Shown piece after piece: positions 1-64,000 of a stretch of 64,000 bases of DNA. Source of the DNA: an uncultured virus (IMG/VR IMGVR_UViG_3300037840_000505) (Duplodnaviria > Heunggongvirae > Uroviricota > Caudoviricetes). Under the pieces are notes generated by a model. The model did not search any database. It worked only from the letters and a program-made list of their open reading frames with translations, and was not told where the DNA came from. Location: IMG/VR virus record IMGVR_UViG_3300037840_000505; one strand, written 5' to 3'. The translations under genes were made by a program, and so were the position numbers. The first letter of the stretch is position 1. Every line of letters begins with the position of its first letter.

Positions 1-3000
1 GATGTAGGTATAGGTGTTGCGTACGATCGATTCGATCGGGTCGATGATCTCGCGCTCCGATCCCTCGATGCGGTGTATCGGATTGGAGGCCTGGAGCGAG
101 GCACCCATTCCCTGGCCGCGCTCGGCGGCGTTGAAGACCCGGTTGAAGGGGACATAGAGCCGGTTCGCCTCCTTCATCGCGGCATAGCCGTCGGCCGAGA
201 GGATTCCCGAATCCCTCAGATAGGCCGCGAGGCGGTCCTGGTAGTCGATCAGCTTTTCGAGCGTCCCCGAGTAGCGCTCGAGCCCCGCCGCGCCGACCTG
301 GCGCGCGGCCGACAAACTCATTCCCGTCTCGATCCCGCGGTGCTCCAGCTCCAACGCGCGGACCGAGGCGGCGAAGGCGCGCAGCCCGTCGAGATCGTCC
401 TTCATCGGATCGAGGATCGATTTGAGGGACGGTCCGACCGTCTCATAGGTGTTGAAGTCGATCGAGCCGAAATTGAGCCAGTGGTCGGCCTTGCCCGCAG
501 TCCCCGCGAGCAGCCGCGCCAGTTGGTAGGGGTTCTGCGCCGTCGCGAGGTCGGTAACACCCCCAAGCGCCGCGCGCACCCCCTGGCCTTGGGTCCGCGC
601 CGTCGCTTCGGCGATCGGGAAGAGCTTGTCGATCGTGTTGGTATAGAGCCGGGACCAGGTCATCGGCCGCTTGTCGGTCGAGCCCCCGATATTGATCCGG
701 TCGAGGATTTCCTGTTCGGCCGGCGTGCGGATCGGCGGTTCCTCCCCGACAGCGGCGATGCTCAGCCCGATGGGAGGCGCTCCGGGTTTGGGGAAGAGGT
801 CACTGAAATCGCCTTGGCCACCGGCCGGCTTCTCGGCGAAGAGACCGCCCGGCTCCTGTTGCCCTGTCGGCGGGGCAATGCGGCCGTGGCCTTCGGCTTC
901 GCGTGAGGCTGCGGCTTGCTGCGCCGAGCGTTCGGCACCGGGGAGGACGAGCTGTGCGCCTTGGTCGGTCTGTTCGACTGTTGGTTTCTCGGCTGGCGGT
1001 AGTTTCTCGCCATTGCGCCCAGTGATCTCGATGTCCTTTGGGTCGAAGATCACGAGGTTGCGGGTGACGTTCTTGCCGTTTTCGATCTGCGCAAGCTTCT
1101 CCTGCCACTGGGCAATGCGAGCCTCGCGCTCGGCGATCTGCTGCTGTTCCCCTTCGAAATAAGCCGGCAGCATTTGCGGGTTAGCGCGGTTGCGGGCGAT
1201 GTCGTCGCGGATCGCGACAACCGCATCCTGCGCAGCCTTGATGCTGCTTTTGAGTTGGTTGATCTCGATGGGTGCCATGGCCGCAGATGTGCGGCTATTC
1301 TGATCGAGGTAGCGGATGCCGCGAATGCCGGCGGCGCTCAAACGCTTGGATAGTTCGGCCGCGTCGGGGCGTCCCGTTTTGGGATCAGCGCGCGTATCGT
1401 AGGCGAGAACGCCATCATGCCAATCGCCGCCGGAGCGCTTTAGATCTCCCGTAGGAATGTTGGCCGCTTTCAATTTCTCGACGATCGCCGGCTGTTCGCT
1501 GAGCGGTTTATCCCAGTCGAGGAGGCTCTCTTCCGGTGCTTTGACATGGGTCTCGTAGATATGGCTCCCGAACAATTCGTCAGCTTTTTGTTCCGCAACA
1601 GCCCGCGAGATATTCCCGTATGCGGTAAGGGCGTTAACGTAGTCTTCTCTTTTTTTGGTCCCGAGCCTTTTGGCGTATCCTTCCGCAACTTCCGGTTCCT
1701 CGGCGAGATAGATCCCGTGGCCATAGGTGTGCGCCCCTTCGCCCGTGCCGATCTTTTCCAGGCTGAAGCGTCCCAGCGGCGCGCCGGGTTCGGCCTCGAA
1801 AGTGTGCGGCGTTCCGTGATAGGCCGTGAGCGCAAACTGCACCTGCGCATCCGCTCTTGCCTGTTCGGCCGGCCCTACGACCCTTGCGCCGGGTTCGGGT
1901 TCTCCTCGGGCGGCAATTCCTGCCGGAGCCCCAGCTGCTCCGCCTGGGCGCGCCTCGCCCGCAGCTGCCATACTGCCTCGAGCTGCGCCATCTGCGAGCC
2001 GAGCGAGATCGCCGCTTGCTGCTTGTCGTCGGAGTTCGGCCACGAAATCTCGGGCAGCGGCGGCGCGGTCGAAGCGTCGCTCGGCCACCCCTCGGGCGCT
2101 TCTGGTAAGGGCGTCTGAGAGGGGTCCCTTGCGGTTGGCGAGGGCCTGGAGAAGTTGCGTGGCCTGGCCATCAATCGTTGCGCGTCTTGCGTTTTCATTG
2201 GTTGCCAGCTCGTTCCCGAGTTCCTTGATGACGTCCTCGTTATCGATGAGGCGCTGAAAGACGATCCGATCCCGCCGTAACTCCTTCAATGACCGGTCGA
2301 GGATCTTGGCGCGCTCGCCGTAGAGCGAGGATACCAGGTCCTGGTCGCCGAAGAGACTCGTCTGGGTCTCGGTGTGGAGACCGGCGTCGAGCCCCTGGCG
2401 CACGATGCTTTCGGCCTGGGTGACGTTGTCGGGCTGGGTCTTGGCCAGGAGGTCGAGGAGCGCGTTCTGCATCGCCCCGTCCTCGGGCGCCAACCGTCCG
2501 ACGATGGCGGCGTAATTGGGCGGGACGATATCGTTCACCGCCATGCCGAAGGCGTTGGGGTCGAGGTTCATCAGCCCTTGCGCCTGACGGACGAGTTCGC
2601 TCCTCGGCGGCAGCGCGGGAAGGAGGTCCGGGCGGTCGCGCAGCACCTTCGCCGCGTCGACCGGAGTTCCCGTTCCCTCGGCGATGTTCTTCGCCGCCGC
2701 CATCGCGCGGACATCCTGGTCGGTTACCCCGTCCGAGGCTTTCAAGACCCAGGCGTTGAGCTTCGGTTCCTGAACCGGGTCGGCCGCGGCGATCCTTTGC
2801 GCCAAAGCCAGGCGTTGATGCCCGTCGGCGATGTAGTTGGAACCGTCGCTGTCCTCGAAGACGATCCCCAGCCCGGCCTTCAACGGGTCCCACTCCTTCA
2901 CCCCTTGGAGGCGGTTGGAGACGCCTTCCTGGTCGGTCCCTTCCTTGAACTGGAAGCGCTGGGCATCGACTTTCAACTGGTCGGGAGAGAAGGCCTGGAT

Positions 3001-3903
3001 CTGGGGTGGGGCAGAGGTCGCCTGCGCGGGCCGTGGAGGGGCTTCTTCCCCCGGGGTCATCGTCATAGAGGCGGGAGGCTCTTCGCCTATCGCCGGGGAT
3101 TGCGCCGGCGCCGCTGTCTCGCCTGGAATGAGCGGCGCTACTGTCCTCGGGACCGGTTGGTTGTCGCCGACATACCGTGCCGGCAATTCGCCGCTGGAGG
3201 ATGCGAGGTCTTGCGCGATCGTAGGATCGGTCTCGGCGTCGTGCGCGACCTCGGCCGGATGGATGCCGTGATCGGTCCAGAGCCCTTCGAGCTTCTCGCG
3301 GAACAAGGGAGAAGGCGTCGGCAGCCCCGCGACCGAGCGGGCGGCGTCGGCGAAATCCTGGCTCTCCGGCAGATCGCCGATCGCCTCGTGCACCGGCGTT
3401 CCGTCGGGTCCGGGCTTTACGCGCATCAAAGGTGCGGTCGGATGGGGAAACCCGGTATAGGGACCGGCCGGGAAGGCTTCCGCCCCCGCCGCCAGGGGGC
3501 CGCCGATCCCCGGGACGGCTTCGGCCAGACCGCGCAGGATCGCGCCCGAGACCTTCCCGGCCGCGGCGATGGGCTGGGCGACATAGAGGAGGCCCAATTT
3601 GCGGTACATTGCCTCCTGTTCGGGATCGAGCGCCGGTTCGAGCCCGCCGCCTTCCTTGAACCCGGTCCAGAAATTGGCGCCGAGCTTATTAGGGTCGCCG
3701 CCGAGGAGCGACACCGGATCGGCGGCCTTGGTTACCCGTTCGAGGAAGCCCTGGGCGGAGGGCGGCGGACCGCCCAGGTAATGGTCGATCTCTTCATCGC
3801 CGAACCCTGCCTGCGAGAGGGTCTGGCGCTGCTGGGTAGACCACTCCCCGATTTCTTCGTCCGAGAAACCGGCGGATTGCAGGTCGGCGATGGGGCTCGG
3901 CAT
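1..3903 (-). CDS. Large polyvalent virion/ejection protein, N-terminal part (runs off left edge); ParB-like domain (~2250-3000) and ART-PolyVal-like domain (~1020-1830)
   Basis: Hand-translated from ATG 3903 (MPSPIADLQSAGFSDEEI...). Absent from the ORF track, consistent with no stop before position 1. In-frame motifs: VDAQRFQFK...NYIADGHQRL (ParB-like) and AYHGTPHTF...IGTGEGAHTYGHGIYLAE...GIRYLD...NLVIFD (ART-like). Ends ...SIVRNTYTYI at the edge. Confidence 0.85.
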   Translation of the reverse strand, partial: MPSPIADLQSAGFSDEEIGEWSTQQRQTLSQAGFGDEEIDHYLGGPPPSAQGFLERVTKAADPVSLLGGDPNKLGANFWTGFKEGGGLEPALDPEQEAMYRKLGLLYVAQPIAAAGKVSGAILRGLAEAVPGIGGPLAAGAEAFPAGPYTGFPHPTAPLMRVKPGPDGTPVHEAIGDLPESQDFADAARSVAGLPTPSPLFREKLEGLWTDHGIHPAEVAHDAETDPTIAQDLASSSGELPARYVGDNQPVPRTVAPLIPGETAAPAQSPAIGEEPPASMTMTPGEEAPPRPAQATSAPPQIQAFSPDQLKVDAQRFQFKEGTDQEGVSNRLQGVKEWDPLKAGLGIVFEDSDGSNYIADGHQRLALAQRIAAADPVQEPKLNAWVLKASDGVTDQDVRAMAAAKNIAEGTGTPVDAAKVLRDRPDLLPALPPRSELVRQAQGLMNLDPNAFGMAVNDIVPPNYAAIVGRLAPEDGAMQNALLDLLAKTQPDNVTQAESIVRQGLDAGLHTETQTSLFGDQDLVSSLYGERAKILDRSLKELRRDRIVFQRLIDNEDVIKELGNELATNENARRATIDGQATQLLQALANRKGPLSDALTRSARGVAERRFDRAAAARDFVAELRRQAASGDLARLADGAARGSMAAAGEARPGGAAGAPAGIAARGEPEPGARVVGPAEQARADAQVQFALTAYHGTPHTFEAEPGAPLGRFSLEKIGTGEGAHTYGHGIYLAEEPEVAEGYAKRLGTKKREDYVNALTAYGNISRAVAEQKADELFGSHIYETHVKAPEESLLDWDKPLSEQPAIVEKLKAANIPTGDLKRSGGDWHDGVLAYDTRADPKTGRPDAAELSKRLSAAGIRGIRYLDQNSRTSAAMAPIEINQLKSSIKAAQDAVVAIRDDIARNRANPQMLPAYFEGEQQQIAEREARIAQWQEKLAQIENGKNVTRNLVIFDPKDIEITGRNGEKLPPAEKPTVEQTDQGAQLVLPGAERSAQQAAASREAEGHGRIAPPTGQQEPGGLFAEKPAGGQGDFSDLFPKPGAPPIGLSIAAVGEEPPIRTPAEQEILDRINIGGSTDKRPMTWSRLYTNTIDKLFPIAEATARTQGQGVRAALGGVTDLATAQNPYQLARLLAGTAGKADHWLNFGSIDFNTYETVGPSLKSILDPMKDDLDGLRAFAASVRALELEHRGIETGMSLSAARQVGAAGLERYSGTLEKLIDYQDRLAAYLRDSGILSADGYAAMKEANRLYVPFNRVFNAAERGQGMGASLQASNPIHRIEGSEREIIDPIESIVRNTYTYI

Positions 3904-3904
3904 T

Positions 3905-4216
3905 TTAGGGTGCGCGGGTTGCCCGCGCTGCGGCTATGCCAATTGAGGTGCGAACCTCGATCGCATGACCATCATCGGTCCACGACAGAGCCATGGCCTC
4001 GCAGCACGGCTCGCAGAAATGAAAGGTCTTGGTCACCCTATCCTCTCGGTTGACCTCGGTTTTGGCGCGTACATGCACGCCGACTGGAATAGCCTCCCAG
4101 CAGATGTTGCATTTGTGAGGCTTTCGGGTGGTAACAAATTGGTCGCGCAGCTCGCGCACCTCGGTTTCGTCGCCGAAGAATGGATCATAGGCGAGGCAAT
4201 CGGCTTCGTTCATCAT
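3905..4216 (-). CDS. Small Zn-binding phage protein (paralog of 53410..53820)
   Basis: TRKPHKCNICWEAI...FHFCEPCC; start overlaps the upstream stop. Confidence 0.7.
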   Translation of the reverse strand: MMNEADCLAYDPFFGDETEVRELRDQFVTTRKPHKCNICWEAIPVGVHVRAKTEVNREDRVTKTFHFCEPCCEAMALSWTDDGHAIEVRTSIGIAAARATRAP

Positions 4217-7023
4217 CGCTCCAATGGCGCGGACGCCGCAGGCTGCGGCATCAACCCAGGAAGGATACCGCCTCCCACCCGTTTCATATAATCCTGGATG
4301 GTCTCGCCCGGCTGCCTCTGTGGGGTGACGCTTGTCGGGGCTGGGGTATTGGCGGAAGCCGCTCCGGTCAGCGCGCGCGTCTTGTCCTGCAGCGACTGCT
4401 GCAGCGTCTTCTGATAGGGCGCTATCGCTTCGGGCTTGCCCATGAAATCGGGCTTCGCCGGATCGAGCGCATCGCCGGGATTTTTGTTGGCGGCGCGCAA
4501 TTCGTCCATCTTCTGGTCGACCGCGTATTCGAAGAGGTAGCGCTGCGACTTTCCCGACTCGTCAATCTTCCCCATCAGCGGGTTCGAGTGATCGATCTGC
4601 GGGCCGTAATCCTCAAAAAACTTCGCGCGACGAGCCGCCAGCTTTTCCCCGCCGGGCGTCATCACCTCATTGAACTGCTTCTGGACGAATTCGAAATCGG
4701 CTTTGTTGAGGCTGTGAGCGTTGTCGAGGATTTGCGACATGTCGGTGATCTTCTGATCGTTCCCATAGGGAAGGCGGATACGGTCGAGCAATCCCAAGGC
4801 GTTGCGGTAGGAGACCGCCGCCGGTAATCCGGTTCCCGGCGGGTTCGCCATGAAGTCCAATACCCTCGTGCGCAGCTCGGGATCGTTCTGGAAGGCCGGA
4901 TCATTCACCACGTCCTTTGCGGTGAATTTGGGTTGGTCCGAAAAGGCGTCTTGCTGGTATTTGGTGATCGCCTGGTCGAGGAGCTGCTTTTGCGCCTTGG
5001 CGTCCTGTAGCTGCTGGCGGTTGTAGTCGCTCTCGATCGCGTCGTAATTCTGCCGCGCCAGGGCCTTCGCCTTGAATTCCGTGTCGATCGGCAGGTTCAT
5101 CGCCTCGATGTGGCGGAACATGCCGGCCAGGGTCATCGTCTTCTCGATGCCCGGGGGTTGGCCCGGCTGGACAGCGGCGGGAGCTGGCTGGGCACCTACG
5201 ACTTGATCGGTTCCTTGCGGCGCCGCGATCAGCTGCGCCGCTTTCTGCGCATAGTCCTTGTAGCCCTGGGGGGAGGGATGCACATCGTTTGTCGGAAGCG
5301 GTCCGGCGAAGGGCACGCCGTGCTGCTGCGCGATTTGCGCCAATTGAGCATTATAGGGCGCGAATTTCCCGGTATCGACCCCTGCCAGTACCGGGGTGGC
5401 GCCGGCCGCTTTGAGCGCGTCGAGCTGGCGCCCGACGAACTGAAGCTGGAACTCGGGGGCGTAATGCGTCAAGTCGCCGTTCATCAGCCCTGACGACCAC
5501 AATACGGTCTTGCCCGCGAATTTCTCCGGGTGTGCTTCGATATAGGCGAGGTTGTCCTGTGGGTTGCGACCGCCGGCGGCGTCGGAATCGGGCGCGGCGG
5601 CGTCGGTTGAATGCGCCGTTCGTGACCCAGGGAGACCCGCAGCGCTCTGGAACCCGAAGCCGATACTGTCGCCGGCGCCGAGATCAAACTTGCCAGGCTG
5701 CGCCGGCCGGCCTGGCCCACCCTGATCGATCGCCCGTGCGTTGGCATAGGCGGTCGCATAAGAAGGGTTGGTCGCGGTGACGCTTTTGACTTCGGCCGGG
5801 TTCGGATTGCCCGTCAGATAGCCGGCGAGAGCCGCTTGCCAGCTGCCGCCCTGTTGATGAAGGTCGGCCATGTAATGTGCGGCGCCTTCAAGCGATGACG
5901 GTACGTCATTGACGTTGACACCGTATTTCTGCGCGGTTTCATCCTGGAACTGGGCAATACCCTTGGCGCCCCCGTTGGGTCCTACCCCAGAGTTGGCGAC
6001 GCCCGGGTTCCAGTTAGACTCGCCCATAATCTGGTGCGAGAAAATCTCCCACGGCACCCCGTATTTCGCGGCGGCCTGGCGCCCCATCTGCTCGAAATCG
6101 GCGCGCGGTATCTGCGGCGGCGCGACCGCACCACCCGGCGCTACAGCAGGGAGGTTTCCGCCATAGGCCGCGTGGATCGCATCGTCGGCCGCGCCCTTGG
6201 CCCGGATGTCGGTCAGCTTTGACTGAAGCTTCTGGTCGAGGGCATCGTACCGGGGGCCCTTGAGCAACTGGCCGTAGGGCGATTGCAGGGCTTTTTGCGC
6301 GAAGGCGAGGTCTCTGGGGTCCTGGCTCGTGAGGAGCGACTCGATCGAGCGCTCGGTGACCGCGGCGTTCGCCTTGCTGACCGCTTCGTCGATCAGATCC
6401 TGGCTGGCGTTGGCGCCGTATTTGAGGCGCACCTGGTCGGTCGCTGCGGACCTTGCCTTGTCGAAAGCCGCCTCTAAGGCTTGCGGGTCCTTGGGAGCGG
6501 ATGCGGCGAGATCGGACGCTCCGGCGAACCGCGCGTTGTTGACCCCTTCCTGGTAGGTGTTGAACTGCGAATCGTAATGCGCGCCGATGGTCGAAAGCAA
6601 CCGGCGCATCGCATAGGAGGTTTCGTTGTTGAACAGCAATTCCTGGTCCGACGAGAACAATTGGCCCTTGTACTGATCTCGCAGATCGAGGATCTTCTGG
6701 CGCACGCTTGCCTGCGCCGTGAGTGCGTCTTCTCCCCTTGTCCCCAAGAGCCCGCGATCGGGCGACCCGTCCGCACCGGTCTTCGACGGGTCGCCGTAGA
6801 CCAGCTTGTTCGATTCGTCTTCGAACTGGTTGGCGAGCTGCTGCGCCGAGACCTCTTCATAGGTCTTCGCCGCCGAGGTTGCGCCCGCTCCCGCCCGTTC
6901 CAGCCCTTGGCCGATCGCTGCGCCAAAGGCCGCAGGGGTCGGGTTGATCCGCTGATAGTCTTCCGGTACTTCGGTCCGCGGGAGGACCGAAGGGATGCCT
7001 TCATCGTAGGGTACGGTTGCCAT
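4213..7023 (-). CDS. Internal virion (ejection) protein with lytic transglycosylase (SLT) and SGNH hydrolase domains
   Basis: 936 aa helical protein. SLT motifs ESNWNP, GAKGIAQF, GAAHYM, ALAGY; SGNH motifs GDS...G...GLMN...NDVHP. Lies downstream of the tail tube genes. Confidence 0.85.
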   Translation of the reverse strand: MATVPYDEGIPSVLPRTEVPEDYQRINPTPAAFGAAIGQGLERAGAGATSAAKTYEEVSAQQLANQFEDESNKLVYGDPSKTGADGSPDRGLLGTRGEDALTAQASVRQKILDLRDQYKGQLFSSDQELLFNNETSYAMRRLLSTIGAHYDSQFNTYQEGVNNARFAGASDLAASAPKDPQALEAAFDKARSAATDQVRLKYGANASQDLIDEAVSKANAAVTERSIESLLTSQDPRDLAFAQKALQSPYGQLLKGPRYDALDQKLQSKLTDIRAKGAADDAIHAAYGGNLPAVAPGGAVAPPQIPRADFEQMGRQAAAKYGVPWEIFSHQIMGESNWNPGVANSGVGPNGGAKGIAQFQDETAQKYGVNVNDVPSSLEGAAHYMADLHQQGGSWQAALAGYLTGNPNPAEVKSVTATNPSYATAYANARAIDQGGPGRPAQPGKFDLGAGDSIGFGFQSAAGLPGSRTAHSTDAAAPDSDAAGGRNPQDNLAYIEAHPEKFAGKTVLWSSGLMNGDLTHYAPEFQLQFVGRQLDALKAAGATPVLAGVDTGKFAPYNAQLAQIAQQHGVPFAGPLPTNDVHPSPQGYKDYAQKAAQLIAAPQGTDQVVGAQPAPAAVQPGQPPGIEKTMTLAGMFRHIEAMNLPIDTEFKAKALARQNYDAIESDYNRQQLQDAKAQKQLLDQAITKYQQDAFSDQPKFTAKDVVNDPAFQNDPELRTRVLDFMANPPGTGLPAAVSYRNALGLLDRIRLPYGNDQKITDMSQILDNAHSLNKADFEFVQKQFNEVMTPGGEKLAARRAKFFEDYGPQIDHSNPLMGKIDESGKSQRYLFEYAVDQKMDELRAANKNPGDALDPAKPDFMGKPEAIAPYQKTLQQSLQDKTRALTGAASANTPAPTSVTPQRQPGETIQDYMKRVGGGILPGLMPQPAASAPLER

Positions 7024-7028
7024 GAAGT

Positions 7029-7105
7029 TGGTGCTGACGGCCTCGATTCGAACGGGCGACCTGAAGTTTACAAAACTCCTGCTCTACCGACTGAGCTACG
7101 CCAGC
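7029..7105 (-). tRNA. tRNA-Thr(TGT) with encoded CCA
   Basis: GCTGGCG TA GCTC AGTCGGTA GAGC A GGAGT TTTGTAA ACTTC AGGTC GCCCG TTCGAAT CGAGGC CGTCAGC A CCA folds as a cloverleaf; one extra base in the T-stem. Confidence 0.9.
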
Positions 7106-7106
7106 A

Positions 7107-7346
7107 TCATCCCCCCTGCGCCCCGCGGGGCGTCGGCCCATGATAGTGATGATGGTGGTGATGGTGAAGATGAATATGGGTCCCCGGCCAGCAGATATGG
7201 CTGTCGCCCTTGGGGTAGGATTCGCCGCACCCTTCCGGGCATAGCGTAAACCCGGGATGCTGGGGCCAGGTGTCGCGTTGCGTCGCCACCAGCATCTGGC
7301 CTGAAGCGAGGAGCTGGGGGTCGTTCTGCTTTACTTCATCCGCCAT
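7107..7346 (-). CDS. His-rich small hypothetical protein
   Basis: SD AAGGGG before ATG 7346; CPEGC...HIC followed by HIHLHHHHHHHYH. Confidence 0.6.
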   Translation of the reverse strand: MADEVKQNDPQLLASGQMLVATQRDTWPQHPGFTLCPEGCGESYPKGDSHICWPGTHIHLHHHHHHHYHGPTPRGAQGG

Positions 7347-7357
7347 GTCTTTTCCCC

Positions 7358-7564
7358 TTAGCGCACCGATTCCCAGCTCTTCGGGCTCAAGCCGTGGCGC
7401 AGGCCGTGCACCATTACCCGCAGGCTTGCCGCAGTGTGCCCGGTGCCCTCGGCCAGGGCCTGGAGCTCGCCCCATGGCGCCCTGGGTTTGCGGGCGACCT
7501 CGCGCAGCCGGCGCACGAGATAGGGCGACACCGGCCGGTGCTCTTGCTTAGGGCGTGTCGTCAT
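7358..7564 (-). CDS. Small basic, possibly HTH-like hypothetical protein
   Basis: MTTRPKQ...ELQALAEGTGHTAASLRVMV; overlaps the upstream gene end. Confidence 0.45.
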   Translation of the reverse strand: MTTRPKQEHRPVSPYLVRRLREVARKPRAPWGELQALAEGTGHTAASLRVMVHGLRHGLSPKSWESVR

Positions 7565-8186
7565 ATTGCGGGGGGCCCAATAACCCCGAGTCGGGGTCAT
7601 AGACCGATCCCGGGTTCTGGTTTCCCAGGCTGGCGAACTTGCCCGGCAGCGTTCCCGCCGCGGTCAATGTCGATCCGGTCGCCGACAGGAGCGCCCCCGG
7701 GATGGCGTTGGCGGCCGTGGCTTTTTCAAGCGCGGCTTCGGACTCATAGCTCGTCGCCTGCGTGCCGTAGCCGTAAGCCTGAAGGGCTGCGTTTTCGGCG
7801 ACGTTCTCTTCCGAGAGGGTCCCCGATATCCGCTGCGATTCCTGCACGGCCACATTGGAACCGGTATTGACGCCGACCCCGCCCGCGGCCTGCGCCGTTT
7901 TGACCGCCCCGAGAGAGGCCGCGGCTTTCAATCCCGTCACCTCTTCCTGGGCCGATCCCGCTTCGAGCGAATACTGTTTGTTGGCGAGCGCCGTTGTCTC
8001 GTTGTTCTTCGCGACCTGGGCGGCGTAATTCGCCTGCTGTTCCGAGGCTATCCCGCCGGTGATCGCTCCTGTCGCGGAGGCAGCCGCCCCCGCAATGGCG
8101 AGCGACGGCAGGAGCGAGATGCCCCCGGTGCCAATCGCAGCGCCGGCGATGGCGAGAGGCGCGGCAATGGACGAGAGGACCGCCAT
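7548..8186 (-). CDS. Small internal virion (ejection) protein, T7 gp14-like position
   Basis: Ala/Gly-rich hydrophobic N-terminus, AAGGVGVNTGS motif, synteny. Confidence 0.75.
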   Translation of the reverse strand: MAVLSSIAAPLAIAGAAIGTGGISLLPSLAIAGAAASATGAITGGIASEQQANYAAQVAKNNETTALANKQYSLEAGSAQEEVTGLKAAASLGAVKTAQAAGGVGVNTGSNVAVQESQRISGTLSEENVAENAALQAYGYGTQATSYESEAALEKATAANAIPGALLSATGSTLTAAGTLPGKFASLGNQNPGSVYDPDSGLLGPPQYDDTP

Positions 8187-8191
8187 TTCAG

Positions 8192-8668
8192 TTAGGCGGC
8201 CTTCCGCTCTTCCTGGACGAGCACCAGGTCATAGACCTTGAGACCGTCGATCATCCGCGATCCCGAGACTTCCAGGCCGAGCTTTGCGGCGAATCGCATC
8301 GCGGGCCTATCCCCGGCGAGGAGCACGGCGTGGAGCTCGGGCCAGCGCTGGCTGATCAGGGCGATCCCCGATCGGGCGGCAGAGAGGAGCTGGCGCGGAC
8401 GGGCCATCCCCCTTGTCGTCACCGCGCACCAGACATGTACCCGGGGAGAAAGGAGAGACCCGACCCGGGGAGAGAGAAGCGACCCGATCGCCCCGCCGAT
8501 CGCCACGCACCTCCCCTCGTCGAGGAGCGCCCAGGAGAGGCTCGAGCGGCGCAGGTAATCGACGAGCGATTTGCGCACTCCCGTTATCGAGAGATCGGCG
8601 CGGTCCTCTTCGCGGCAATCATGGGCGACGAGAAGCGCATGGCCGAGCTTGGCGGGGACGAGGGTCAT
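8192..8668 (-). CDS. GNAT-fold internal virion protein (T7 gp13-like)
   Basis: DCREEDRADL...VAIGG...AMRFAAKLG pattern; lies between the nozzle and ejection genes; ATGA overlap. Confidence 0.65.
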   Translation of the reverse strand: MTLVPAKLGHALLVAHDCREEDRADLSITGVRKSLVDYLRRSSLSWALLDEGRCVAIGGAIGSLLSPRVGSLLSPRVHVWCAVTTRGMARPRQLLSAARSGIALISQRWPELHAVLLAGDRPAMRFAAKLGLEVSGSRMIDGLKVYDLVLVQEERKAA

Positions 8669-8943
8669 GCGGAAAGGATGCCTCGCTCTTCCAAGAGGCG
8701 CCGCAACTCGGGATCGCGGGTATCGATCCGGCCCAGCCAATAGCGCGCCTGGTCGATGATGTGAGCGTGCGAATTGGAGTCGGGCCTTTCTTCTACGCGG
8801 TCGAATGCCCAATCGAGCATGGCGTGCGCGACCGGCCTGGACTGTCCCGTTTCTGCGAAACACTCGGCGCCTATGAGGGCCCAAGTCCTTGCGAACTGCT
8901 CATCCGTCACGCCGCCCTCTCCGCTGCTTGGGTTGGTGTTCAT
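8665..8943 (-). CDS. Hypothetical protein
   Basis: 92 aa ORF, translationally coupled at both ends. Confidence 0.55.
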   Translation of the reverse strand: MNTNPSSGEGGVTDEQFARTWALIGAECFAETGQSRPVAHAMLDWAFDRVEERPDSNSHAHIIDQARYWLGRIDTRDPELRRLLEERGILSA

Positions 8944-9236
8944 TTCAAATTCGGGTCGGCGTCGGCGTCGACAAACTTCAGTTCCTTGAAGGTGCCGTCA
9001 TCCTGCTTCACCCATACGCCGTCTTCGCAGGCGACAAAGATGCGTCCGTGGAATTCGCACATCGCGATGACAGCTTTGCCGCTGGTGCCAATAAGTTCCA
9101 GTCCTTCCCGTTTCGGCATCAGCGCAGCTTCGCGGGAACACGCCGCACAAATACCAGGACCGCCGCACCGCGCCTTTGCGCCGTCGGGCCGCGGATGGAC
9201 GTGGCCGTGCCCGGTATTCCAATCGGTGTTGCTCAC
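8940..9236 (-). CDS. Hypothetical Cys/His metal-binding protein
   Basis: GTGA overlap with the nozzle gene; GHGHVHPRPDGAKARCGGPGICAAC. Confidence 0.6.
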   Translation of the reverse strand: MSNTDWNTGHGHVHPRPDGAKARCGGPGICAACSREAALMPKREGLELIGTSGKAVIAMCEFHGRIFVACEDGVWVKQDDGTFKELKFVDADADPNLK

Positions 9237-12200
9237 GCCGCCCTCCGCTGCTGATCTCGCCGGTCCGGCAATGTCGCCGAAGGGAGGTCGCCAGGCAAGT
9301 CCTCGATGACGACGTCGAGCAGATTGAACGGCAGCGGCAGCGTCTGCTGCAAGGCAACCTGGCCGTTCTTGCTGACCCCGCCGCCGATCGGGATCTTGAC
9401 GTCTCCGGTATAGAGCGGTGTCGACGGGTTGGCGAAGGCTCCCGTGCCCAAATCGGGGAGGGTCGCGAGGTTCGACCAGAGGGGCGCGAGGATCGGCGGC
9501 GACATCGCGCTCCCGTCGGGCTGATTGGTCCCGGCCATGATCCCGGTTCCCGAGGCTTCGAGGCGCGCGGTGACTTCGGGGGTGATCTTTCTTTGCCCCT
9601 GGGATTGCAGGTCGGCGAGATAGAGGGTTTGGATCTGCGGGGTGAAGGCGAGCCCCACGGTGACCTGGCTCGCCGGGGTCGCGAGGGTGATCTCGCCCCC
9701 CGAGACGGTTACCGGCCCGATCGGCACGCCGTCGGCGATCCCCACGACGCTGTGCCCATTGAGATAATTGAGCCCCGAGATCGTCGTCACCGGCGCGGTC
9801 ATCGTCCATGTCCCCGGCTGGGCCGGGATCGCCAGGGTCGTCCCGGGGATCAATTGGGCGATCGGCTCGATGACATTGACGACGACGGCTTCCGAATTGG
9901 TGTAGGAAACGACAACGGCCTTCCCGCCCGAGGCAAGGCGGATGACATTGCCGACACTGCCCGAGGAGAAGACCCCGGCCGAACTGGTCCAAATCGCCTC
10001 GTTGTCGAGCGTCACGTTGCCGAAGAACCCTCCTCCCGTCCCGGCCGGGTCATCGATGATGAGCTTCGGGTTGAGGTAGCCCGTTCCGCCGGAAAACGCG
10101 ACCCCGGTAATGGCGCCCGTCGCCGGGTCGATCGTCAGGGTCGCGGTCGAACCGGTGCCGGGTCCGGGGTTGATCGTGCTGCCGTCGACGACGCTCGCGG
10201 TCGTGGCGCTCGAATAATTCTGGCCCTGGGCGACGATCTCCATGCCGTTCGGGGTTCCGACCCCCTGGACCGCCTGGAGCACCGCGTCCGGTGTGGGCTG
10301 GGCGAGCGCCAGCCCGCAATCGACGCACCAGGTATTTTCGGATTGCGACCAGAGCCGGTTGTCCATGCGCTCGATCGTATAGGCCGAGGACCCCGAAGGA
10401 CCGATAAAGCGCTCGACCGAGAGATACAAGGCATCGACCGGCGGCTCCGATACCGAGCACACGGTCTGGAAAAGCCCTTGGGTATCATGCCGGGCCCAGC
10501 CGATCACCTCCTGCTGCTTCAGATACGTGCACGAGAGCATCGCGCCGTCCGAGCGCGGTGCCCAGATCACGTAATTGGGTTCCTCGCACCAGGTCGCGTC
10601 CTTGATCGTGTAGCCGACAAAGAGTTGGGAGGAGAGCTCGGTGATATCGTCGCCGACCGGGTTGACGAAATAATTGTAGTTGTAGAGGAGGTCGCGGAAC
10701 CGGGTTCCCTTGGCCTGGAGGTAGATGATGTCGAGGTTGACCTTGATCGGGGCGACCGTCGCCGAGCAGCCTTCGTAGGCCTGCGGCAGCGCCTGCTGGG
10801 ATGAAGGCGTGATCGCCTGCGGGTTGATCGCCGACGATCCGACGCCGCCGATGGTAATCGCCGCGAGCCCGGTGAAGACGACGAGGCCGCCCGGCATCGG
10901 CACCATCGCCTGGACGCCGTTGACCTCGACCGACCACGGATTGCCGGTGATCGCATCCGACGGGATCGTCGGGATCCGGCTGTCGAAATTGAGGTAGCGC
11001 CCCGGCTGCGACATCCAGTAGGTGTCGGGGTTGTTGAGCGAAGCGGCATAGACCCTGCGCTGCTGGAAATAGGCCGGGACCCCGGGATAGTTCCCCTGCT
11101 GCGCTCCGAATTCGAAAGTGGCGGTCGGGGCCGTGCCGCTCCCGACCGAGAAGGTGATGGTGTCGGTGAGGGCATAGCCCTTCCCGGCGTTGGTCACGAC
11201 AAAATTGGTCATGACCCCGCCGACCAGCACCGCGTACCCGGCAAACCCGCTCCCGGTCGAAGTCGTGACCGCAAAGGTGAGGGCGGTGATCGATGCGCCG
11301 CCGCTGGTGACGTCGAGCCCGATGATCGACCCGTTGGCGAAGGGATTGTTGTTGAGCGGCGGCACCTGCTGGAAATCGGGAATCGTCGAGGTATTGACGA
11401 TCGAGGTGCCGTAGCTCTGCTCGAGAAACCCGTAGAGCGCGCCGAAGGGAACGCTCGTGTCATAGGCCGGGGGCGCCTGGTAGACGTTGTAATAGAGCGC
11501 CCCCGGGACCGGGTTCCAGCTGACCGTGATCGATCCGAGGGCGGCTTGCAGGTTCTCGCAGTTGGTCGCTTCGCCAAAGGCCGAGGCGACGCTTTCATCG
11601 CCGTTCGAATTGACCGCCGTGATGACAAAGGCATAGGCCGTCTCGGCGGTGTTGGTCGGGGTAACCGTCGGCGTGCCCGAAGGCGGCGAGAGCGCTTCGC
11701 CGATCGCCGCCGTGGCGATCGACCAATCGTTGTTGGCGCTGCGCACCAGGTCCTGCGGCGGGTATTCCACCCCCGCCGGCTGGTTGACGCAGCAGATCGA
11801 CATGGTGTCGGCCGATTGCGTGACCTTGAGATAGGCGATATCCGAATCGGCGTAAGGGGTAGCAAGGGTATAGATCCGCGCCGCGGTCCCGCCCGATGTG
11901 TAGGCCCCGAACCCGGTCGTATTGATGTTGTTGCCGAAGACGTCCTGCAGCGTGTAATGCGCAGAAGAAGTCCGGGTCACCACATAGGTCTCGCCGTTGA
12001 CCTGGGTCATCCCGCCGACCCCGGTCAGATAGACCCAATCTCCCGTTGCAAACGCATCCGACGACATCACGAGAACGCCGGGATTGGCATTGGAGATCGA
12101 GGTGATCGCGACCGGGGTCTCGGTCACAAAGGCGCCGTCCTGGATGACGCGCATGTAGGCGTTGCCGAATTCCAGCGCCAAGGCCTCGTTGATCGCGAAG

Positions 12201-12418
12201 GAGAAGGTGATCAGTTTCGGCGGGTAGGCCCTCCCGGTCTGTTTCGAATATCCGACAAAGGCGGTGCCGGCGCGGCTGTAGGCGCCGCCGCGGTATCCCA
12301 CCTGGAGGTTGCGCATGGTGGATGCGCCGCTTTTGTACTTCGCAAACTCCGGGCGCCCGTAGAGCGCGGGAGCAAGCTCGCCGGAGGTGAAACTGAATTG
12401 GCCGAACGGAACGGACAC
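9233..12418 (-). CDS. Tail tubular protein B / nozzle (T7 gp12-like)
   Basis: 1061 aa. QFSFTSGELAPALYGR, ALEFGNAYMRV, YPGVPAYFQQR, MSQPGRYLNF, QEVIGWARH, VDCG motifs. Confidence 0.9.
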   Translation of the reverse strand: MSVPFGQFSFTSGELAPALYGRPEFAKYKSGASTMRNLQVGYRGGAYSRAGTAFVGYSKQTGRAYPPKLITFSFAINEALALEFGNAYMRVIQDGAFVTETPVAITSISNANPGVLVMSSDAFATGDWVYLTGVGGMTQVNGETYVVTRTSSAHYTLQDVFGNNINTTGFGAYTSGGTAARIYTLATPYADSDIAYLKVTQSADTMSICCVNQPAGVEYPPQDLVRSANNDWSIATAAIGEALSPPSGTPTVTPTNTAETAYAFVITAVNSNGDESVASAFGEATNCENLQAALGSITVSWNPVPGALYYNVYQAPPAYDTSVPFGALYGFLEQSYGTSIVNTSTIPDFQQVPPLNNNPFANGSIIGLDVTSGGASITALTFAVTTSTGSGFAGYAVLVGGVMTNFVVTNAGKGYALTDTITFSVGSGTAPTATFEFGAQQGNYPGVPAYFQQRRVYAASLNNPDTYWMSQPGRYLNFDSRIPTIPSDAITGNPWSVEVNGVQAMVPMPGGLVVFTGLAAITIGGVGSSAINPQAITPSSQQALPQAYEGCSATVAPIKVNLDIIYLQAKGTRFRDLLYNYNYFVNPVGDDITELSSQLFVGYTIKDATWCEEPNYVIWAPRSDGAMLSCTYLKQQEVIGWARHDTQGLFQTVCSVSEPPVDALYLSVERFIGPSGSSAYTIERMDNRLWSQSENTWCVDCGLALAQPTPDAVLQAVQGVGTPNGMEIVAQGQNYSSATTASVVDGSTINPGPGTGSTATLTIDPATGAITGVAFSGGTGYLNPKLIIDDPAGTGGGFFGNVTLDNEAIWTSSAGVFSSGSVGNVIRLASGGKAVVVSYTNSEAVVVNVIEPIAQLIPGTTLAIPAQPGTWTMTAPVTTISGLNYLNGHSVVGIADGVPIGPVTVSGGEITLATPASQVTVGLAFTPQIQTLYLADLQSQGQRKITPEVTARLEASGTGIMAGTNQPDGSAMSPPILAPLWSNLATLPDLGTGAFANPSTPLYTGDVKIPIGGGVSKNGQVALQQTLPLPFNLLDVVIEDLPGDLPSATLPDRRDQQRRAA

Positions 12419-12448
12419 GGGCTATGCTCGCCGCACCAGGAGGGTTCG

Positions 12449-13333
12449 ATGATGCGGATTATCCGAGTGTTCCCACGCAAGACCCGCGCGACACCCGACG
12501 ATCCCCTCAGTTATTTTGGACCGCCCGACCTCTTTGCCGAGGCGGACGAAATCCACGTCTCGGTCACCTTTAGCTACGATAAGGTGCGGGCCGAGCAGCT
12601 GGCCGACCAATGGCGCTTTGTTGCTCCGGTGAAGATCGGCGGCGTCGCCTATGGCGATACGAGCCTTGAATTTATCCCCGGTCGTTACATCAAACCCGGT
12701 TACACGATCACTTCGCGCGGCTGCCCGCGCCGCTGCTACTTCTGCGACGTCTGGCGCAAATGGCCCACGACCAACGCGCTGCCGATCCACGATGGCTGGA
12801 ACATCCTCGACGACAACCTTCTCGCCGCGCCGCGTTCCCACGTCGAGGCCGTGTTCGATATGCTGCGACGACAGAAGAAGCGAGATTGGCCGGGCTGGGA
12901 CGGTCGCCTCGAATTCACCGGCGGCTTGGAGGCGCTTGCCCTCGAAGACTACCAAGTAGGATTGCTCGCCAATCTTCGGCCGCGCCCGAATATGTTCTTC
13001 GCCTATGATCCAGGCGACACCTTTGACACGCTGGAAAGCGCCGCGCGACGACTGCTGGCGGCAGGGTTCACGGCGCGCTCGCACCGCCTGCGGTGTTACG
13101 TCCTGATCGGCGGAGCAAAGGACACGTTGGAAAAAGCCGAGATGCGGTTGCGCGCGATGATCGGCCTTGGGTTCACACCCTTTGCAATGCTCTGGAAGCC
13201 GTCGAAACCGGCCGAGGAGCGTCTTCGCCCGGGGCCGGAATGGCACCGGTTCCAGCGCGAATGGGCGCGGCCCGCGATCATCCATGGCGAGATATCCAAA
13301 ATTCATCCTGGGCTGTTCGAAGACGACGCCTAA
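12449..13333 (+). CDS. Radical SAM protein (class B-like N-terminus), antisense to the virion operon
   Basis: SD AGGAGG; TSRGCPRRCYFC (CxxxCxxC), ILDDNLLA, FTGGLEA, VKIGG. Confidence 0.85.
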   Translation: MMRIIRVFPRKTRATPDDPLSYFGPPDLFAEADEIHVSVTFSYDKVRAEQLADQWRFVAPVKIGGVAYGDTSLEFIPGRYIKPGYTITSRGCPRRCYFCDVWRKWPTTNALPIHDGWNILDDNLLAAPRSHVEAVFDMLRRQKKRDWPGWDGRLEFTGGLEALALEDYQVGLLANLRPRPNMFFAYDPGDTFDTLESAARRLLAAGFTARSHRLRCYVLIGGAKDTLEKAEMRLRAMIGLGFTPFAMLWKPSKPAEERLRPGPEWHRFQREWARPAIIHGEISKIHPGLFEDDA

Positions 13334-14241
13334 TACGCCGCCCCCGCATCACAGATTCCACCAATACCACCCCACCCGTATCCGAAGACACCGGGCCCAT
13401 CGCCCCAGCCCCAGCCGCCATAACCAGTGCCTAGACGGCGCGCGGTAATCCATTCCGCTTCCCTGGCGACCGAGGGCCAGCCTTCGTCCCCGTCCCGCAC
13501 CCTAGCCTGGCCGATCGCCTTGGCGGCGATCTGGATATTTTCCGCCCGGATGGCTCGACCCTCTTTCTTGTCCGGGTGGAGGGTCCACATCCTCACCGCG
13601 AGGAGGGCGACGAAGGCTTCCTCGAATAGCGAATCCCACAGGCTCGGATAGGGCACGAACCGGGTATAGACGAGTTCGGCGCAGGAGACGTTGGTCAAGA
13701 TGACCGTGCGCTCGTTGATCGCCTGGCCGCGGAAGTTCCACCATTGGGGGGGCGGACCATCGGGCGACGCGTTCAAGGGATAGTTGGTGTCGTTCGCCAC
13801 CAGCATCCGCGCCGGCATGATGACCGGCGGCGTCTGGAACGGCAGGGCGCCCGTGGTCGGGGGCTGCGGCGGGACGTTGGTGTTGCCCGGAACCCCGGCG
13901 CCTTGCGGGGTTGAATTGTTCCACGGCACGAACCGCGCGGCGAGGCAGTCGATCGGCCAGGCGTATTCGTAGGTCCAGGGCGGAATGACCTGGGTCCCGA
14001 CCCCTTCCTGCTGCTGCTCTTCGGACAGCCAGCCGCACGCCGCGCCGAGGAGCTGCATCGGCGCCTGGGCCCGGGCGAAGTTCCAGTAAGCAGCGCGCAG
14101 CAATTGCTCGAGCGAGGGGATGTAGTGCCGCAGCGCCACCTGGGCCGCTGTCGTGCTCGGACTGCTGAGCGAGCCGATCTGCTGGTCGGAGCAGCCGGCA
14201 TCGTCCAAGGCGCGGTTGACCAAATCCTCGGGGAGTGACAT
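13330..14241 (-). CDS. Tail tubular protein A / head-tail adaptor paralog 1
   Basis: VNRAL...LLRAAYWNFA...YEYAWPIDCL...WDSLFEEAFVALLA. Confidence 0.8.
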   Translation of the reverse strand: MSLPEDLVNRALDDAGCSDQQIGSLSSPSTTAAQVALRHYIPSLEQLLRAAYWNFARAQAPMQLLGAACGWLSEEQQQEGVGTQVIPPWTYEYAWPIDCLAARFVPWNNSTPQGAGVPGNTNVPPQPPTTGALPFQTPPVIMPARMLVANDTNYPLNASPDGPPPQWWNFRGQAINERTVILTNVSCAELVYTRFVPYPSLWDSLFEEAFVALLAVRMWTLHPDKKEGRAIRAENIQIAAKAIGQARVRDGDEGWPSVAREAEWITARRLGTGYGGWGWGDGPGVFGYGWGGIGGICDAGAAY

Positions 14242-14283
14242 TTAGGGCGCTGGATCCTTATCGTCGATTAGGGAGGATTTGAG

Positions 14284-14466
14284 ATGAATCGAGACGATCG
14301 CGCTCGGTTGGCGTTTCTCGCGGGCCATACCTTGGCCTTTGCAATAGTCGCGATCTTTGCCGCGCTAAACGGGCCAGTCCACTATTTAGGGCCGGCCGTC
14401 TTAGCCTTGATCGGGTGCGGTAGTATCGGTTTCGCGGTTTGGGAAAGCCGTCGCTGGACACGTTAA
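14284..14466 (+). CDS. Small two-TM membrane protein (antisense moron)
   Basis: SD GGAGG; two hydrophobic stretches; lower GC. Confidence 0.6.
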   Translation: MNRDDRARLAFLAGHTLAFAIVAIFAALNGPVHYLGPAVLALIGCGSIGFAVWESRRWTR

Positions 14467-14482
14467 ATTACAATAACACCCG

Positions 14483-15142
14483 CTACCCCTGCCGGCTGAC
14501 CGCGACTGCGCGCTCCTCCTGCGCCAGGGCGATATCGACCTTCTGCGCTTCGATCTGCGCCTGGTCGGCGCCGCTGAGGGAGGGCGCGACCCGTCGGCCG
14601 AGCTCGTCGGTCAGGAGCTCGACAAACCCGACATCCCATTGCGTCATGTCGGTCACCTGCCGCAGGTACGTCGCGACCGCCGAAGGGACATAGCACAGGA
14701 TGACCCGCGCTGGCGCATTCTCCTGATCGGGGAGCGGCGTGGCGTCATTGGCGATTTCGTAGGGGTGCGCCGTGGGGAGGAAATTGGGCACGAAATTGAC
14801 CGGCGGGTTGACCGAGCGGATCAGCAGCGCATCTTCCGGGTATTCGTATTCGAAGAGGTAGGGAGGGGGCGGGTTGGTGGCGGGGTTCCACGGCTTGAGC
14901 CCCGGTGCCGAGCCGTAGCCTCCGGACGGCGCCGCTTTGAGGAGCGTCAGATTTGCGTCTCCCCGGGGAAACCCCCAATCACTCTGCCGCAGGATGGCAT
15001 CGCGGGTCTGCGCGTAAAGCGCGAGGAAAGCCTTGGAAGGCTGCGAGCCTTCGAACATAAAGCCGATGCGTTTCCCGCGCCAGCCGAGCTTGACCAGCGC
15101 GATGTTGCAGAGGTCCATGGCGCTGTTGACCGAGGCTACCAT
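14483..15142 (-). CDS. Tail tubular protein A / adaptor paralog 2
   Basis: CNIALVKLG...RDAILRQSDWGF...FEYEYPEDALLIR...WDVGFVELL. Confidence 0.8.
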   Translation of the reverse strand: MVASVNSAMDLCNIALVKLGWRGKRIGFMFEGSQPSKAFLALYAQTRDAILRQSDWGFPRGDANLTLLKAAPSGGYGSAPGLKPWNPATNPPPPYLFEYEYPEDALLIRSVNPPVNFVPNFLPTAHPYEIANDATPLPDQENAPARVILCYVPSAVATYLRQVTDMTQWDVGFVELLTDELGRRVAPSLSGADQAQIEAQKVDIALAQEERAVAVSRQG

Positions 15143-15726
15143 CAGCCGTCCCGCATGATCGCCGCCTGCGTCGTCCGCGCCCCCTGGTCGCCGTATTCAC
15201 GCAGGAGGTCGGGCTTCCCGACCCCCGCCATCGCGAGTTTCGCAGCGATGCCCTGGATGACCGCTTCCTGGAACAAGGCATCCCACAGGGCCTCGGGCGG
15301 CGCGTTGGAGATGCTCGCCATGGCATCGGCGAGAAAGGTCCAGATGACCTTGGTCGGGATCCCGGAGATCGTCCGGTTGCCGACATTGAAATTGGTCGGG
15401 AGCGGGTTGTGCGGATCACCGCCCGAGGGAGGATAGAGATCGCGCACCTCGATCCCCATCGGCGGGTAGAGGTATTCCCGGGTGAAGGGATAGGGCGCGG
15501 ATCCCCCCGATGGGGTGAGGCTCATCAGGTTGAGCGAAAAATCGAACCCGAATTCCCGCCCGACCGCGTAGAAGACTTCCTGGTAGACCGCCCCCGCCGC
15601 GATCCCCAGGGTCGTGTTATCGAAGAGCGGCGGGGTCCCGGTGAGCGGACCCTGATTATTGAACCCGCCGATAAGTTGGATCGCGGCGTTCGCGACCGCG
15701 GCCGGTGTCGTGAAGGCAGCCGCCAT
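15142..15726 (-). CDS. Tail tubular protein A / adaptor paralog 3
   Basis: ANAAIQLIG...GREFGFDF...REYLYP...WDALFQEAVIQGIA. Confidence 0.75.
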   Translation of the reverse strand: MAAAFTTPAAVANAAIQLIGGFNNQGPLTGTPPLFDNTTLGIAAGAVYQEVFYAVGREFGFDFSLNLMSLTPSGGSAPYPFTREYLYPPMGIEVRDLYPPSGGDPHNPLPTNFNVGNRTISGIPTKVIWTFLADAMASISNAPPEALWDALFQEAVIQGIAAKLAMAGVGKPDLLREYGDQGARTTQAAIMRDG

Positions 15727-17193
15727 CTATTGGCAAAGTCCCTGAAGCGTCCATGCCGGAAGCTGGCCGTTGAGCGTGCATATCCACTTCGGCGTCAGTC
15801 CGCTATCACGAGCGATAGCGGTTGACGAAACCTGAGACCAGGGCAGAGCGCCCATCGCATAGGCCGCACTGTTGGTCGGCAACAAAGCGGCAAGGATCGC
15901 GGCCACCTGCGTGCAGGCAAACATCGTCGCCGCGCTCCCGCAGCTCGGCGCCGTCGAAGCTGGCGTGCCGGCAAAGCTGGGTGACTGGCCGAGGATGTTG
16001 CTGTTGCCGTTTGCGAAGCCCAGGAGAGGAGTGTTGGCGCTGGCGTGGTTACCGCCGACGCCGAGGATGAAGTTGTAGTCGGCGGTAACGCTCGTGTCGG
16101 CGTGATAGCTCTCCAGGCCGTAGGCCGGTGCTCCGGTCTGCGTTCCGACCGTTGCTTGAATAAGGTTGCCGCGCGCCTCGGAGAACAAGACTGATACGAA
16201 GTCAATCTCGCCGTCGAAGCCGGGCGACCCGCCGCTCGCGTCTTGCAGGTTTCCGTAGCAAGTGTTGTGGGCATAGACCAGTCGCGCGCCGCCGTTCTGA
16301 CCGCCGTTCGTATAGTTGTTGGCACCATTTACGCAATAGCCGGCGTTGTTGAACAGCACGTTCCCAACAGCAGCACCGAGCCCGTGGTATGGGTTCGCGA
16401 GTGGGGTCTGCGAGCCGTCGAACGTGTCGAACTTCAATCCTCCGTTGTCGGTGTGGCAGGGCGGCGTCGGCAGGCCCGTGCTCCACGCGACGTTATAGGC
16501 GACAAAAATGTGCGCGCCATCGAGGTTGTCGGTGGCCACCGGCTCATAGATGTTGAGGGCGGCGCCGCAGTTGAAAATCTGCCCGGCGCGATAAACGACG
16601 TTGTACCAGAAAGCGGAATAGTCAACGCCCGCCGGCCCGGTCGCGCCAAGGTACGGGACGGCACTGATGCCGTCGCCCTGGCAGATGTTTACGATATTGC
16701 CGACCGCTCCGACGTTGTGGATACTCGTGCTGCTGGTGTTGGGCCAGAAGGTCATGCAGCCGTTGCCGCCAGCGGCCGACGTAAACTCAAAGTTGGTTAC
16801 CACGAAGTTCGAGACGCCGACGGTGATGTTGTAGGTGCTGCTTGACGCGTTCGTGTCGAAACAGCCGTCGTAAACCCACCCGCCCGGCCCGGTACCGCAG
16901 GAAAGAACAACAGCGAGCGACCCATTGGCCGCCGGGCACGTCGCGGGCGCGGTCGTAACCGTGAGGTTGGTTGGCGTGTAGCCGGCTCCTACCGCAGCCC
17001 ATATATTGTCACCGCACGCTGCGCCAGCGGACATTACGCTGTTGAGCGATAACTTCGGGGTCGCAGCGGACGTGCCGTTGTTGCTGTCGCTGCCGGCCGG
17101 CGACATTGCTGCCGTGGCAATGTACCAATTGGCCGCGTGCGCAGGACACGCGAGAACTCCCGCGAGCAGCAGAGCAAGAAGGAACCTCTTCAT
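15727..17193 (-). CDS. Right-handed beta-helix (depolymerase-like) protein with Sec signal peptide
   Basis: MKRFLLALLLAGVLACPAHA/ANWY; GSDSNNGTSAATP motif; Asn-ladder repeats (YNVVY, GNVLFNN, HNTCYGN). Confidence 0.75.
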   Translation of the reverse strand: MKRFLLALLLAGVLACPAHAANWYIATAAMSPAGSDSNNGTSAATPKLSLNSVMSAGAACGDNIWAAVGAGYTPTNLTVTTAPATCPAANGSLAVVLSCGTGPGGWVYDGCFDTNASSSTYNITVGVSNFVVTNFEFTSAAGGNGCMTFWPNTSSTSIHNVGAVGNIVNICQGDGISAVPYLGATGPAGVDYSAFWYNVVYRAGQIFNCGAALNIYEPVATDNLDGAHIFVAYNVAWSTGLPTPPCHTDNGGLKFDTFDGSQTPLANPYHGLGAAVGNVLFNNAGYCVNGANNYTNGGQNGGARLVYAHNTCYGNLQDASGGSPGFDGEIDFVSVLFSEARGNLIQATVGTQTGAPAYGLESYHADTSVTADYNFILGVGGNHASANTPLLGFANGNSNILGQSPSFAGTPASTAPSCGSAATMFACTQVAAILAALLPTNSAAYAMGALPWSQVSSTAIARDSGLTPKWICTLNGQLPAWTLQGLCQ

Positions 17194-17194
17194 T

Positions 17195-17437
17195 CTACTT
17201 GTCCTGCACACAGAAATTGACATCGGTGCGCCTGGAGTAGTCGGTCGGGTCTACCGAACCCCGGATGCTGCCTTTCAACCGCTCGCACTCGGCAGCCGTC
17301 AACGCGTTGATCTGGCTTGTTCGGCCATCGGCCCAGGTGCGCACGAGGGTCCAGTCGCGTGGGCCAGCGTGAAGCGGGTTTTCCTGCGCATGCGCAACCG
17401 AGGCCGCGAGCAGCAGAGCGAGGAGAAGCCGTTTCAT
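17195..17437 (-). CDS. Small secreted protein with two Cys
   Basis: MKRLLLALLLAASVAHA/QEN. Confidence 0.65.
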   Translation of the reverse strand: MKRLLLALLLAASVAHAQENPLHAGPRDWTLVRTWADGRTSQINALTAAECERLKGSIRGSVDPTDYSRRTDVNFCVQDK

Positions 17438-17766
17438 CAATGCGCTCCGGTAAACGTGACGCCCGCGATCGCCGTCGCCTCGGCTTGGCCTTGCAAATAC
17501 TGGAGCCCAAAGGCGTCAAGCGCCTGCGACATGATCTGTGTCGCTTCCGTCCATTCCTGGAGGCTCGTAGGCGAGGCATTGCCGGCGGCGATCAGCGGGG
17601 CTGCAAGAGCCGTATTCAGCAGCGTGGCGTCGGCGGTGCTGATGCAGGTTGTGGCAGTAAGGTTGGCCGGTTGGATCGTGAACGTGATGGTCTGGAACGC
17701 GCAGGCCGCGTAGGCGCCGCGCTCGGCCAGCAAGACGAACAGAGCCGCTATGAGGAGCTTTTTCAT
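17437..17766 (-). CDS. Small secreted protein
   Basis: MKKLLIAALFVLLAERGAYA/AC; TGATG coupling. Confidence 0.65.
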   Translation of the reverse strand: MKKLLIAALFVLLAERGAYAACAFQTITFTIQPANLTATTCISTADATLLNTALAAPLIAAGNASPTSLQEWTEATQIMSQALDAFGLQYLQGQAEATAIAGVTFTGAH

Positions 17767-19820
17767 CAGGTTATCTCTATCAAAATCGCACCGGGAGTGC
17801 CGATACCGCCAGCGTTTGTGCCACCATTCCCAGCGCCGCCACCACCAGAGCAATTTCCCGTTCCACCGTTCCCAGCAACAGCGGTAATGACGCCGGGGCC
17901 ACCCGCACCAAAGGGCGAGGATGCTCCTGTGCCCGTCAGGAAGGCGCCCCCCGCGACGAGCACTATTGCCGACTGACCTGTGTTGCCTAAAATGTTTATG
18001 GTGCCGTTCGTCGGAACGGTCCCTCCGAAGCCGCCGAGAGCCGCCCCAAGAGCAACGGTTGACACGGTTCCGCCAGCACTGCCGCCAGGTGCAGTATAGG
18101 TCACGCCGTTGATTGTGATCGTCGTACTATTGCTAGCGGCGCCAATCGCGTATGTGATCGCGGTGTTGGGCTGAAGGCCAAGTGCCGCCGCCGTCCCTTC
18201 CAGGATAAGGACCGCCCCCGAGCCGCCACCCGAACCGATCTGCGCTGTGGCTCCCGCACCGCCTGGGCCTCCGCCACCGCAAGCCGTGATCTTGACATTG
18301 CTGTAAGCGGTGATCGTTGGTGGACTAGTCCAAGTCGTGCCTGAAACGAGGAAAATCGAATAAGCGTGGCTGCACGGCACCGGGAGTTGCGAGCAGAAAA
18401 TCTTGGCATCGGCACTCGTTGGCACGACGCCGCTGTCTCCGAGCTGCCCATTCGCGCCGATGGCGATGTCGTGCCCCTCGGAGTTCGCGAGCGCACCGAC
18501 GTAGTAATTCCCGGCGGCGAGAGTGTTTGCGCCGCGATCCGTAGCCGTGCCAACCTCGACGCCGCCCGTCTGATTGACCGTCAGCGCTGTGACCGGGGTG
18601 TTCTGCACGGTCGCCGCAGCCCCCGGCGGGGCAGTCTGCACGACGATGTTGCCGCCAATGCCGGAGCCAGTGCCCTTGCTACCGGCGATCGTCCAATTCG
18701 CGCCCGCAGTGTTGCTCGTGCCAGCGACGACGTTCTGCGCGTTGAGAGTCTGCGCGACGGGGGAGGCAGCATCGGCGTTGCCTAGTTGAAGGTTCGCGGC
18801 GGCATGCCGTGACAAGATTAAATCACCAGAACCCCCAAATTTCAGAACACCTCCGTTTCCAGTAAATCCTATGTTAACGCCGGATGTAATCCCTCCCTTT
18901 GATAAAACATCACCAAATTGATCGACATTGAAATAGCTTGTCGCGCCGCTCGCGCCGCCGAGTATGTTTAGCAGGTTAGCAGATGCCCCTTGTGCAGTTT
19001 CAGTCACCGAAATCTGAAACGCAGTTGGGCTTCCGCTCGTGTTCCACGTCGTCGCAAAGTTCCAGTCCGTCGTCGCATCTGAGCCAGTGTGCGAGCCGCC
19101 CGTCGCTGAGAGCATCTGCGTATTGGCGGCGACACCGGACAGGGTGAGCGCCTTGCCAGCGATGAGCGTACCGGTGATGGCAGCTGGCGTTGTCCCGCCG
19201 ATGATTGAGCCGTTGATCCCGCCCGATCCCCAGGTGCCGCTATCAGGGCCAGTCACGGTTCCGCTGAAAGTTGGCGACGCGAGCGGTGCGAAGGCCGTCG
19301 AGTTGAAAGCGTTGGAACCCAGCGCGCCGCCTGCGCCCGACGAGGTGATCGCGGCCCCGGCGCCGATGGTCACATTTCCGAATATGTTCGCGCCGGTGAA
19401 GGTCTGCCCGGCGTCCGTCCGCGCCAAGGTCGCGCTGGTCGTTGGCCCCGTCCACACAACTGCACCCGCAGGCCCAGCCAAGGTAATGCCGCCAGCGCCA
19501 GTTGTTGTAAATGCCCCACCAAGCACAAGAGCTTTGCCGCCGACGCTGTTGACGGTCGCCGCTACTGCCCCTGATCCCGACGCCGTGACATCTCCTGTCA
19601 GCGAAGTGATGCCGCTTCCGCTTCCGCAGACCGATCCGGCGTCCTCGAGAACAGGGCCCGAAGCGCTCAAGACCTGGGTGCAGTCTCCCGGTGTGGCCTT
19701 TCCGCTCCAGCCGACGCTCGAACCCGGTATCCCGCCATCAGGCATCTGGGCATGGGAAGGGCCCGAGACACACAAGAACACCGCCAGGGCACTCGCCAGG
19801 GCGGCTGGGAAGCAGCGCAT
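17766..19820 (-). CDS. Tail fibre-like protein with C-terminal glycine-rich domain and signal peptide
   Basis: Gly/Thr/Ser-rich; LTGDVT and APLASPTFSG fibre motifs; C-terminal TWTSP...CGGGGPGG; N-terminus ...VSGPSHA/QMP. Confidence 0.8.
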   Translation of the reverse strand: MRCFPAALASALAVFLCVSGPSHAQMPDGGIPGSSVGWSGKATPGDCTQVLSASGPVLEDAGSVCGSGSGITSLTGDVTASGSGAVAATVNSVGGKALVLGGAFTTTGAGGITLAGPAGAVVWTGPTTSATLARTDAGQTFTGANIFGNVTIGAGAAITSSGAGGALGSNAFNSTAFAPLASPTFSGTVTGPDSGTWGSGGINGSIIGGTTPAAITGTLIAGKALTLSGVAANTQMLSATGGSHTGSDATTDWNFATTWNTSGSPTAFQISVTETAQGASANLLNILGGASGATSYFNVDQFGDVLSKGGITSGVNIGFTGNGGVLKFGGSGDLILSRHAAANLQLGNADAASPVAQTLNAQNVVAGTSNTAGANWTIAGSKGTGSGIGGNIVVQTAPPGAAATVQNTPVTALTVNQTGGVEVGTATDRGANTLAAGNYYVGALANSEGHDIAIGANGQLGDSGVVPTSADAKIFCSQLPVPCSHAYSIFLVSGTTWTSPPTITAYSNVKITACGGGGPGGAGATAQIGSGGGSGAVLILEGTAAALGLQPNTAITYAIGAASNSTTITINGVTYTAPGGSAGGTVSTVALGAALGGFGGTVPTNGTINILGNTGQSAIVLVAGGAFLTGTGASSPFGAGGPGVITAVAGNGGTGNCSGGGGAGNGGTNAGGIGTPGAILIEIT

Positions 19821-19850
19821 CTGCCTATTTCCCTTCGAAAGCCGGCACGG

Positions 19851-22628
19851 TCAGGACCGCCGGCACCACATCTGCCCCTGCCAGGTCGGGTTCGTCGAAC
19901 CGCCCGTCCAGGCAACTTTGGCGTTGAGATATTCGAGCGTTTGCGAGGCGAGCGAAAGCGGGGTCGCGTTGATCGGCAAGGAATTGGCGACCGCACCTGT
20001 GGTAAACGTCAGATTGAGCAGGTTTTCCGCCACCCCGGCGTTCAAGCTGGTCGCGGCCGCGGCGATGCTCGCGGCGATTACCGTCGGCGCGGTGCTGGCG
20101 ACGCCGTTTTCATAGGCGCTGGCCGCGCATGTCCAATTGCCGCCCGCGAGGTTGATCACCACGATCGGCTGGGTCGTGCCGCTTGTGGTGTCGTAAGCGC
20201 TGGCGATGCCCGTCCCGCTGTCCGTACCGGTCGTGGCCACATCGGTTCCGGAGAGCGCATTGGCGACCGAGGTCGCGACCGAGAAGGTGCTGCCGCTGAT
20301 CGAGGCGGGATCGACGAAATAGGCCGTGTTGTTGCTGATGCCGACGCCGGAAAGACCCGTGAAGTAGATCGGCAGCACGCATTGGTTGAGGCTGCCCGCC
20401 GTGATTGAACATCGGGAGGCGAAGGTGTTGGCGGGCATCGTCACGACGGCCGGCGTCGCGTGGCTGATCGTTACCGCGATGCTTTCCGCATTGGCGGTCG
20501 CCGAGACGATTTCGCCGACATATCCGTTGCCGGGGCTCACGCCGACCGAGCTGCCGACAATCCCCCCGTCCGTTTGAAGGAATTTATTGGTGCCCGAGGG
20601 GTTGTCGCTGTAGCAGGTCGTCGGACCATAGGTCGGATCGCAGATGTTTCCGACGATCGAATAGTGGCTCTGCGCCGCCCCGCCGGTCGCAATGTTGATG
20701 CCGGTGGTGCCCCCGGCGAAAGCTCCGATCGATGAGCCAAGCGTGTTGTGGCCGATCGTAAATACCGTCATTCCTGGGGCAACGTAGAAACCGCCAAGTT
20801 GCATGGAGGCGCATACGTTATCCATGATGATGACGCCGCGACCCGATTCGTGATAGACGCAATAAGAGCCGCCGCTGAAATTCCCGCCGATGATCTGCGT
20901 GTCGCCGAGCCAGCTCGTTTCGGTGATGACCCCGGCGCCGAACGTCGTCACCGTCGAGCCGTATTGATTGTCGGTCAGCGTGGCGGCATCGCCCTGCAAC
21001 AGCCACACATCGGCCTGGTAGGCGGAGAATGTATCATGATCCAGGTAAATGCTGCCCGGTCCGCTGGACTGCGATCCCGTGTTCAGCGTGACGACGGACG
21101 CGGTGTATGGACCGGAGATATCCGTTCCGTCATCGATATACTGAACGGTTGCGACACTCGCGGGACTTGCCGAGGTATCAAGCTGCACCCCGTAATAGGT
21201 CTGCGGCGCCCATAAATTCCAGTGGCAGGTTCCGTCAAACATCGCCGTGCCGTAAGGCTGGAGAGCCGGCACGGACCCCGATGACGTGCAGCCCGACTGA
21301 TCGTTCAATTGGAGGTAAACGGGATTGCCGCCGATCGTCGCGGTGTAAACGTTGCAGGCATTGCCGCTGGTATAGGTGTGATTGTTTTGACGGGCGGTAT
21401 TCGAGAACCCGTAGGGCAGATTGTAGCCACCGCAGTTCGATGCCGTGGTGGTCTGGTCGATCTTGTCCCGGTGCATGTAGAACGCGCCGGAGGTCGAGAG
21501 AACGACCGCCGAGCCGTAGGCATAATCAAATTTCGAATTTACTACGACGGCATCGGAAGTCTGGTTGTCGAGGGCATTGCTGCCCCCCTCGATCGTCGAA
21601 TCCTCGATGATGCAGCCGACGCAACTGGAGCCGAGCGTTACCGCGTTCCCCGTTGGAAGAGTGTTGGTTCCAACGAGGGCCGGCCCCAGGATCTGCATGT
21701 CGCGGATCGTCGATCGGGGCCCGCTCAGATTTAAGGTCGTGACGTTGTTCGACCCCGTGCCGCTCGAATTGCCGCATTGGCCGGTGATGTTGCCGGCTTG
21801 GAGGATCGTCGCCTTCTGGCCCGCGCCGGCAATGACGAGGGAATGGCTCCCATCGGTAACGAGGCCGACCCCGGTGCCGCCGACACAGTAATTGCCCGGC
21901 GGGAAGTAAAGGATAGCCCCGCCGAGCGCCTGTGCGGCGTTGATCGCCGCCTGGATCTGCACCGTGTCATCGGTCGACGCGTTGCCGTGCGCGCCGTAGG
22001 CCTTGACATCGACCCAGGGATAGCCAGAGGCGAAATAGTGGTCGCCCGTCCAAATCGGGTTGATCGCCTGGCTGAGCGCCGGCGCCGCGTCCGACCGCAT
22101 CGCGGTCGGGGCGACGCCGTCAATCGGGGTGAGGCCGATGAGGTTTGACGGGTTGGCGAAACTGACCCCGCCAAAGCACGAGCCCGGCAGGGTGCAGACC
22201 GAACCATTGACATCGATGGTGAGCGGTTCGGGCGTCGCTCCCGAGCCGAAGGTCCCGACCGCGATGAGTGGTCCACCATTCAGCGCATTGGCGTCAAAGG
22301 CAAGATAATGGCCGCCGATCCCCTGGGAATTCTGCTGCGGGGTATCGTAGAGCGCGACATGCGTGCCAAAGGGCCCCGATCCCGAGGAGGCGCAGGGGAA
22401 AACCGGGCATTGCGAGACCTGCAGGAGTTCGGAGAGGCCCAGTCCCTGCGCGCCGCCCCCGGCCCCCCCGCTGTCCTGGATGACGGTCTGGCCGAACGAG
22501 GATTGATACATCGGCACATGGCCGAACGTCGGGATCCCCTGCTGGAGGACCGACCCTTGCGCCCAGGCCGCGGAGAGGCCCAGAACCAAAAAGAGCGCCG
22601 CGAGGGGCGCTCTCATCAAACCGGTCAT
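19851..22628 (-). CDS. Tailspike / pectate-lyase-like beta-helix protein with signal peptide
   Basis: SD AGGAG; VDVKAYGAHGNASTDDTVQIQAAINAA...LYFPPGNY; N-terminus ...LGLSAAWA/QGS. Confidence 0.85.
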   Translation of the reverse strand: MTGLMRAPLAALFLVLGLSAAWAQGSVLQQGIPTFGHVPMYQSSFGQTVIQDSGGAGGGAQGLGLSELLQVSQCPVFPCASSGSGPFGTHVALYDTPQQNSQGIGGHYLAFDANALNGGPLIAVGTFGSGATPEPLTIDVNGSVCTLPGSCFGGVSFANPSNLIGLTPIDGVAPTAMRSDAAPALSQAINPIWTGDHYFASGYPWVDVKAYGAHGNASTDDTVQIQAAINAAQALGGAILYFPPGNYCVGGTGVGLVTDGSHSLVIAGAGQKATILQAGNITGQCGNSSGTGSNNVTTLNLSGPRSTIRDMQILGPALVGTNTLPTGNAVTLGSSCVGCIIEDSTIEGGSNALDNQTSDAVVVNSKFDYAYGSAVVLSTSGAFYMHRDKIDQTTTASNCGGYNLPYGFSNTARQNNHTYTSGNACNVYTATIGGNPVYLQLNDQSGCTSSGSVPALQPYGTAMFDGTCHWNLWAPQTYYGVQLDTSASPASVATVQYIDDGTDISGPYTASVVTLNTGSQSSGPGSIYLDHDTFSAYQADVWLLQGDAATLTDNQYGSTVTTFGAGVITETSWLGDTQIIGGNFSGGSYCVYHESGRGVIIMDNVCASMQLGGFYVAPGMTVFTIGHNTLGSSIGAFAGGTTGINIATGGAAQSHYSIVGNICDPTYGPTTCYSDNPSGTNKFLQTDGGIVGSSVGVSPGNGYVGEIVSATANAESIAVTISHATPAVVTMPANTFASRCSITAGSLNQCVLPIYFTGLSGVGISNNTAYFVDPASISGSTFSVATSVANALSGTDVATTGTDSGTGIASAYDTTSGTTQPIVVINLAGGNWTCAASAYENGVASTAPTVIAASIAAAATSLNAGVAENLLNLTFTTGAVANSLPINATPLSLASQTLEYLNAKVAWTGGSTNPTWQGQMWCRRS

Positions 22629-22641
22629 CGGAGCTGTTCTC

Positions 22642-22854
22642 CTACCGCGGCTTGGCGCCGCCGAGGCCCGGCACATACGCCGGATTGTCGCCGGGATTGA
22701 TCCGCTCGATATGGGTCCGGGGGTCATGGGCGTCGTGGCCGCCCGTCGTGGTCGTGCCGTCGAGCGGCCAGGTCTGACGCACGGCATCCTTCTTGACAAA
22801 GCGGCCCTTGACGCGCACGCGCACCGGTTTCGGCGCAGAATCGGCGATGCTCAT
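22642..22854 (-). CDS. Hypothetical protein
   Basis: 70 aa; ATGA overlap. Confidence 0.5.
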   Translation of the reverse strand: MSIADSAPKPVRVRVKGRFVKKDAVRQTWPLDGTTTTGGHDAHDPRTHIERINPGDNPAYVPGLGGAKPR

Positions 22855-23120
22855 GCGGCTGCCTCCAAATCCTCGTCAAGGCAGACCGGCACACCATCGA
22901 AGGCGGGAAGACCGTCGGGATCAGCGGTCTCGAGTTCGACCTTGTGGTAGCGCAGCGCAGCGAAATCGAGCCACGCCAGCGCTCCTCGATCGAGGATGTA
23001 GCGCTTCGGCTGTGCCACGCCCTGGGCGAGAGCCGCCCCCATTGCCGGGAAGGGATCGACGTCGATGCGCATATCGATCGCGATCTTGATCCCATCGGTC
23101 ATTTCGAGAACGGCGTTCAT
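22851..23120 (-). CDS. Hypothetical protein
   Basis: ATG 23120 overlaps the upstream stop; SD GGAGG. Confidence 0.55.
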   Translation of the reverse strand: MNAVLEMTDGIKIAIDMRIDVDPFPAMGAALAQGVAQPKRYILDRGALAWLDFAALRYHKVELETADPDGLPAFDGVPVCLDEDLEAAA

Positions 23121-23644
23121 GCGAGTGCCTCCGCTTCTTCGGTTTCGTCCTCGACCGCCATCTCGACGATCTGCAGCGTCAGCGACTTGCCGTCCCACTG
23201 CCTGTCGTCGACCGACTTCACCCTTGCTTCGCCGATCAGGTGCAGCATGTGGCCGACCTCGCATTCTTCGTCGAGATCGAGGCGCTCGTGATCGTTTTCG
23301 TCCATGCAGATGCAAGGGCGACACATCTGGTCCAATTCGACCATGTCGCCGTCGCCCAAGGAGAGCATGTCGAATTCGGCCTCGACCCGGCAGCTATCCG
23401 CCTGGTGCGAACAGCTGGTGACCCGCGCGAAGGCGGCGAAGCGCACCTCGTCCCCGCCCTTGGCGCCGCTGATCCCGAGGTTCTCGAAATCAGCCTCGCG
23501 CACGGTGAAGCAGAGGCCCGGCGGGTATTCCGGCGGCTCATCGGCCGCCGGTGCGTGGCCGAACATGCCGCGATCCTTCAGCCAGTCGATCTGCTCGTCG
23601 TCGCTGAGCGCCATCGACGCGAGCTTCTTGAAGGGACCCGCCAT
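23117..23644 (-). CDS. Putative capsid-associated (staple-like) protein with two tandem repeats
   Basis: YPPGLCFTVREADFENLG...GDEVRF...ARVTSCS repeated as CRPCICMDENDHERLDL...GHMLHL...ARVKSV...LQIVEM. Confidence 0.55.
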   Translation of the reverse strand: MAGPFKKLASMALSDDEQIDWLKDRGMFGHAPAADEPPEYPPGLCFTVREADFENLGISGAKGGDEVRFAAFARVTSCSHQADSCRVEAEFDMLSLGDGDMVELDQMCRPCICMDENDHERLDLDEECEVGHMLHLIGEARVKSVDDRQWDGKSLTLQIVEMAVEDETEEAEALA

Positions 23645-23646
23645 GG

Positions 23647-23982
23647 CTAGGCCGCTTTCTCGGCGCCCTCGCCGTCGCTCTCGGCCGTCTCGCCGCCCAT
23701 TTCGGCCATGTGGCGCTTTTCCATGTCCGCCATCTCGGCCTCGTGCTCCTTGTGCATGTCGTCCATGGCCTCGCGGTGGCGCCCGTGCATGTCGCGCCGC
23801 GCCATCCGGTGGCGCTTGTGCATCGCCTCGCGCTCGTCCTTGTGGCGCCCCGTCATCTCATGGTCGCCCATGCCCTCGCGGCGCTCGGGGCGGCGCTCGG
23901 GTTCGGGTTTCGATTCCTCGCGCTTCGGCTCTTCGCGCTCTTCCCCTTTGTGGTAGCGGTTCTTTGCTTTGTCGTCGGCCAT
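23647..23982 (-). CDS. Charged His/Met-rich helical-repeat protein
   Basis: About 11-residue repeats of RH..E...M. Confidence 0.7.
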   Translation of the reverse strand: MADDKAKNRYHKGEEREEPKREESKPEPERRPERREGMGDHEMTGRHKDEREAMHKRHRMARRDMHGRHREAMDDMHKEHEAEMADMEKRHMAEMGGETAESDGEGAEKAA

Positions 23983-23996
23983 GGCTCTTGAACTCC

Positions 23997-24263
23997 CTAT
24001 CGCTTGCCGTAGCGGCGTTTGGCGGCACCGTGATGCCAGCCTTCCATGGTCTGGGCGCGGATGGCGTCGCGGCGGATTTCGGGGCTGCGGGAATGCGTCG
24101 CGGTCTCGATCCGCGCCGCGCCGATCGGCTTATCGGGATCGACCCCGAGCTCCCGGTGCAATTTCCCCTTCTGGCCTCCCGGGTGGAAATCCTTCTTCGG
24201 GACCCATTTGTGCTTTCGCGCCATCGCTGGTCTCCGCGCGGTATCGAGGAGGGTCGGGGTCAC
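23997..24263 (-). CDS. Small basic head-module protein (alternative start ATG 24224)
   Basis: KGKLHRELGV...KPI motif; ends AAKRRYGKR. Confidence 0.7.
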   Translation of the reverse strand: MTPTLLDTARRPAMARKHKWVPKKDFHPGGQKGKLHRELGVDPDKPIGAARIETATHSRSPEIRRDAIRAQTMEGWHHGAAKRRYGKR

Positions 24264-24487
24264 GTCCTAGGCCGCGAGACCTTGTGGCGAGAATTGCCCC
24301 GGAAATGCTTGCCGTAGTGCTTGCCGTGGCTCTCGGCCGTCATCAGCGCTCGGTGCTGGTCCGCGGTCACATCGGCAAGGTGGTAGAGGCCGCCATCATG
24401 GAAATCGACGGCGAGCGTGTTGGTCGCGGGATCATGGCCAATTGCCCGGATACTCGAGGATTTGACCGGGATCAATTTTTGCATCAT
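24260..24487 (-). CDS. KTSC domain protein
   Basis: PVKSSSIRAIGHDPATNTLAVDFHDGGLYH...ALMTAESHGKHY. Confidence 0.9.
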   Translation of the reverse strand: MMQKLIPVKSSSIRAIGHDPATNTLAVDFHDGGLYHLADVTADQHRALMTAESHGKHYGKHFRGNSRHKVSRPRT

Positions 24488-24529
24488 CGTTGCCCCGGAC
24501 GGCGCGGATTTCTGCCGCATTTCGAGCAA

Positions 24530-24545
24530 TGTTTCACGGGAAACA
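24530..24545. promoter_or_regulatory. parS-like palindrome
   Basis: TGTTTCACGGGAAACA, 15/16 match to chromosomal parS TGTTTCACGTGAAACA; intergenic. Confidence 0.7.
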
Positions 24546-24546
24546 T

Positions 24547-24780
24547 TCAGCCGCCGTAGCGCTTCGACGCGGCGCTTTCGCCCTCGCTTTTCGCGGCCTT
24601 GGGCTTGGCGCCGTAGCGGTGCGCGGCGTTGCCGATCTTGTTTCCCGTCGCGATCGCTTCGCCTTCCGGGACGCCCTTGGCGATCATCGCCTGGGCGACA
24701 TCGCGCGCCTTGGTGGCGGCATCGCCCTTGAGTTTCTTGTTGTGTCTCTCGGCAAAATCCTTGCCGCTGCGCCAGGGCAT
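24547..24780 (-). CDS. Small basic head-module protein
   Basis: MPW...VAQAMIAKGVPEGEAIATG; ends ASKRYGG. Confidence 0.7.
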   Translation of the reverse strand: MPWRSGKDFAERHNKKLKGDAATKARDVAQAMIAKGVPEGEAIATGNKIGNAAHRYGAKPKAAKSEGESAASKRYGG

Positions 24781-25074
24781 CTACTGGCGCCAGCGTTTCT
24801 CGGCTAAGAGGAACCCGAAGAGCGGCCAGAGCTCCGCGAAGGCGTTGTCCCAGGCGATCTTTTCGCCGATCTCGCGGTTATAGTTCGCCGGATCGACGCA
24901 AGCGCTTTCGCCGGTAACGACGAAGCCATTGTCCAGATGCAGAGAACAGTGAGTGAGCGTGGGTCCGAGCCGGTGAAACTTTACCTCGCCGATCCGGCCT
25001 TCCATGTACTCTTTCGTGACGCGCTCGCCCGGCAGTTTTTCAAGGGCGGCGCGCAGTTCATCCTGGTCCATCAT
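24781..25074 (-). CDS. Gp49/Sf6 gp66 family protein (candidate Acb4-type cyclic-nucleotide sponge)
   Basis: LTHCSLHLDNGFVVTGESACVDPANYNREIGEKIAWDNAFAELWPLFGFLL. Confidence 0.85.
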   Translation of the reverse strand: MMDQDELRAALEKLPGERVTKEYMEGRIGEVKFHRLGPTLTHCSLHLDNGFVVTGESACVDPANYNREIGEKIAWDNAFAELWPLFGFLLAEKRWRQ

Positions 25075-25162
25075 TGGAAATTCACTCCGGAAAGCACAAG
25101 AGGACGAAGAGATACCCGGCGGCGACAATCATGATCGCCGCCGGGATAGCCCAGGGAGGCAA

Positions 25163-26482
25163 TTAGAGTTCGGCCGAGGCCTCGATCTTGCCGGTGCCGC
25201 CGTCGTCACCCCAGACCGCGGCGGTCGAGGCGGCGCTGAACCCGGCCGAGGAGGCGCAGTCCATCATGACGCCGAAGGTGTTGGCGGCATTGCCGGTCGG
25301 CACCGAAGCGGTGGTGTTGCCGGTGCATTGGACCGCGGTCGCGACGTTCAAGGCGGCGAAACCGGTCACATAGGTCATCGTCGGCGCGGCGCGCATCGGC
25401 ACCGGGAAGACGACGTTGCACAGCGCGATCGAGGTCGTATCGATCTCGCACATGCCGCGCTGGGTGAAGGCCGCCCCTTCGGTGATCTGGTAGTAGTAGC
25501 GGTATTGCAGAAGGGCTTCCAATTCGTTGTTGCGCGAGCGGTCGAACGAGGAACAGTTGAGAACCAAGCCCGAAGACCCCGTGCCGCCCGTATTGAGGCT
25601 GCAGAGATACCCCGTCGAGGCCGCGACATAGGGTGCGGCGCTCGAATTGCGGATCAGCTGGATGCCGGCGAAGGCGGCGTAATCCGTCGCGCCGGCGGTC
25701 CCGACCGGGGTGTCGCAGAGGACGACCGCGGCTTCGAGCGCACCGGTTGGGATCGTCGCCACTACCCCGTAGCGCCCGGCCGAGGCGTTGATCGGGATGA
25801 CGGGCGAGGCGGCATTGGCCTGGCCGGTCCAGCCCTGTGACCCGCCGCCCCCGGCATTGACGCCAAAGGCAAGGTCGGAGGCACCCTCGTTGGCGACCGT
25901 CCCGGTGACGATATAGGCGTTGAAGACATCGCCCGCCGAGGCCGCCGTCGCTCCCTCGATCGCATGGAAATCGAGTTCGACCGTCGTTCCCTGCATCTGG
26001 TAGACGTTTGGCGTCTCGATGATCTGCGCCATGCACATCTGCACAACGCCGGTCTGCCCCGAGGTGCGCGCCATCTTGTAGGCGTATTCGTACCCCGTCG
26101 CGGGAAGATCGGCCGCGGTCGAATCGCGGCTGACCGTCATCGCGGTCGAGGTCCCGGACCAATAGAACCAGCGGTCGGGACCGCCATAGGTCGCGGTCGT
26201 GGTGACCGAGGCCCCTGTGGTCCCGCGCTGGAAGAGGTTCTGCGTCGCGTCCCCGGCGATCAGAAGGTTCGATTTCGCCGGGAGCTGGCCGTTATACCCC
26301 GCCAGGTTGAGGCAGGTGATATAGGTCGAATAGGGCTGCGCGATGCCGCCGACGATATCCTGGATGAGATCGCCCGGCCCGCAGGTGGTGACGAGGTTGG
26401 GTGCCGGGACCTGCGCCTCGGCCAGCGGAGCCAGACCGAAAAGCAGCGCCGCGAAGGCGAGCGTGCATGTGAGCTTCTTCAT
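25163..26482 (-). CDS. Fibre/decoration-like protein with Sec signal peptide
   Basis: MKKLTCTLAFAALLFGLAPLAEA/QVP; NLLIAGD...FQRG...DRW and ALLQYRYY...FPVPMRAAPT fibre-domain motifs. Confidence 0.75.
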   Translation of the reverse strand: MKKLTCTLAFAALLFGLAPLAEAQVPAPNLVTTCGPGDLIQDIVGGIAQPYSTYITCLNLAGYNGQLPAKSNLLIAGDATQNLFQRGTTGASVTTTATYGGPDRWFYWSGTSTAMTVSRDSTAADLPATGYEYAYKMARTSGQTGVVQMCMAQIIETPNVYQMQGTTVELDFHAIEGATAASAGDVFNAYIVTGTVANEGASDLAFGVNAGGGGSQGWTGQANAASPVIPINASAGRYGVVATIPTGALEAAVVLCDTPVGTAGATDYAAFAGIQLIRNSSAAPYVAASTGYLCSLNTGGTGSSGLVLNCSSFDRSRNNELEALLQYRYYYQITEGAAFTQRGMCEIDTTSIALCNVVFPVPMRAAPTMTYVTGFAALNVATAVQCTGNTTASVPTGNAANTFGVMMDCASSAGFSAASTAAVWGDDGGTGKIEASAEL

Positions 26483-26911
26483 GGTACAGTTCTCCGGTTG
26501 GTCAGGAGGCGAAACGATGAGCGGGATGGTGGAACGAGTAGCGCGGGCCGCTTACCTTGAGTATTCGGGCTCCGATCCCGAATCCGAATACGCCTGGTGG
26601 TACGGCAAAGATGAAGGGCAACCCTACGATTGGCGGAAAGAAGCAGACCGAACGTCAGTCGAAGCGGAAGGTTTTCTGCGTTGCGCTCGCGCCGCCATCG
26701 CGGCCATGCGCGAGCCGACCGAGGCTATGATCGAGGCTGGCCGCGTGCGAGGACTGGACGATGGCGGTGTCGAGGGCCGCTGGCGTGCGATGATCGATGC
26801 CGAGCTTGCGGACTAGCTGAGCTACTGATAAAGCAGCGCCGCGAAGGCGAGCGTGCGTGTGAGCTTCTTCATGGTACAGTTCTCCGGTTGGTCAGGAGGC
26901 GAAAACGATGA
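26440..26911. repeat. Direct repeat of 81/82 bp (26440-26520 and 26830-26911)
   Basis: AAAGCAGCGCCGCGAAGGCGAGCGTGC[A/G]TGTGAGCTTCTTCATGGTACAGTTCTCCGGTTGGTCAGGAGGCGAAA(A)CGATGA; one substitution and one indel. Confidence 0.95.
26517..26816 (+). CDS. Hypothetical moron protein
   Basis: SD AGGAGG; MVERVARA...ARAAIAAMREPTEAMI...WRAMIDA pattern common in alphaproteobacterial phages. Confidence 0.75.
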   Translation: MSGMVERVARAAYLEYSGSDPESEYAWWYGKDEGQPYDWRKEADRTSVEAEGFLRCARAAIAAMREPTEAMIEAGRVRGLDDGGVEGRWRAMIDAELAD

Positions 26912-27099
26912 AATGGCTTTTGGTGTCAGCAGTGTTGACCCATTGCTGGTATTGCTGGTTGCCGGGCGTATCGAGCTATCGCTTCGACGTCGTCAAATCT
27001 TTCGAAAGCAGCGAGGACTGCCTTAAAGCGACAGAATCCGCGCGTCCCGGGCGCATCGCGTTCTGCGCACCGTCCTCGGCTTTGTCGCCCGATCCTTAG
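26908..27099 (+). CDS. Small secreted Cys-containing moron protein
   Basis: SD AGGAGG; MKWLLV...FESSEDC...AFC. Confidence 0.65.
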   Translation: MKWLLVSAVLTHCWYCWLPGVSSYRFDVVKSFESSEDCLKATESARPGRIAFCAPSSALSPDP

Positions 27100-27836
27100 T
27101 TGTATAAGGGCCGGCAGTAGACGCGGATATCGGCCGTCGCGGGAGCGCCCTGGGCGGTTCCCAGGTTGAAGTAGATCGTCCCGAGATTGAGTTCGTTGTT
27201 GGTCCCGGCCGTGCTGATCGTCGCCAGCATCGCCGAGCCGCTGGCGTTGAGCGCGGCGCCGGTCAAGGTCGAATAGACCTGGGTCGCCGCGACCAGCGCC
27301 GTGCCGCCTTGCGATTTCGCGGAATAAAACCCGCCCTCCGCCGCGGTGAGCGAGATGCTCGCGTTCGACAGCGTGATCGAAGCGAGCATATAGTTGGCGC
27401 TCGGCACGAGGATGGTGATCGGCTGGTCGACCGAGGCCTCGTTCATATTGGCGCCGAGGAGCTCGCCGCACTGGATCGAGGTCGGCGCGAAGGTATTCCA
27501 CGGGGTCGAAGGGAACTGGAACCCGGTGAGTCCGGTCCCCTGGGCGTGCAGAGCATCAACGTCCAGCGCACCGAAGATGCCCAGCATTGAAAGAACAACT
27601 GCGATGCGGAGCACGGAGATCACGACCGAGCTTTCGCCGGTCGACGAGGCGGCTTCCATCGCGAGATGATTGACGGGATGATCCACGCTCGGTCGCCGCA
27701 ACCGCTTCAGCCAGCGCAGAAAGGCGAGGACCGGGTTAAAACCCAAAATGGCCGCCGCCATGAAAAGAAAGATCAGGGCGACCAAGAAGATCGCCGCCAC
27801 GACGAATGGAACCGAGATCAAGGAAAAAGACAGCAT
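27096..27836 (-). CDS. Membrane-anchored or secreted virion-module protein
   Basis: N-terminal TM, then a second hydrophobic segment ending ALHA/QGT, then a beta-rich domain. Confidence 0.7.
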   Translation of the reverse strand: MLSFSLISVPFVVAAIFLVALIFLFMAAAILGFNPVLAFLRWLKRLRRPSVDHPVNHLAMEAASSTGESSVVISVLRIAVVLSMLGIFGALDVDALHAQGTGLTGFQFPSTPWNTFAPTSIQCGELLGANMNEASVDQPITILVPSANYMLASITLSNASISLTAAEGGFYSAKSQGGTALVAATQVYSTLTGAALNASGSAMLATISTAGTNNELNLGTIYFNLGTAQGAPATADIRVYCRPLYN

Positions 27837-27854
27837 GTGGACGTGCTCCTTGGG

Positions 27855-28748
27855 TTAGCTCGGCGGGATGCCCCAGGCGGTCGCGGCGATGCCGGTCGCG
27901 CTGAAGCGCCAGTTGATCTTGACGTTGGTGACGGCGGAATAGACGAGGCAGTTCCAGCGCCACAGCACCCCTTGCTCGGGTTCCGAGACGACGGCCGAGT
28001 AGGGCGTGTTCGCGGTATACTGCGCGAGCTGGCCGCCGCCCCCGACATTGCAGGGAACGCTCGTCTTGCCGCCGTCGAGGCTGCGCTCCAACTGCACCGT
28101 CGCGTTGAATTCGACCCCGGCCCCGGTGAACTCGGCCGCGTTGTCGGTGCCGGTCGTGATCGCCTGGCTGGAGAGCGCGAAGGTGAAGGTCAGATTCTGG
28201 TTGAGGCCGCCGGTCGGGACACAGGGAGCCGAAAGGCCGACAATGCCCGGCTGGGTCGGGGTCGAAGCCTGGAGGATAGCGGCGACCGTCGTCCCGGCGG
28301 GTATTCCAGCGGCGACCGGTCCGGTGACCGTCGCACCCAAGAGGTTCGCCGTTTCCGCGAGGCCCGAGATGACCGCGAGGCCGCCCGGTGTGGTGCTGGG
28401 GCTGTTGCCGATGTTCCCCGTCAGTTGAATAGAAGGAAGCGCCAAAACGGCCGAAGTGCCGCTGAGGCTCGCCAGGGTGGTCCCGGGCGGGACGTTTTTG
28501 CTGTTGATCCCGGCCCCTGCCGCAAGGCCGGTGCCCGACCCGAGAGTGGCGTTGAGCGACCCTTCGGTCGTCTCGAGCGAGGTATTGAGGGTCGCATAGC
28601 AGAGTGCGTTGAAGGCGCCGTAGAGCGGGGTCCACATGCCGGGCCCGACCGCGCCGAAAGTCCCCGAGGCGACAAGGTTCGCCTGTTCCCCCAAAGAGGG
28701 GTCCGGGGTTCCGAGCCCCGCGGCCCCGGCAGCGGCTGGAATGCCCAT
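27855..28748 (-). CDS. Putative capsid decoration/head fibre protein
   Basis: Gly/Thr-rich with IPAGTTV repeats; ATVQLERSLDGG motif. Confidence 0.65.
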   Translation of the reverse strand: MGIPAAAGAAGLGTPDPSLGEQANLVASGTFGAVGPGMWTPLYGAFNALCYATLNTSLETTEGSLNATLGSGTGLAAGAGINSKNVPPGTTLASLSGTSAVLALPSIQLTGNIGNSPSTTPGGLAVISGLAETANLLGATVTGPVAAGIPAGTTVAAILQASTPTQPGIVGLSAPCVPTGGLNQNLTFTFALSSQAITTGTDNAAEFTGAGVEFNATVQLERSLDGGKTSVPCNVGGGGQLAQYTANTPYSAVVSEPEQGVLWRWNCLVYSAVTNVKINWRFSATGIAATAWGIPPS

Positions 28749-28751
28749 CGG

Positions 28752-29711
28752 CTAGGCCGGCAATCCGCCGGGCCCGATGGTCCAGCTCTTGCCCGGGACC
28801 AATCCCCCTCGGGTCACCTGGATCTTGGTCCCGTGGATGCCCTCGGGCCCGACCTCCTCGACCCCGGCTTCGATGACGCGGGACGCCAGGAGGATGGAGC
28901 GGTCGGAACGCCCGGAGAGGAGCTCGAAATCGGGCAGGCCCATGCCGGAGGGCAGGGCTTTACGCGCCGCCATCGCCTCGGCCACGAGATCGGTCGAATC
29001 GACCTTCTCGCCGCCGCTGTAGCGCACGGTATAGGCCTTCATCTTGCGGGCATTCTCGTTCCTTGGTTCCATCGAGGCCGACGGCATGCGGAAATAGCGG
29101 TGCGTCTCGCCGGCGCCGCGGTATTCGTCGTCGAAATAGGCATCCTCGGTGAGGAGGTACTGCGGCGCCAAGGCCATCGCCGCTTCGCGTTCCCCGGCAT
29201 CGGAGAGGAGGAGCACCTGCTTGATGAGGTCGCGCTGGAAGGCTTCGGCGTTGGCCAGCGCTTCGGCGCGCGCCTCGATCTCTTCGGGCGCAAGCGGCTT
29301 CACATAGCCCGGCTGCTGTTCGGCCGCGACGGCGGTGTTCTTGGCGATCTGGGCAGCGAGGATTGCGTTGCTCGCCGCGAGCTCCCGGCCCAATCCCGCC
29401 ACCAATTCCTTGATGAGGAGGATCGCGTCGGGTTGCCCCGCGAGGCGCGGATCGGCAGCGAGGCCGCGCGAGGCCTCGATCTCGGCGACCTTCAAGGCGA
29501 CGGCCTGGTCGAAAAGCGCCTTCGCGGCGGGGTCGGTCTCGATGCGCGTCCTGATGTCGGCTTCGTCGACCGGCTCGGCCAGGGCCTGCGCGGCGATTGC
29601 GTCGTTCTCGTCGTCCGCGCCGATCTCGAGATCTTCGTCCGGCGTCTCGTGCGTCTCCGGGACGCTGGTGTCATGCCCCGCGAGCTGTTCGCGGGAGGCC
29701 TGGGTTCTCAT
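28752..29711 (-). CDS. Hypothetical head-module protein
   Basis: 319 aa, SD AGGAG, high-GC codon usage. Confidence 0.75.
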   Translation of the reverse strand: MRTQASREQLAGHDTSVPETHETPDEDLEIGADDENDAIAAQALAEPVDEADIRTRIETDPAAKALFDQAVALKVAEIEASRGLAADPRLAGQPDAILLIKELVAGLGRELAASNAILAAQIAKNTAVAAEQQPGYVKPLAPEEIEARAEALANAEAFQRDLIKQVLLLSDAGEREAAMALAPQYLLTEDAYFDDEYRGAGETHRYFRMPSASMEPRNENARKMKAYTVRYSGGEKVDSTDLVAEAMAARKALPSGMGLPDFELLSGRSDRSILLASRVIEAGVEEVGPEGIHGTKIQVTRGGLVPGKSWTIGPGGLPA

Positions 29712-29842
29712 GTCCGTGCTCCTGGAAATTACCGCGGGCTGCTTTCCTTACAGGTCGATGCGCTTCCCGAACGGCGCCCATCGAGGAAAGCTGTAGAGGC
29801 CGGCCCGCGCGGCCCTGGGTGATCGCGCCGTCCGGGTAAGGC

Positions 29843-30358
29843 TCAGTAGTTCGCGGGATAGACCGGGTTGTTGTCGACGCCGGTCAGGACATTGGCGTTG
29901 ACCGCGCCGGCGGTGAAGGGACCGCCCGCGACGACGTAGTTGAAGCGGAAGAAGCGCGGGAAATCCTGGCCGACCTGGCGCGGCGGGATGGTGAAGTCCA
30001 TGATGAGCGCGTTGAGCGTCAAGAGCGCCTCGGGAAGCGCGTCGGTTTCGGCGATCGTCTTCCACGCGTTGGGAGCGTAGGGCGGCGCGCCGCCCGAACC
30101 GCTGTCGACGCTCTCCTGCAACTGGATTTGGAGGGAGGTGGCGCCGATGAAGGCGGTCGTCACCGTCACCATGGCCTTGGGCGGCGACGCGCCGTCGCCG
30201 ACACCGATATCCTCGCCGAAGGTGGCGTTCTGGATGCCGAAATAGTCGGGCGGCGGATTGCCGATCCCGGCCCCGGAGAAATCAAGGGTAAGCGTCGACG
30301 GCGCCGAGGCGGTGATCGCCTGGGCCTGCGAGAAGATCAGTTGGGAATCGACGAACAT
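29843..30358 (-). CDS. Capsid cement protein (Bbp16-like)
   Basis: MFVDSQLIFSQAQAITASAPS...VTTAF...RFFRFNYVV.GPFTAG; follows the major capsid gene. Confidence 0.85.
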   Translation of the reverse strand: MFVDSQLIFSQAQAITASAPSTLTLDFSGAGIGNPPPDYFGIQNATFGEDIGVGDGASPPKAMVTVTTAFIGATSLQIQLQESVDSGSGGAPPYAPNAWKTIAETDALPEALLTLNALIMDFTIPPRQVGQDFPRFFRFNYVVAGGPFTAGAVNANVLTGVDNNPVYPANY

Positions 30359-30407
30359 GGGATATCCTCCGGTTGAACGGAAACCTGAATTGTCGGGGTG
30401 CGCAGCT

Positions 30408-31190
30408 ATGGGCGAAATTCGCGATATGGAAACCCGAGCCGAGGCTCGGGGGCTTGGCTTAACTCGCTACATGCCCAAGCGGCCCTGCAAGCGCGGCCAT
30501 CTGAGCGAGCGGCAGACATCGAACGGCGTGTGTCTCGAATGTCACCAACTCACGATAGCGCGGCACATCGAGAATGTCGGCGGCAAGGAGGCCTTTCTTA
30601 AACGCGAGGCCGAGCGAACTCAGCGGTACGAGGCCCGCGTCGGTGATGAGGTGCGCAAGGCACAGAAGAGAACGGCTCGCGACACGCTTCTCGCAAAGGA
30701 CCCTGAATACGAGCGCCGCAAGGCGCTCAAGTGGAACCGCGCTAACCCAGAAAAGGCTTACGCCGGTCATCGCCGCTACGTGAAGAAACTCGCGCAAGAG
30801 CGGCCCGAGGTCTGGAAGGCGCGCACGGCAGCGACCAACGCAACCGCCCGCGCCAAACAGAAGGGGCACAAAAGTCCGAGCCGTCTCGAACTCATCATCA
30901 GGAAACTCCTGGATCAAGCCGCTGGCTGTTGCGCGCTCTGCAAGACTTTCGTTGGCAACGCCGCGCTTGAACTTGATCACAAGCGGCTCCTCGCGCGGGG
31001 CGGAACGAACGATGAGGAGAACCTTCAATTTCTATGCGGCGATTGTAATCGCCACAAAGGCTACCTCGATCCAGATGCCTTTGTGCCGCCGATCGAGAAG
31101 TATTCGCGAAATACTTCTACAGCATCAAGTAACGCGAGCCTCGTTGCTGATAAGTTGATCGACGTTCCTCATCGGAATACCGCGAAATGA
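30408..31190 (+). CDS. Free-standing HNH homing endonuclease
   Basis: N-terminal RY...PCKRGH...CLEC; C-terminal CALC...ELDHKRLLARGGTNDEENLQFLCGDCNRHKG. Confidence 0.9.
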   Translation: MGEIRDMETRAEARGLGLTRYMPKRPCKRGHLSERQTSNGVCLECHQLTIARHIENVGGKEAFLKREAERTQRYEARVGDEVRKAQKRTARDTLLAKDPEYERRKALKWNRANPEKAYAGHRRYVKKLAQERPEVWKARTAATNATARAKQKGHKSPSRLELIIRKLLDQAAGCCALCKTFVGNAALELDHKRLLARGGTNDEENLQFLCGDCNRHKGYLDPDAFVPPIEKYSRNTSTASSNASLVADKLIDVPHRNTAK

Positions 31191-32168
31191 AACGACCGGT
31201 TCACCCGCATAATCTCTTGGGCCGAGGAGGACGTTCCTGTCGCGAATGCTCTGAACGTCGCAGAAACCGCCCAATTCTCTGTTCAAATATATCGCCGGGC
31301 GGATGGTCATTCCCCTTTCATTGCGCGCATCGGTATCGGTGATGCCCGACATGCCCCTGGCCATCTTCGGCAGGCGCTTCACCAGCTTGGAGAGGTTGGC
31401 GAAGATGTCGTAGGCGTTGGGGCCGGCGAGACCGGCCGAGGTCACGTCGAGGTTGCAGATGCGGGCGCCCCAGCGCCAATCCTCGACGCAGAGCCCGGCG
31501 ACCTGGCGGAACCAGGAGATTTTGGCGCGATAGCCGTTGCCGAGGCTGTCATAGGCGAGTTCCTGCGTCAGGGGCATCAGCTCCACCCCGGCCTTCTGGC
31601 CGCGCGGGAAGACGCCGTAGATCGAGCGGGGAGACCAGCCGACCAGCCAGAGCGACGCATTGTTCGAGCCGACCCCGCCGCCGTCGAAGACGTTGGCGGC
31701 ATTGGCCGCGTTGGCGAGGTTCACCGTGTTGTAATAGAGCGAAAGACCGGTAAAGGATGCCGGGTTCGCCAAGGCGTTGCCGTAGAACATGCCGCCGCAG
31801 ATCGTCTGGCTCGCCCCCTCGAGCATGGCGTTGTCTTCCTCGTAGCGGAACTGGTCGCCGTCGAGGGCCATCTCGTAGAGCTTCAGGTCGATCGTCGACT
31901 GCATTTCCAGATCGCCGCAGTTCATGCGGCCCTGGGCGGTCGTCGACTTGACCCCCGGGACACCCTGGCCGAGATAGCGGTAGGTACCCTTGGGGATGCC
32001 GGTGCGCATCGTATAGACGTGCCCGGTATTGGTGTTGCCTTCCTTCCAGATGAGATCGTCGTAGATCTCATTGGCCTGGGAGAGCAATTCGGCGATGTCC
32101 GCCGCCTCGCCGTCCGGATCGGTCCGGCGCGCCAAATCGATGAGGCTCAGGTACTGGCCTGTGGGCAT
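31125..32168 (-). CDS. Major capsid protein (Bbp17-like)
   Basis: IAELLSQANEIYDDL.WKEGN...RTGIP...FYGN...WRWGARICNLD...FRGIPMRNVDQLISNEARV. Confidence 0.92.
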   Translation of the reverse strand: MPTGQYLSLIDLARRTDPDGEAADIAELLSQANEIYDDLIWKEGNTNTGHVYTMRTGIPKGTYRYLGQGVPGVKSTTAQGRMNCGDLEMQSTIDLKLYEMALDGDQFRYEEDNAMLEGASQTICGGMFYGNALANPASFTGLSLYYNTVNLANAANAANVFDGGGVGSNNASLWLVGWSPRSIYGVFPRGQKAGVELMPLTQELAYDSLGNGYRAKISWFRQVAGLCVEDWRWGARICNLDVTSAGLAGPNAYDIFANLSKLVKRLPKMARGMSGITDTDARNERGMTIRPAIYLNRELGGFCDVQSIRDRNVLLGPRDYAGEPVVSFRGIPMRNVDQLISNEARVT

Positions 32169-32189
32169 GAGAGTTCCCCCTTCGTGAAA

Positions 32190-33044
32190 TCAGATGGTTC
32201 GGTTCGGTGATTGGCTGGTCTGGGCGTAACGGCGCTGGGCGGGGGAGGAGGCGCCGTTTGCTGCACCCATGCGGGCATTGCGGTTGCCGTCGACGAGCGC
32301 CTTGGGCTCGCGCAGGAATTTGAGCGCGGCGGCCATATCGGCTTTCCCGGTGATCGCGAGGACCTCGTGGATGAAATTGCCCGCGCGCGCCCAGGCGCCG
32401 ATCACCAGGGGATGGCTGCCGAAGCCGTTATCGGTGCCCAACTGGTAGAAGGCGCCCCGCTGGTTTTCGTCGACGCAATGCGCAATCGCGGTGCGCGCGG
32501 CGCGCAGCGTCGTCTCGTAATTGTTGGCGAACTGCTTCTTCGTTTCGTCCTGCCAGCCCAGGACCATGTCGTTGAAGGTCTTCCACTGGTTGGCGGAAGC
32601 CTCTCCGGCCATGTGCTCGACGAGCTTGGCGAGGACCTGGTTGTGGTAGTCGATATAGGCCTGCGCGCGCTCTTTCGGCAGCTTGTCGGCGGCGAAGAGC
32701 TCGGTCGCGCCTTTGACCAGTTCCGGGTCGGCGGTAACTCCTTCGGGAAACGCGAAGTCGCCGTAGTCGATCGGTTCGGCGGCGGCTTCGGTCGCCGCAG
32801 CTCCCCCAAGCTCCGGTTCCGTTGCCGCCGCCGCCGCAGCCGGCTCAACCGCTGCCGGGTCTGCAGCGGCCTCGGTCGATGCTGGCGCAGCTTCAGAGAG
32901 GAGCGCCGGCGGCGCAGCAACCGCCGGCGCAACGGTTGCCGCATCCGCGACAGCCGGGGCCGTAACCGGTTCGACAACCGTCGCCGGCGCTGCGGCCGCA
33001 GGTATGCTTTCCGCTGGCGCTGTCGCGCCCGGATCATCAGCCAA
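32190..33044 (-). CDS. Capsid scaffolding protein
   Basis: Ala/Pro-rich N-terminus, YGDFAFPEG, GFGSHP; directly upstream of the major capsid gene. Confidence 0.8.
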   Translation of the reverse strand: MADDPGATAPAESIPAAAAPATVVEPVTAPAVADAATVAPAVAAPPALLSEAAPASTEAAADPAAVEPAAAAAATEPELGGAAATEAAAEPIDYGDFAFPEGVTADPELVKGATELFAADKLPKERAQAYIDYHNQVLAKLVEHMAGEASANQWKTFNDMVLGWQDETKKQFANNYETTLRAARTAIAHCVDENQRGAFYQLGTDNGFGSHPLVIGAWARAGNFIHEVLAITGKADMAAALKFLREPKALVDGNRNARMGAANGASSPAQRRYAQTSQSPNRTI

Positions 33045-33066
33045 GATGGGACCTTTGGTTTAGAAG

Positions 33067-33333
33067 TTAGATCCGCGTATAGCCGTCTTCGAAGGCTTTG
33101 GCGGGACTGATCGACTGGTAGCCGTCATCATAGACGACGAGATAGTCGCCGGATTTTGCTGCCGCGAAGCGCTCGAAGGGCGCGACCTGAATAGGCGCGT
33201 ACCCCGTTTCGACGAATTGGAACCGTTTATCGCCATTCAGAGCGGTTTCGACGCCGGCGATCTTCAACGCCCAGACTTCCTTGTGGCATCGGTAGCGCGG
33301 CATCTGCGCGCCGACCTGTTCGTGCTCGCTCAA
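33067..33333 (-). CDS. Conserved phage protein (Y-V-Y-DGY-S-SP-FE-Y family)
   Basis: PRYRCHKEVWALKI...GDYLVVYDDGYQSISPAKAFEDGYTRI. Confidence 0.8.
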   Translation of the reverse strand: MSEHEQVGAQMPRYRCHKEVWALKIAGVETALNGDKRFQFVETGYAPIQVAPFERFAAAKSGDYLVVYDDGYQSISPAKAFEDGYTRI

Positions 33334-33674
33334 TCTTCAGCTCCTATTCGGCCCCGCCGCAGCGCCGAAGCAAGGACCGGGTCCGCTTCGTCGAGATCAG
33401 CCCAGATATCCCAGCCGGCCTTTTGCTCGCCGGCGAAGAACCAGGTGCGCTCTCCGGTCACGTTGGCGAACTTGGTGTCGAAAGTGTGCAGCCGGTCGAG
33501 GACTTCCTTGAGCCAGAGGCGCCCATGCTGGTGCTGCATCGCATGGACGAGAAACGCCCGGCGCATCTCCTTGGCGCGCCGTTCGGCCAGGGCTTCTTCG
33601 GTCTCGCGCTCCCGCTCGGTCGGGTTGAGATGATCGCGGACCGAGAAATCGTCGAGGTTGCGCTCATCGCTCAC
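33330..33674 (-). CDS. Bbp19-like head protein
   Basis: GTGA overlap; MQHQHGRLWLKEVL...TWFFAGEQKAG. Confidence 0.7.
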   Translation of the reverse strand: MSDERNLDDFSVRDHLNPTERERETEEALAERRAKEMRRAFLVHAMQHQHGRLWLKEVLDRLHTFDTKFANVTGERTWFFAGEQKAGWDIWADLDEADPVLASALRRGRIGAED

Positions 33675-34108
33675 GGCAGGATGATGCGGCCGGGCTGCGG
33701 GGTCTTGCGCAGGAACTGCGGCAGCAAGAGCAAAGGCCGCTCGCGGCTGAAGGACGACACTTCGGTCTTGCGGTTGGCGAGAATTTCGAATTTGTGGAGG
33801 CAGAGCTCGAAGACCGCGGCGAGTTCGCCGAACTTGGTCCACCGGTGATTGTTGCGGTAGAACTGCACCGCCTTGTCCAGTTTGGTGCCGAAATAATTGC
33901 CGAGTTCGAGCCAGGTGAAGTCGTCGCCACGCTCATGGCTGATATCGCGGCAGATTTTCTCGACCCGCTTCACCATCTTGCGCAGCTCGATGTATTTGAG
34001 GGTGCGGGGCGACGGCTCGTTGGCGTTGAGCTTCAATTCGTTGCAGAGTTCGATCGAGCGCCGCATCGCCTCGCGTGCGAGGGTGAAATCTTCGGTTTCG
34101 CGGGACAT
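33671..34108 (-). CDS. Hypothetical protein
   Basis: 145 aa ORF in the operon. Confidence 0.65.
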   Translation of the reverse strand: MSRETEDFTLAREAMRRSIELCNELKLNANEPSPRTLKYIELRKMVKRVEKICRDISHERGDDFTWLELGNYFGTKLDKAVQFYRNNHRWTKFGELAAVFELCLHKFEILANRKTEVSSFSRERPLLLLPQFLRKTPQPGRIILP

Positions 34109-34360
34109 CTAGGCGCGCCCGTCGGCCTCGCGGAAGCCGGGCAGGTCCCGGGGATCGTCGTCGACCGCAAGGCGCAGCACGTTGATGACGCCGTGATTGG
34201 GCCGGCTGGCGAATTCGAGATGCCCGATCCGGTACTGTTTCATTCCGTACAGCGTGGGGCAATAGACAACGTCGTGCCTGGTCAGATCCCGAAGCTCGAT
34301 CACATCGCAGTTGCCCGCGAGGCGAGGCTTGCCGTCGGTGCAGTCGATATAGACCAGCAT
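34109..34360 (-). CDS. Hypothetical protein
   Basis: TGATG coupling to the portal stop. Confidence 0.5.
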   Translation of the reverse strand: MLVYIDCTDGKPRLAGNCDVIELRDLTRHDVVYCPTLYGMKQYRIGHLEFASRPNHGVINVLRLAVDDDPRDLPGFREADGRA

Positions 34361-36204
34361 CAGGCCTGGTTCCCCAGAAGAGCCGAGAGCGCGGTGTTGC
34401 CGCCGAGCCCCGTCTTGGAAAGGGTATTCGCCCCCTGGACCGCGGCCTGGCCGACTTGGGCTTGGGCCGCGAGCTGCGCCGCGGCTTGGGCCTGTTGTTT
34501 CAAGAGCCGGACCTGCGAGGCCGAGCGGATGATCCGCGAGGATGCTCCGCGCAGCTTGGCGACTTCGCGCACCGACTCGTCGGCGTCGAGGACGTATTTC
34601 GAATCGGGGAATTCGGCGGCGATCGACTGGGCAAAGGCATAGGTGCGCTCGATCGAGGAGACGCTTCCCGCTCGTCGCGCCCGGGTGAGTTCGGATTCGA
34701 AGCTGACCTGGAGCGGGATGCCGTAGAGGCTCGGCGGGAGCTTCGGCCACATGCCCCTGCGGTGCAGGATCGCCAATTGGCGCTTGATCCGGGGCTGCAG
34801 GCCGTAGCGGTAGACCCGGTAGATGACGCCGCCCAACTGCCGCAGCAATTCTTCGCGCACCGCATCGATCTCCGTCGCCGATACGTCGCGCTTGGTGTTG
34901 TGGGCAATCTCCTCGATCGCCCGGAAGAGGTCGGCGTGCGACCCGCGGTGGATGCGCTCGCGCACCTTTTCCATGTTCTCGCGCAGCGCGGCGAGCGCCT
35001 GTGGGTCGACGACGTAATTGGGCTTGAATTCCGGGGCGCCGGTCGCCGAATCGTAATACGTGATGTGGTCGGGTTTGGTTGAATGCGGATCGTTCTTGAG
35101 GCTGACCGGAGCGCTGTAGGAAGGCCGCGCCAATTTCTCGGCGAGCTCGGCTTCCCGGGCGACCATGATCTGCAACTGGATCGTATCGCCGAGGATCGTT
35201 TCACCCAGACCATGCCCATAAGGGTCGTTGGAGACGCGGTGCCAGGGCGCGGCGGCAAAGGGCTTCTCGCGGAAGCCCGCGACGGACAGCGGCGCTTCGT
35301 TCGACTTGCCGACGATCCAATAGATTTCGCGCCAGGTAAAGCCGCCGGGGAGCCTGCCGCATTCGCTACCCGGCTCCCTTCCTTCGATCGCGAAATTGGG
35401 CTCGATCGTGTGACCGACGACATATTCGTATTCGAGCGCGCCGCCCTTTTGCCGCCATTTCTGCTTGACTTCCTCGGGGCAATTGGCGAGGCCGAACTGC
35501 TCGACGATCTGCGAGACGGTGCGGCGTTCCTCGACTTCCAGCACCTGGTCGGCGTAATCGGCCCCGGCGGCGAGGCAGAATTCGCCGGCACACGGGTTCT
35601 TGGAGATGAAGATGTTTTCCTTGTCTTCGTAATCGACCGTGACGCCGGTCCCGAACGCCGTGATGTCCTCGTAGAAGAGATCGAGGCTCTCATAGAAATT
35701 GGTCTGGTCCTGGACGAACCGGAGGGTCTCGGTCAGATCCTCGAAAAACATCATCCCGGCGCGGTCGAGCTCCATCCCCGGGATGCCGGGGCCCAATTGC
35801 AGCCATTCGCTGTCGGGGTCGGTGCAGGTCACCATGAGGCCGTTGGTGCAGGCCTCCAGATCGAGGGTCGCGGTGTTGTCGAGAATGTTGCCGTCTTTGC
35901 GCAGGCCCTTGTTGTAATTGTTCTCGACGATAAAGGCGTGGTATCTGCGAGGGAGCTCGAACCGGGCGATATCGCCCCAGGTCCGCCACCACGGAAGCCG
36001 CCAGGTCTTGTCTCCCGCCAAGCGCTGCTCGAGGTGGAGATACATCTGCGGCCAGCCGAGCCAGTCCGGCGCCTTGGTTTCGGGAACCTCGTTGAGGTTT
36101 GCCGGCTCCTGGGCGAGGAGCGCGGGGCTCGCGTTGAAGTAATAGGGCTGGGCCGGGTTGAAGCCCCTCTCGCCATAGCGTTTCTGGGCGGCGGCTTCAG
36201 CCAA
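34360..36204 (-). CDS. Portal / head-tail connector (Bbp21, T7 gp8-like family)
   Basis: 614 aa. W.DIARFELP, ILDNTA, TNFYE, AFGTG, PW...YGHG, SATEI...E...LG motifs. Confidence 0.92.
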   Translation of the reverse strand: MAEAAAQKRYGERGFNPAQPYYFNASPALLAQEPANLNEVPETKAPDWLGWPQMYLHLEQRLAGDKTWRLPWWRTWGDIARFELPRRYHAFIVENNYNKGLRKDGNILDNTATLDLEACTNGLMVTCTDPDSEWLQLGPGIPGMELDRAGMMFFEDLTETLRFVQDQTNFYESLDLFYEDITAFGTGVTVDYEDKENIFISKNPCAGEFCLAAGADYADQVLEVEERRTVSQIVEQFGLANCPEEVKQKWRQKGGALEYEYVVGHTIEPNFAIEGREPGSECGRLPGGFTWREIYWIVGKSNEAPLSVAGFREKPFAAAPWHRVSNDPYGHGLGETILGDTIQLQIMVAREAELAEKLARPSYSAPVSLKNDPHSTKPDHITYYDSATGAPEFKPNYVVDPQALAALRENMEKVRERIHRGSHADLFRAIEEIAHNTKRDVSATEIDAVREELLRQLGGVIYRVYRYGLQPRIKRQLAILHRRGMWPKLPPSLYGIPLQVSFESELTRARRAGSVSSIERTYAFAQSIAAEFPDSKYVLDADESVREVAKLRGASSRIIRSASQVRLLKQQAQAAAQLAAQAQVGQAAVQGANTLSKTGLGGNTALSALLGNQA

Positions 36205-36433
36205 GGAGCGCTATTCCTGCGGCCATGCCGACTATCCAACTGGCCGCGGCCAGGTATTTAGCGGCCCTCTCGTTCTCGGCGAGGATTAAATTGTAGGCGA
36301 GGAAAGCGAAGCCGGCGCTGATGAGCGCCAAGCGCCACGCTGAGCCGTTCTGGGTCACCAGCCCGGCGATAAAGCATCCAGCCAGATAGAGCGCGGAATT
36401 GAGCGCGCCCACGTAGAAAACGGGCGTATTCAT
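36197..36433 (-). CDS. Small three-TM membrane protein
   Basis: Three hydrophobic stretches; start uncertain. Confidence 0.5.
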   Translation of the reverse strand: MNTPVFYVGALNSALYLAGCFIAGLVTQNGSAWRLALISAGFAFLAYNLILAENERAAKYLAAASWIVGMAAGIALLG

Positions 36434-36470
36434 CGGATCAATTCCGACCGCGAAGATGACGCCATAGCCG

Positions 36471-36671
36471 TCATTGTCCCAGAAGCGCCTTGGGTGCGGT
36501 CGGGGCATTGGGTGCGCCCTGGGGCGAGGTGGCGATGGTCTGGTTGGCGCTGGCCGCCGCCTGTTGCGTCTGGGCTTGTCCCGCGCCCTGGATGCCGGGA
36601 TCGGCGTAGGTCGGCGGCGGAGGCGGAGGCGGCGGCGCCGGCGGCGCCTTGGGCGGGTTGAAGATGCTCAA
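36471..36671 (-). CDS. Pro-rich small virion protein upstream of the portal
   Basis: TTGA overlap; poly-Pro tract, TIATSPQG, C-terminal KALLG. Confidence 0.7.
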   Translation of the reverse strand: MSIFNPPKAPPAPPPPPPPPTYADPGIQGAGQAQTQQAAASANQTIATSPQGAPNAPTAPKALLGQ

Positions 36672-36780
36672 CGCCACGGACTCACGAACCAGGCGATCTC
36701 GCGTTGGAAGCCGCGCAGGAACCACCAGCCGATACCGATGACGGTCAGGGCGCCGAGGGCGAAGCCAAGGAGGAGACCCG

Positions 36781-37563
36781 TCACGTCCGCATCCCGTAAT
36801 GGTCGGCATCGAGGGCCGCTCTTGGGGTCCATTGTTCTTCGCGCGGCTTTCGTTCCGGCCAGAGGCTTTGGCGCACCACGTCGCTGTCCAAGGGACGGAA
36901 GGCAGCGATCGGCAGCCCGGACATCACGAGGTAGCGCAGGCAATCCATCAGATGGTCGTTGGATTTGACGACCTTCCCCTTGTCGTCGCGGCGGTAGATG
37001 CGGAATTCGCCCATCAGGTTGACGAGGGTCGAAAATATCTTGAGCCGGCCCGACGACATCCGCGACCAGACCTCGTAGATCCCGGCCTCGACCGCGTTGT
37101 CGGCCGGGGTGATCCGCAGACCGAGGCCCTGGTACATCGTGGACAGCCGCGTCCCATCGATCTGGCTCCGGCCGCGAGCCGCCGGATCGTGCACTCCGGG
37201 TATCCAGGCGCCGCGCGCGCGGATCGCCTGGGCATGAACGGCGGGCTCGACCTCGCCCCGGTAATGCTCGGAATAAAGGTAGAGGACATCGGCTTCGGGA
37301 TCGAGCGCGCCCCAGAGCGCGGCTGTCCTGTTCCACCCGACGTCCAGGGCGTAGGCATGCTTCCAGTATTTCGGCAGCTCGAACGGCGCGCAGAGGAGAT
37401 CCTCTTCCGGCACCGGGTAGATCGCCCCCGACCCCAGCCGCGGCAGCCCGCGCATACGGGCGTCCCGTTCATGCGGCGGATAGGCTTCGGCGAGAGACTT
37501 CTTGGCTTCGGGCGAGAGATGAGGAACATCGTCCCAGCCCGCCATGACGACGTATTTGGTCAC
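36781..37563 (-). CDS. Terminase large subunit, C-terminal nuclease part (P22 gp2-like)
   Basis: WDDVPHL...YPPHERDAR..G.P.LGSGAIYP, ALDVGW, DHLMDCLRY. Confidence 0.9.
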   Translation of the reverse strand: MTKYVVMAGWDDVPHLSPEAKKSLAEAYPPHERDARMRGLPRLGSGAIYPVPEEDLLCAPFELPKYWKHAYALDVGWNRTAALWGALDPEADVLYLYSEHYRGEVEPAVHAQAIRARGAWIPGVHDPAARGRSQIDGTRLSTMYQGLGLRITPADNAVEAGIYEVWSRMSSGRLKIFSTLVNLMGEFRIYRRDDKGKVVKSNDHLMDCLRYLVMSGLPIAAFRPLDSDVVRQSLWPERKPREEQWTPRAALDADHYGMRT

Positions 37564-37564
37564 T

Positions 37565-39040
37565 CTACCAGCCCCACGCCGTCTTGCGCAGTTCCTCGGT
37601 CTCGGGGTAGGCCCCGCCGGGGAGGAAGTTGAGGACGGTCGCCGATATCCCCTGGAGCGGGGTGAAAAGGCCCATGATGAGCCCCGAGGGTTCGGCGGGG
37701 TTGGTCGACATCGTGCGGGTCAGGGTCTCGGTGTAGATGTCGAAGGGCGGCTCTTCGTCGAGCAGCGCGCCGTCGATCTTCGCCGATTGGAAGCTCTTGC
37801 GCTTCTGTTCATAGGCCTTGTAGACCAGATGCGAGCTGTAGCCGCTGTCGCGGTAGCGGATTTCCGCGAAATCAAGCGCATCGGGGATGCCGCCGCGGGT
37901 CGGCGAACGGCCGATCTTGTCGAAGGGGATGAGGCCGGTGCCGGGCTTCTCGGGCGGTCCCATCAGGGTCAACTGCATCCCTTCGCGCACCGCCTTGGCG
38001 TCTTCCCCCGCCGCCCACCAGGTTGTCGGACGCTCGAACCTGCGGCCTTCCCACCAAAGGGGATACCAGCCGGTCAAATGAAGCGCCGCCTCGTAGCATC
38101 CGGCATAGGTCTTGCCGACGCGGTTGCCGGCGATAAAGGCGCGCTCGTGGTGCTTGGCGCCGGCCTTGAAGAATTCGAGATGCTTCGGATAGAGCTCGCG
38201 CCGCAGCGGGCCTTCCTCGGGGAAGGCATCGTAGAGCGCGCGGCGTTCGGCAAGATATTCATCGAGGCTCTTGCCCTCGGCGGCCGCGGCCCTGGCGGCG
38301 TTGGCGTCGATCGTGCTGCCGCCGTATTCCGCATCGACATTGACCCGAACCCATTCGTCGCCCTTACCCCGGCTGGCCTGGCGCTGGTAGAAATTCTTCG
38401 GGAGGTAATGGCCGCCCTCGGCGAGGTGGGTGCGCCCTCCCGGTTGGCGGTAGCGCTCGATGTCCTGGCGCTTGGCGAGGAAATGGTCTTCCGCCGGCAT
38501 GCGCGAGGTGAGAATGACCCCGGACCACAGCGCATCTTCATGCAGCGAATCGGGGTAGGTTCCGGCGGCATCGATCGCGTCGGCGAGGATGTCCTCGGGA
38601 TAATGTTTCGCCCAATCGAGCCAGATCCCCGTGGTCGGCAGTTGCAGGAGCTTCTTGCGGTGCTCGGGGCGGTCGAGGCTCAGAAAGTGGATTTCGAGTT
38701 CGACCGCGACGATCCGGCCCTCGCGCTGGCCGATGCCGTAGCGCACCCAATGGGTCAGGGCTTTTTCGTCCCAGCTGCCGATATCCGTGGGGACGCGCGC
38801 CTTCCAGGCATCGATCGTCTTGCTCAATTTCGCCATGTCGGGAGCGCAGGCGAGCCAGCGCCAGCGCGGCTGAAAGAGACCCTGGCGGGCGAGCTGCTGG
38901 GGCTTCAGGATGATGTCGGCGACCGCGGTCCAGCGCCGGCCGCCCTTCATCGGACCCATCAGCGCCCGCGCGAACCCCTGGCTCTCGGCAAAGGCCGACG
39001 AGACGGGTCCGGGAGAGGTCCAGTTGAGGCTGATCGGCAT
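37565..39040 (-). CDS. Terminase large subunit, ATPase part, with an extra degenerate N-terminal terminase ATPase domain
   Basis: C-half: AGNRVGKT, HLTGWYP.WW.G, LLDEEPP, FTPLQG. N-half: GPMKGGRR, FLSLDRPE..KKLL, TGIWLDW, RQPGG...AE...LP..FY, V.AEYG. Confidence 0.88.
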   Translation of the reverse strand: MPISLNWTSPGPVSSAFAESQGFARALMGPMKGGRRWTAVADIILKPQQLARQGLFQPRWRWLACAPDMAKLSKTIDAWKARVPTDIGSWDEKALTHWVRYGIGQREGRIVAVELEIHFLSLDRPEHRKKLLQLPTTGIWLDWAKHYPEDILADAIDAAGTYPDSLHEDALWSGVILTSRMPAEDHFLAKRQDIERYRQPGGRTHLAEGGHYLPKNFYQRQASRGKGDEWVRVNVDAEYGGSTIDANAARAAAAEGKSLDEYLAERRALYDAFPEEGPLRRELYPKHLEFFKAGAKHHERAFIAGNRVGKTYAGCYEAALHLTGWYPLWWEGRRFERPTTWWAAGEDAKAVREGMQLTLMGPPEKPGTGLIPFDKIGRSPTRGGIPDALDFAEIRYRDSGYSSHLVYKAYEQKRKSFQSAKIDGALLDEEPPFDIYTETLTRTMSTNPAEPSGLIMGLFTPLQGISATVLNFLPGGAYPETEELRKTAWGW

Positions 39041-39043
39041 TTG

Positions 39044-39083
39044 ACAACAGGAAAGCCCCGCGCGGAGGACATCCGGCGGGGCT
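39044..39083 (-). terminator. GC-rich hairpin with short U-tract just upstream of the terminase start
   Basis: AGCCCCGC CGGA TGTCC TCCG C GCGGGGCT followed by TTCCTGTT; stem ends 13 nt before ATG 39040. Confidence 0.45.
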
Positions 39084-39146
39084 GGGGTGTCGATGAGATG
39101 ATCTGTCGTGGTGTCGTTACACGATGCGTCTCGCTTTCTTGAGCCA

Positions 39147-39380
39147 TCAGTGTCCGGCGGGAGGGATAGGCGAGCTTTCTGACAAAGTCAAGAGCTTCCT
39201 TTCGCGCGCGAGCCACAAGGGCATGGTCACCAGATCATTATCGCCGATCTGTATCAATTTGAGGGGGAGCCAGGTACGCCGGTCGCCCTGGATGAACTGT
39301 ACCGCCGTTCCCTTCAATGACCATTCCTTGACCCGGCCGTAGACCTGAACCGGCTCGCGGTCGCTGTCGGATCGGCGCAA
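39147..39380 (-). CDS. Small conserved phage protein (paralog of 54421..54672)
   Basis: TTG start after GGGGGAG; WLP...TMPLWLARERKL. Confidence 0.65.
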   Translation of the reverse strand: MRRSDSDREPVQVYGRVKEWSLKGTAVQFIQGDRRTWLPLKLIQIGDNDLVTMPLWLARERKLLTLSESSPIPPAGH

Positions 39381-39521
39381 GCGGTATTCTCCCCCATGAT
39401 CGGACCGGCAATTACCGGCAAGCTGGCACGCGGCACGTTTGCAGCGAGTTTCTTTCTCGCGTGTTTGGCGGTATTGGAAATGGAGGGGGTGCGGCTCGAA
39501 GACCTCTGACGGAGGAGCATC

Positions 39522-40334
39522 TTGAAACGCCCCGAAGACCCCCAGTACATACAAAAACGCCGCCAGCGTGAGCGCGAAAAGAGGGACCGCCAAAAGCACG
39601 AGGCTAATCTTGCTACGATCAACTCCATCGCTAATGAACTTGCAGCCACAAAAAAACAATCCCAATCCGACGATGATAAGCGAGCATTTCGCGAAAAGCT
39701 GACCATAGCTTTGCTCATTGCTACCGTTGTCGCCGCTGGACTCGGCGATGTGTTTTTCTATGGCCAATTGAGAGAGGCCAAAAAATTGTATGGCCCTATA
39801 GCACAGCAAGCTTCTGCCGCCTCGCAGAGCAGTAATGCTCTGATTAACTCGGAAAGAGGAAAGGTGTTTATCAACACTATCAAGCTGAAGAAGTCTACCG
39901 ATGCCGATCCCCATCCCCAGATCGATTATAGTTTCATCAACTTGGGAAGAAGTCCAATTCTGACAACAACCGTATATGCCCAATGCCAACTTATTGGGAA
40001 TGCTGTTCCGCTCACGCCAATTTACGACAAAAGCAAAGGGAGGGTGGGGCAAAATGCCGTCGGCAGTAACGCGTCCTTCGGATCGACCGGCGCATCCCCC
40101 GACTTTCCCGCGTGTATTATTAACCCTGAGATGACGGCCCAGGATTGGGAAGAGGTTACTGGGAATACCAAATTTTTCTTCCTTTCTGGATATGTTTATT
40201 ATCAAGATGCCTTTTATAAATATCGGTGGTATTTCGGAGACATTTATCGCGGCGAAATACAACTCTTCAGCACATACGGATTGCCATCGGCCTACAATGA
40301 CGAAACCCAAGAGGAATACGCCAAGGCCCGCTAG
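39522..40334 (+). CDS. Low-GC single-TM moron protein
   Basis: AT-richer sequence; charged N-terminus, TM LTIALLIATVVAAGLG, then a soluble domain; SD GGAGG. Confidence 0.75.
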   Translation: MKRPEDPQYIQKRRQREREKRDRQKHEANLATINSIANELAATKKQSQSDDDKRAFREKLTIALLIATVVAAGLGDVFFYGQLREAKKLYGPIAQQASAASQSSNALINSERGKVFINTIKLKKSTDADPHPQIDYSFINLGRSPILTTTVYAQCQLIGNAVPLTPIYDKSKGRVGQNAVGSNASFGSTGASPDFPACIINPEMTAQDWEEVTGNTKFFFLSGYVYYQDAFYKYRWYFGDIYRGEIQLFSTYGLPSAYNDETQEEYAKAR

Positions 40335-40388
40335 AACTCCTGCCTTATGAAACGACGGTCTTATGCGGGCCATCGCCCGCTCCGCGAT

Positions 40389-40562
40389 CTACTTTACCTC
40401 CGCTCTATGTGGTAACTTTTGCAATAAGACCAATGGCTTGGCGTTGATCCTTTGCGCCATAATACCGACAAACTGCGGCGATCCAATCTTTTGCCGGTTG
40501 TAATGACGGTCAGCCAGCACGCGAGCCAGCGGATCAGCCCTATGTGAATGGCACCAGTGCAT
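40389..40562 (-). pseudogene. Truncated 5' fragment of a conserved phage gene
   Basis: W..SHRADP..R.LADRHYNRQKIGSPQFV, then an abrupt change into low-GC sequence at ~40468. Confidence 0.55.
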
Positions 40563-40873
40563 TAACGTGTGTCTGCGGTTATCAGACGCGGCCCCGAAAG
40601 GAAAAATCCCCATTCCTTAGAAGCCTCATCGCCCTCGGCGATCACGGGAATGAGTATGCCAAGCTTGTCCGGCTCAGAATCTCGGCTTGGCCCGCGACTT
40701 GATGCTCCCATTGATAGGCCGCGCCCGAGATTGAGCCGTTTTTCGCAGACCTTGCAGAACACCCACACATGGAGCGAACCGACATTGCTGTCCACCATGC
40801 TCGTCATGTGAAAATTGATATCGAGGTCGCTATGCGGACATTGCGCTGAGTCCGTTCGGATGTTGGTTGGCAT
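40562..40873 (-). CDS. Hypothetical Zn-binding protein
   Basis: CPH...CKVC. Confidence 0.6.
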   Translation of the reverse strand: MPTNIRTDSAQCPHSDLDINFHMTSMVDSNVGSLHVWVFCKVCEKRLNLGRGLSMGASSRGPSRDSEPDKLGILIPVIAEGDEASKEWGFFLSGPRLITADTR

Positions 40874-41487
40874 CAGTCGTGTTCCCCGAACTTGTTGGGC
40901 TGGAAGGGCGGCTCTTCCTTGGGTTCCGGTTTGGCGGGAAGGCCGATATTGCCGGTCAGCTCATCCTCGATCCGGCCGCGCAGGGAGGTCGGCGATCTGC
41001 GCGCCTTGAGTATTTCGAGTTCGCGGGTGAGCGCTTCATCGGGCGGCAGGTCCGCAATGCGGATGCCGGCCTTCCAGCCAGCAGCCACCAAACCACTTTT
41101 TTCGTACCGAACCGGTCGCGAGGCAAACGAGACGGCCGGTTCGTCTTTGTAGGGCTCCGGCGCGCAAGGTGGCAATCCGATTACCCAGCGTAGGCGGTCG
41201 ATCGCTTCGATGATGCGGGAGGCCGTGACTTCCGGCACATCGTCGAAATCGAGCCGGCCAGTCTCAAGATCATCGCCCGTCTCGTAACCCGCAGCGGCTT
41301 TGGATGGGCACCACCAGACACAGGGGAATTCTATTTTTCCCCACTGGAGGACAAAAGCATCCGAAATATCTCCGCCCCATTTGGAGCTCGGTTCCGGCCA
41401 CCATTTCGAGGTCGGCTCCGGCCATCCGCGCTCGCGCAGACCGGCGATGACCTGATCGCGCAGGATTTCGGGTTTTGGGTCGCTCAT
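40873..41487 (-). CDS. Hypothetical protein
   Basis: 204 aa; WPEPTSKW WPEPSSKW tandem duplication. Confidence 0.6.
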   Translation of the reverse strand: MSDPKPEILRDQVIAGLRERGWPEPTSKWWPEPSSKWGGDISDAFVLQWGKIEFPCVWWCPSKAAAGYETGDDLETGRLDFDDVPEVTASRIIEAIDRLRWVIGLPPCAPEPYKDEPAVSFASRPVRYEKSGLVAAGWKAGIRIADLPPDEALTRELEILKARRSPTSLRGRIEDELTGNIGLPAKPEPKEEPPFQPNKFGEHD

Positions 41488-41726
41488 CTCAACGGCTCTC
41501 CAGGATAGATCGAAAATTGGCCGCGCACGGTTCGTTCACCCCAGCTGATAAGCCGGAGAGAGGCATTGGCATTCGTGGCCTCGATGACGAATTCGGGCCC
41601 TAACCCGAGCCAGGGTGCCGGAGTGTCCAACAGCGCTTTTACCGGCATAAGGCTGCCGGCCCGCACGATGGCCGGGGCGGCAAGGAGACCGGCGATAAAG
41701 CCTCTACGGCCTAGAACGAGCGCCAT
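41484..41726 (-). CDS. Small protein with twin-arginine-like N-terminus
   Basis: GRRGFIAGLLAAPAIVRAGSLMPVK. Confidence 0.7.
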   Translation of the reverse strand: MALVLGRRGFIAGLLAAPAIVRAGSLMPVKALLDTPAPWLGLGPEFVIEATNANASLRLISWGERTVRGQFSIYPGEPLR

Positions 41727-41986
41727 CAGATCGGCCGGTATCCAGGAAAGAGTTCCTCGATCCGGTCATAGGCGATCATCGTCGCGACTTCGGGTCCGAG
41801 GGCTTCCTGCAAGGCGAGAAGGGAGGTTGCGGCGAGGTTGACCGGAGCGTGATTGATCGCTTCACGCACCGCTGGATCGAGCTGATCGAACGCCGCCATG
41901 TCCTCGGCGAGGTCGATCGCGACCATCTTCGCGTGCTGATCGGTCGGCAGGTCGCCGCCGATGTTGGTGCCCTCGCTCAGCGCCAC
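41726..41986 (-). CDS. Hypothetical protein (DUF6525-like)
   Basis: MAAFDQLDPAVREAINHA. Confidence 0.6.
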   Translation of the reverse strand: MALSEGTNIGGDLPTDQHAKMVAIDLAEDMAAFDQLDPAVREAINHAPVNLAATSLLALQEALGPEVATMIAYDRIEELFPGYRPI

Positions 41987-42612
41987 GGTTCCTCCGGCGG
42001 CAGATTGAGGTTTATATCCCAGCGGGCGAGCCTGCCGTCAAGCCGTGATTGCAGGGTCTGGAGGGCCTTCGACCAGTCCGACCAGCGCTTCTTCGAGGCT
42101 TCGGTGAGGCTGCGCTCGACGGTTTCCTTGAGCCAGCAGACCTGGGCTTTTTTGAAGCGGTTGTTGGTCCAGCCGATGATTACCTTTCCGGTCCTGGGAT
42201 TGAGCGTCGGCCCCCATCTGCGGTAGGTGTCGAGGAAGTCGGGGCGGGTTTTCGAGCGGGCATGGTGGCGGATTTTCTCGGCGATCCTGGCAGGGAGGAG
42301 CGCCACCATCCGGGCGACGGTGTCGGCATCCTCGTCACTCACCGCCTGGATGTGGAGCGGCGCCACGCTCTTCAATTTCATCCCGGCGCAGGCTTCGGCC
42401 AATATCCAACTGCCGCGGGGGCGCCTTTTGGGCCGGGCGGTCAAGCCCTGATCCATCGAGAGCATCGGATCGACCTTCCAGGTCTGGCCACCTTCCCTCC
42501 CGGGGGAGAATGCCCAATGAAGGAGAGCCTCGATGGAGATCGATATCTTCCGCGCCGATTGGATCTCGAGCCAGGCTTCGGTCTCCGGGTCGCGGAGCAT
42601 GGGTTGGGCCAT
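41977..42612 (-). CDS. Conserved phage protein, candidate late-gene regulator by position
   Basis: ISIEALLHWAF...DADTV...HARSKTRPD; upstream of the packaging genes. Confidence 0.65.
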   Translation of the reverse strand: MAQPMLRDPETEAWLEIQSARKISISIEALLHWAFSPGREGGQTWKVDPMLSMDQGLTARPKRRPRGSWILAEACAGMKLKSVAPLHIQAVSDEDADTVARMVALLPARIAEKIRHHARSKTRPDFLDTYRRWGPTLNPRTGKVIIGWTNNRFKKAQVCWLKETVERSLTEASKKRWSDWSKALQTLQSRLDGRLARWDINLNLPPEEPWR

Positions 42613-42833
42613 CAGGCTTGTACCTTTGATTGCGGGCGCAGGACAATAATCGTGCTCCGCTCGCCCGTGTCACGCCGCGTCCAGCCCTCCGGGGAGGCAT
42701 AGAACTGGCCCCGGTAGATGTTGAGCGATCGGTCGCCGTCACTCAATTTGCCGAGGATGCCTTTCTCGGTCTCGGTTTGCGGGGTCAAGACGATCTGTTC
42801 CAGGCCGTCTTCGATGTAGAGGGCGATCTTCAT
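42612..42833 (-). CDS. Hypothetical protein
   Basis: MKIALYIEDGLEQIVLTP; coupled at both ends. Confidence 0.65.
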   Translation of the reverse strand: MKIALYIEDGLEQIVLTPQTETEKGILGKLSDGDRSLNIYRGQFYASPEGWTRRDTGERSTIIVLRPQSKVQA

Positions 42834-43120
42834 TCTGCGGCCTCCTCGTGCGCGTGCACGTGCGAGGCTTCGGGCGGCAGCATGCCGAGGGCGCGCTCAT
42901 AGACCTCGACCAGGGTCTCCTGTTCGTCGCGGCTGTCCTTGTCCATCGCCCGGTGGCGCAAGACGATGCGCATGATCTTTGGGTCGAACCCGGTCCTCTT
43001 GGCTTCCTTGAAGACCTCGGAGATGTCGGCACCGAGGGCCCTGCGCTCTTCGTGCAGGGGCTCGATCCGTTCGATAAAGGATTTGAGCCGGTCTCCGGCT
43101 ATGCCGCTGATGGTTGTCAT
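42830..43120 (-). CDS. gapR: GapR-like (DUF2312) DNA-binding protein
   Basis: LKSFIERIEPLHEERRALGADISEVFKEAKRTGFDPKIMR...YERALGM. Confidence 0.92.
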   Translation of the reverse strand: MTTISGIAGDRLKSFIERIEPLHEERRALGADISEVFKEAKRTGFDPKIMRIVLRHRAMDKDSRDEQETLVEVYERALGMLPPEASHVHAHEEAAE

Positions 43121-44157
43121 GTGGGTATCTCCGAATATTCAATCCCATCGAGGAGACGGCCGGCGGCTTTCTTGCCGACGCGGATATAGTCGCCATGGCT
43201 GTAGGCGATGATCGCGCGACCGTTGACGCTTGTCACTTCGCCATCAGGCTCGTCGACGGCCTGATATTCACCCCATTGCTTTAGGAAAAAGGCGACGCCA
43301 GCGGCTTGACATTGGTCGCGCAACGATCGAGCCCATTCCGGGTGCATCGGCCGCGCGTTGGGACCGCTCTCCCCGCCGACGATCACCCAATCGAGCTTGC
43401 CGCCAATCTTCGTGGGCGCGCCGAAATCACCCGTCTCTCCATCCGGGAAGCGCATGCGCATGGCCTCTTCGCCGCGCAATGGATAAAGGCGCCCACGCGG
43501 ACCGCGATCTAGATAATCAAGCCTCAGAGAACCGATCAGCGGTTCTGCCGAGATAAACCTCTTGGCGGCTGGGGTATCCAAGAGGAACGGGATGCGCTCG
43601 TCGGCGCGGAAATGGTCCTCGACCGATACGCCGAGCCAGACGTTTGGCAGCGGCCATTTCAGACGAGCGGGATTGTATTGCCAGTTCCCGTCGATGTGAT
43701 GGTCGAAGCACGCCGGTACCTCATGAGCGAGTTTGAAAGCCGCTGCTGTCGCTCGATCGGCCCCGGCTGTGAGGTAATCCCGCATCCGCTCGGCCCGTTT
43801 GGTCAGCACCTGGAAGGTGTGCTGGGGGCTGAGCGCCATGACGGCGAAGACCTTGTCGATCCACGCGTCGGGCACGGCTTCGTGGAAGATGTCGCCGTGC
43901 GCGCAAACGAAAATCCGCCGGGGACGTTTCCATCTGAGCGGCTGGTCGAGCCAGTCGGTGTTGAAGCGTACTTCGCCCGTCCATACCGGGCCGGCCTTGG
44001 TGTCCTGGGTGAGGCTCTGGCGCGACCAGTGATGCTTCATCCGCGTGCCGGCGAGCTTCATCGCGTAGCAGTTGGCGCAGCCCGGCGAGACGACGCTGCA
44101 TCCCGTGATCGGGTTCCAGGTGGCGTCAGTCCACTCGATCGGCGTGTTGTCAGCCAT
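43117..44157 (-). CDS. Phage Gp37/Gp68 (DUF5131) radical-SAM-like protein
   Basis: IEWTDATWNPITGCSVVSPGCANCYA, QVLTKR, NVWLGVSVE, WVIVGGESG, FFLKQWG. Confidence 0.92.
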   Translation of the reverse strand: MADNTPIEWTDATWNPITGCSVVSPGCANCYAMKLAGTRMKHHWSRQSLTQDTKAGPVWTGEVRFNTDWLDQPLRWKRPRRIFVCAHGDIFHEAVPDAWIDKVFAVMALSPQHTFQVLTKRAERMRDYLTAGADRATAAAFKLAHEVPACFDHHIDGNWQYNPARLKWPLPNVWLGVSVEDHFRADERIPFLLDTPAAKRFISAEPLIGSLRLDYLDRGPRGRLYPLRGEEAMRMRFPDGETGDFGAPTKIGGKLDWVIVGGESGPNARPMHPEWARSLRDQCQAAGVAFFLKQWGEYQAVDEPDGEVTSVNGRAIIAYSHGDYIRVGKKAAGRLLDGIEYSEIPT

Positions 44158-44422
44158 TCATCCCTCCGGCGCCGGGAATTATCCGCGGCGTCTTGCCGCT
44201 TAGCCACAAAGCGTCCGGTACTTCACCCGGCATGGCTTTGCCCCAGATGACGGCGCTCCTCGTATGGCCTCTTTGGATGTGCCAATCCTTGCCGTCGAAG
44301 GCAAAAACTTCGGTGCGGCCTGAGCTCCCGAAGACACGGACAAAACCACCGGCGGTCAGTGGCTCGGCTTCCGCTTGCGCTCTGGTCAACAAGGCATCGC
44401 GACGACGCTTGGCCTCACCCAT
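44150..44422 (-). CDS. Hypothetical protein
   Basis: MGEAKRR; SD GGAGG. Confidence 0.6.
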   Translation of the reverse strand: MGEAKRRRDALLTRAQAEAEPLTAGGFVRVFGSSGRTEVFAFDGKDWHIQRGHTRSAVIWGKAMPGEVPDALWLSGKTPRIIPGAGGMNG

Positions 44423-44679
44423 TTACGACCCTCCGAAACTCATTTTCCACAATGGCCGAAAATTTTGGAGCGATGGGGGGATGACGAGCGAAGCGCCAAT
44501 CCCCCCCCCACCCCGGCCTGCCGGCTGGCGGCCGGCGTATCCTGTTCTGCTGGCATCAAAACGTGCGCCTCATACTAGGGTAATACAGGACGGTGCAACA
44601 AAATCAATGGCTTGCGTTGACCGCTCCGCTCTTCGGGCTAACGCTGGGTTAACGCCGCTTGTGTTTGGGCGGGTCAATG
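44423..44679. promoter_or_regulatory. Non-coding region with IHF-consensus site, CtrA-like box and G/C homopolymer tracts (candidate packaging site)
   Basis: AATCAATGGCTTG (WATCAANNNNTTR) at 44602-44614; CTAA-N7-TTAAC at 44638-44653; C9 tract at 44501-44509; AAAATTTT. Confidence 0.5.
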
Positions 44680-45168
44680 TCATGACGGCATCCGCTCGAA
44701 TGTGCCTTCGAACACCGGCAATTCGCCGTCGGTCGGCGCCAATTCCTCGGATTCGGGCGCGCCTGGCGCGAAGTGCAGGCTGCGCGGCTGTTCCTGGTGG
44801 ATGTAGGGCATGACCGCGCGCCAGTTGGCGAGGTAGAGCTCGACCGCTTTCGCCGGCTCGCAACCCCAGATCCGCGCGAGCTCGGCCACCTCATCCTGAT
44901 CGAGGATGTTCTTGCCGGCGATCGCCAGCGCGCGCAGCAACGGATCCGCGAAACCAGGGTCAACCGTGTGCATCTGGCGCATGTAGAACCGCGCCATTTC
45001 GCCGGTGCGCTTGTTGCGCGAGCCTTTGGGACGCCCGGCGCCGTCGCGGTGGCCGCCGCGGCTGGCCAGATCGGGCGTGCCGAAGAGATCGGGCGCGTGC
45101 ATCGCCCGGCTGGTGTCGCCGATCGATGGCTGGACCGCTCGCGCGAGTGCTTTTCGAGGGGTGCGCAT
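44680..45168 (-). CDS. Putative terminase small subunit
   Basis: GGHRDGAGRPKGSRNKRT...VMPYIH motifs. Confidence 0.6.
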   Translation of the reverse strand: MRTPRKALARAVQPSIGDTSRAMHAPDLFGTPDLASRGGHRDGAGRPKGSRNKRTGEMARFYMRQMHTVDPGFADPLLRALAIAGKNILDQDEVAELARIWGCEPAKAVELYLANWRAVMPYIHQEQPRSLHFAPGAPESEELAPTDGELPVFEGTFERMPS

Positions 45169-45199
45169 GTTTGATATTTAGACCAATTGTTTATTCGTT

Positions 45200-46150
45200 T
45201 CAACCGACTAGCACGTCCGGCAAGTCGCCGATGGTGGGCGCGATGGTGTTTGTGCCGGGTGCGCCCAAGCCCATTGTCGGCTTTGCCTCATCGCTGGATC
45301 GGCCGCCTTCGATCGGCAGCACAAAGGAACGCTGCGCCGGTGGCGGCTGGTGCTTGCGTTTGGCGCTCAGCACCTCGAGATGCTTTTTGACCCATTTCGG
45401 CATGGGATGCGCCTTGCGGTCACGAGCGAACGCCACGATGGCGCTATAGGGCAGCGCCTCTTCGATCGCGCTCATCTGAGGATAGCCGATCTCGATCCCG
45501 AAGAGCAGCGTCGCCTGGGCCCAGTTCACCGTCCATTGCTGGGCTGGCGTCAACGCTGGCTCAAGCTCCGCGTCGCCAAGCCTCTTTATATCGTTATAGT
45601 TATCTACGTTTACGGGATTTTGGGAATGTGACGCCTTCCCGTGACGCGGCGCAACACCGCGGCCGGGAACGCCATCTGTTTGATATCGCGTCGGTTTATA
45701 ATCCGTGAGGCGCGCTATCCCCGTCACGTCTCGCGTCACATGTGACGCTTGCGCCGTCACCGAAGCGTCACCAGCGTCACGCCCGTCACTCGCTGTGACG
45801 GTGGATAACCCGGGGGACAACTCGGCGGCTTTCCGCCGTGCGCGCAACGCTCGCATGCGCCGCGTGCCCGGCCGCAGCATGGCTTCGGCCGGCGCTTCCG
45901 GCGCATCGTCGACCAGGCGCCCGTCTTCGATCATGCCCAGATGCTCGAGCGCGCCCAGCGCACGGGCCGCCGCGCCTTCCCCGATGCTGATGCGCTCCGA
46001 GAGATAGGCGGTACGTCCCGCCATCGGCAGATCGGCGAGTTCCGGGCTGTCGCGCAGCTCGGCGCGGATCGCCAGGATGACCGAGCGCGGCAACCGCGCG
46101 TGCCGCGCTGCAGCGACACAGAGCAGGTGCGCTTTGAGGCAATCACACAT
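45200..46150 (-). CDS. Putative replication initiator (lambda O-like layout)
   Basis: Winged-HTH-like N-terminus, RRMRALRARRK basic helix, then a VT-rich linker encoded by iteron-like repeats. Confidence 0.6.
   Translation of the reverse strand: MCDCLKAHLLCVAAARHARLPRSVILAIRAELRDSPELADLPMAGRTAYLSERISIGEGAAARALGALEHLGMIEDGRLVDDAPEAPAEAMLRPGTRRMRALRARRKAAELSPGLSTVTASDGRDAGDASVTAQASHVTRDVTGIARLTDYKPTRYQTDGVPGRGVAPRHGKASHSQNPVNVDNYNDIKRLGDAELEPALTPAQQWTVNWAQATLLFGIEIGYPQMSAIEEALPYSAIVAFARDRKAHPMPKWVKKHLEVLSAKRKHQPPPAQRSFVLPIEGGRSSDEAKPTMGLGAPGTNTIAPTIGDLPDVLVG
45628..45810. repeat. Iteron-like CGTCAC cluster (candidate origin)
   Basis: Ten CGTCAC/GTGACG copies, a perfect palindrome GCGTCACATGTGACGC at 45733-45748, and a DnaA-box-like GGTGGATAA. 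Confidence 0.65.
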
Positions 46151-46177
46151 TGGCGCATTCCCTCGCGAAAATAGCTG

Positions 46178-46205
46178 TTGACAGGTGACAGAATGTCACT
46201 ATGCT
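46178..46205 (+). promoter_or_regulatory. Sigma70-type promoter with a palindromic operator in the spacer
   Basis: TTGACA-16bp-TATGCT; GTGACA-GAA-TGTCAC at 46185-46199. Confidence 0.75.
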
Positions 46206-46258
46206 TTGACCCGTTCGCCGCGGGCTGCAACCCCGGCACTCACCAACGGAGTAACGCG

Positions 46259-46435
46259 ATGAGCGATCTTTCCATGTCGGTCGGGCGCGATTACCGCACC
46301 TCGAGCCAGTACGAATATGTGATCTACCGCGATGAGCGCGTTGTCGCGCGGCAGGGTTTTTACCGCAACTACAGCCAAGCCAAACGCGCCGGGCTGGCAG
46401 CCGCGGCGAAGCTCACCGTTAAGACGGAGGCTTGA
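46259..46435 (+). CDS. Small early protein
   Basis: SD ACGGAG; first gene after the promoter. Confidence 0.65.
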   Translation: MSDLSMSVGRDYRTSSQYEYVIYRDERVVARQGFYRNYSQAKRAGLAAAAKLTVKTEA

Positions 46436-46438
46436 GCC

Positions 46439-46669
46439 ATGACCATACATTTGAGCGTCGATCCCGATGCCTCGCTGCTGGCTCGGCTCTACGAAGTCGA
46501 TATTCAGCGCTGCGGCGAGCACTGGGGAACCTTGAGCACCATCGCGTTGAGCCCGATGCGCGCCTGCGAGATTGCCGAGCGCAAGGCATTCGAGGCCAAC
46601 GCCCGCGCCGGCGATCTCTCGGACTGGTTCGCCAGTGCCGTGCGCGAAGTCACCGACGAGGAGGGTTGA
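46439..46669 (+). CDS. Small early protein
   Basis: SD GGAGG. Confidence 0.6.
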   Translation: MTIHLSVDPDASLLARLYEVDIQRCGEHWGTLSTIALSPMRACEIAERKAFEANARAGDLSDWFASAVREVTDEEG

Positions 46670-46672
46670 GCT

Positions 46673-46882
46673 ATGAACTACGCAATCGAGTGCCGGCGGG
46701 TGCACACTCGCGGCCATTGGCTGTTTCTCGGCAATCATCGGTGCGACTTGGCGACCGCGAAATGCGTTGCGCAAGACACCGCGACCGAATTGCAGCGCGA
46801 AACGCGGGTTGTGAATTATGGGAAAACCTTTCGCATCTTTGCCGAGTTTAGCGCGCTCGGGCAGCCCTTGCGGCCAGAATAG
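46673..46882 (+). CDS. Small early protein
   Basis: SD GAGGAGG. Confidence 0.55.
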   Translation: MNYAIECRRVHTRGHWLFLGNHRCDLATAKCVAQDTATELQRETRVVNYGKTFRIFAEFSALGQPLRPE

Positions 46883-46990
46883 CGCGACCCTGCTGTCTCG
46901 CCCGTACCTGGTGCGGGCGAGGTGGCAGGGCCGTCCGGCTCTGTACCCTGGCGCCGCCTGCAAGCGGTGCGACCCAACGGAGGATCTACG

Positions 46991-47860
46991 ATGTACGCCA
47001 ACACCATTTACGACGCCCGCGCTCGCTTCGACGGTTCCGCTCGCGCGATGACCGAGGACGAAATGCGCCGCAAGGCACCTTCGATCTTCGCGACCCAAGC
47101 GCACGAAAGCCGCTCCGAACGCTTTGCGCCCATCCCCACGATCGACGTCTTGCGCGGGCTGCAGGAAGAGGGATTTTACCCGCTCGCCTGCCGCCAGGCA
47201 CTTACCCGCGTCCCGGGCAAGGAGGATTTCACCAAGCACATGATCCGCCTGCGCCGATTGGATCAGGACGCCGCCTATAAAGTCGGCGACACGGTTTGCG
47301 AGATCGTTCTCAAAAATGCCAATGACGGCACGTCGGCCTATGATCTGATGGCCGGATTGTTCCGCATCCGGTGCTTGAACAGCCTTGTCGCGCAAACCGG
47401 GACGATAGACACCGTCAAGGTGCGGCACTCGGGCGACGTGCAAGGCAAGGTGATCGAGGGGACCTATCACGTGCTCGAGGAGGCGCAGAAAGCTTTGGCC
47501 GCACCGCAGGACTGGAGCCAGCTCACCATGGGACGCGACGCCAAGACGGTTTTTGCGGAAGCGGCGCACGTGCTGCGCTTCGGTGACGCGGAGGGTAATG
47601 TCACGACGCCGATCGCCGCGGACCAGCTGCTCAGCCCCCGGCGCTACGATGACCGGGCGGACGATCTGTGGACGACCTTCAATGTCGTGCAGGAGAACAC
47701 CATCAGGGGCGGCTTGCATGCCTGGGGACGCGACGCCAATAACCACCGGCGCCGCACCACAACCCGCGAGGTGAAGGGCATCGACCAGGACGTGAAGCTG
47801 AATAAAGCGCTTTTTGTCCTTGCCGATCGGATGGCGCATATCCTCAAATCGGCCGCCTAA
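46991..47860 (+). CDS. DUF932/DUF945 family protein
   Basis: APSIFA..AHESRSERF.PIPT, FTKHMIRLR, NANDGTSAY.L.AGLFRIRCLNSL, DLWTTFNVVQEN, DVKLNKAL. Confidence 0.92.
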   Translation: MYANTIYDARARFDGSARAMTEDEMRRKAPSIFATQAHESRSERFAPIPTIDVLRGLQEEGFYPLACRQALTRVPGKEDFTKHMIRLRRLDQDAAYKVGDTVCEIVLKNANDGTSAYDLMAGLFRIRCLNSLVAQTGTIDTVKVRHSGDVQGKVIEGTYHVLEEAQKALAAPQDWSQLTMGRDAKTVFAEAAHVLRFGDAEGNVTTPIAADQLLSPRRYDDRADDLWTTFNVVQENTIRGGLHAWGRDANNHRRRTTTREVKGIDQDVKLNKALFVLADRMAHILKSAA

Positions 47861-47872
47861 CCACGCAACGCA

Positions 47873-47910
47873 CGGGCGTCCTGGCTGCAACCAGGCGCCC
47901 GCCTTTTTTT
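47873..47910 (+). terminator. Intrinsic terminator-like hairpin with CTGCAA loop and T7 tract
   Basis: CGGGCGTCCTGG CTGCAA CCAGGCGCCCG CC TTTTTTT. Confidence 0.7.
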
Positions 47911-47923
47911 CGGAGCACAGGCA

Positions 47924-48133
47924 ATGACGCTGTACGAAGCCTATTTGGCCGGCTGGCAAAGCTGCTGCGATGGGGTTGACGGCCGATATTGGTTTACGCG
48001 ACCGCAGGACGTGGAACGCGAGCCCGCGCTGAGACGCGCGTGGCAACAAGGATGGAGCGACGCATTCGAGCGCGAAGAAGAGGACGAAGAGCCGTTGCCC
48101 GAAAGCTTCCTGTCGTTGGAAGATCAGACGTAA
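47924..48133 (+). CDS. Rmf/CrpP-fold-like small protein
   Basis: AYLAGW....G...RRAWQQGWSDA. Confidence 0.55.
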   Translation: MTLYEAYLAGWQSCCDGVDGRYWFTRPQDVEREPALRRAWQQGWSDAFEREEEDEEPLPESFLSLEDQT

Positions 48134-48242
48134 GCGCGGTCGCGGGCGGCGCCCCTGCAAGGGCCCGCCCGCTGCCCGCATTATCCCTCGCGACGCCAAC
48201 GGAGCCGTCGGGAGGGGATACGAGAGAAAAGGGGATATCACG

Positions 48243-48461
48243 ATGTCAGCAGCGGAATTCAAGGCATGGCGCGAGCGTCTGGGGTTGAGCCAGCGCGGCG
48301 CCGCGGCGCGGCTTGGCCTCTCCAAGCGCACGATCATCCGCTACGAGAAAGGCACGCACCGGGTCAACCGTCATGTCGCGTTGTCCTGCGCGATTGCCGA
48401 AAGCATGGTCAAGCCTCACCCGAAGGCCGCGCGCGCGGCGCTGCAGCCCGTCGAGGAATAG
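48243..48461 (+). CDS. XRE-family HTH regulator
   Basis: FKAWRERLGLSQRGAAARLGLSKRTIIRYEKG. Confidence 0.9.
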   Translation: MSAAEFKAWRERLGLSQRGAAARLGLSKRTIIRYEKGTHRVNRHVALSCAIAESMVKPHPKAARAALQPVEE

Positions 48462-48826
48462 GTGAGCGGCGCATTGCCGAGCTTCAGGGGCGAACCCGGA
48501 TCCAGCCGGGCTCGAGGATCATCGGTAAACCTCGGCCCTTCCCATACCGGGTGAGGAATGCGCGGCCTCACTCCGCCCATGTTGCCGGTGCGCGCGCGAC
48601 CCGCTTGCGCCTTTTTGATACGGTCGGCATTGGCCTCGGCCTTTTCCTCCCGAGTGCGCTCGCGCAGTTCGATGCCTTTGTCGCGCAGGCGCTTCAATCG
48701 GCCACCGATCGCGAATTCGTTGCGCCGCGGCATCTCTGCCGCGATCTCGAAGGCGCGCTTGCCGGCGTTCCACGCGAGGATCAGGATTTCGTCTTCAACC
48801 GAGGACCATTTAGGGGATGTGCTCAT
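48416..48826 (-). CDS. GcrA-like HTH protein
   Basis: WSSVEDEIL..AWNAGKRAFEIAAEM.RR...AIGGRLKRL. Confidence 0.7.
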   Translation of the reverse strand: MSTSPKWSSVEDEILILAWNAGKRAFEIAAEMPRRNEFAIGGRLKRLRDKGIELRERTREEKAEANADRIKKAQAGRARTGNMGGVRPRIPHPVWEGPRFTDDPRARLDPGSPLKLGNAPLTYSSTGCSAARAAFG

Positions 48827-49224
48827 AGTAGCCTCTTGCCAAATTCGAGGGTTTCCAGGACGGCTTTAGCCTGCTCGCGGAGTTCGGCGCGCTCGCGATC
48901 GGTCCTTGCGTGATTGATCCGGCTTTTGAGGTGCGAGGGCATCATGGACCAGTGGCCGGAGCACCAGCTACGGCCCAAAGGCACGTCGCGCTCGCATCCG
49001 ATCGCCTGGCATTTCGGCAAAATGGGCTCGCGTCGGTGGATTGGCGTCGTATCATCAGGCGAGAGTTTGAGGACGTCGTCACCCAGCGGCGGCAGCACTT
49101 CGAGCCCGTCGGCGCACGCATCGGGAGTGCGGCAGGCCGCGGGCAAGCGGATCTGCTGGTCGTCGATCGTCTCGGCAACCGCCAGGCATATAGGGCACTG
49201 GAAGAATTCGTGGACGACGCTCAC
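48823..49224 (-). CDS. Zn-finger protein
   Basis: CPIC...C...C and CQAIGC...CSGHW. Confidence 0.65.
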   Translation of the reverse strand: MSVVHEFFQCPICLAVAETIDDQQIRLPAACRTPDACADGLEVLPPLGDDVLKLSPDDTTPIHRREPILPKCQAIGCERDVPLGRSWCSGHWSMMPSHLKSRINHARTDRERAELREQAKAVLETLEFGKRLL

Positions 49225-49565
49225 GGCCCGGCGTCCTTGCGGCGATGCCGAGCGATTTCGCGCTCGATGTGCACCTGCGCCTTCAAGAGATCGAGTAGCG
49301 CGCCGTTGCCCGGCTTGCGGCCGGCGCGCACGATGTATTTGACGATGGCGCCGCAGTTGTAGTTGAGCCCGAACGCCTCGATCACATCGCGGATGTCATG
49401 ACCGTCGGCGATGTAGTAATCCGCCGTCGCTGCCCACGGCCGAGGTGCGAAATCGCCGGTAATGCTACCCGGCTTCGCAGGCGCCGCGACGTTTTCGGAT
49501 TGCCAATTCGGGCAGAGCGAGTGCTCGCTGAAGCACCGGCAATCCGGGCCGATCAAGCAGCTCAT
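49221..49565 (-). CDS. DUF3310 (SaV-like) protein
   Basis: DVIEAFGLNYNCGAIVKYIVRAGRK...DLLKA. Confidence 0.85.
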   Translation of the reverse strand: MSCLIGPDCRCFSEHSLCPNWQSENVAAPAKPGSITGDFAPRPWAATADYYIADGHDIRDVIEAFGLNYNCGAIVKYIVRAGRKPGNGALLDLLKAQVHIEREIARHRRKDAGP

Positions 49566-49813
49566 TCGACCGCTCCGGGCTGAGCACGGGGAGCGAGGCT
49601 CGGGCGAGCGAGCTTCCCATTGCGCTGCGCTACAGCCCTTGTCGCTAGTACCGGGTCGATCCGGTCCAGCGCTGCGACATCGGCAAAGAGCGCTACACAC
49701 CCATCGCAGATATGCGGGGCCAAGGCTCCCAGCCCCTGGAAGAGGAGGGATACCTCGCTCTTCCCCTGGGCACAGAAAGAGCAATGGAGGTTGAGGTTGG
49801 GGCGGGTGGTCAT
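49562..49813 (-). CDS. Stand-alone ClpX C4-type zinc finger protein
   Basis: HCSFCAQGKSEVSLLFQG...HICDGCVAL. Confidence 0.8.
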   Translation of the reverse strand: MTTRPNLNLHCSFCAQGKSEVSLLFQGLGALAPHICDGCVALFADVAALDRIDPVLATRAVAQRNGKLARPSLAPRAQPGAVE

Positions 49814-50496
49814 GCCGGATCATCCAGCCAGAAGGTGATCGGAGGGCCTTCATGCCGCCAATCCCAGAGATACCAGGCATAGGGGAAACGGGGGCTAGCC
49901 TTGTCGTCATCCGACCATTTGGGGCGGCGCGGGAGGATCAGCTTTGCCGCGTAGGGCCAGGCGAAGAGCGGGCGGTTGATGGCTGGCGCGTCGAATTCGT
50001 GGCGCTGCAGGATCGCGACCTTCCCTCTCCAAGGCTCAGTCACGATCAGCGCCTGCCGAACGAATTCACGCGCGAGATCGAATGGCGGATTGGTGACGAC
50101 CGCCGGCATTCGTTGCGGCCGGCGCCGGTCGTGCACGAAGTCGATTATCTGTGTGTCCGGCCAGCCGTAATCATGGATATCCGAGGCGAAGACGCGATAT
50201 CCGGCGCGCTCCAGTTCGGCTGCCATGCGGCCATCGCCAACCGCCGGCTCCCACACTTCAACTACCGTATCGGGCTGTGTGACCGCAGTACCCGGCAACT
50301 GAAGTCGAAACGACACTTCCGCCAGCAGCGCCCGCGTCACCCACGGTTCGGTAAAGTACGCATCCCTGGCATTGCGCACATACCCGGCTTCACCGTGACT
50401 CGCGCTCTTGCGTGCCGGGGCGACCGGACCGAGGAGATCGGCCTCATCCGGCCGCTCGGCGCTGCGCTTGAAGGTGGCGTTGCCGAGCGGGCTCAT
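49810..50496 (-). CDS. Amino-DNA methyltransferase (N6-adenine type)
   Basis: DAYFTEPW, WEPAVGDGRM, SDI, VVTNPPF, YAWYLWD. Confidence 0.85.
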   Translation of the reverse strand: MSPLGNATFKRSAERPDEADLLGPVAPARKSASHGEAGYVRNARDAYFTEPWVTRALLAEVSFRLQLPGTAVTQPDTVVEVWEPAVGDGRMAAELERAGYRVFASDIHDYGWPDTQIIDFVHDRRRPQRMPAVVTNPPFDLAREFVRQALIVTEPWRGKVAILQRHEFDAPAINRPLFAWPYAAKLILPRRPKWSDDDKASPRFPYAWYLWDWRHEGPPITFWLDDPA

Positions 50497-50551
50497 CGCC
50501 GCACCCAATTACTGGCGTCGCCCGGGCTGCGCTCGAACGATTTCACGACGC

Positions 50552-50788
50552 TCATTGCCGGTAATCCCGCATATGGCCTATCACGCGGCCCTCGCGCCAG
50601 ATCGCGCCATCCGGCTCGACATGCGCATAGCTCGGCGGCGGCTTCAGCGCGGTGCCGTCGCGGTCAACCTGGTCGAGGTAGCACAGCGCGCCGCTTCCGT
50701 CGTCGTGCCTGACGTAGCGCACCGGGACGCCGTCGATGGTGAATTCGCCGATCACCTCGCCGAGCTTCACGCCACAGGGCTCAGCCAT
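50552..50788 (-). CDS. Hypothetical protein
   Basis: 78 aa; coupled start. Confidence 0.6.
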   Translation of the reverse strand: MAEPCGVKLGEVIGEFTIDGVPVRYVRHDDGSGALCYLDQVDRDGTALKPPPSYAHVEPDGAIWREGRVIGHMRDYRQ

Positions 50789-51002
50789 TGCCGCCCTCCA
50801 GCGCTCGCCGCTCTACCTCGCGACCGAGATCAGTAAGAACGAATCGATTGGAGCGCGGATCGTATATCGTCCAACCACGCTCGATGCTCCGGCGCAACCG
50901 AGCGCGCCGAGCTTTCGAGATTGGCCGCCGCGCAGGAGCCCGATCAAACGCCCGCATCTGCTCGCCGATCGACAGCACGGGAAAAGGGGCCTGCTCAGCC
51001 AT
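50781..51002 (-). CDS. Hypothetical protein flanked by 18-bp direct repeats
   Basis: MAEQ...LTDLGREV...GGNG. Confidence 0.55.
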   Translation of the reverse strand: MAEQAPFPVLSIGEQMRAFDRAPARRPISKARRARLRRSIERGWTIYDPRSNRFVLTDLGREVERRALEGGNG

Positions 51003-51122
51003 TGCCGCCCGCCCGCGCCAGGGCCATGCGCTTCCTTGTTGCGGCGGCGCGTTTCGCCAGGAGCTGGCCGGCGACACGCGCCTTGCTGCCGAACTGGCGA
51101 TGAACTGTAAGGCTGCCGGCGC

Positions 51123-51365
51123 TCATCGCCGCACCCTGCGGATCGGGATGATCTGAGCCTCGGGTTTGGGCTCAACCAGCTGCAGCCAGAACGGCAACCC
51201 CTTGTCGTTCAACCGGTCGATCAGCCGCTGGGCTTTTGATTCGGCGTCCTGTTGGGTCTCTCCGAGGACGATCAATTCCGGGCAGAGGTCATTATCCTTG
51301 AAGACCTGGCAGAGACACGCCGGGGATTGACCGAAGGAGGGGCCGAGGCGGTAGGGCTTCGTCAT
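51123..51365 (-). CDS. Hypothetical protein
   Basis: 80 aa; ATGA overlap. Confidence 0.55.
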   Translation of the reverse strand: MTKPYRLGPSFGQSPACLCQVFKDNDLCPELIVLGETQQDAESKAQRLIDRLNDKGLPFWLQLVEPKPEAQIIPIRRVRR

Positions 51366-52546
51366 GCCGGCGCCCCCTTCGGTAGGGCGAGGGGTTTCAG
51401 CCCATCAGCGGCCCTCAGCTGGTTCGCTAGATCGTAGAGGCGCTGCAGCGAGCTCGGCTTGCCGTCGAGCACCACTTCGACTTTCTCAAGCCAAACCGTT
51501 CGGCCATCTTGCGCGTCGGAAGGCTGGCCCTCGCGAATGATCGCGCTTCGGCCTTTGCCGCGCAGAAACGCCGCGACCTGCTCCGGCGATTGCACCAGGC
51601 TCACGCCCTTCTCGGCGATGAATTTGGCAATCGCGTCTCCGTCGGGCCCGGCGGGCTTCGGTTTCAGCGGCGGGGCTGTTGGCCGCAACGGCACCGCGGC
51701 GCGCGGGACAACCGGTCTAGCCGGTTCCGGCGCAGCGAGCGGCTTGGCTGCGGCGGCGCGTTGCGGCGTCAGCGCTCCGCGCAGCCCCGCGACGAGGAGC
51801 GGGATCGCGCCGGAACCACCGAGCCCGAGCGGGCTTGTCGCCGCCCATCGCTCGGGGCCGAGTTTTTCGAGCGCCCGGCGCAGCTCTTCGGCGCTTCCGT
51901 TTTCGTTCAGGAACCGCGCCGCCGCCTCAAAGAACGCGCCGTGCAATACTCCCCGTTCGCGGCCCCAGCACGCCATCAGCACCGCGATGGCAGAACCGAG
52001 ATTAGCCGCGCCCTGGGTTTTCAGCGCCCTGCGCAGCGACGGGATCGCCGCGGTTTTGCCTGGCGGCACCTGTTTGATCGCCATCGCGTAACCGAGCAAT
52101 TCGAGACCGGCCGCATCGGCAAGGCGCTTGAGTTCTACCGCCTCCGGGCGCCCCGCGAGCAATTCCCCCTTGAATAGAGCTTGTGGGCTAAGCCCAAGGC
52201 GGTCGCGGTTCGCCGACGCGAAGATTTCAGCGGCCTGGTCAGTCGAGGTGACGCCGACGACGACCGCCGGCACCAGCGGCTGGCCGACCGCCCGCGCCGC
52301 GGCGACGCGGTGCTGGCCGTCGATAATTTCCCAACGGCCGCCCTCCTTCGCCATGACGATGACGACCTGAAACTTCGCCCAGCGAAAATTCGCGGCTATT
52401 CGGGCGATATGACGCTGCGAGGCAGGACGGTCGATCGTGCGCTGATACGCCTCATCGACGTCGAGCCGGTCGACCGGGAGCCACGCGAGCTCCGGACGCG
52501 GACCCGGACCGGGCGCGTCGGCAGCGTTCAGCACCGCGTCCACCAC
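51362..52546 (-). CDS. ParB-like (DUF6551) protein
   Basis: WLPVDRLDVDEAYQR...IAANFRW...IIDGQHRVAAA...FASAN. Confidence 0.85.
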   Translation of the reverse strand: MVDAVLNAADAPGPGPRPELAWLPVDRLDVDEAYQRTIDRPASQRHIARIAANFRWAKFQVVIVMAKEGGRWEIIDGQHRVAAARAVGQPLVPAVVVGVTSTDQAAEIFASANRDRLGLSPQALFKGELLAGRPEAVELKRLADAAGLELLGYAMAIKQVPPGKTAAIPSLRRALKTQGAANLGSAIAVLMACWGRERGVLHGAFFEAAARFLNENGSAEELRRALEKLGPERWAATSPLGLGGSGAIPLLVAGLRGALTPQRAAAAKPLAAPEPARPVVPRAAVPLRPTAPPLKPKPAGPDGDAIAKFIAEKGVSLVQSPEQVAAFLRGKGRSAIIREGQPSDAQDGRTVWLEKVEVVLDGKPSSLQRLYDLANQLRAADGLKPLALPKGAPA

Positions 52547-52806
52547 GGACCTTCAGCGGGTTCTTCGGCGAGTTCTTTATCACCCTCGGCGCTCAGCCAG
52601 TTGCCTTCCCTGCGGGTGACCGCGCGCGTCCCGGTGACCCGGTTGACGATCTCGACCTCGCCTTCGGGCCAATGCTCGTCCGCCCATCCTTGGGCGCCGA
52701 GGAGCGACTTGAAATGCTTGGGTCCATGGATGCCGCGCCTGGCGCTCCACGGCCGCTCCAGGCGCCTATCGTGCTGTTCCTTGCGGCTCAGCATCGCCTC
52801 AGCCAC
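52528..52806 (-). CDS. Hypothetical protein
   Basis: 92 aa ORF in the operon. Confidence 0.5.
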   Translation of the reverse strand: MAEAMLSRKEQHDRRLERPWSARRGIHGPKHFKSLLGAQGWADEHWPEGEVEIVNRVTGTRAVTRREGNWLSAEGDKELAEEPAEGPWWTRC

Positions 52807-52888
52807 AGATAAAGCTTCTCAAGACAGCCCATCGCAAAGGCAAACCCGCAGCTAATACTGACGAGCGAGACCAGGAGGAAAAGATCGC

Positions 52889-53413
52889 TCACGGATGCGC
52901 CGCCTCGGCTTCGGTCTCGCGCTTGACGAGCAAAACCGAGAACCCTCCCCGGCCGAAAAGATAATTGAGCGCGCGCCGCCAGTTAAGGGAACGCAGTTCA
53001 TCCGCTCCCGAGTAGGCGATGCCTTGATCCGCCAGAGCCGCGCGGATGACGTGAAGGACAACCGATTTGCCGGCACCTTCGGGCCCGCTTACCTCGACGG
53101 TTACTGGGTGCAGCTGGCGTGCGGCCGGCGGCGGGGCGCGATCTACGTCTGACCCCTCCCCGCCGGCCTTCTCCTCGCTCGGTGTATCCCAGGATGCGGC
53201 GACTAACTCAACCACGTCCCCGTATAGTTGGGTGGCAATGCCCAGCGCGTCCTCTGCGCGCGTCGGCGCCATCGGGCACGGTATCGGCTCGGGCAGCTGT
53301 GGCGCCGCGGATTCGCCGTTGCGCCAGCGCTCCAAGGCTTCGGCGCGCCGGTTGAACTCGGGCGCAGCCATATTGGCTTTGGCACGGAAGCGAGTCTTGA
53401 AGAAGGCCGTCAT
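52889..53413 (-). CDS. Hypothetical protein with P-loop-like GPEGAGKS
   Basis: VEVSGPEGAGKS near the C-terminus. Confidence 0.55.
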   Translation of the reverse strand: MTAFFKTRFRAKANMAAPEFNRRAEALERWRNGESAAPQLPEPIPCPMAPTRAEDALGIATQLYGDVVELVAASWDTPSEEKAGGEGSDVDRAPPPAARQLHPVTVEVSGPEGAGKSVVLHVIRAALADQGIAYSGADELRSLNWRRALNYLFGRGGFSVLLVKRETEAEAAHP

Positions 53414-53820
53414 GCGACAGCCTCAAGATCGGCTGCCTCGATCCTCGGCGGGAGCGCCGGGAGGGCGAGCTCGACCCTGCCGTCATCGGCCTTCCATTGC
53501 CGGCGCATGCCGTGCGACAGCGGCCACAGGCTCTCGGCGGCGCCGGGAAACTCTTTGATATGCTCTTCGATATCTTCGAGGACATGATCGAAGACCCAGC
53601 CCCCGCAGTTGAGCACGAGCCATTCCGTCGCGACCGTGCAGTGCCGGCAGGTGAAATGCGTCAGCGGGTCACCGTCGTAGACCATGAAAATGCGGCGATA
53701 CCGCTCACCCGGCTCGATCGCGCGACGACACTCGCTACAGCTGTAGGGCTTGCGCGCGATCGGGTTTACTTCGGACCTAACCGTTGGGCCGTCACCGTCA
53801 TAGTCGCCGCCCATGCACAT
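53410..53820 (-). CDS. Zn-binding phage protein
   Basis: ARKPYSCSECRRAIEPGERY...TCRHC. Confidence 0.75.
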   Translation of the reverse strand: MCMGGDYDGDGPTVRSEVNPIARKPYSCSECRRAIEPGERYRRIFMVYDGDPLTHFTCRHCTVATEWLVLNCGGWVFDHVLEDIEEHIKEFPGAAESLWPLSHGMRRQWKADDGRVELALPALPPRIEAADLEAVA

Positions 53821-54074
53821 CACGCAGCCTCCGGGCTCTGGAAGAACCCGCGCGCGTGAAGAAAGGCGCGCCCGTCATCGTCGAGCGGCTCCAACGCGAG
53901 GCACTGGGCGACCCAGCTTTCGTCGCCGGCGAGCGCGCGCAGCGCGTCGTAGAGCTGTTCGCCCGTGGGGCGCTGGCGCTGGGTGGTGCGGTCCACGGTT
54001 TCCCCCTTCTCTTCAGCCCAATAACCGGGTGCCTCTTTGCGCCATCGCCTCGGGGGAGGAGGCGATTCGCCCGA

Positions 54075-54311
54075 CTACGCCACCCAACTCCCGCGATTGC
54101 GGGGATCGTGCCGCTCCTCAAAGATCTCGTCCGGAGCATCGATGCCGCGCTCTTTCGCGAGCGCCTTAACCTTGCGCATGAGCCGTGGCGGCAGGCATCC
54201 TGCCCGGCGCCATTGGTAGACGGCGCCGACCGTCACTCCGGTCAATTCGGCGAACGGCTTGGTGCCGCCGAACGCGTCGATCAGTTCGTTGGTTTGCGCT
54301 ATCAAGCCCAT
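54075..54311 (-). CDS. Cro-like HTH regulator
   Basis: LIDAFGGTKPFAELTGVTVGAVYQWRRAG.LP; sits at the strand divergence, with TTGACA on the minus strand at 54341-54346. Confidence 0.85.
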   Translation of the reverse strand: MGLIAQTNELIDAFGGTKPFAELTGVTVGAVYQWRRAGCLPPRLMRKVKALAKERGIDAPDEIFEERHDPRNRGSWVA

Positions 54312-54420
54312 AGGCCGCTTTTCCTCCTCTCGATCGCATTTGTCAATTGCCTTTTAAGTGTGAGGTCACCTATTCTCATTTTGATGATGATCCCTCCCTC
54401 CCCACGGAAAGGCATCCCCC

Positions 54421-54672
54421 ATGCCCCAGTTACTGCAAGGCGCACCGCTCCCCGGTATGCAGCTCGGTTCCCGCTTTGGCCGGCGCCAGGCCTTCGATTT
54501 GCGCCAGCGGGTGACGATCAGCGGCACTCTCGTCCATTCGACCGACAAGAGCTATCTCATAGCGGGAACCAAGGCGCGGGCCTTTGTGCCGCGCGGGTTG
54601 GTCAGCCACAGCAAGGAAAACGGCACCTTCACGATGCCGGCTTGGCTCGCCCGGCATCGGGGGTTTGTCTGA
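54421..54672 (+). CDS. Small conserved phage protein
   Basis: HSTDKSYLI...FVP...TMPAWLARHRG. Confidence 0.7.
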   Translation: MPQLLQGAPLPGMQLGSRFGRRQAFDLRQRVTISGTLVHSTDKSYLIAGTKARAFVPRGLVSHSKENGTFTMPAWLARHRGFV

Positions 54673-55124
54673 TGCCCGGCTGGGTGAAGCTCGGCAATAT
54701 CGCCGTGGTACGCCAGCCCTACCCGCTCCCCAAACGCCGGAAGCGCGAGAAGCTCGGCGTCCAGAAGGCGCCGCAGCGGATCTGGCCGAGGCATCGCCGG
54801 TGGGTGAAGAGCCATGAATGCTGCGTCGCCGGCTGCCGGGCCCTCGAGGTTGATTTCGCGCATATCAGGACGGCAGCGACAGCCGGGATGGCGCTCAAGA
54901 GCCACGACAGTTTCGGCGTACCCCTCTGCCGGTTGCATCATGACGAGCAGCACCGCTGCGGTCAGGGGACGTTCGAGGACCGCCACGGGATAGACCTCGA
55001 CCAGATCGCGGCCGAACTGGTCCGCACCTCACCCGACCACAAGATGCGCCTGATGCTGATGCTGGAGGCGAGCGCAGCCTCGGAGACGATTGCGAACCCG
55101 GTTGTGGGGAAAGGCTTCATCTGA
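54672..55124 (+). CDS. DUF968-like HNH-type nuclease
   Basis: HRRWVKSHECCVAGC...AHIR...G...K..D...VPLCRLHHDEQH. Confidence 0.8.
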   Translation: MPGWVKLGNIAVVRQPYPLPKRRKREKLGVQKAPQRIWPRHRRWVKSHECCVAGCRALEVDFAHIRTAATAGMALKSHDSFGVPLCRLHHDEQHRCGQGTFEDRHGIDLDQIAAELVRTSPDHKMRLMLMLEASAASETIANPVVGKGFI

Positions 55125-55591
55125 TGAAGACCGCCCTGAGTGCGATTTTGCTGATCGGGATGACCGCGGGCGCCTGGATCCACGCCTTCTTCCAGGCGCC
55201 GCCTCCGCCGCAGAGGTTTCCCGAGTTGGAGTTCTTCAAGGCGGGCGAGATCGTGCCGGTCTACATCGCCGCGGCCTCTGGCGCAGTCCTGCGGTTCACC
55301 ACCGACACCGTGGGGTGGCACGACAGGGATATGTGGGAGGTCAGGCCGGTCAAGGCGCGCAATGACGATATCGGCGACGGCGACTATACCATCGCCGGCC
55401 TCTTTCGCGCCGAACGCCTCAGCGACGCCGATTGGGTGATCGAGGATGGGCGCATGAATATGTTTGTCGGCTGCCCCGCCGACATGCGCCAGCGCGCCGA
55501 TAAAGACGATCACTGCGATGACCGCGCCTCAGCCTTTCACGATCTCGTTCCGCATCACCGCTGGTGGATGCACGGAGAGGGCGGCGAGTGA
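55124..55591 (+). CDS. Hypothetical exported or membrane protein flanked by 25-bp direct repeats
   Basis: Hydrophobic N-terminus; TGATG coupling. Confidence 0.6.
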   Translation: MKTALSAILLIGMTAGAWIHAFFQAPPPPQRFPELEFFKAGEIVPVYIAAASGAVLRFTTDTVGWHDRDMWEVRPVKARNDDIGDGDYTIAGLFRAERLSDADWVIEDGRMNMFVGCPADMRQRADKDDHCDDRASAFHDLVPHHRWWMHGEGGE

Positions 55592-55741
55592 TGGACCATT
55601 TTTGGCTCGAGCTTGAGAAAGGTTTCATCTGATGAAGACCGTTCTCATCATCGGCAGCCTCGCCATCGCCAGTTGGCTTCTGGTCGGCGCGATCTTCTTT
55701 GTCGTCTTCACCCTCGCCAGTGCGATTTTTGGAGGAGCGGC

Positions 55742-56101
55742 ATGACCAAGATCACCGAGAAGGAGTGGAACGTCGACGGTGATGACCGACCGGGCATGGC
55801 GTGGAACCGGCACATCGTCCTCGCCGAAAACGCCGACATGCGCATCTGCTTCATGGCGCACGGCAGCGGCGTCAGCGATGACGAATTTGCCGAAGCGGCC
55901 CTGCTGATCGCTGGCGCACCGGCTCTCTTGCGTGCCGCACTGTTGCTCGAAGCGGCCGAGGAGGTACACGCCAATTGTCCGGAATGCGACGGTGAAGGCG
56001 TACCGGAACTTTGTCCCGCGTGTTTCCCGCTTTTTGACGATGCCCGGATTGCCCGGCGCGCGGCGCTGGAGAAAGCCGCCAATGGCGCGGTGATCGGATG
56101 A
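55742..56101 (+). CDS. Hypothetical protein
   Basis: ALLIAGAPALL motif; CPEC...CPAC. Confidence 0.7.
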   Translation: MTKITEKEWNVDGDDRPGMAWNRHIVLAENADMRICFMAHGSGVSDDEFAEAALLIAGAPALLRAALLLEAAEEVHANCPECDGEGVPELCPACFPLFDDARIARRAALEKAANGAVIG

Positions 56102-56289
56102 ACGACAACACCCCAGCCGATCCCCTCATCGAAACCCGCATCAAGGGCGGGCTCCAGCATGGCGGTTTTGGCGTCGACTACCTGGACGGCGCCAATCTGG
56201 TAGAGCTGCACGGCGCCTACAGTATCGCTGAACTGGAAGCCGTTGCCCGGTATATGCGCGAGAAGGGAGCCCGACCCGATGGCGAATAG
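56098..56289 (+). CDS. Hypothetical protein
   Basis: ATGA overlap. Confidence 0.55.
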   Translation: MNDNTPADPLIETRIKGGLQHGGFGVDYLDGANLVELHGAYSIAELEAVARYMREKGARPDGE

Positions 56290-56566
56290 CGAACTCATCT
56301 CGCCGCCTGATCGGATTTCCGCCGGGTACGAGGATCGCCCCGGGCGCTTGCCGCAGACGATCGTCGCGGAGGTGTCAAAGAACTGGCCGGGCGACCCCGA
56401 GGACTTGCTGTCGATGCGCTTCGAGGAGGTGATCGAGGTCAATCGGGAGCGCGGATACCAGCTCCAGTCATGGCACCTCAGCCGCGTCTACGTCGAAGAG
56501 GCCCTCAACGAGACGATCATCGCCGTCTTCGTGTGGGAAAAGGTAGCTGAGCCCGATGGCGAATAG
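56279..56566 (+). CDS. Hypothetical protein flanked by 17-bp direct repeats
   Basis: IVAEVSKNW...FEEVIEVNRERGY...ETIIAVF. Confidence 0.7.
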   Translation: MANSELISPPDRISAGYEDRPGRLPQTIVAEVSKNWPGDPEDLLSMRFEEVIEVNRERGYQLQSWHLSRVYVEEALNETIIAVFVWEKVAEPDGE

Positions 56567-56924
56567 CGCTTTCGACCCGTGCACCGAATGCGGCGCAAAA
56601 TGGTATGGACCTCACGCGCCGAGATGCTCGATCGCGGCCGAGAAGTTTCTTAAGACCTTAGCCCAAGATGGCCGGGCAGTGGCGGCCGATAATCCGCGCT
56701 GCCCAAGCTGCGGTGCCGTCGAGGAGCGTTGGACCGAGACGGTGCCGCGCCATTCGGGCGATGGCGATAGCTGGTCGATCTCGTGCGGCGATTGCGGGCG
56801 CGACTACGAGGTCGAATTCCTTGTCAGCTACAGCTTTCGCGTGCGCGCGACCAAGCCAGAGCCCATCCCAGCGCCGGGGGTATCCGGCGCACATGACCAA
56901 CCCCCAGGGGAGACAAAGCCATGA
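56556..56924 (+). CDS. Zn-ribbon protein
   Basis: CTEC..H..C; CPSCG...CGDCG. Confidence 0.65.
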   Translation: MANSAFDPCTECGAKWYGPHAPRCSIAAEKFLKTLAQDGRAVAADNPRCPSCGAVEERWTETVPRHSGDGDSWSISCGDCGRDYEVEFLVSYSFRVRATKPEPIPAPGVSGAHDQPPGETKP

Positions 56925-57211
56925 CGAGAGACGAACTAGCAAAGCAACTGGCGGACGCGGGCCTTCTGCCATTGTCGCGCGCCGATACAATCATTCGCGC
57001 GATCGAGCACCGGATTTCCGAGGCATTGGCGCGGGGCGAGAGCGTCGAATTCTACGGGTTCGGCCGCTTTTCGGCGGTGACGACCTTGCCGCGCACGGGA
57101 ACCAATCCGCGCTCTGGCGAACCGATCCAAATCGGCCAGAAGAAGCGCGTCACCTTTAAGCCCGGCTCGGTCTTGAAGCGCGCGGTCGACCCAACACGCC
57201 AAGCCGCCTGA
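56921..57211 (+). CDS. HU/IHF family DNA-binding protein
   Basis: GESVEFYGFGRF...RTGTNPRSGE.IQI..KKRVTFKPG. Confidence 0.92.
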   Translation: MTRDELAKQLADAGLLPLSRADTIIRAIEHRISEALARGESVEFYGFGRFSAVTTLPRTGTNPRSGEPIQIGQKKRVTFKPGSVLKRAVDPTRQAA

Positions 57212-57581
57212 ACCCCGCACGGCAGGAGGCTTGATCGTGGCCGGCCGCACTTTTGCCCTTGACGGGTAGCGGGCCGGCCGATGGCCGGCCTGAGTGCGAT
57301 CCCTGAAACAGCGCGGAATTCCTAGCTTCTGCGCTAGTTAGGAGGTTAAATGGTTTCCGACTTTGTTTTGGTATCGTCGGCCGTGTTGGCACTGGCACCT
57401 GAAAACCCGATGACCGCGCTCGCAAGCGCGTGGGCATCGCGCCATTACGGGATAGACGTTCCTTCCGTTGCAAGCTGGAGCCGCGTGCTGCAATTCTGGT
57501 TTCTGGTAATTGCAACTGGCTTCATCGAAAAACTACTTTAACCCGGCCGGCGCCCGGCCGGCCGTTCACCGGAGGAAGGAC

Positions 57582-58076
57582 ATGACCAGGCTACCGCTCG
57601 CGCTTTTGTTCGTCTTTGCGCTTGGCGCGGGAGCGCAGGCCCAGCAATGCAAGCTCGGGCCGATACCGGATCAGAGTGCGGGATGTACGCCGGGGCTCGC
57701 GGCCTCAACCAATGAGGCGGATGTCTGCTCGCATGCCGGGGGAACCTACAGCCAGCGCCATCGACTGACGCAGAACCCCGAGACGAAGCTCGAGGTCATG
57801 ACCCGCTACGGGGTGCCCTTTGCGCAAGCCGGGAAGTTCGAGGACGACCACGACCTGCCGCTTTGCCTCGGAGGGTCCGATTCGGTCGCGAACCGCTGGC
57901 CGCAATCGCGCACGGGAGATTGGACCGCGGCGGAAAAAGACCAGCTCGAAGCCTTTGCCTGCCGCGAGGTCTGCGCCGGTCATGTGCCGCTGGCAACCGC
58001 GCAGGGCTGGTTTCTTGCCCCCGCCGATTGGCGCCAGGCATACCGTGCTATGGCAGCGGGGACGCTGGTACCCTGA
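57582..58076 (+). CDS. Secreted HNH-like protein
   Basis: Signal peptide ...AGAQA/QQC; EDDHDLPLCLGGS...NRWPQ...KDQLE...VC. Confidence 0.75.
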   Translation: MTRLPLALLFVFALGAGAQAQQCKLGPIPDQSAGCTPGLAASTNEADVCSHAGGTYSQRHRLTQNPETKLEVMTRYGVPFAQAGKFEDDHDLPLCLGGSDSVANRWPQSRTGDWTAAEKDQLEAFACREVCAGHVPLATAQGWFLAPADWRQAYRAMAAGTLVP

Positions 58077-58192
58077 TCTCGTGATTGAGCGGTCCGCGCT
58101 CGCTGCCTTCCGGCACGAACGGGCCGAGCGAAGGCGCGCAGCCGCACAGCCCCAACAGCAAGAACGCCAAGAAGAAGGCGAGCGCCCGCATT

Positions 58193-58861
58193 TTACCCCA
58201 GCGCTCGCGCGCCCTTCTGGTAGAGCGCGATCGAGTGCCATTCGGCGTCGGGACTGATCTTCGAGAGGATCGTCGGCGGCGCGTTCGGATCGGGCGCCTC
58301 GTTGATCGCGGTGAAGGGCACGAGGTCGCGCCATTCGAGCCAGGGCGCGAACGGTTCGGGCACCTCCGGCACCGGGTCCGGACCGTTGCGCAGGCTCGTC
58401 ACCGGGACGCCCGAGGATTTGACCAGCGTCACCAAGTGGATCATGCCGGGTTTGGGGCAGCCGCAGAGGGCCACTTGAGCGACGGGCAGATCATCGAGGA
58501 TCGCCATCGCCGCAAGCTCCGCGGCGTGCGCGCCGCCGAGGCTGTGTCCGCTATAGGCCAATTTTGCCAAGGGGCGCAGCGCCTGGCAGATGGCCTCGTG
58601 CGCGGGGACGAGGCCGATTCCGAAGCCGTAGGGGACGAGACCGAGCGAGGGATAGCCGGGAACCGCGCGCGAGCCCTCCGATATCCCGTCGATCCACCAA
58701 TCCCTCAGATCGTCCGACCCGCGACAGTCGACGATATCGAAATCGCCCACCTGGCGGATCGCCCAGGCGATGCCGGCGGTTTGCTGCTGGACCGCGAAAT
58801 GCCCCACGGGCGGTGCGTAATGCGCCGCCATCGTGTCGACCAGCTCAGGGAGCGGGATCAC
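58193..58861 (-). CDS. Lipase class 3-like alpha/beta hydrolase
   Basis: RGS...DW..D, GHSLGG, G.PKPG, DPVP.VP, HSI..Y. Confidence 0.88.
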   Translation of the reverse strand: MIPLPELVDTMAAHYAPPVGHFAVQQQTAGIAWAIRQVGDFDIVDCRGSDDLRDWWIDGISEGSRAVPGYPSLGLVPYGFGIGLVPAHEAICQALRPLAKLAYSGHSLGGAHAAELAAMAILDDLPVAQVALCGCPKPGMIHLVTLVKSSGVPVTSLRNGPDPVPEVPEPFAPWLEWRDLVPFTAINEAPDPNAPPTILSKISPDAEWHSIALYQKGARALG

Positions 58862-59112
58862 TTGATTTTCGACCAGGGGTCGGAGCCATCGGCGCTCCAC
58901 GTCTGTCCGTTGTGCTGAGTCGCGCCGCGTTCACAGTGCGCGCCTTGCGAGGCGTACCAGCCGTTACCCCCGAGGCTCCAGGGTTGAGCGGCTTGATCTA
59001 TCTCACGAACGCGATCCCAGCATTCGGCCAGCGAAGGAAATTGCTCGTAGTGAGAGCTTTCCCCGCAGCCGAAGCCGCAAACCCATGCGACCAAAACGAA
59101 TGTTTTGATCAC
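58858..59112 (-). CDS. Small secreted Cys-containing protein
   Basis: Hydrophobic N-terminus, FPSLAEC...C, similar to 26908..27099. Confidence 0.55.
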   Translation of the reverse strand: MIKTFVLVAWVCGFGCGESSHYEQFPSLAECWDRVREIDQAAQPWSLGGNGWYASQGAHCERGATQHNGQTWSADGSDPWSKIK

Positions 59113-59263
59113 GGCGCCCTCGCGTGCTTGATGCCGCGGGCGTTGAAGCCGTGCAGCGCCTTGGCGAGCCCGACAACGGCGCCGAAGACCGCCGCGCAGA
59201 AGATCGCGCCGATGACGACGAAGGTCAGCAGCCATCGCGCCGCATCGGCGAGGAGCGGGATCA

Positions 59264-59830
59264 TCAGCCGCGATCGGCGCGTGCTGAGGGGCTGCTGTGG
59301 GTGTTCTCGGCTCCGACCAGGGCGAGCGGTGCCACTGCGGGTGCGATCCCCTGCAGGCCGCCGAGCGCTGTGCCGATGATCAGCGCCGGGTTCGATGCGG
59401 CCGTGATCGACGAATTGACCGTACGCGCTTTGATGAAGCACTGCGATCCAAGGACATCGACGACGTTGTTGAACTGATCGGAGTCCGGGATCATCACCGA
59501 CATGACTTCGGCGGCGGGAATGCCCCCGAGTTGCTGGCCCTGAAGGACCGCTTGGGTCTTCTGCAGCTCTTGCACGACCGTGATGCCGCCGCCGGCGCAT
59601 TGCGCGCCGCCCGTATCCGGCGGGGTGAACGAGAGCGCGACGTTCTGCGTCAAGGTGAGCTGCTGCACTCCGGTGTTGAGCAGCTGGTCGACGTAGTTCT
59701 CGATCGCGAGGCTGTCCGCCTGGCTGAGGGTCAGCGGCGGCGACGGCAGGGTTGTGGGCGTCGTGCCCGGCCCGGTCGGTGCGCACGCGGCCATGAGGAG
59801 AAGCGCCGCGACCGCAAGGATGCGTTTCAT
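59264..59830 (-). CDS. Lipoprotein in the lysis module (spanin candidate)
   Basis: MKRILAVAALLLMAAC lipobox. Confidence 0.7.
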   Translation of the reverse strand: MKRILAVAALLLMAACAPTGPGTTPTTLPSPPLTLSQADSLAIENYVDQLLNTGVQQLTLTQNVALSFTPPDTGGAQCAGGGITVVQELQKTQAVLQGQQLGGIPAAEVMSVMIPDSDQFNNVVDVLGSQCFIKARTVNSSITAASNPALIIGTALGGLQGIAPAVAPLALVGAENTHSSPSARADRG

Positions 59831-59848
59831 GGGTTCAGTCCTTTCGGT

Positions 59849-60100
59849 TTAGCGGCTCGAAAAAGCCGCAAGATGTTGTTGAGCTTCGGCGATCGACTTG
59901 CCGTAATCGGCATCAGCCGCAGCGCGAGCCGCCTCGAGGCGGGTAACCTGATCGCGCCAGCGAGAGGCTTCGCAATTAGTCATCGCGGCGGGTGTCGGCT
60001 CACCGCCGCACGCGCCATTCATAACGTAGCTGTAATCTGTTCTTCCGCCGCCACAGCCCGAAAGCGCCAGCAAGAATCCCATTGCGAGAATGCGTTTCAT
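59849..60100 (-). CDS. Small lipoprotein
   Basis: LSGC lipobox. Confidence 0.65.
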   Translation of the reverse strand: MKRILAMGFLLALSGCGGGRTDYSYVMNGACGGEPTPAAMTNCEASRWRDQVTRLEAARAAADADYGKSIAEAQQHLAAFSSR

Positions 60101-60152
60101 GACCGATCCTTTCGGGTTGAGGTGCGTCAGGCAAACGGTGGATCATCGATGT

Positions 60153-60494
60153 TCAGGGTTTGGTGACGGGCGCGCTTGTCGCGAGCGCGGCGGAAGAGGC
60201 GGCGATCGTGTCGTCTTTCTTCGCGCTGCCCATCGAAGATCCGAAGAAAAAGCCCATGGCGCCGGCGGCGAGGTTCAGGAGGCCGGTCGCCAGCACGGGC
60301 TTCAATGTCGCGTCTCCGGTAAGAAAGGCGACTCCGGTCACGAAATCGAGCGAGAGCACGAGGACCAGACCGAGCCCCGGCAGCACCCACCACGGCATCC
60401 CCTGTCGCAGGTTGTCGTTGGCGGGGGCCGCTGCCGGCGGCTGGGTCTGCGGCACAGCCGGGCGCGGCGGGCTCGGGCTTTCAGCGATCGACAT
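60153..60494 (-). CDS. Holin-like two-TM protein
   Basis: Two TMs, then FFFGSSMGSAKKD; near the endolysin. Confidence 0.65.
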   Translation of the reverse strand: MSIAESPSPPRPAVPQTQPPAAAPANDNLRQGMPWWVLPGLGLVLVLSLDFVTGVAFLTGDATLKPVLATGLLNLAAGAMGFFFGSSMGSAKKDDTIAASSAALATSAPVTKP

Positions 60495-60896
60495 TGCAAC
60501 TCCTTGTATATATCGGAACGGCGCAAAATACCACCGTCAGCGTGACGATCGCCGATTCTGGGATGACCATGCGGGCCGATATCGGAATTCCGATGACGCT
60601 CAAATCCAGCCCACGACCCTTGCGGTCCAGAACACCAGGAGGATGACGAGGATGCCGAGCGCGCAGATCGCGCTGGCGATCGTCGCGTCCTGCGGTATCG
60701 CGCGCCGGCGGGTCAACTCTTCTCGGGCCCAATCCAATCGGCCTTGAAAGGGCAATCGTCGCCGCAGGGCGAGGAGGATCGTAGGCAGTTGTAAATTTCA
60801 TGCCACCGGTTTTTGGGCACCGGGGACCTTCCTCGTCGCGGATGCGGTCGCGCGCCGCGCGAATCGTGTCGTAATCGTCGGCCCAGCGCGTCGCCA

Positions 60897-61532
60897 TCAC
60901 GCGGTCCACGCGTCGAGATCAGCTGGCGAATTGGCGTGCGGCGCGAAATCCGAATCGATGGAAATGCCGAGGTGCAGCCCGCGGACGTCGCCGACGTCCT
61001 GTTCCATGTCTTCCTTGCCTCCGGTCACATCGACCCGGGTCCCCCGCATCCCCATACCCCCCGCATCCCAGGCGAACTTGGCGATCCCGGCCGATTTCAG
61101 TTCCTCGGTGAAGGCGCCGTTGCCGTAGGCGATCATCGGACAGACCGCGCCCGTGAGATCGTTGACCTTGGCGACGCAAACCGAGGCATAGGCCCGGCAC
61201 GCCGGGTCTTGGCTCGCCTGTTCATCGAAATCGAAGGTCAGGATGTAGCTCGTGCCGGGCGGCTGCCCGCAGACCTTCATGTAGACAGCAATCCCTTCGC
61301 CGTCTTCGCTCCCGGCGCCCGCGCCCTGCAGCGCCCGTTCCGCGGTCGTCTCGAAAATCGGGATGATCCCGACCGCGACATAGGCAGCCTCGGCCGCGGC
61401 GAAAATCTGGTCGCGGTCCGCCGTCGAGAACAGTTTGTAATAGGGCAGGAAGATGCGCACGCCTTTCTTTATCGCCAGAGGGGCAATGGCGCCCAGATGC
61501 TGGTCGGCGTCGAAGGCTAAAAGGCCGGTCAC
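60897..61532 (-). CDS. Endolysin, DUF1906 (GH25-like) glycoside hydrolase
   Basis: AFD...PIFET...G.GAG.EDG...GQPPG...TFDFD...AYG...ID.D. Confidence 0.75.
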   Translation of the reverse strand: MTGLLAFDADQHLGAIAPLAIKKGVRIFLPYYKLFSTADRDQIFAAAEAAYVAVGIIPIFETTAERALQGAGAGSEDGEGIAVYMKVCGQPPGTSYILTFDFDEQASQDPACRAYASVCVAKVNDLTGAVCPMIAYGNGAFTEELKSAGIAKFAWDAGGMGMRGTRVDVTGGKEDMEQDVGDVRGLHLGISIDSDFAPHANSPADLDAWTA

Positions 61533-61756
61533 GGCTCGTCTCCTTGGTTGTTTTGGGGTTGGATCGCATCGCGCAGATCCTTGACGGCGCGCTCGATTGC
61601 GTCGAGCTTCTGGTCGGTCTTGTCGAGGACCTTGGTCGCTGGCGGCGGGTTGGGGACCGGCGGCGACGATATCTCGATCGGCGCCGGGCGCGCGAGGAGT
61701 GCCGCGGCGCAGCCCGAGACCGCAAGCGTCAGCACGAGGCTAGCGGCGGCCCGCAT
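61529..61756 (-). CDS. Small lipoprotein-like protein
   Basis: VSGC lipobox, Pro-rich linker, coiled coil. Confidence 0.55.
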   Translation of the reverse strand: MRAAASLVLTLAVSGCAAALLARPAPIEISSPPVPNPPPATKVLDKTDQKLDAIERAVKDLRDAIQPQNNQGDEP

Positions 61757-62042
61757 CGGATTTCGCGACGGCGGCGCGCAAATCGGATAATTGGTCATAG
61801 ATCTTGTCCAGTACCGTTGCGATCCTGGTGTCCCGGGTGCGCTGGTCGTCGCGCTCGGTTATTGCGGTTTTCTCGTCCTGTTCGACCCGCTGCTGGAGCA
61901 GGCTTGCTTCGCTGTGGAGCGCGTTGATCTGCGCTTCCATGTTGGCGTAGCCCCATAACCCCCAGCCGGTGAGAGTGGCGCAGGCGATGATCGCCTGCAT
62001 GATGTGACCCAGTTCGATCGTCGGCGAGAACCGCACCGCCAT
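61740..62042 (-). CDS. Single-TM coiled-coil protein (lysis module)
   Basis: TIELGHIMQ TM followed by a coiled coil. Confidence 0.65.
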   Translation of the reverse strand: MAVRFSPTIELGHIMQAIIACATLTGWGLWGYANMEAQINALHSEASLLQQRVEQDEKTAITERDDQRTRDTRIATVLDKIYDQLSDLRAAVAKSDAGRR

Positions 62043-62224
62043 GAAAAGATTACCGTCCCGACAGGGTACGCTTCGCGGTGGGGGATTTCGCGGTATTGCG
62101 GGGCTGCGGGCGCTGCGGTCGGCCGGGCCGCAAGGGTGTCGCCTTCGCCTGGATCATCTGCGGCGCGGCGCGGGGCGCTGGAGAGGGCGCCGGGTTATCG
62201 GGCGAATCGGGCATCAGGGAGGCT

Positions 62225-62740
62225 TCACCCAGCGAGCGACAGAGCGGCCAGTGGCGCCTCGAATTCACGGCGCCTCGGGTAGCGTTTGGCCGCCCGGTCG
62301 TAGAGCACCACGTTGACGCTGGCTGCGAGGTTCATGCACCCACGCGTCGGCACCACGATGATGTTCCGGCAGCGATCGGTGATCTGTTTGCCGAGCGTTC
62401 CGTCTTCCGGACCGAAAATATAAAACGCGCGCTCCGGGTGGTTGTATTCAGGGAGCGGAATGGCCCCTTCGATCAAATCCACCGCGACGGGAACGCAGCC
62501 GAATGGAATGACCGAGAACAGGTCATCCACATTGATGAGAGGAAAGTGACGATGGCCTTTCATGGTGTCCGTACTGGCCTCGCGATAGCGCCGACCCGTA
62601 GTGACAACCATCGCGGCATCGTAGACCCAAGCGGCACGGAGGACCGACCCGACATTGTTGTGGTCTTTGGGCTGGAACAGCCCGATGGCAGCATATCCGC
62701 GCCCGCGCGGCAGTTCGACGATCTTCCCCATCAAACGCAT
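62225..62740 (-). CDS. SpoU/TrmH-family (SPOUT) RNA methyltransferase
   Basis: PK..NNVGSVLRAA, YIFGPEDG, CMNLAASVNVVLYDR. Confidence 0.9.
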   Translation of the reverse strand: MRLMGKIVELPRGRGYAAIGLFQPKDHNNVGSVLRAAWVYDAAMVVTTGRRYREASTDTMKGHRHFPLINVDDLFSVIPFGCVPVAVDLIEGAIPLPEYNHPERAFYIFGPEDGTLGKQITDRCRNIIVVPTRGCMNLAASVNVVLYDRAAKRYPRRREFEAPLAALSLAG

Positions 62741-62753
62741 CCCTTAGTCGGCA

Positions 62754-62951
62754 TCAGAGGAACTTCACCAGCTTTGCCTCGAGCTGCAGCTCGCCGAACT
62801 GATTGCGCGAGAACATGAGATTGACATCGATCTTGTGGCTGTTGGCTTCTCTCGCCAGGGCGAGAACAGGCTGCAGCCCCTCGGCGAACCGGCGCTTCAG
62901 ATCGGTTACGACATCCGTTTCCGACACCAGCTTGGCGACGTTCTCGTTCAT
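62754..62951 (-). CDS. Hypothetical protein
   Basis: 65 aa; SD GGAG. Confidence 0.55.
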   Translation of the reverse strand: MNENVAKLVSETDVVTDLKRRFAEGLQPVLALAREANSHKIDVNLMFSRNQFGELQLEAKLVKFL

Positions 62952-62981
62952 TCTCGCTCCGGGGCCGATAAGGGCGTGATT

Positions 62982-64000
62982 CTACCGTGGCGCGAGCGCT
63001 CGATCAACCGCCTGCATCTGCTCGCGGCCGGCATGGGCGATCTGAATTTCGCTGTAGTAGATCGTGTCGATGAGCTGGCGCTTTTCGTCGGGGGCGATCC
63101 CCGGATCCTTCCAGATATCGCGGATCAGGTGCGAGTGCTCGGCCAAGGCCGAATGGATACCGTCCAACTGGACAAAGAGCCGCGGGCCGCCCGCGGCCTG
63201 GATGCGGTCGAGCGCTTCGAGGTCGCCTTCCTGGGCTTTGGCCTTCCAGGTATCGAAGAAGCGCTTGTTGCGTTCATAATCGTCATAGAAGCGCTGGATC
63301 GATTCGGCGCTTCCCGAGGGATAGCGCACGGCAAAGGCCTTGATGACCGGGATATCCGCGAGGGTGTCGGCAGGCCTGGGAGGATCCGGAACGAGGCCCG
63401 CCTTGCGCAGACCCGCATCGGCGATATTGAGCGCGTAGACCCCGAGATTGCCGGTCCACGCCCGCAGGTAGTTCTCGAGGAGAATGGGCGTCGTCAAGGC
63501 GCGCGCGACGCCGCCGGCCATCGGCGAATCCATGTCGAGGCTTTCCTGCCGCACCCGGGGAAAAGCCGCGATCAGTTGGCCCAGCTTCTTCGCCGTCTCG
63601 CTGGTATAGGGCGCGTACTGGTATTCCGGCAATTGGCCTTCGAGCTCGGCCGGGACCAGGGTCCTGTTGGTGAAGGCCGAGCGGTTGGCGAACTGGTCGA
63701 TCACCGGCGAGATGGCGGAGGGGTAGAAATTGGGGACCACAGTATCGGCGATCGACTTGCCGAATTCCCGGAAGGCGTCGGGGTTCGAATTATTGTAGGC
63801 TTCCAAGGCTCGCTCGGTCCCGGACCCGAAGATGACGCCCATGCCCCAGGGTTTCGGCACGCGGAAAATATGGCCGCCGTCTCCGCCGTCCTCCTTCGCC
63901 TTCCCAGTCATGATGATCCAGAAGAGGTCTTTCTCCCATTGCGGGATTTCCTTGTACCGCGGATCGTCATGGTTGGCGGCCCAGAGCAGCGCCGAGGGCA
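62982..64000 (-). CDS. LPD38-domain C-terminal part of a large polyvalent protein (enters from right edge)
   Basis: Frame is open to the edge: DDPRYKEIPQWEKDLFWII...RVPKPWGMG...NRSAFTNRTLVP...QYAPYTSETAK. Confidence 0.88.
   Translation of the reverse strand, partial: PSALLWAANHDDPRYKEIPQWEKDLFWIIMTGKAKEDGGDGGHIFRVPKPWGMGVIFGSGTERALEAYNNSNPDAFREFGKSIADTVVPNFYPSAISPVIDQFANRSAFTNRTLVPAELEGQLPEYQYAPYTSETAKKLGQLIAAFPRVRQESLDMDSPMAGGVARALTTPILLENYLRAWTGNLGVYALNIADAGLRKAGLVPDPPRPADTLADIPVIKAFAVRYPSGSAESIQRFYDDYERNKRFFDTWKAKAQEGDLEALDRIQAAGGPRLFVQLDGIHSALAEHSHLIRDIWKDPGIAPDEKRQLIDTIYYSEIQIAHAGREQMQAVDRALAPR

Follow-up and report, generated by a model that had tools for sequence, protein, structure and literature searches.

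The window, which is the whole 64,000-nucleotide stretch of DNA analysed here, covers nearly all of the genome of an epsilon15/BPP-1-like podophage, a bacterial virus from soil. The morphogenesis set of that group is present, with a GP7-type capsid, Bbp16 cement, portal, tubular A/B tail and ejection proteins. The whole record is 65,283 b, and the 1.3 kb beyond the window probably belong to a giant ejection gene because that gene runs on in frame past each end of the window. The features are:

9233..12418, minus strand: nozzle (phrog_376), leaderless, 1061 aa vs 830 aa in Carin1
13330..15726, minus strand: three adaptor (tail tubular A-like) paralogues (phrog_394 x3), leaderless, candidate docking rings
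15727..17193, minus strand: predicted exported right-handed beta-helix, Pel9A/DUF1565-like (Atlas 0.97 to bacterial beta-helix clusters), 14 Cys
17195..17437, minus strand: small predicted exported protein, 63 aa mature, 2 Cys, without a family match
17437..17766, minus strand: small predicted exported protein, 89 aa mature, 2 Cys, without a family match
17766..19820, minus strand: Gly-rich fibre (PF21722 Gly_rich_2 Atlas lead, viral clusters, score 0.89), 24-aa leader, 6 Cys
19851..22628, minus strand: tailspike-like protein (PHROG tail spike E 7e-9, PF12708), 23-aa Sec leader, Gln+1, 20 Cys
23117..23644, minus strand: epsilon15 gp10-like protein (PF21628), leaderless
25163..26482, minus strand: predicted exported head-fibre-like protein, short fibre-type N motif and CBM jelly-roll, 10 Cys
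27096..27836, minus strand: decoration-type protein, TM and internal leader, predicted cleavage after residue 98, one Cys pair
27855..28748, minus strand: beta-rich protein, leaderless, slot-conserved, leader in 0/9 homologues
29843-30358, minus strand: Bbp16-type cement (PF21190, PF20911 across 29843..32168), leaderless
31125-32168, minus strand: GP7-type major capsid protein (PF21190, PF20911 across 29843..32168), leaderless
34360..36204, minus strand: portal (PF12236), leaderless
58193..62042, minus strand: probable lysis region with TM proteins, lipoprotein-like ORFs, a class-3 lipase and a hydrolase-like ORF (60897-61532)

The class-3 lipase is the only product of the probable lysis region with a family match. 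Holin, endolysin and spanin roles presumably lie within this region, and its products would mix the cytoplasm and periplasm. No Dsb-like gene was found among the window proteins scanned, and a promoter/terminator scan of the window gave matches at chance level.

The seven minus-strand leader ORFs described in the earlier note are all present, five of them consecutive in the fibre locus, with two more at 25163 and 27096. They start at 17193, 17437, 17766, 19820, 22628 (or 22616), 26482 and 27836 and are named here by these positions. Their cleavage motifs agree with those already described (PAHA/A, VAHA/Q, GAYA/A, PSHA/Q, AAWA/Q, LAEA/Q and ALHA/Q, respectively). Shine-Dalgarno (SD) motifs precede 22628, 26482, 27836 and 19820, and stop/start overlap or abutment backs the starts at 17766, 17437 and 17193.

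The tailspike-like 22628 consists of the leader, a conserved ~120-aa N-terminal domain (N-domain) and a pectate-lyase-type beta-helix; its predicted model has a pLDDT of 86 and no fold match. The body modules of the Gly-rich fibre 19820 are common to leaderless phage fibres. From its position only, the 17437..17766 product could possibly be a periplasmic fibre-assembly helper. A low-confidence model of 26482 (pLDDT 50) matches CBMs, including those of the K2-2 TSP and CBA120 TSP4 tailspikes (E about 1e-4), and no match was found when 26482 was aligned to PDB sequences. In 27836, an N-terminal TM is followed by a basic stretch and a second hydrophobic segment leading to ALHA/Q at residue 98. 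The beta-helix 17193 has no recognisable fibre anchor, and no homologue was found among the family loci outside L001. Of the seven, it is the strongest candidate for a depolymerase that is free or attached only loosely, and the earlier proposal of released free depolymerases would suit this Pel9A-like protein best. The leaderless 27855..28748 product is a candidate cytoplasmic capsid docking base.

Leaders were called by a crude n/h/c-region rule of our own, not by SignalP. The rule passes 6/14 called genes in this span vs 4/66 outside it (Fisher p 0.0014). When the first 60 residues were shuffled, it was passed 1-26 times per 300. As previously noted, the portal, capsid, nozzle and adaptors are leaderless; 0/114 core structural homologues and 0/40 proteins picked from six cultured relatives pass. 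A regex search of the seven leader proteins found neither a lipobox nor a twin-Arg motif. These proteins fit the pattern predicted for Sec/SPase I substrates, with 27836 atypical: it fails the rule, and close homologues have ordinary leaders. The window holds no leaderless tail fibre, as the earlier note had also said; leaderless fibre-like compositions are limited to the nozzle, an ejection protein and 27855-28748.

Leaders are conserved in the relatives of the tailspike N-domain, which form 646 clusters. Among the top 150 homologues, 143 pass the rule (130 at the annotated start and 13 from a later start), 141 have Gln+1 and 127 have Ala at -3. Translation could instead begin at the Met of an H-x-P-M-Y motif, which would make these proteins ordinary leaderless fibres. 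That Met is present in 127/150, and 3/150 database entries are called from it. It is replaced in the other 23/150, however, with the residues upstream nearly invariant, and the n/h/c pattern of the leaders is kept while their sequence varies. The earlier note would have given up the leaders if true starts lay downstream, and here the ribosome-binding signals favour the leader start: an SD-like motif (4+ bases) precedes it in 11/17 genes and precedes the internal codon in 0/17. A start-codon artefact is thus very improbable.

The earlier note also described many Cys in the larger mature parts. This description fits 17193, 22628 and 26482 (2.2-3.1%) and does not fit 19820 (1.2%) or 27836 (0.8%). 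The cysteine signal in the leader proteins is parity, rather than abundance. Mature Cys counts are even in all seven (14 in 17193, 2 in 17437, 2 in 17766, 6 in 19820, 20 in 22628, 10 in 26482 and 2 in 27836). Even counts occur in 136/150 of the top N-domain homologues vs 42/103 leaderless core virion proteins (Fisher 3e-16, though p values overstate independence because homologues share kinship). When one homologue was taken for each of the 94 C-terminal clusters among 134 homologues, 88/94 were even. Homologues of 26482 are even in 120/120, and 112/120 pass the leader rule. Two Cys are present together in 150/150 N-domain homologues; the window tailspike has Ala at both positions.

In three families, the presence of the Cys pair varies with that of the leader. 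In the 27836 family, the pair is found in 36/41 leader-bearing vs 7/78 leaderless homologues, and in L066, L078, L080 and L096 the leaderless ones sit between the capsid/cement and adaptor genes. For the Gly-rich 19820 (119 homologues), leader-bearing proteins are 20 even and 1 odd, and leaderless proteins are 33 even, 36 odd and 25 with zero Cys. The leader proteins show the even-Cys bias and conserved Cys pairs of a disulfide-type pattern. Virion assembly could also finish at the inner membrane ahead of lysis. Alternatively, a share of each protein, with its leader uncut or its export slow, could stay inside and assemble in the cytoplasm, and air would form the disulfides after release. Such membrane-side or mixed-pool assembly would accommodate the true N-terminal TM of 27836, and disulfides are possible in cytoplasm-built phage-tail-like machines such as AlgoCIS Alg11, according to the available text of PMC13314943. 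Still, AxA cleavage sites are strongly conserved, and post-lysis air oxidation would not predict that an even-Cys bias is missing from the leaderless core or that the pair is missing from leaderless homologues. We consider this explanation quite unlikely.

The N-domain family follows the tailspike plan, in which a conserved N-domain is followed by variable beta-helix, fibre or S74 domains, and the ~120-aa domain is a candidate virion anchor. C-termini of 66 scanned homologues matched S74 chaperone (6), pectate lyase (5), beta-helix (3), YadA head (1) and Gly-rich (1), with no match in 52. The S74 domain in 6/66 suggests that N-domain proteins may form trimers. Homologues P0007 and P0018 have PHROG tail-fibre matches, and 7/7 metagenome N-domain loci of at least 7 kb are phage morphogenesis loci. 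Fold searches with the N-domain model gave nothing significant in BFVD (best E 0.11) or in the whole PDB (best Z 2.6). That the domain matches no known anchor fold counts against its anchor role. A complex prediction of three N-domains with adaptor 15142-15726 was uninformative (score 0.02). Among cultured phages in INPHARED, nothing matched the N-domain, 26482, a leaderless 27836 homologue or the small decoration family. The 27855 family had one weak match there (Mae-Yong1326-1, E 8e-4), with no leaders among the six genes viewed.

The ordinary podophage anchor appears to be missing. PF03906 detected 2/5 positive controls and was too insensitive, so we built our own profile of the leaderless epsilon15-type anchor, which recovered five cultured phages in leave-one-out runs at E 1e-19 to 1e-37. 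At E<1e-3 it had no match in the window or in 7 complete relatives; the weakest stray match (E 0.004-0.14) was in L030. In G002, G006 and G008, the position behind the giant ejection gene, where a tailspike usually lies, is taken by leader-bearing fibre-like genes. Leaderless fibre-like genes do occur in some relatives (L005 6899, L030 7491 and 9375, L031 10972, L136 5826 and G009 2388), and therefore export is not obligatory for every appendage of the family.

The leader proteins could be exported without being virion-bound, either released at lysis as free depolymerases or lectins or presented at the surface of the infected or lysogenic cell, as Bdellovibrio MAT fibres are, while the virion adsorbs by an enlarged nozzle or the leaderless 27855. 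As far as they are described, MAT fibres have the same architecture, and 17193 resembles a bacterial secreted beta-helix without an anchor. The nozzle is 230-610 aa longer than that of Carin1 in the loci listed, and one family member is a prophage. Against this, the leader genes lie within the morphogenesis block and are translationally coupled to an adaptor, the same modules occur in leaderless homologues that are decorations or fibres of phages, and there is no lipobox or obvious membrane anchor. With the normal tailspike missing, the podophage would be left without another evident receptor-binding protein. A sample of 800 further alphaproteobacterial genomes had no copy of the N-domain, which is no host gene family there. 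A role wholly outside the virion is therefore rather unlikely.

Of the earlier inference, export with oxidative folding is strongly supported at the level of sequence by leader conservation, the even-Cys bias with its controls and leader/Cys-pair covariation, and predicted export and disulfide bonding are well supported. The remaining part, that leader fibres join the virion at or after lysis, is probable given the gene slot, the fibre modules and the missing normal anchor. Two-compartment virion assembly is the best explanation and, in our judgement, a likely one. Its basis in sequence is the leaders, their conservation, the Cys pairing statistics and the missing anchor; we infer leader cleavage, disulfides, trimers, docking site and timing. 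The capsid, portal, three adaptor rings, nozzle and ejection proteins would be made and assembled in the cytoplasm. Fibres or spikes and some head decorations, from the same late gene block, would be exported via Sec, and signal peptidase I would cut the leaders, mostly leaving Gln+1. The exported fibres would fold in the periplasm with host-made disulfides. When lysis opens the inner membrane, the cytoplasmic and periplasmic pools would mix, and fibres would dock on the finished particle via the N-domain, which would substitute for the leaderless epsilon15/T7-type anchor. It is reasonably likely that a widespread clade of soil alphaproteobacterial podophages has shifted its main adsorption apparatus to the periplasm, with fibres, spikes and head decorations exported via Sec, disulfide-locked and docked only at lysis by a new anchor fold on stacked adaptor rings.

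The accepted view is that tailed phages complete their whole assembly in the cytoplasm, a reducing environment. A family whose predicted exported, Cys-paired fibres form at least 646 sequence clusters, and which lacks the normal tailspike anchor, would imply a second assembly compartment, with infectivity dependent on host Sec and Dsb. Lysis would become part of morphogenesis, and particles could share or exchange fibres outside the cytoplasm. Annotation would change for leader-bearing phage genes, which at present are probably taken for morons or secreted enzymes. Failed cytoplasmic expression of such receptor-binding proteins would be explained, and naturally secreted, disulfide-stabilised depolymerases and lectins would be supplied. 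The family prophage L033, in the isolate Rhizobium sp. BK313, would allow a direct test of the question.

The epsilon15/Carin-1/BPP-1-type podophages share the capsid, cement, portal, adaptor, nozzle and ejection gene set of the window. One adaptor is annotated in the records viewed, whereas family loci spanning that region have at least three paralogues. A conserved N-domain with a variable beta-helix or fibre is likewise found in epsilon15 gp20, Carin1 Dpo31, HTVC010P gp22, JessA gp38c and CP2 ORF25. The spikes of this group are leaderless and have a common anchor that the window family lacks. The P22 tailspike joins finished heads outside the cell, an example of spikes docking on complete particles once lysis has occurred; a literature search gave no paper on this addition. 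Unlike the spikes here, it is leaderless and cytoplasmic. The pIII protein of filamentous phage Ff belongs to the virion, binds the receptor, has a Sec leader and forms disulfides in the periplasm, as predicted here. Ff particles leave the cell by extrusion across the membrane, without lysis, and pIII sits anchored in that membrane, whereas the tailed capsid here would be cytoplasm-built. Carin1 Dpo31 is described as bound to the tail through its N-terminal D1 in the available text of PMC13317679.

Bdellovibrio MAT fibres have a signal peptide, a conserved ~130-aa beta domain, a variable phage-like trimeric fibre, an S74 chaperone and some disulfides, in the part of PMC10769870 available. The likeness to the window family (signal peptide, N-domain and fibre, with or without S74) is at the level of architecture only, and the N-domain model matched MAT C-terminal fragments only (Z 2.1-2.2). 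As described there, MAT are chromosomal cell-surface adhesins, whereas the window family genes lie in a phage morphogenesis block. The shared plan means that architecture alone is no proof of a virion anchor.

A search by title and abstract start, with most subscription papers outside it, found no description of exported tailed-phage fibres, and the available text of PMC3556154 had nothing on the subject. Pseudomonas phage A1002 gp41, with ~30 N-terminal residues missing in the virion map (available text of PMC13730344), was rejected as a precedent, the same-length gene of KPP25 having no hydrophobic leader. KPP25 is a genus mate of A1002. PMC13266070, as far as available, concerns a membrane protein, not fibres, and was also set aside. 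Gln+1 might form pyroglutamate in the window family, which we infer only, because the Q-rule paper (PMC5837995) treats Bacteroidetes and has, in the text available, no word on proteobacteria or phage.

Leaders on tailed-phage virion proteins have a parallel in the cultured Cellulophaga phages phi18:3 (gp085-087) and phi10:1 (gp091-094), in which these structural proteins are recorded in GenBank as detected by MS/MS. All 7 pass the leader rule, out of 21 MS-annotated virion proteins examined in the two phages, though MS on purified particles may include co-purifying proteins. A literature search found no paper on leaders in these virion proteins. They are not homologous to the window family, have 0-3 Cys and come from phages of Bacteroidetes hosts. 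As in the window family, they mostly have Gln at or beside +1.

Seven minus-strand genes in the window carry Sec/SPase I-type leaders, with cleavage motifs as the earlier note had claimed. They are named here by their start positions.

17193 (-), beta-helix protein
17437 (-), small exported-type protein
17766 (-), small exported-type protein
19820 (-), Gly-rich fibre
22628 (-), tailspike-like protein with a conserved N-domain, the candidate virion anchor
26482 (-), head-fibre-like protein
27836 (-), decoration-type protein whose internal leader comes after a TM

Leaders were called with our own crude n/h/c-region rule. It overlooks certain leaders that are evident by eye, which makes the counts conservative. 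The rule passes 6/14 genes within the span vs 4/66 outside (p 0.0014). It passes 0/114 core structural homologues and 0/40 proteins picked from six cultured relatives, five tailspikes included.

The claim depended on leaders being conserved in homologues, and this was upheld. The N-domain of mature 22628, used as a profile with the leader left out, matched 646 clusters at 50% identity. Among the best 150 of these 646, the rule is satisfied at the annotated start by 130 and from a later start by a further 13. The remaining 7 fail: 3 of them have been annotated from an internal Met, and 4 are leader-like by eye. Gln occupies +1 in 141/150 and Ala occupies -3 in 127/150. Of the best 120 of 493 homologues of 26482, 112 pass. 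True starts downstream of the leaders, which would make the leaders an untranslated start artefact, are highly improbable: an SD motif of 4+ bases lies ahead of the leader start in 11/17 genes but ahead of the internal codon in 0/17, and the candidate internal-start Met is replaced in 23/150 N-domain homologues.

The mature Cys counts of all seven proteins are even (14, 2, 2, 6, 20, 10, and 2). Even counts are found in 136/150 N-domain homologues (best 150 of 646; 88/94 with one per C-terminal cluster) and 120/120 homologues of 26482 (best 120 of 493); for leaderless core proteins containing Cys, the figure is 42/103 (11 Cys-free set aside). Two N-domain Cys are kept in 150/150 homologues, and the window protein has Ala at both positions. 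Three natural experiments tie the leader to Cys. In the 27836 family (119 of 206 matches), an aligned Cys pair is present in 36/41 leader-bearing homologues vs 7/78 leaderless ones. For 19820 (119 of 266 matches, the 4 that pass from a later start alone being excluded), homologues passing at the annotated start comprise 20 with even and 1 with odd Cys, and leaderless homologues comprise 33 even, 36 odd, and 25 Cys-free. The third case is a small decoration family in which two leader-bearing members share an aligned Cys pair and the three without leaders are Cys-free. Because homologues are related to one another, the Cys/leader p values overstate independence. Taken alone, export with disulfide formation is very probable.

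The whole route is somewhat less secure, though we favor it. The fibres would be exported through Sec, the leader would be cleaved by SPase I, disulfide folding in the periplasm would be host-catalysed, and the fibres would dock on completed particles once lysis breaches the inner membrane. No Dsb-like gene was found among the 67 window proteins scanned. Assembly on the membrane side, or leaky cytoplasmic assembly, is improbable. The lysis genes of the window are candidate assignments, and two features lie in or beside that region.

57582-58076 (+), leader-bearing 6-Cys protein adjoining the lysis region, without a Pfam match; its 'DHxxPLCLGG..NRWPQ' motif is presumably HNH-like, and a similar leader-bearing protein lies at 52923 in the relative genome G006
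58193-58900 (-), class-3 lipase (PF01764) ending the probable lysis gene run

The window is a nearly complete, circularly permuted podophage of the epsilon15/BPP-1/Carin-1 type. It has matches to terminase, portal (PF12236), GP7 capsid (PF20911), Bbp16 cement (PF21190), and gp10-like (PF21628) families, and on the tail side to three phrog_394 adaptor paralogues, a phrog_376 nozzle, and ejection proteins. Capsid identity to the nearest cultured relatives is <39%. The virus may come from soil, as both sequencing runs in which it occurs are soil metagenomes. Both window ends are open reading frame inside the giant LPD38 ejection gene (full contig, 65,283 b). The host is likely an alphaproteobacterium, since the sole bacterial-genome match for the fibre N-domain is a Rhizobium sp. 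BK313 prophage. Other features of the window are as follows.

1-3903 (-), giant ejection/polyvalent protein, interrupted solely by the window ends and finishing at 62982 with LPD38
11546-13333, 30258-31190, 26343-26816 (+), opposite-strand insertions among the morphogenesis genes, respectively a radical-SAM-like gene, an HNH endonuclease, and an unknown ORF
13330-15726 (-), three adaptor paralogues, a feature repeated in the family's loci that cover this stretch (among them L008 and L007, the latter with five)
23117-24780 (-), consecutive genes for small proteins of high charge, gp10-like and KTSC proteins included, lying between decoration and fibre genes and conserved across the family
36781-39040 (-), large terminase split over two ORFs: nuclease 36781-37563 and ATPase 37565-39040, whose N-terminal half looks duplicated
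62225-62740 (-), SpoU rRNA methylase-like gene at what is the tailspike position in relatives

Whereas the cultured relatives viewed have one annotated adaptor, the window's family has three or more, which suggests stacked tail rings.

Gene position bears on whether the exported-type proteins are virion parts. The leader genes lie between cement and adaptor, an interval that holds the head-spike base in Carin1, and in three relatives (G002, G006, G008) leader-bearing genes are also present where a tailspike usually lies, after the giant ejection gene. Leaderless homologues of 27836 lie between capsid/cement and adaptor genes in 4/10 loci examined and in the remainder mostly at other phage structural/tail positions. 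Phage structural genes accompany the N-domain in 12/18 metagenome loci, the other 6 all being <=4.3 kb; in a sample of 800 further alphaproteobacterial genomes the domain was absent. C-termini behind the N-domain are highly variable (94 clusters among 134); in a domain scan of 66, 14 had S74, pectate-lyase, beta-helix, YadA, or Gly-rich domains and 52 had no match. Three leaderless proteins share the N-domain's opening 36-aa module at their own start. The N-domain model is confident (pLDDT 86) and matched no known anchor fold in BFVD or across the PDB. The leaderless anchor that five cultured relatives share was made into a profile (leave-one-out recovery, E 1e-19 to 1e-37). It gave no match below E 1e-3 in the window or in the relatives G002-G006, G008, and G009, whose records are rated 97-100% complete; on this test the window's fibre family falls outside the epsilon15/T7 tailspike anchor family. 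Leaderless fibre-like genes are retained in several relatives, with 1 Cys in L005, 7 and 0 in L030, 11 (partial) in L031, 1 in L136, and 1 in G009, and therefore the family is not fully exported. Two short leader-bearing genes are nearly all N-domain (173-179 aa, 4 Cys) and may encode stand-alone adaptors for adjoining exported proteins.

L136 8708-9229, short N-domain gene
L032 9902-10441, short N-domain gene

The proteins could instead be free or surface-displayed, which we consider unlikely. Bdellovibrio MAT adhesins are cell-surface proteins with the same architecture as the N-domain fibres (PMC10769870). The beta-helix protein 17193 has no fibre anchor and resembles bacterial secreted beta-helices.

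The fibre folds are known, and no description of exported tailed-phage fibres was found in the literature searched (titles and openings of abstracts, few subscription journals). If docking of the fibres at lysis is true, it would be a new assembly pathway. In the cultured Cellulophaga phages phi18:3 and phi10:1, leaders are present in 7/21 MS-annotated structural proteins examined. The leader-bearing set comprises phi18:3 gp85-87 (L058 2892-8584) and phi10:1 gp91-95 (L059 21848-28879), and seven of these have the annotation of MS-detected virion proteins; the seven differ from the window's fibre family in having few Cys and no homology to it. The proposed pathway resembles Ff pIII in its routing and the P22 tailspike in its late docking.

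Follow-up and report, generated by a model that had tools for sequence, protein, structure and literature searches.

The terminase gene of an uncultured soil phage encodes two large terminase (TerL) ATPase domains in a single chain: an N-terminal domain that is predicted to be catalytically dead and, behind it, a piece of an active-type P22-like ATPase from a different TerL lineage. The N-terminal domain belongs to a real, conserved family of pseudo-enzymes in phage packaging modules. We regard it as an even call that this dead domain is a non-catalytic adaptor of packaging initiation, linking an old small terminase (TerS)/pac recognition step, or DNA itself, to a new motor. The DNA stretch analysed here (64,000 nucleotides, hereafter the window) covers the greater part of a podovirus-like phage whose circular genome measures about 65 kb. 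A very large gene apparently runs across the window ends (62982–64000 and 1–3903, minus strand), with phrog_9854 at both ends and LPD38 at its C-terminal end, which makes a circular contig probable. We infer an alphaproteobacterial host because the phage carries a GapR-domain gene and a relative, P0169, is annotated in a Stellaceae genome bin. The tail protein phrog_394 is present as three tandem paralogues (13330–15726, minus strand).

The packaging region is encoded on the minus strand. Its first ORF (39040–37565, 491 aa) comprises the dead domain (38321–39040, aa 1–240), an Ala-rich linker or helix placed by sequence and alignment at approximately aa 241–262 (38255–38320), and the N-terminal piece of the active-type P22-like ATPase, which ends in AWGW and a stop codon (37565–38254; Pfam PF03237 at aa 302–467). 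It is followed by a 260-aa ORF containing the end of that ATPase and an RNase H-like nuclease (36781–37563; PF17289 and PF03237), a small conserved gene in the nuclease-portal interval (36471–36809; phrog_831), a portal or head-tail connector gene of the BPP-1/BcepC6B type (34360–36204; PF12236, phrog_332) and, both identified through Pfam and PHROGs, a scaffold/protease-like gene (33044–32190) and the gene of the major capsid protein GP7 (32168–31125). Also on the minus strand, a 211-aa gene common to the window and the complete phage G005 (41977–42612) fills the slot that is held in other dead-domain phages by DUF6456, presumably a late regulator. A TerS-like gene of 162 aa with the motif GRPKGSRNKRT (44680–45168) follows a putative replication gene, 5.6 kb upstream of the terminase ORF. 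A 532-aa ORF on the plus strand (37544–39142) was rejected as a gene and interpreted as the antisense shadow cast by the terminase gene, because its first-position G+C (0.82) mirrors that of the third position of the minus-strand gene. Just before the terminase, on the opposite strand, lies a gene of low G+C content (54%) encoding a hydrophobic helix (39522–40334, plus strand); the same slot in G005 is occupied by an unrelated gene (L108 7933–9459, minus strand) whose 509-aa product has a membrane-like sequence, and neither gene has family matches. The search of sequencing runs returned no RNA run among the holders listed.

The initial annotation had proposed that the first 240 residues follow the motif order of another TerL lineage with substitutions at the catalytic sites, and each of the three degenerate motifs was confirmed. 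Walker A reads GPMKGGRR (aa 29–36, 38956–38933), with G34-R35-R36 in place of GK[ST]; Walker B reads WLDW (aa 140–143, 38623–38612), with W143 at the catalytic Glu position; and the coupling motif reads TSRMP (aa 178–182, 38509–38495), where R180 replaces the coupling Asn. In addition, A158 replaces the trans-acting Arg, so that the P-loop Lys/Thr, the catalytic Glu, the coupling Asn and the trans-Arg are all lost. The window copy carries Trp at both the position following the Walker A Thr and the catalytic Glu position, and therefore even nucleotide binding is doubtful in this copy. The retained structural motifs, FLSLDRPE (aa 119–126), RQPGG (aa 198–202), AE-GGHY-LP-KN-FY (aa 207–218) and AEYG (aa 237–240), are all present as annotated, except that AE and LP are separated by four residues rather than two. 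In tblastn searches the domain matched the TerL genes of 22 phage records with 22–32% identity (best E 2e-19), including BcepC6B, Mx8, KL4 and Rhizobium RHph_TM3_14A. Its pairwise alignment with the BcepC6B TerL (29% identity over 260 columns, E 3e-18) sets GSGKT, WLNE and DTNAP opposite GGRRW, WLDW and TSRMP, respectively. The domain has no match in Pfam, PHROGs or NCBIfam, and none by PDB sequence search. As judged from these alignments, it belongs to the BcepC6B/Mx8-type TerL lineage and is predicted to be catalytically dead.

The AlphaFold2 model of the domain, built from a 78-row alignment that included active relatives, reached a pLDDT of 95.9. Its best structural matches were the terminases of D6E (Z 19.2; rmsd 2.9 over 202 aligned residues), P74-26 (Z 18.6), Sf6 (Z 17.6) and HK97 (Z 17.0), all above the next unrelated structure (Z 13.3), and Foldseek matched it to P74-26 with an E-value of 1e-9. 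The model predicts a complete TerL ATPase fold (ASCE P-loop) with its lid. With Z scores of 17–19 to TerL ATPases, the concern that this half might have no terminase fold falls away. A model of the full 491-aa protein, for which the alignment had 2 rows, was unusable (pLDDT 38.6). Misassembly does not account for the fusion. Over 4,473 bases, the window matches an IMG/VR record exactly; contigs from two sequencing runs, from which the window itself may derive, span 36000–43864 and 36000–44821 without gaps or differing letters; and, independently of these runs, the same fusion occurs in P0004 (70%), P0009 (52%) and the complete phage G005. The codon-position G+C is similar across both halves of the ORF and the portal gene.

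The in-frame ATPase behind the dead domain has the intact motifs expected of a P22-like enzyme (GNRVGKT, aa 305–311; LLDEE, aa 426–430; FTP, aa 459–461), but it is not a whole TerL: the first ORF stops at aa 491, and the nuclease is encoded by the next ORF (37563–36781) rather than in the same chain. Since positions 2–144 of PF03237 lie in the first ORF and positions 169–212 in the second, the cut falls inside the ATPase. The 260-aa ORF has a GTG start one base past the upstream TAG (37563–37567, minus strand) and matches PDB 4dkw (E 3.7e-25), which we take to be the P22 large terminase. A tblastn search with the active part retrieved 406 phage records, most of the 15 listed being annotated as TerL. 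The ATPase piece ends in the same way in P0004, P0009 and G005, the last of which has a 71-aa ORF inside the gap between ATPase and nuclease. Among 80 related loci (L003–L082, the window included) the P22-like TerL is encoded by two genes in 60; their junctions differ in frame, often overlap as ATGA or TAATG, and may contain inserts of up to 6.7 kb. The split and unsplit states interchange about 11 times on a 70-sequence tree. A programmed frameshift was rejected as the rule for the family, given that frames 0, +1 and +2 all occur and that gaps reach that length; at the window's own junction one could still operate. The split did not give rise to the dead domain, as the majority of the motors behind it are enzymes made as one chain. 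Four P22-like active parts follow a dead domain, and they form a clade (0.945); its sisters L004–L006 are unfused, share the portal type and are preceded by an ordinary gene. Of the 12 unfused P22-like relatives that were inspected, most carry a TerS-type ORF directly upstream. Translocation and cutting would be carried out by the P22-like parts. In G005, the active ATPase is interrupted at its Walker A by a LAGLIDADG intein (L108 9494–11932, plus strand), and none is found in the dead domain.

A search of cluster representatives gave 594 proteins at E 0.001, of which the 150 listed were used. Once loci had been added and duplicates and pieces shorter than 190 aa removed, 228 of 268 domains were aligned, comprising 198 active-type domains and 30 dead ones defined by their coupling motif; the coupling Asn column is thus not independent evidence of loss. 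At the P-loop Lys column, 194/198 active domains have K and 28/30 dead domains have R. The following column holds T or S in 194/198 active domains and K or R in 28/30 dead ones, with Lys in 22 of the 30. The catalytic Glu is present in 196/198 active domains versus 3/30 dead ones. An Arg located 15 residues after this Glu, found in 99% of the active domains, is lost in the dead domains, together with the neighbouring R161; the essential trans finger of D6E is described as E143/R158, with the same 15-residue spacing (PMC5727402), and by that analogy the lost residue would be the trans-acting Arg. The residues that replace the catalytic ones are themselves conserved (R in 28/30 at the Lys column; R180 in 90%), and Arg accounts for 11 of the 30 dead-specific conserved columns. 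The median net charge per 100 aa is +0.73 in dead domains versus -0.7 in active ones, a shift confounded by the higher G+C content of the dead set (Gly+Ala+Pro 28% versus 22–24%). The window copy is among the most degenerate. Four active-type loci (L188, L192, L208 and L209) form a subgroup with W-L-P-E rather than N-E at Walker B and W-N-A-G/A-D rather than N-x-P at the coupling motif.

A phylogeny of the domain, computed with FastTree and SH supports, gathered all dead domains (31/31, in a tree of 229 rows with P0023 added) into one clade with a support of 1.0 and a stem of 0.84; its sister group is weakly supported. Within this clade, the domains of the window and P0004 do not group with those of G005 and P0009, which may reflect recombination or poor resolution. 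The fusion partners are three active TerL lineages with no mutual BLASTP match at E 0.01: a P22-like type in the window, P0004, P0009 and the complete phage G005; a phrog_38 type with the motif PPGSAKS in P0012 and most viral loci; and a phrog_5902 type in P0008 and P0023. About 12 dead domains are standalone proteins of 254–310 aa with a C-terminal helix, some of which may be cut by contig ends; the standalone form of L148 has a true stop in the DNA, and its contig ends 80 bases past it. P0013, also standalone, has no relative in IMG/VR. DNA-pattern scans of IMG/VR yielded 10 dead domains, 15 active ones and 1 unrelated sequence among 26 loci, and a further scan gave dead domains at 15/15; a metagenome scan gave 7/7. 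The 24 loci of a GTDB scan included no dead domain (9 active relatives and 15 loci without a profile match). The family is rare, and many of its loci, coming from a few related samples, are not independent. One element, seen in L150 (1829–13163, minus strand) and also in L149, L111 and L097, carries an integrase, a dead domain-TerL fusion, primase/Toprim genes, a TerS-like gene and two more genes of recombinase families, and no portal match lies within 10 kb; it appears to be satellite-like or rearranged. In L230, about 850 bases of short G+C-rich repeats (1300–2150) produce long open frames on both strands.

The dead domain appears to be kept under purifying selection and not to be decaying. 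The dN/dS ratios, calculated by the Nei-Gojobori method for pairs that share sequences and are not independent, were below 1 in 19/19 pairs. Across the 15 closer pairs, the dead domain (0.02–0.33) was about as constrained as the active part of the same gene: 0.05–0.33 versus 0.03–0.31 in six of them, and 0.02–0.26 versus 0.09–0.27 in the other nine. The four most distant pairs gave 0.37–0.66 for the dead domain versus 0.26–0.37 for the active part. The window's only comparison, with G005, gave 0.57 and 0.26, respectively, at near-saturated dS. Together with the 31-domain clade, these values run against the possibility of a unique and decaying fusion, and the fold, the different lineage, the catalytic loss and the selection support the initial view of a terminase replacement in which the old ATPase was kept as a pseudo-enzyme.

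Homologues of the TerS-like gene were first seen upstream of the dead domains of L083 and L084, and a search with homologues gave 71 loci (67 viral and 4 from genomes). An intact BcepC6B-type TerL lies at most 1.5 kb downstream in 61 of them, a dead domain lies 2.6–9.5 kb downstream in 8, and a phrog_5902 TerL without dead domain is found in the remaining 2 (L194, a true counter-example, and L217, a weak match). Four TerS-like genes emerged from a profile search of 401 genomes, each of them preceding an intact TerL. Since 61 of the 71 members stand directly before an intact BcepC6B-type TerL, ORF 45168–44680 is, by its position, the putative TerS of the dead domain's lineage. The ORF has no Pfam match, matches weakly phrog_15261 (function unannotated), shows a weak likeness to Mx8 p42 (E 7e-5), and has no match among cultured phages. 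The gene occurs in 13 of the 16 dead-domain contigs or elements with enough flanking sequence, 14 further loci being too short to score: the window, G005, L100, L102, L103, L106, L107, L109, L162, L239, L231, L240 and the L111/L149/L150 element, in which the gene is downstream of the dead domain. L230, L232 and L233, whose records are 24–35% complete, have the primase-to-terminase slot with no detectable TerS-like gene. When the window was compared with the phrog_38 group (14 loci, 9 contigs), the terminase ORF was common to 14/14 and the TerS-like ORF to 12/14, and these were the only genes broadly shared; the remaining matches were the antisense shadow (4/14) and one match of 46 residues (1/14). 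Eight of nine dead-linked TerS-like proteins fall into one clade (SH 0.907), and a P-x-G-[AS] tail motif is found in 8/9 of them versus 0/36 scored active-linked proteins. Searches with 17 queries and two profiles returned no other TerS or TerL candidate in the window or in G005.

These observations are consistent with the following scheme. The ancestor would have packaged its DNA with a TerS of the 44680–45168 family and a BcepC6B-type TerL, as the neighbourhoods suggest. This TerL would have lost its nuclease and its catalytic residues once, in keeping with the single clade, and foreign motors (P22-like, phrog_38 and phrog_5902) would have been placed behind it at least three times, fused or not. 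Because it has been kept before several unrelated motors, the dead domain is probably a repurposed adaptor rather than debris. Occupying the first slot of the packaging operon, which is the TerS position in relatives, it would keep the old genome-recognition step running by binding the co-retained TerS-like protein at its C-terminal tail, by gripping DNA through the ATPase fold, or by both; in this way the new motor would be brought to the site where the phage itself starts packaging. In the window, the dead ATPase, the linker and the active ATPase piece would form one chain, completed by the separately encoded lid and nuclease. As described in PMC9611059, in P22 and lambda the C-terminal ends of TerS attach to the N-terminus of TerL, and the engagement of TerL by TerS is presented there as an open question, most complexes being transient and without high-resolution structures; PMC5389665 describes the ATPase domain as the main DNA-binding site of the P74-26 TerL.

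The co-retention of a cognate TerS-like gene strengthens the earlier suggestion of an adaptor to TerS, and the three contigs with no such gene in the slot weaken it: the dead domains of L230, L232 and L233 are equally constrained (dN/dS 0.02–0.24). L194 also argues against the adaptor, as it pairs the TerS-like gene directly with a phrog_5902 TerL and no dead domain (9839–11813, plus strand), though its TerS-like protein has a C-terminal tail unlike that of the other family members, perhaps because exchanging the tail offers a second way of becoming compatible. The dead clade, moreover, does not branch from within the 50 active TerLs that are known to lie behind the TerS-like gene, and because this gene follows replication genes its co-retention may be hitch-hiking. 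A complex prediction of the dead domain with residues 35–162 of the TerS-like protein scored 0.01, the fold of the partner being uncertain, and speaks neither for nor against binding. A broader proposal, which we hold somewhat short of an even chance, makes the domain a third terminase component: a TerL-derived pseudo-ATPase plug-in adaptor by which phages keep their own TerS/pac step while swapping the motor among several unrelated TerL lineages, and which in some phages would replace TerS altogether as the DNA-recognising module.

The constraint that persists where the TerS-like gene is missing would be explained if the dead domains instead oligomerised into a second ring beneath that of the active ATPases. 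This ring, structural or regulatory and independent of TerS, would assist assembly, hold DNA while it is translocated or sense nucleotide by way of a conserved basic pocket formed by R35, K36 and R180. Tandem AAA+ proteins offer an analogy, as they have a non-catalytic ring. The retention of the whole fold with its lid fits such a ring, as do the Arg-rich conserved columns, the higher net charge and the conservation of the altered active-site residues, which suggests a kept anion-binding pocket. We nevertheless consider it rather unlikely: the trans-Arg and R161 are lost, the two Trp of the window copy make nucleotide binding doubtful, the charge shift is confounded by G+C content, and both the co-retained TerS-like gene and the occupied TerS slot are left unexplained. 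This TerS link is equally unaccounted for by a decoy or shield against terminase sensors (Avs1-3, Upx), which would occupy a sensor without activating it or block access to the active ATPase. Avs2 is described as binding the TerL ATPase domain and contacting its bound ATP, and an anti-defence role has been raised for the standalone terminase-like ATPases Ksap1, Ksap2 and T4 vs.8; in the same source, however, isolated ATPase domains strongly activate EcAvs2 and terminase-like proteins are triggers (bioRxiv 10.64898/2026.04.30.721860). The standalone dead forms, among them that of L148 with its real stop, would suit a decoy, but a 1:1 fusion cannot out-titrate its target, and selection acts at motor-like levels, so that we judge this explanation improbable.

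Two further explanations appear very improbable to us. An adaptor by which the old ATPase docks the foreign motor onto the resident portal, also raised by the initial annotation, is disfavoured. The PF12236 portal of the window does belong to the family that accompanies the intact BcepC6B-type TerL in most TerS-like loci, but the dead domain occurs with two portal families, phrog_332 in the window and G005 and the Mx8-type phrog_12082 in the phrog_38 group, the latter being used by most dead-domain phages. Furthermore, L004–L006, the closest unfused P22-like relatives, have the window's portal type without the domain, and it is the nuclease end that faces the portal in HK97, phi29 and T7, as described in PMC7617512. 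Comparably remote is a functionless remnant of the terminase swap or a still-active, non-canonical NTPase. The dead domain's higher dN/dS in the four most distant pairs, the Walker B Glu kept in 3/30 domains and the Lys one column later in 22/30 point in this direction; the in-frame retention across 31 divergent sequences, the low dN/dS of the closer pairs, the family-specific conserved residues, the standalone genes and the replacement of all four catalytic positions in the window speak against it.

A domain selected only for non-catalytic work separates the TerS-TerL interface from hydrolysis and makes that interface testable. If the initiation adaptor is real, it would explain how phages exchange motors and still package their own DNA specifically, and viral motors would gain a family of pseudo-enzymes. 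As the domain is invisible to Pfam, PHROGs and NCBIfam, phylogeny and annotation that rely on TerL misread these genes.

In the full-text literature searched, which mostly excludes subscription papers, there is no description of a TerL ATPase that is catalytically dead and is joined to, or lies beside, a second TerL. The domain resembles the TerL of BcepC6B, Mx8 and Rhizobium RHph_TM3_14A (phrog_2) in its ATPase fold, motif order, FxxLDRPE, QPGG and AEN-L motifs and 22–32% identity, and differs from them in that its catalytic residues are replaced, its own nuclease is lost and it sits before a foreign TerL. The active ATPase motifs and the nuclease are those of P22 gp2 (Terminase_6N and Terminase_6C), to which the window adds a 240-aa N-terminal pseudo-ATPase and a two-gene cut inside the ATPase, with no adjacent TerS. 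TerL domains likewise occupy two CDS in phage phiPDS1, a split that its authors suspected to be an artefact (PMC10773633), whereas 60/80 loci are split here with varied frames and inserts. T4 vs.8, Ksap1 and Ksap2 also place an extra protein of TerL ATPase fold beside the phage's own terminase; vs.8 keeps its Walker A and B, unlike the dead domain, and none of the three is reported as fused to TerL or located in the packaging operon (bioRxiv 10.64898/2026.04.30.721860). Finally, like the TerS of P22, lambda, Sf6 and T4 as described in PMC9611059, the dead domain is encoded by the first gene of the packaging operon and would act in initiation; unlike them, it has an ASCE ATPase fold rather than an HTH with a helical hairpin, and a separate TerS-like gene is usually present.

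Follow-up and report, generated by a model that had tools for sequence, protein, structure and literature searches.

Hairpins with a fixed CUGCAA loop in phage early operons: a variant of leader-hairpin control not catalogued in Rfam 15

Introduction

Phages need the products of their early anti-defence and takeover genes immediately, and must afterwards damp the expression of these genes. We know of few RNA-level devices for the control of early genes: the hairpins of Aca2 and Aca1, processing of the T7 type, and intergenic ribozymes. In the early region of T7, the RNase III sites are long irregular hairpins that lie between the early genes of an operon transcribed by the host polymerase. These sites are not known to be accompanied by a second hairpin whose loop is fixed. 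A fixed loop on a short stem near an early promoter is, of course, also the appearance of boxB in phages lambda, P22, and phi21.

The Aca1 system has a published layout (PMC13551039). Here, the promoter contains an inverted repeat, and a hairpin of about 20 nt stands right past the start site, with about another 20 nt between its end and the start codon. A bulge divides the lower from the upper stem of this hairpin. The Aca1 probe (PMC13551039, Table S6) has an ACAAC loop, with CCAAC before the Shine-Dalgarno (SD) sequence. RNA motifs are also placed between genes of one operon. In the results reported there, translation was not silenced when Aca1 bound, and neither Aca10 nor Aca12 bound its motif (PMC13551039). 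In another family of phage elements, the ESAS repeats, it is the arms that are conserved, and the authors found little support for RNA pairing in the account given (PMC3203893).

Here, we compare these systems with a locus in an uncultured tailed virus (IMG/VR record IMGVR_UViG_3300037840_000505). The stretch analysed, 64,000 nucleotides long, is called the window. A preliminary description of the window had singled out four hairpins with a CUGCAA loop as a candidate RNA motif of the boxB/nut kind. The element is real, is not catalogued in Rfam 15, and is a variant of the leader-hairpin control already known in phage early operons. The window contributes the finding that the exact loop occurs in unrelated phages, which have different regulators.

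The window and its island

The window is most of the genome of a tailed podophage of an alphaproteobacterial type. Its minus strand carries T7-like tail, portal, capsid, and terminase genes; the portal is only ~31% identical to those of named phages. The window encodes GapR, and relatives of its DUF932 protein occur at 66-75% identity in Labrys, Ensifer, Stappia, and Bosea. Together, these point to an alphaproteobacterial host.

Set against this minus-strand background is a plus-strand island (46178-48461). It is headed by a promoter of the sigma-70 type, TTGACA-16-TATGCT (46178..46205, plus strand), which matches the consensus at 10 of 12 positions and would place the transcription start near 46212. 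Between the -35 and -10 boxes lies a palindrome, GTGACA-GAA-TGTCAC (6-3-6; 46185..46199), the sole full copy in the window. By analogy with the Aca systems, this palindrome may be the operator of the helix-turn-helix (HTH) protein encoded at the far end of the island.

All genes of the island read on the plus strand. ORF1 (58 aa, 46259..46435), ORF2 (76 aa, 46439..46669), and ORF3 (69 aa, 46673..46882) belong to no family. They are followed by the DUF932 gene (289 aa, 46991..47860; PF06067, E 1.3e-36), by ORF5 (69 aa, 47924..48133), and by a gene for an XRE/Cro HTH protein (72 aa, 48243..48461), which is last in the island, the position held by aca genes. Pfam, PHROG, and NCBIfam gave no name to ORFs 1-3 or ORF5. 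For ORF5, which has no Pfam match, the one lead is weak and RMF-like (score 0.80, with RMF annotated on 11% of the cluster members). The first genes of two other islands resemble ORF1 at only 24%, and a phmmer search returned no counterpart of it.

The island is probably an early accessory operon serving host takeover or anti-defence. A plasmid copy of DUF932 is linked to phage selection in one preprint (10.1101/2025.06.20.660599). The nearest record, a 30.8-kb fragment, is identical across the island and is therefore not independent; no close relative carrying the same island was found.

Four hairpins with one loop

All four hairpins were located, on the plus strand and between genes, and each presents a 6-nt CUGCAA loop on a GC-rich stem. 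Hairpin 1 (46217..46237, 21 nt) stands ~5 nt past the presumed start site and ends 21 nt before the first ATG. Hairpin 2 (46951..46970) has its loop 15 nt before the GGAG of the next gene. Hairpin 3 (47873..47910, including the CC and U7 that follow it) has its loop 21 nt before the GGAG of ORF5. Hairpin 4 (48142..48172) lies directly past the ORF5 stop and adjoins no ribosome site. In local folds of 150 nt, the closing pair had a probability of 0.96-0.99 in all four, and the loop bases were unpaired with a probability of 0.98-1.0.

The word CTGCAA is not itself enriched in the window, where it occurs 32 times against 24.1 expected, a count that 7 of 100 shuffles reach. The hairpins are another matter. 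When hairpins of at least 7 pairs were counted, the 2.3-kb island held 4 identical hexaloops, and 2000 shuffles gave a maximum of 2. Under the same loose rule, 4 identical hexaloops appear somewhere in 64 kb in 62 of 100 shuffles; thus, what stands out is that the hairpins cluster between genes and on a single strand. Within the island this clustering is far beyond chance, and the observation of four hairpins is confirmed.

Some details of the preliminary description fared less well. It had placed CCAACGGAG after three hairpins, and the element is indeed exact at 46243..46251, with the SD of ORF1 (ATG at 46259), at 46974..46982, with the SD of DUF932 (ATG at 46991), and at 48196-48204, with no other exact copy in the window. 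The third copy, however, is not a ribosome site: it lies 24 nt past hairpin 4, inside the loop of a further hairpin (48182..48220, plus strand), with no start codon behind it. The T run after hairpin 3 exists as U7, but it starts at 47904 after CC, and a terminator scan of the window does not list this hairpin, which is possibly a leaky terminator. The loop had also been called GNRA-like; it is a hexaloop, not a GNRA tetraloop. Comparison with Rfam 15 gave no family at gathering score in the window, and no match in 12 related loci (gathering score) or in 3 loci (by E-value).

The loop in other phages

Relatives of the DUF932 gene might seem the obvious place to look for the loop. They carry CUGCAA hairpins only as single, chance-like matches, in 2 of 82 viral and genome loci, and no such loop appeared in the flanks of the 16 metagenome loci examined (of 80 collected). 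The closest DUF932 islands have other loops: a GGCA-loop hairpin is repeated before the genes of a Bosea prophage, and an ACGG-loop hairpin before those of a Stappia prophage. In other sister islands, type II hammerheads occupy the same junctions (by Rfam match in L007, and as judged by eye in the others). Such ribozymes have been suggested to process polycistronic phage transcripts (review, PMC6765202).

The same loop was recovered in unrelated phages by a search of phage genomes. A pattern scan for the loop plus CCAACGGAG gave 54 non-self loci, with a hairpin in 5. Two of the five are one phage, with six C(U)UGCAA hairpins whose stems differ; five of these hairpins precede a ribosome site. 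The single hairpins of the others (L094 and L122, inside coding overlaps; L134, with no start codon) were treated as chance. The pattern GCCCTGCAAGGGC plus CCAACGGAG had 0 matches, and a scan with the pattern of hairpin B, a fold of the DUF932 leader taken up below, gave mostly chance among the matches listed.

The ATPase gene of the six-hairpin phage led to 21 loci, 16 of them at 63-100% identity. In many of these 16, most island genes are preceded by a leader of three parts, in this order: a long irregular hairpin, an alternative hairpin made from its 3' arm, and a loop-fixed hairpin before the SD. In L149-L155 the loop was not seen. Spacers between hairpin B and the ribosome site were collected by position, 30 in all from 12 loci; 27 fold, and 27 contain YUGC, the three misses being regex truncations. 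Their loops are CUUGCAA (7), CUUGCA (6), CUUGCAAAC (3), and GCUUGCA (2), with CUGCAA, CUUGCAU, CUUGC, CUUGCU, CCGCAAC, and CACGU among those seen once. The window phage is unrelated to these phages. Its portal is absent from 5 of 5 of their records, the capsid and portal families differ, and tblastn between the two sides found nothing at E<1e-4.

A scan in which one stem was held fixed gave 26 matches in 25 loci. Twelve are exact CUGCAA hairpins with an ATG at SD distance, from ~8 distinct phages of 52-66% GC; the remaining 14, without a start codon, were taken as chance. Sibling copies on other stems occur in L520-type loci and in L535. L520 has three copies on different stems, the first copy of L535 lies behind a -10 box, as hairpin 1 does, and in L534 a CUGCAA hairpin leads into ArdC (the ardC gene). 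The identical loop is found with two HTH families and with different promoter palindromes.

Two other ideas about these loci were considered. The loop as a -35 element was rejected, there being no -10 downstream. The other was a T7-like phage RNA polymerase acting at GACTCC sites; a search of 5 records for PF00940 found none, and the control likewise gave no signal.

Conservation, spacing, and confinement

Eight CUGCAA hairpins from 3 phages could be aligned. The loop is invariant, and 4 of 4 pairs change on both sides. Paired bases fill 31 of 32 cells, and 0 of 500 shuffles reach the score, with the proviso that the rows were chosen as hairpins, so that pairing is partly by construction. The covariation bears out the statement that the stems differ yet pair about a fixed loop; it indicates that the stem needs only to pair, and that the loop is the part likely to be recognised. 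The first proposal is supported in so far as it named an RNA element, one that recurs in other phages; a protein that binds it is a prediction.

The position of the loop is likewise constrained. The distance from loop end to SD is 11-21 nt in 34 of 39 rows (distances counted up to 30 nt), which puts the hairpins where they could act on the translation or stability of the next gene, as the preliminary description had suggested. SD-linked loops fall inside the island in 3/3 cases in the window, 3/3 in G002, 5/5 in G005, and 3/4 in G004; over these four whole phage sequences, 14 of 15 are confined to it. Cellular genomes behave differently. Loop and reversed control scored 14 vs 14 in 121 genomes, 6 vs 3 in 301, and 1 vs 10 in 4, and an SD with a start codon lay behind 0 of 14 cellular matches. 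From this confinement, and from the lack of a cellular excess, it follows that the loop hairpin is a phage early-operon signal in RNA, rather than a generally stable loop.

This bears on the simplest alternative, in which nothing reads the loop. The loop would then merely cap, with a favourable fold, a 5'-stabilising or standby hairpin that spread by module exchange and was kept for its structure. Loop length does vary (5-9 nt, with CACGU, CUUGCU, and CCGCAAC as deviating copies), other islands use other loops, a CUGCAA loop also caps the terminator-like stem of hairpin 3, and UGCAA forms a U-A-closed triloop in SL4 of twister-sister (PMC5660989). A loop of general stability should, however, be common in host RNAs and in the rest of the phage, and neither is seen; further, the loops are better conserved than the stems, the opposite of what neutral drift would give. 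This alternative is unlikely.

The same UGCAA in twister-sister SL4 (PMC5660989; PMC11620745), together with the hammerheads at the same junctions of sister islands, could suggest a permuted twister-sister ribozyme, or its remnant. The shared letters do not extend to the rest of the ribozyme. Family RF02681 scored above its cut-off in 0 of 5 phage records and had no match in the window; the strands of L1 that surround the cleavage site are missing. Nor are the G-C closing pair and the two extruded 3' bases of SL4 kept, as the extra base lies 5' and the closing pairs vary. Lacking both L1 and a model match, this candidate was rejected, and its probability is negligible.

The preliminary description had also allowed for a single-stranded DNA element. 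The hairpins might act as ssDNA or cruciforms, or as recombination anchors for cassette swapping; the PeSL elements are a precedent for a DNA-level or cassette reading (PMC4122927). In favour of this, TGCA is a palindrome, folding of the hairpins is also predicted for DNA, and the islands differ in gene content. Against this, homologous exchange would need more shared sequence than the stems have, the copies do not each have a promoter, and the fixed loop, which is not symmetric, has its correct reading on the coding strand. The G-U-rich stems nearby also pair on the coding strand only; one of these, a neighbouring stem of 20 bp, contains four G-U pairs, which can form on the transcribed strand alone. 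The geometry of the hairpins also follows the transcription start and the SD. A DNA element is disfavoured and seems very improbable.

The leader of DUF932

That neighbouring stem is hairpin A (46888..46930, plus strand), in a region (46880-46995) that folds at z -3.63. Its 20-bp stem forms on the transcribed strand only, because of its four G-U pairs, and it is plausibly a site of the RNase III type. An alternative fold, hairpin B (46921..46947, plus strand), becomes available once hairpin A is cut or melted, and takes up the element CUCUGU (46939-46944). In the predicted fold of the uncut RNA, CUCUGU pairs with the SD of DUF932. In RNA that begins inside the 3' arm of hairpin A, the arm is predicted to capture CUCUGU, and the probability that the SD is unpaired rises from 0.23 to ~0.5. 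In 33 cassettes of other phages, mean SD access goes from 0.28 to 0.42 after the cut (13 up, 2 down), part of the rise being expected from truncation alone, which removes competing sequence. The SD of ORF1 is likewise predicted to be mostly paired (0.22 unpaired).

Thus arranged, the DUF932 leader has the same A/B/C layout as the three-part leaders of the other phages. Hairpin 2 is best read, on the strength of these fold predictions, as the last unit of a three-hairpin switch of the RNase III type before DUF932.

What might read the loop

The explanation we favour, if tentatively, is that the element is a hairpin of the mRNA leader, and that its loop, read next to the ribosome-binding site and perhaps by a host factor, sets the expression of each cistron. 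It would work as follows. The island would be transcribed by the host RNA polymerase from its one consensus-like, presumably strong, promoter. A short GC-rich hairpin would head each separately translated gene, presenting a C-U-(U)-G-C-A-(A) loop at the observed position ~15-20 nt upstream of the SD, which would be the upstream edge of the 30S footprint. The reader would most likely come from the host, as a conserved factor in translation or RNA decay; a phage protein confined to one lineage is less likely. Such a host factor would help ribosomes to load and would shield the 5' end of each cistron. Hairpin A would be cut, probably by RNase III; its 3' arm would refold, the SD would be freed in the predicted fold, and the loop-fixed hairpin would be left at the new 5' end. 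Separately, the HTH protein may repress the promoter through the palindrome, as Aca proteins do.

A host-side reader, at somewhat less than an even chance, is slightly favoured over the HTH protein, because the loop does not track HTH family or operator. Its main difficulty is that cellular genomes show no excess of the loop over the reversed control, which is odd for a general host factor. The absence of the loop from the nearest DUF932 islands, a hairpin 4 that lies off any ribosome site, a hairpin 3 that looks like a terminator, and the mostly paired SD predicted for ORF1 also count against this explanation. Its rival is favoured by the small XRE HTH gene, which comes last in all 5 islands whose end is visible.

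In that rival, the terminal HTH protein itself binds both the promoter palindrome and the hairpins, repressing translation or being titrated by them, as with Aca1 and Aca2. Several observations favour it. The promoter contains an inverted repeat and hairpin 1, some 20 nt long, sits past the presumed start and 21 nt before the ATG, so that it fits the published Aca1 layout (PMC13551039). A profile of the window HTH matches Aca2 (9e-7), Aca10 (4e-5), and Aca1 (6e-5). The islands closed by a small HTH gene are those of the window, G002, G004, G005, and L237; the HTH is the only family common to the window and the other loop-bearing phages; and in G005 one palindrome occurs twice, at the promoter of the island and ahead of the HTH gene, in support of an operator function.

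The specificity that this would demand is harder to find. The same profile also matches generic XRE proteins, with NE0471 the best, and Foldseek with the window HTH returned nothing at E<=0.001. As a single sequence it had 0 PDB matches and no NCBIfam match over cut-off, and no close relative was found. Among its more distant relatives (33-63% identity), the loop occurs in 0 of the 25 loci examined, which were taken from 79 non-self loci. G002 has the same CUGCAA/CUUGCAA loops, but its HTH belongs to another family and its palindrome differs; one loop is thus seen beside two HTH families, and the RNA motif class does not follow the regulator lineage. In the published case, moreover, it is the lower stem that is conserved, whereas here stems vary and the loop is fixed, and the binding of Aca1 was reported without translational silencing (PMC13551039). 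The HTH reading is somewhat unlikely.

Antitermination, the role first suggested for these hairpins, would have an N-like phage protein load on them and modify RNA polymerase. One hairpin does lie just past a promoter, and another resembles a terminator. In the island, however, the host rrn boxA form has 0 matches within 2 mismatches; a crude motif scan of the SD-led ORFs of 45-200 aa found none with an Arg-rich N-terminus; and the copies occur gene by gene, at a fixed distance from the SD. The boxB/nut assignment is therefore not supported, and such a mechanism is most unlikely.

A special form of the host-reader explanation deserves mention. The loop may imitate a ligand in the stable RNA of the host, so that a ribosome- or tRNA-associated host protein docks by each early ribosome site. 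The hairpin may then be a phage-only translation signal read by the host, its loop converged on by unrelated phages or traded between them. Mimicry of this kind would account for a loop that is spread across phages and yet is not enriched in host mRNA. It is quite unlikely as a specific proposal. The commonest phage loop is CUUGCAA on ~5 bp. In a Stappia genome, a stem-loop of 16S rRNA near position 1255 contains CUGCAAC, and the anticodon loop of tRNA-Ala(UGC), on its stem of 5 bp, is UUUGCAA; these matches are short and weak, and could be chance.

Comparison with known systems

If the loop is common to podo-, myo-, and sipho-type phages with different regulators, it would be a shared expression socket for swappable genes. 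It could also mark anti-defence genes; one copy precedes ardC. The finding bears as well on why Aca1 binds its hairpin without silencing translation, and the Aca1 hairpin may be one member of a wider loop class. Among the papers listed by a search for the words of the loop, with most subscription journals outside its coverage, none was on this element as judged by title or abstract start, and a search for phage early intergenic stem-loops and RNase III, including T7, found no paper.

Each known system shares part of the arrangement. Like the repeated stem-loops (PeSLs) between swappable accessory genes in cassettes of T4-type phages (PMC4122927), the hairpins stand between exchangeable genes; each PeSL, as described there, has its own promoter and a conserved stem, whereas the window has one promoter, variable stems, and a conserved loop. 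The SAS/ESAS elements of cluster K mycobacteriophages (PMC3203893) are similarly phage-specific, lie at the starts of non-structural genes, and have an extended SD, but in hairpins of the window type the arms vary and covary, and the loop is conserved. The integron-like DUF1874 motif (PMC5737381) differs from these loop-fixed hairpins in having several stems.

Compared with the boxB of lambda, P22, and phi21, the island of the window comes without boxA, no N-like protein was found, and there is one copy per ribosome site. Hairpin A resembles the RNase III sites of T7 in being a duplex of about two turns between cistrons, whose cutting is predicted to free the next ribosome site. Unlike T7, the window has only one such site, before DUF932 and hairpin 2, and its cleavage is a prediction.

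The nearest likeness in layout is to acr-aca operons (PMC13551039). Both have a promoter palindrome, a hairpin after the start site, a bulged two-part stem, and a CAA-type loop; both have CCAAC before the SD, a small HTH gene last, and copies between genes. They differ in that Pfam, PHROG, and NCBIfam recognise no acr gene in the island, and in that its HTH cannot be assigned to an Aca family. They differ, too, in what is held constant: in the window, the stems are free and the loop is fixed, and this loop is common to phages that have different HTH proteins and different operators.

Leader of the terminal regulator gene and its neighbor

The gene that ends the early island of the window encodes an XRE-type HTH regulator, and the leader of this gene (48182-48240) carries two copies of GGGGAUA. 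Either of these can pair with the UAUCCC at 48182, and the second is itself the Shine-Dalgarno sequence of the HTH gene. This alternative pairing is a candidate translational switch for the regulator.

Immediately upstream lies ORF5 (47924-48133), whose product has an acidic tail and twice contains an RMF-like Y/W-x-x-G-W pattern. An Atlas match gives a weak lead to an RMF-like identity. Elsewhere in the window are a terminase large subunit match (36781-39040) divided between two adjoining ORFs (37565-39040 and 36781-37563) and, on the minus strand, a tRNA-Thr(UGU) gene (7033-7106). In G002, another phage that bears the loop, a head-region ORF carries an ADP-ribosyltransferase domain (L285 6705-8081).

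Leaders and junctions in related islands

In four comparison loci, a non-coding leader of 350-450 nt separates the promoter from the first island gene (L162 7530-7990, L142 3900-4385, L148 4940-5385, L144 4050-4460). The first two share sequence blocks. Rfam gave no match on the overlapping loci. The leaders of L148 (~5028) and L144 (~4161) have, early in their sequence, a near-match to the boxA form of host rrn operons, which suggests rrn-type antitermination in these two operons. Separately, in the first cassettes of L141, L142, L145, and L148, an upstream GACUCC is able to pair with GGAGUC, the ribosome site of the first gene.

In one DUF932 island, Rfam matches identify two intergenic type II hammerhead ribozymes (L007 4847-4907 and 5150-5211). 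Intergenic type II hammerheads were also recognized by eye in the DUF932 islands of L002, L006, and L313. Another island (L004 3400-8600) has a CAAUUGUG-type palindrome with GAAAGGA at the head of its genes.

Comparison with Aca systems

In the Aca2 probe, the first hairpin is similar to the GUUC/GAAC stem of hairpin B, the alternative hairpin in the three-part leaders of ATPase islands. As with Aca14, a small RHH-like gene stands in place of an HTH gene near the island end in L003 (5741-5950, a weak RepA match) and L519 (4711-4890, recognized by eye).
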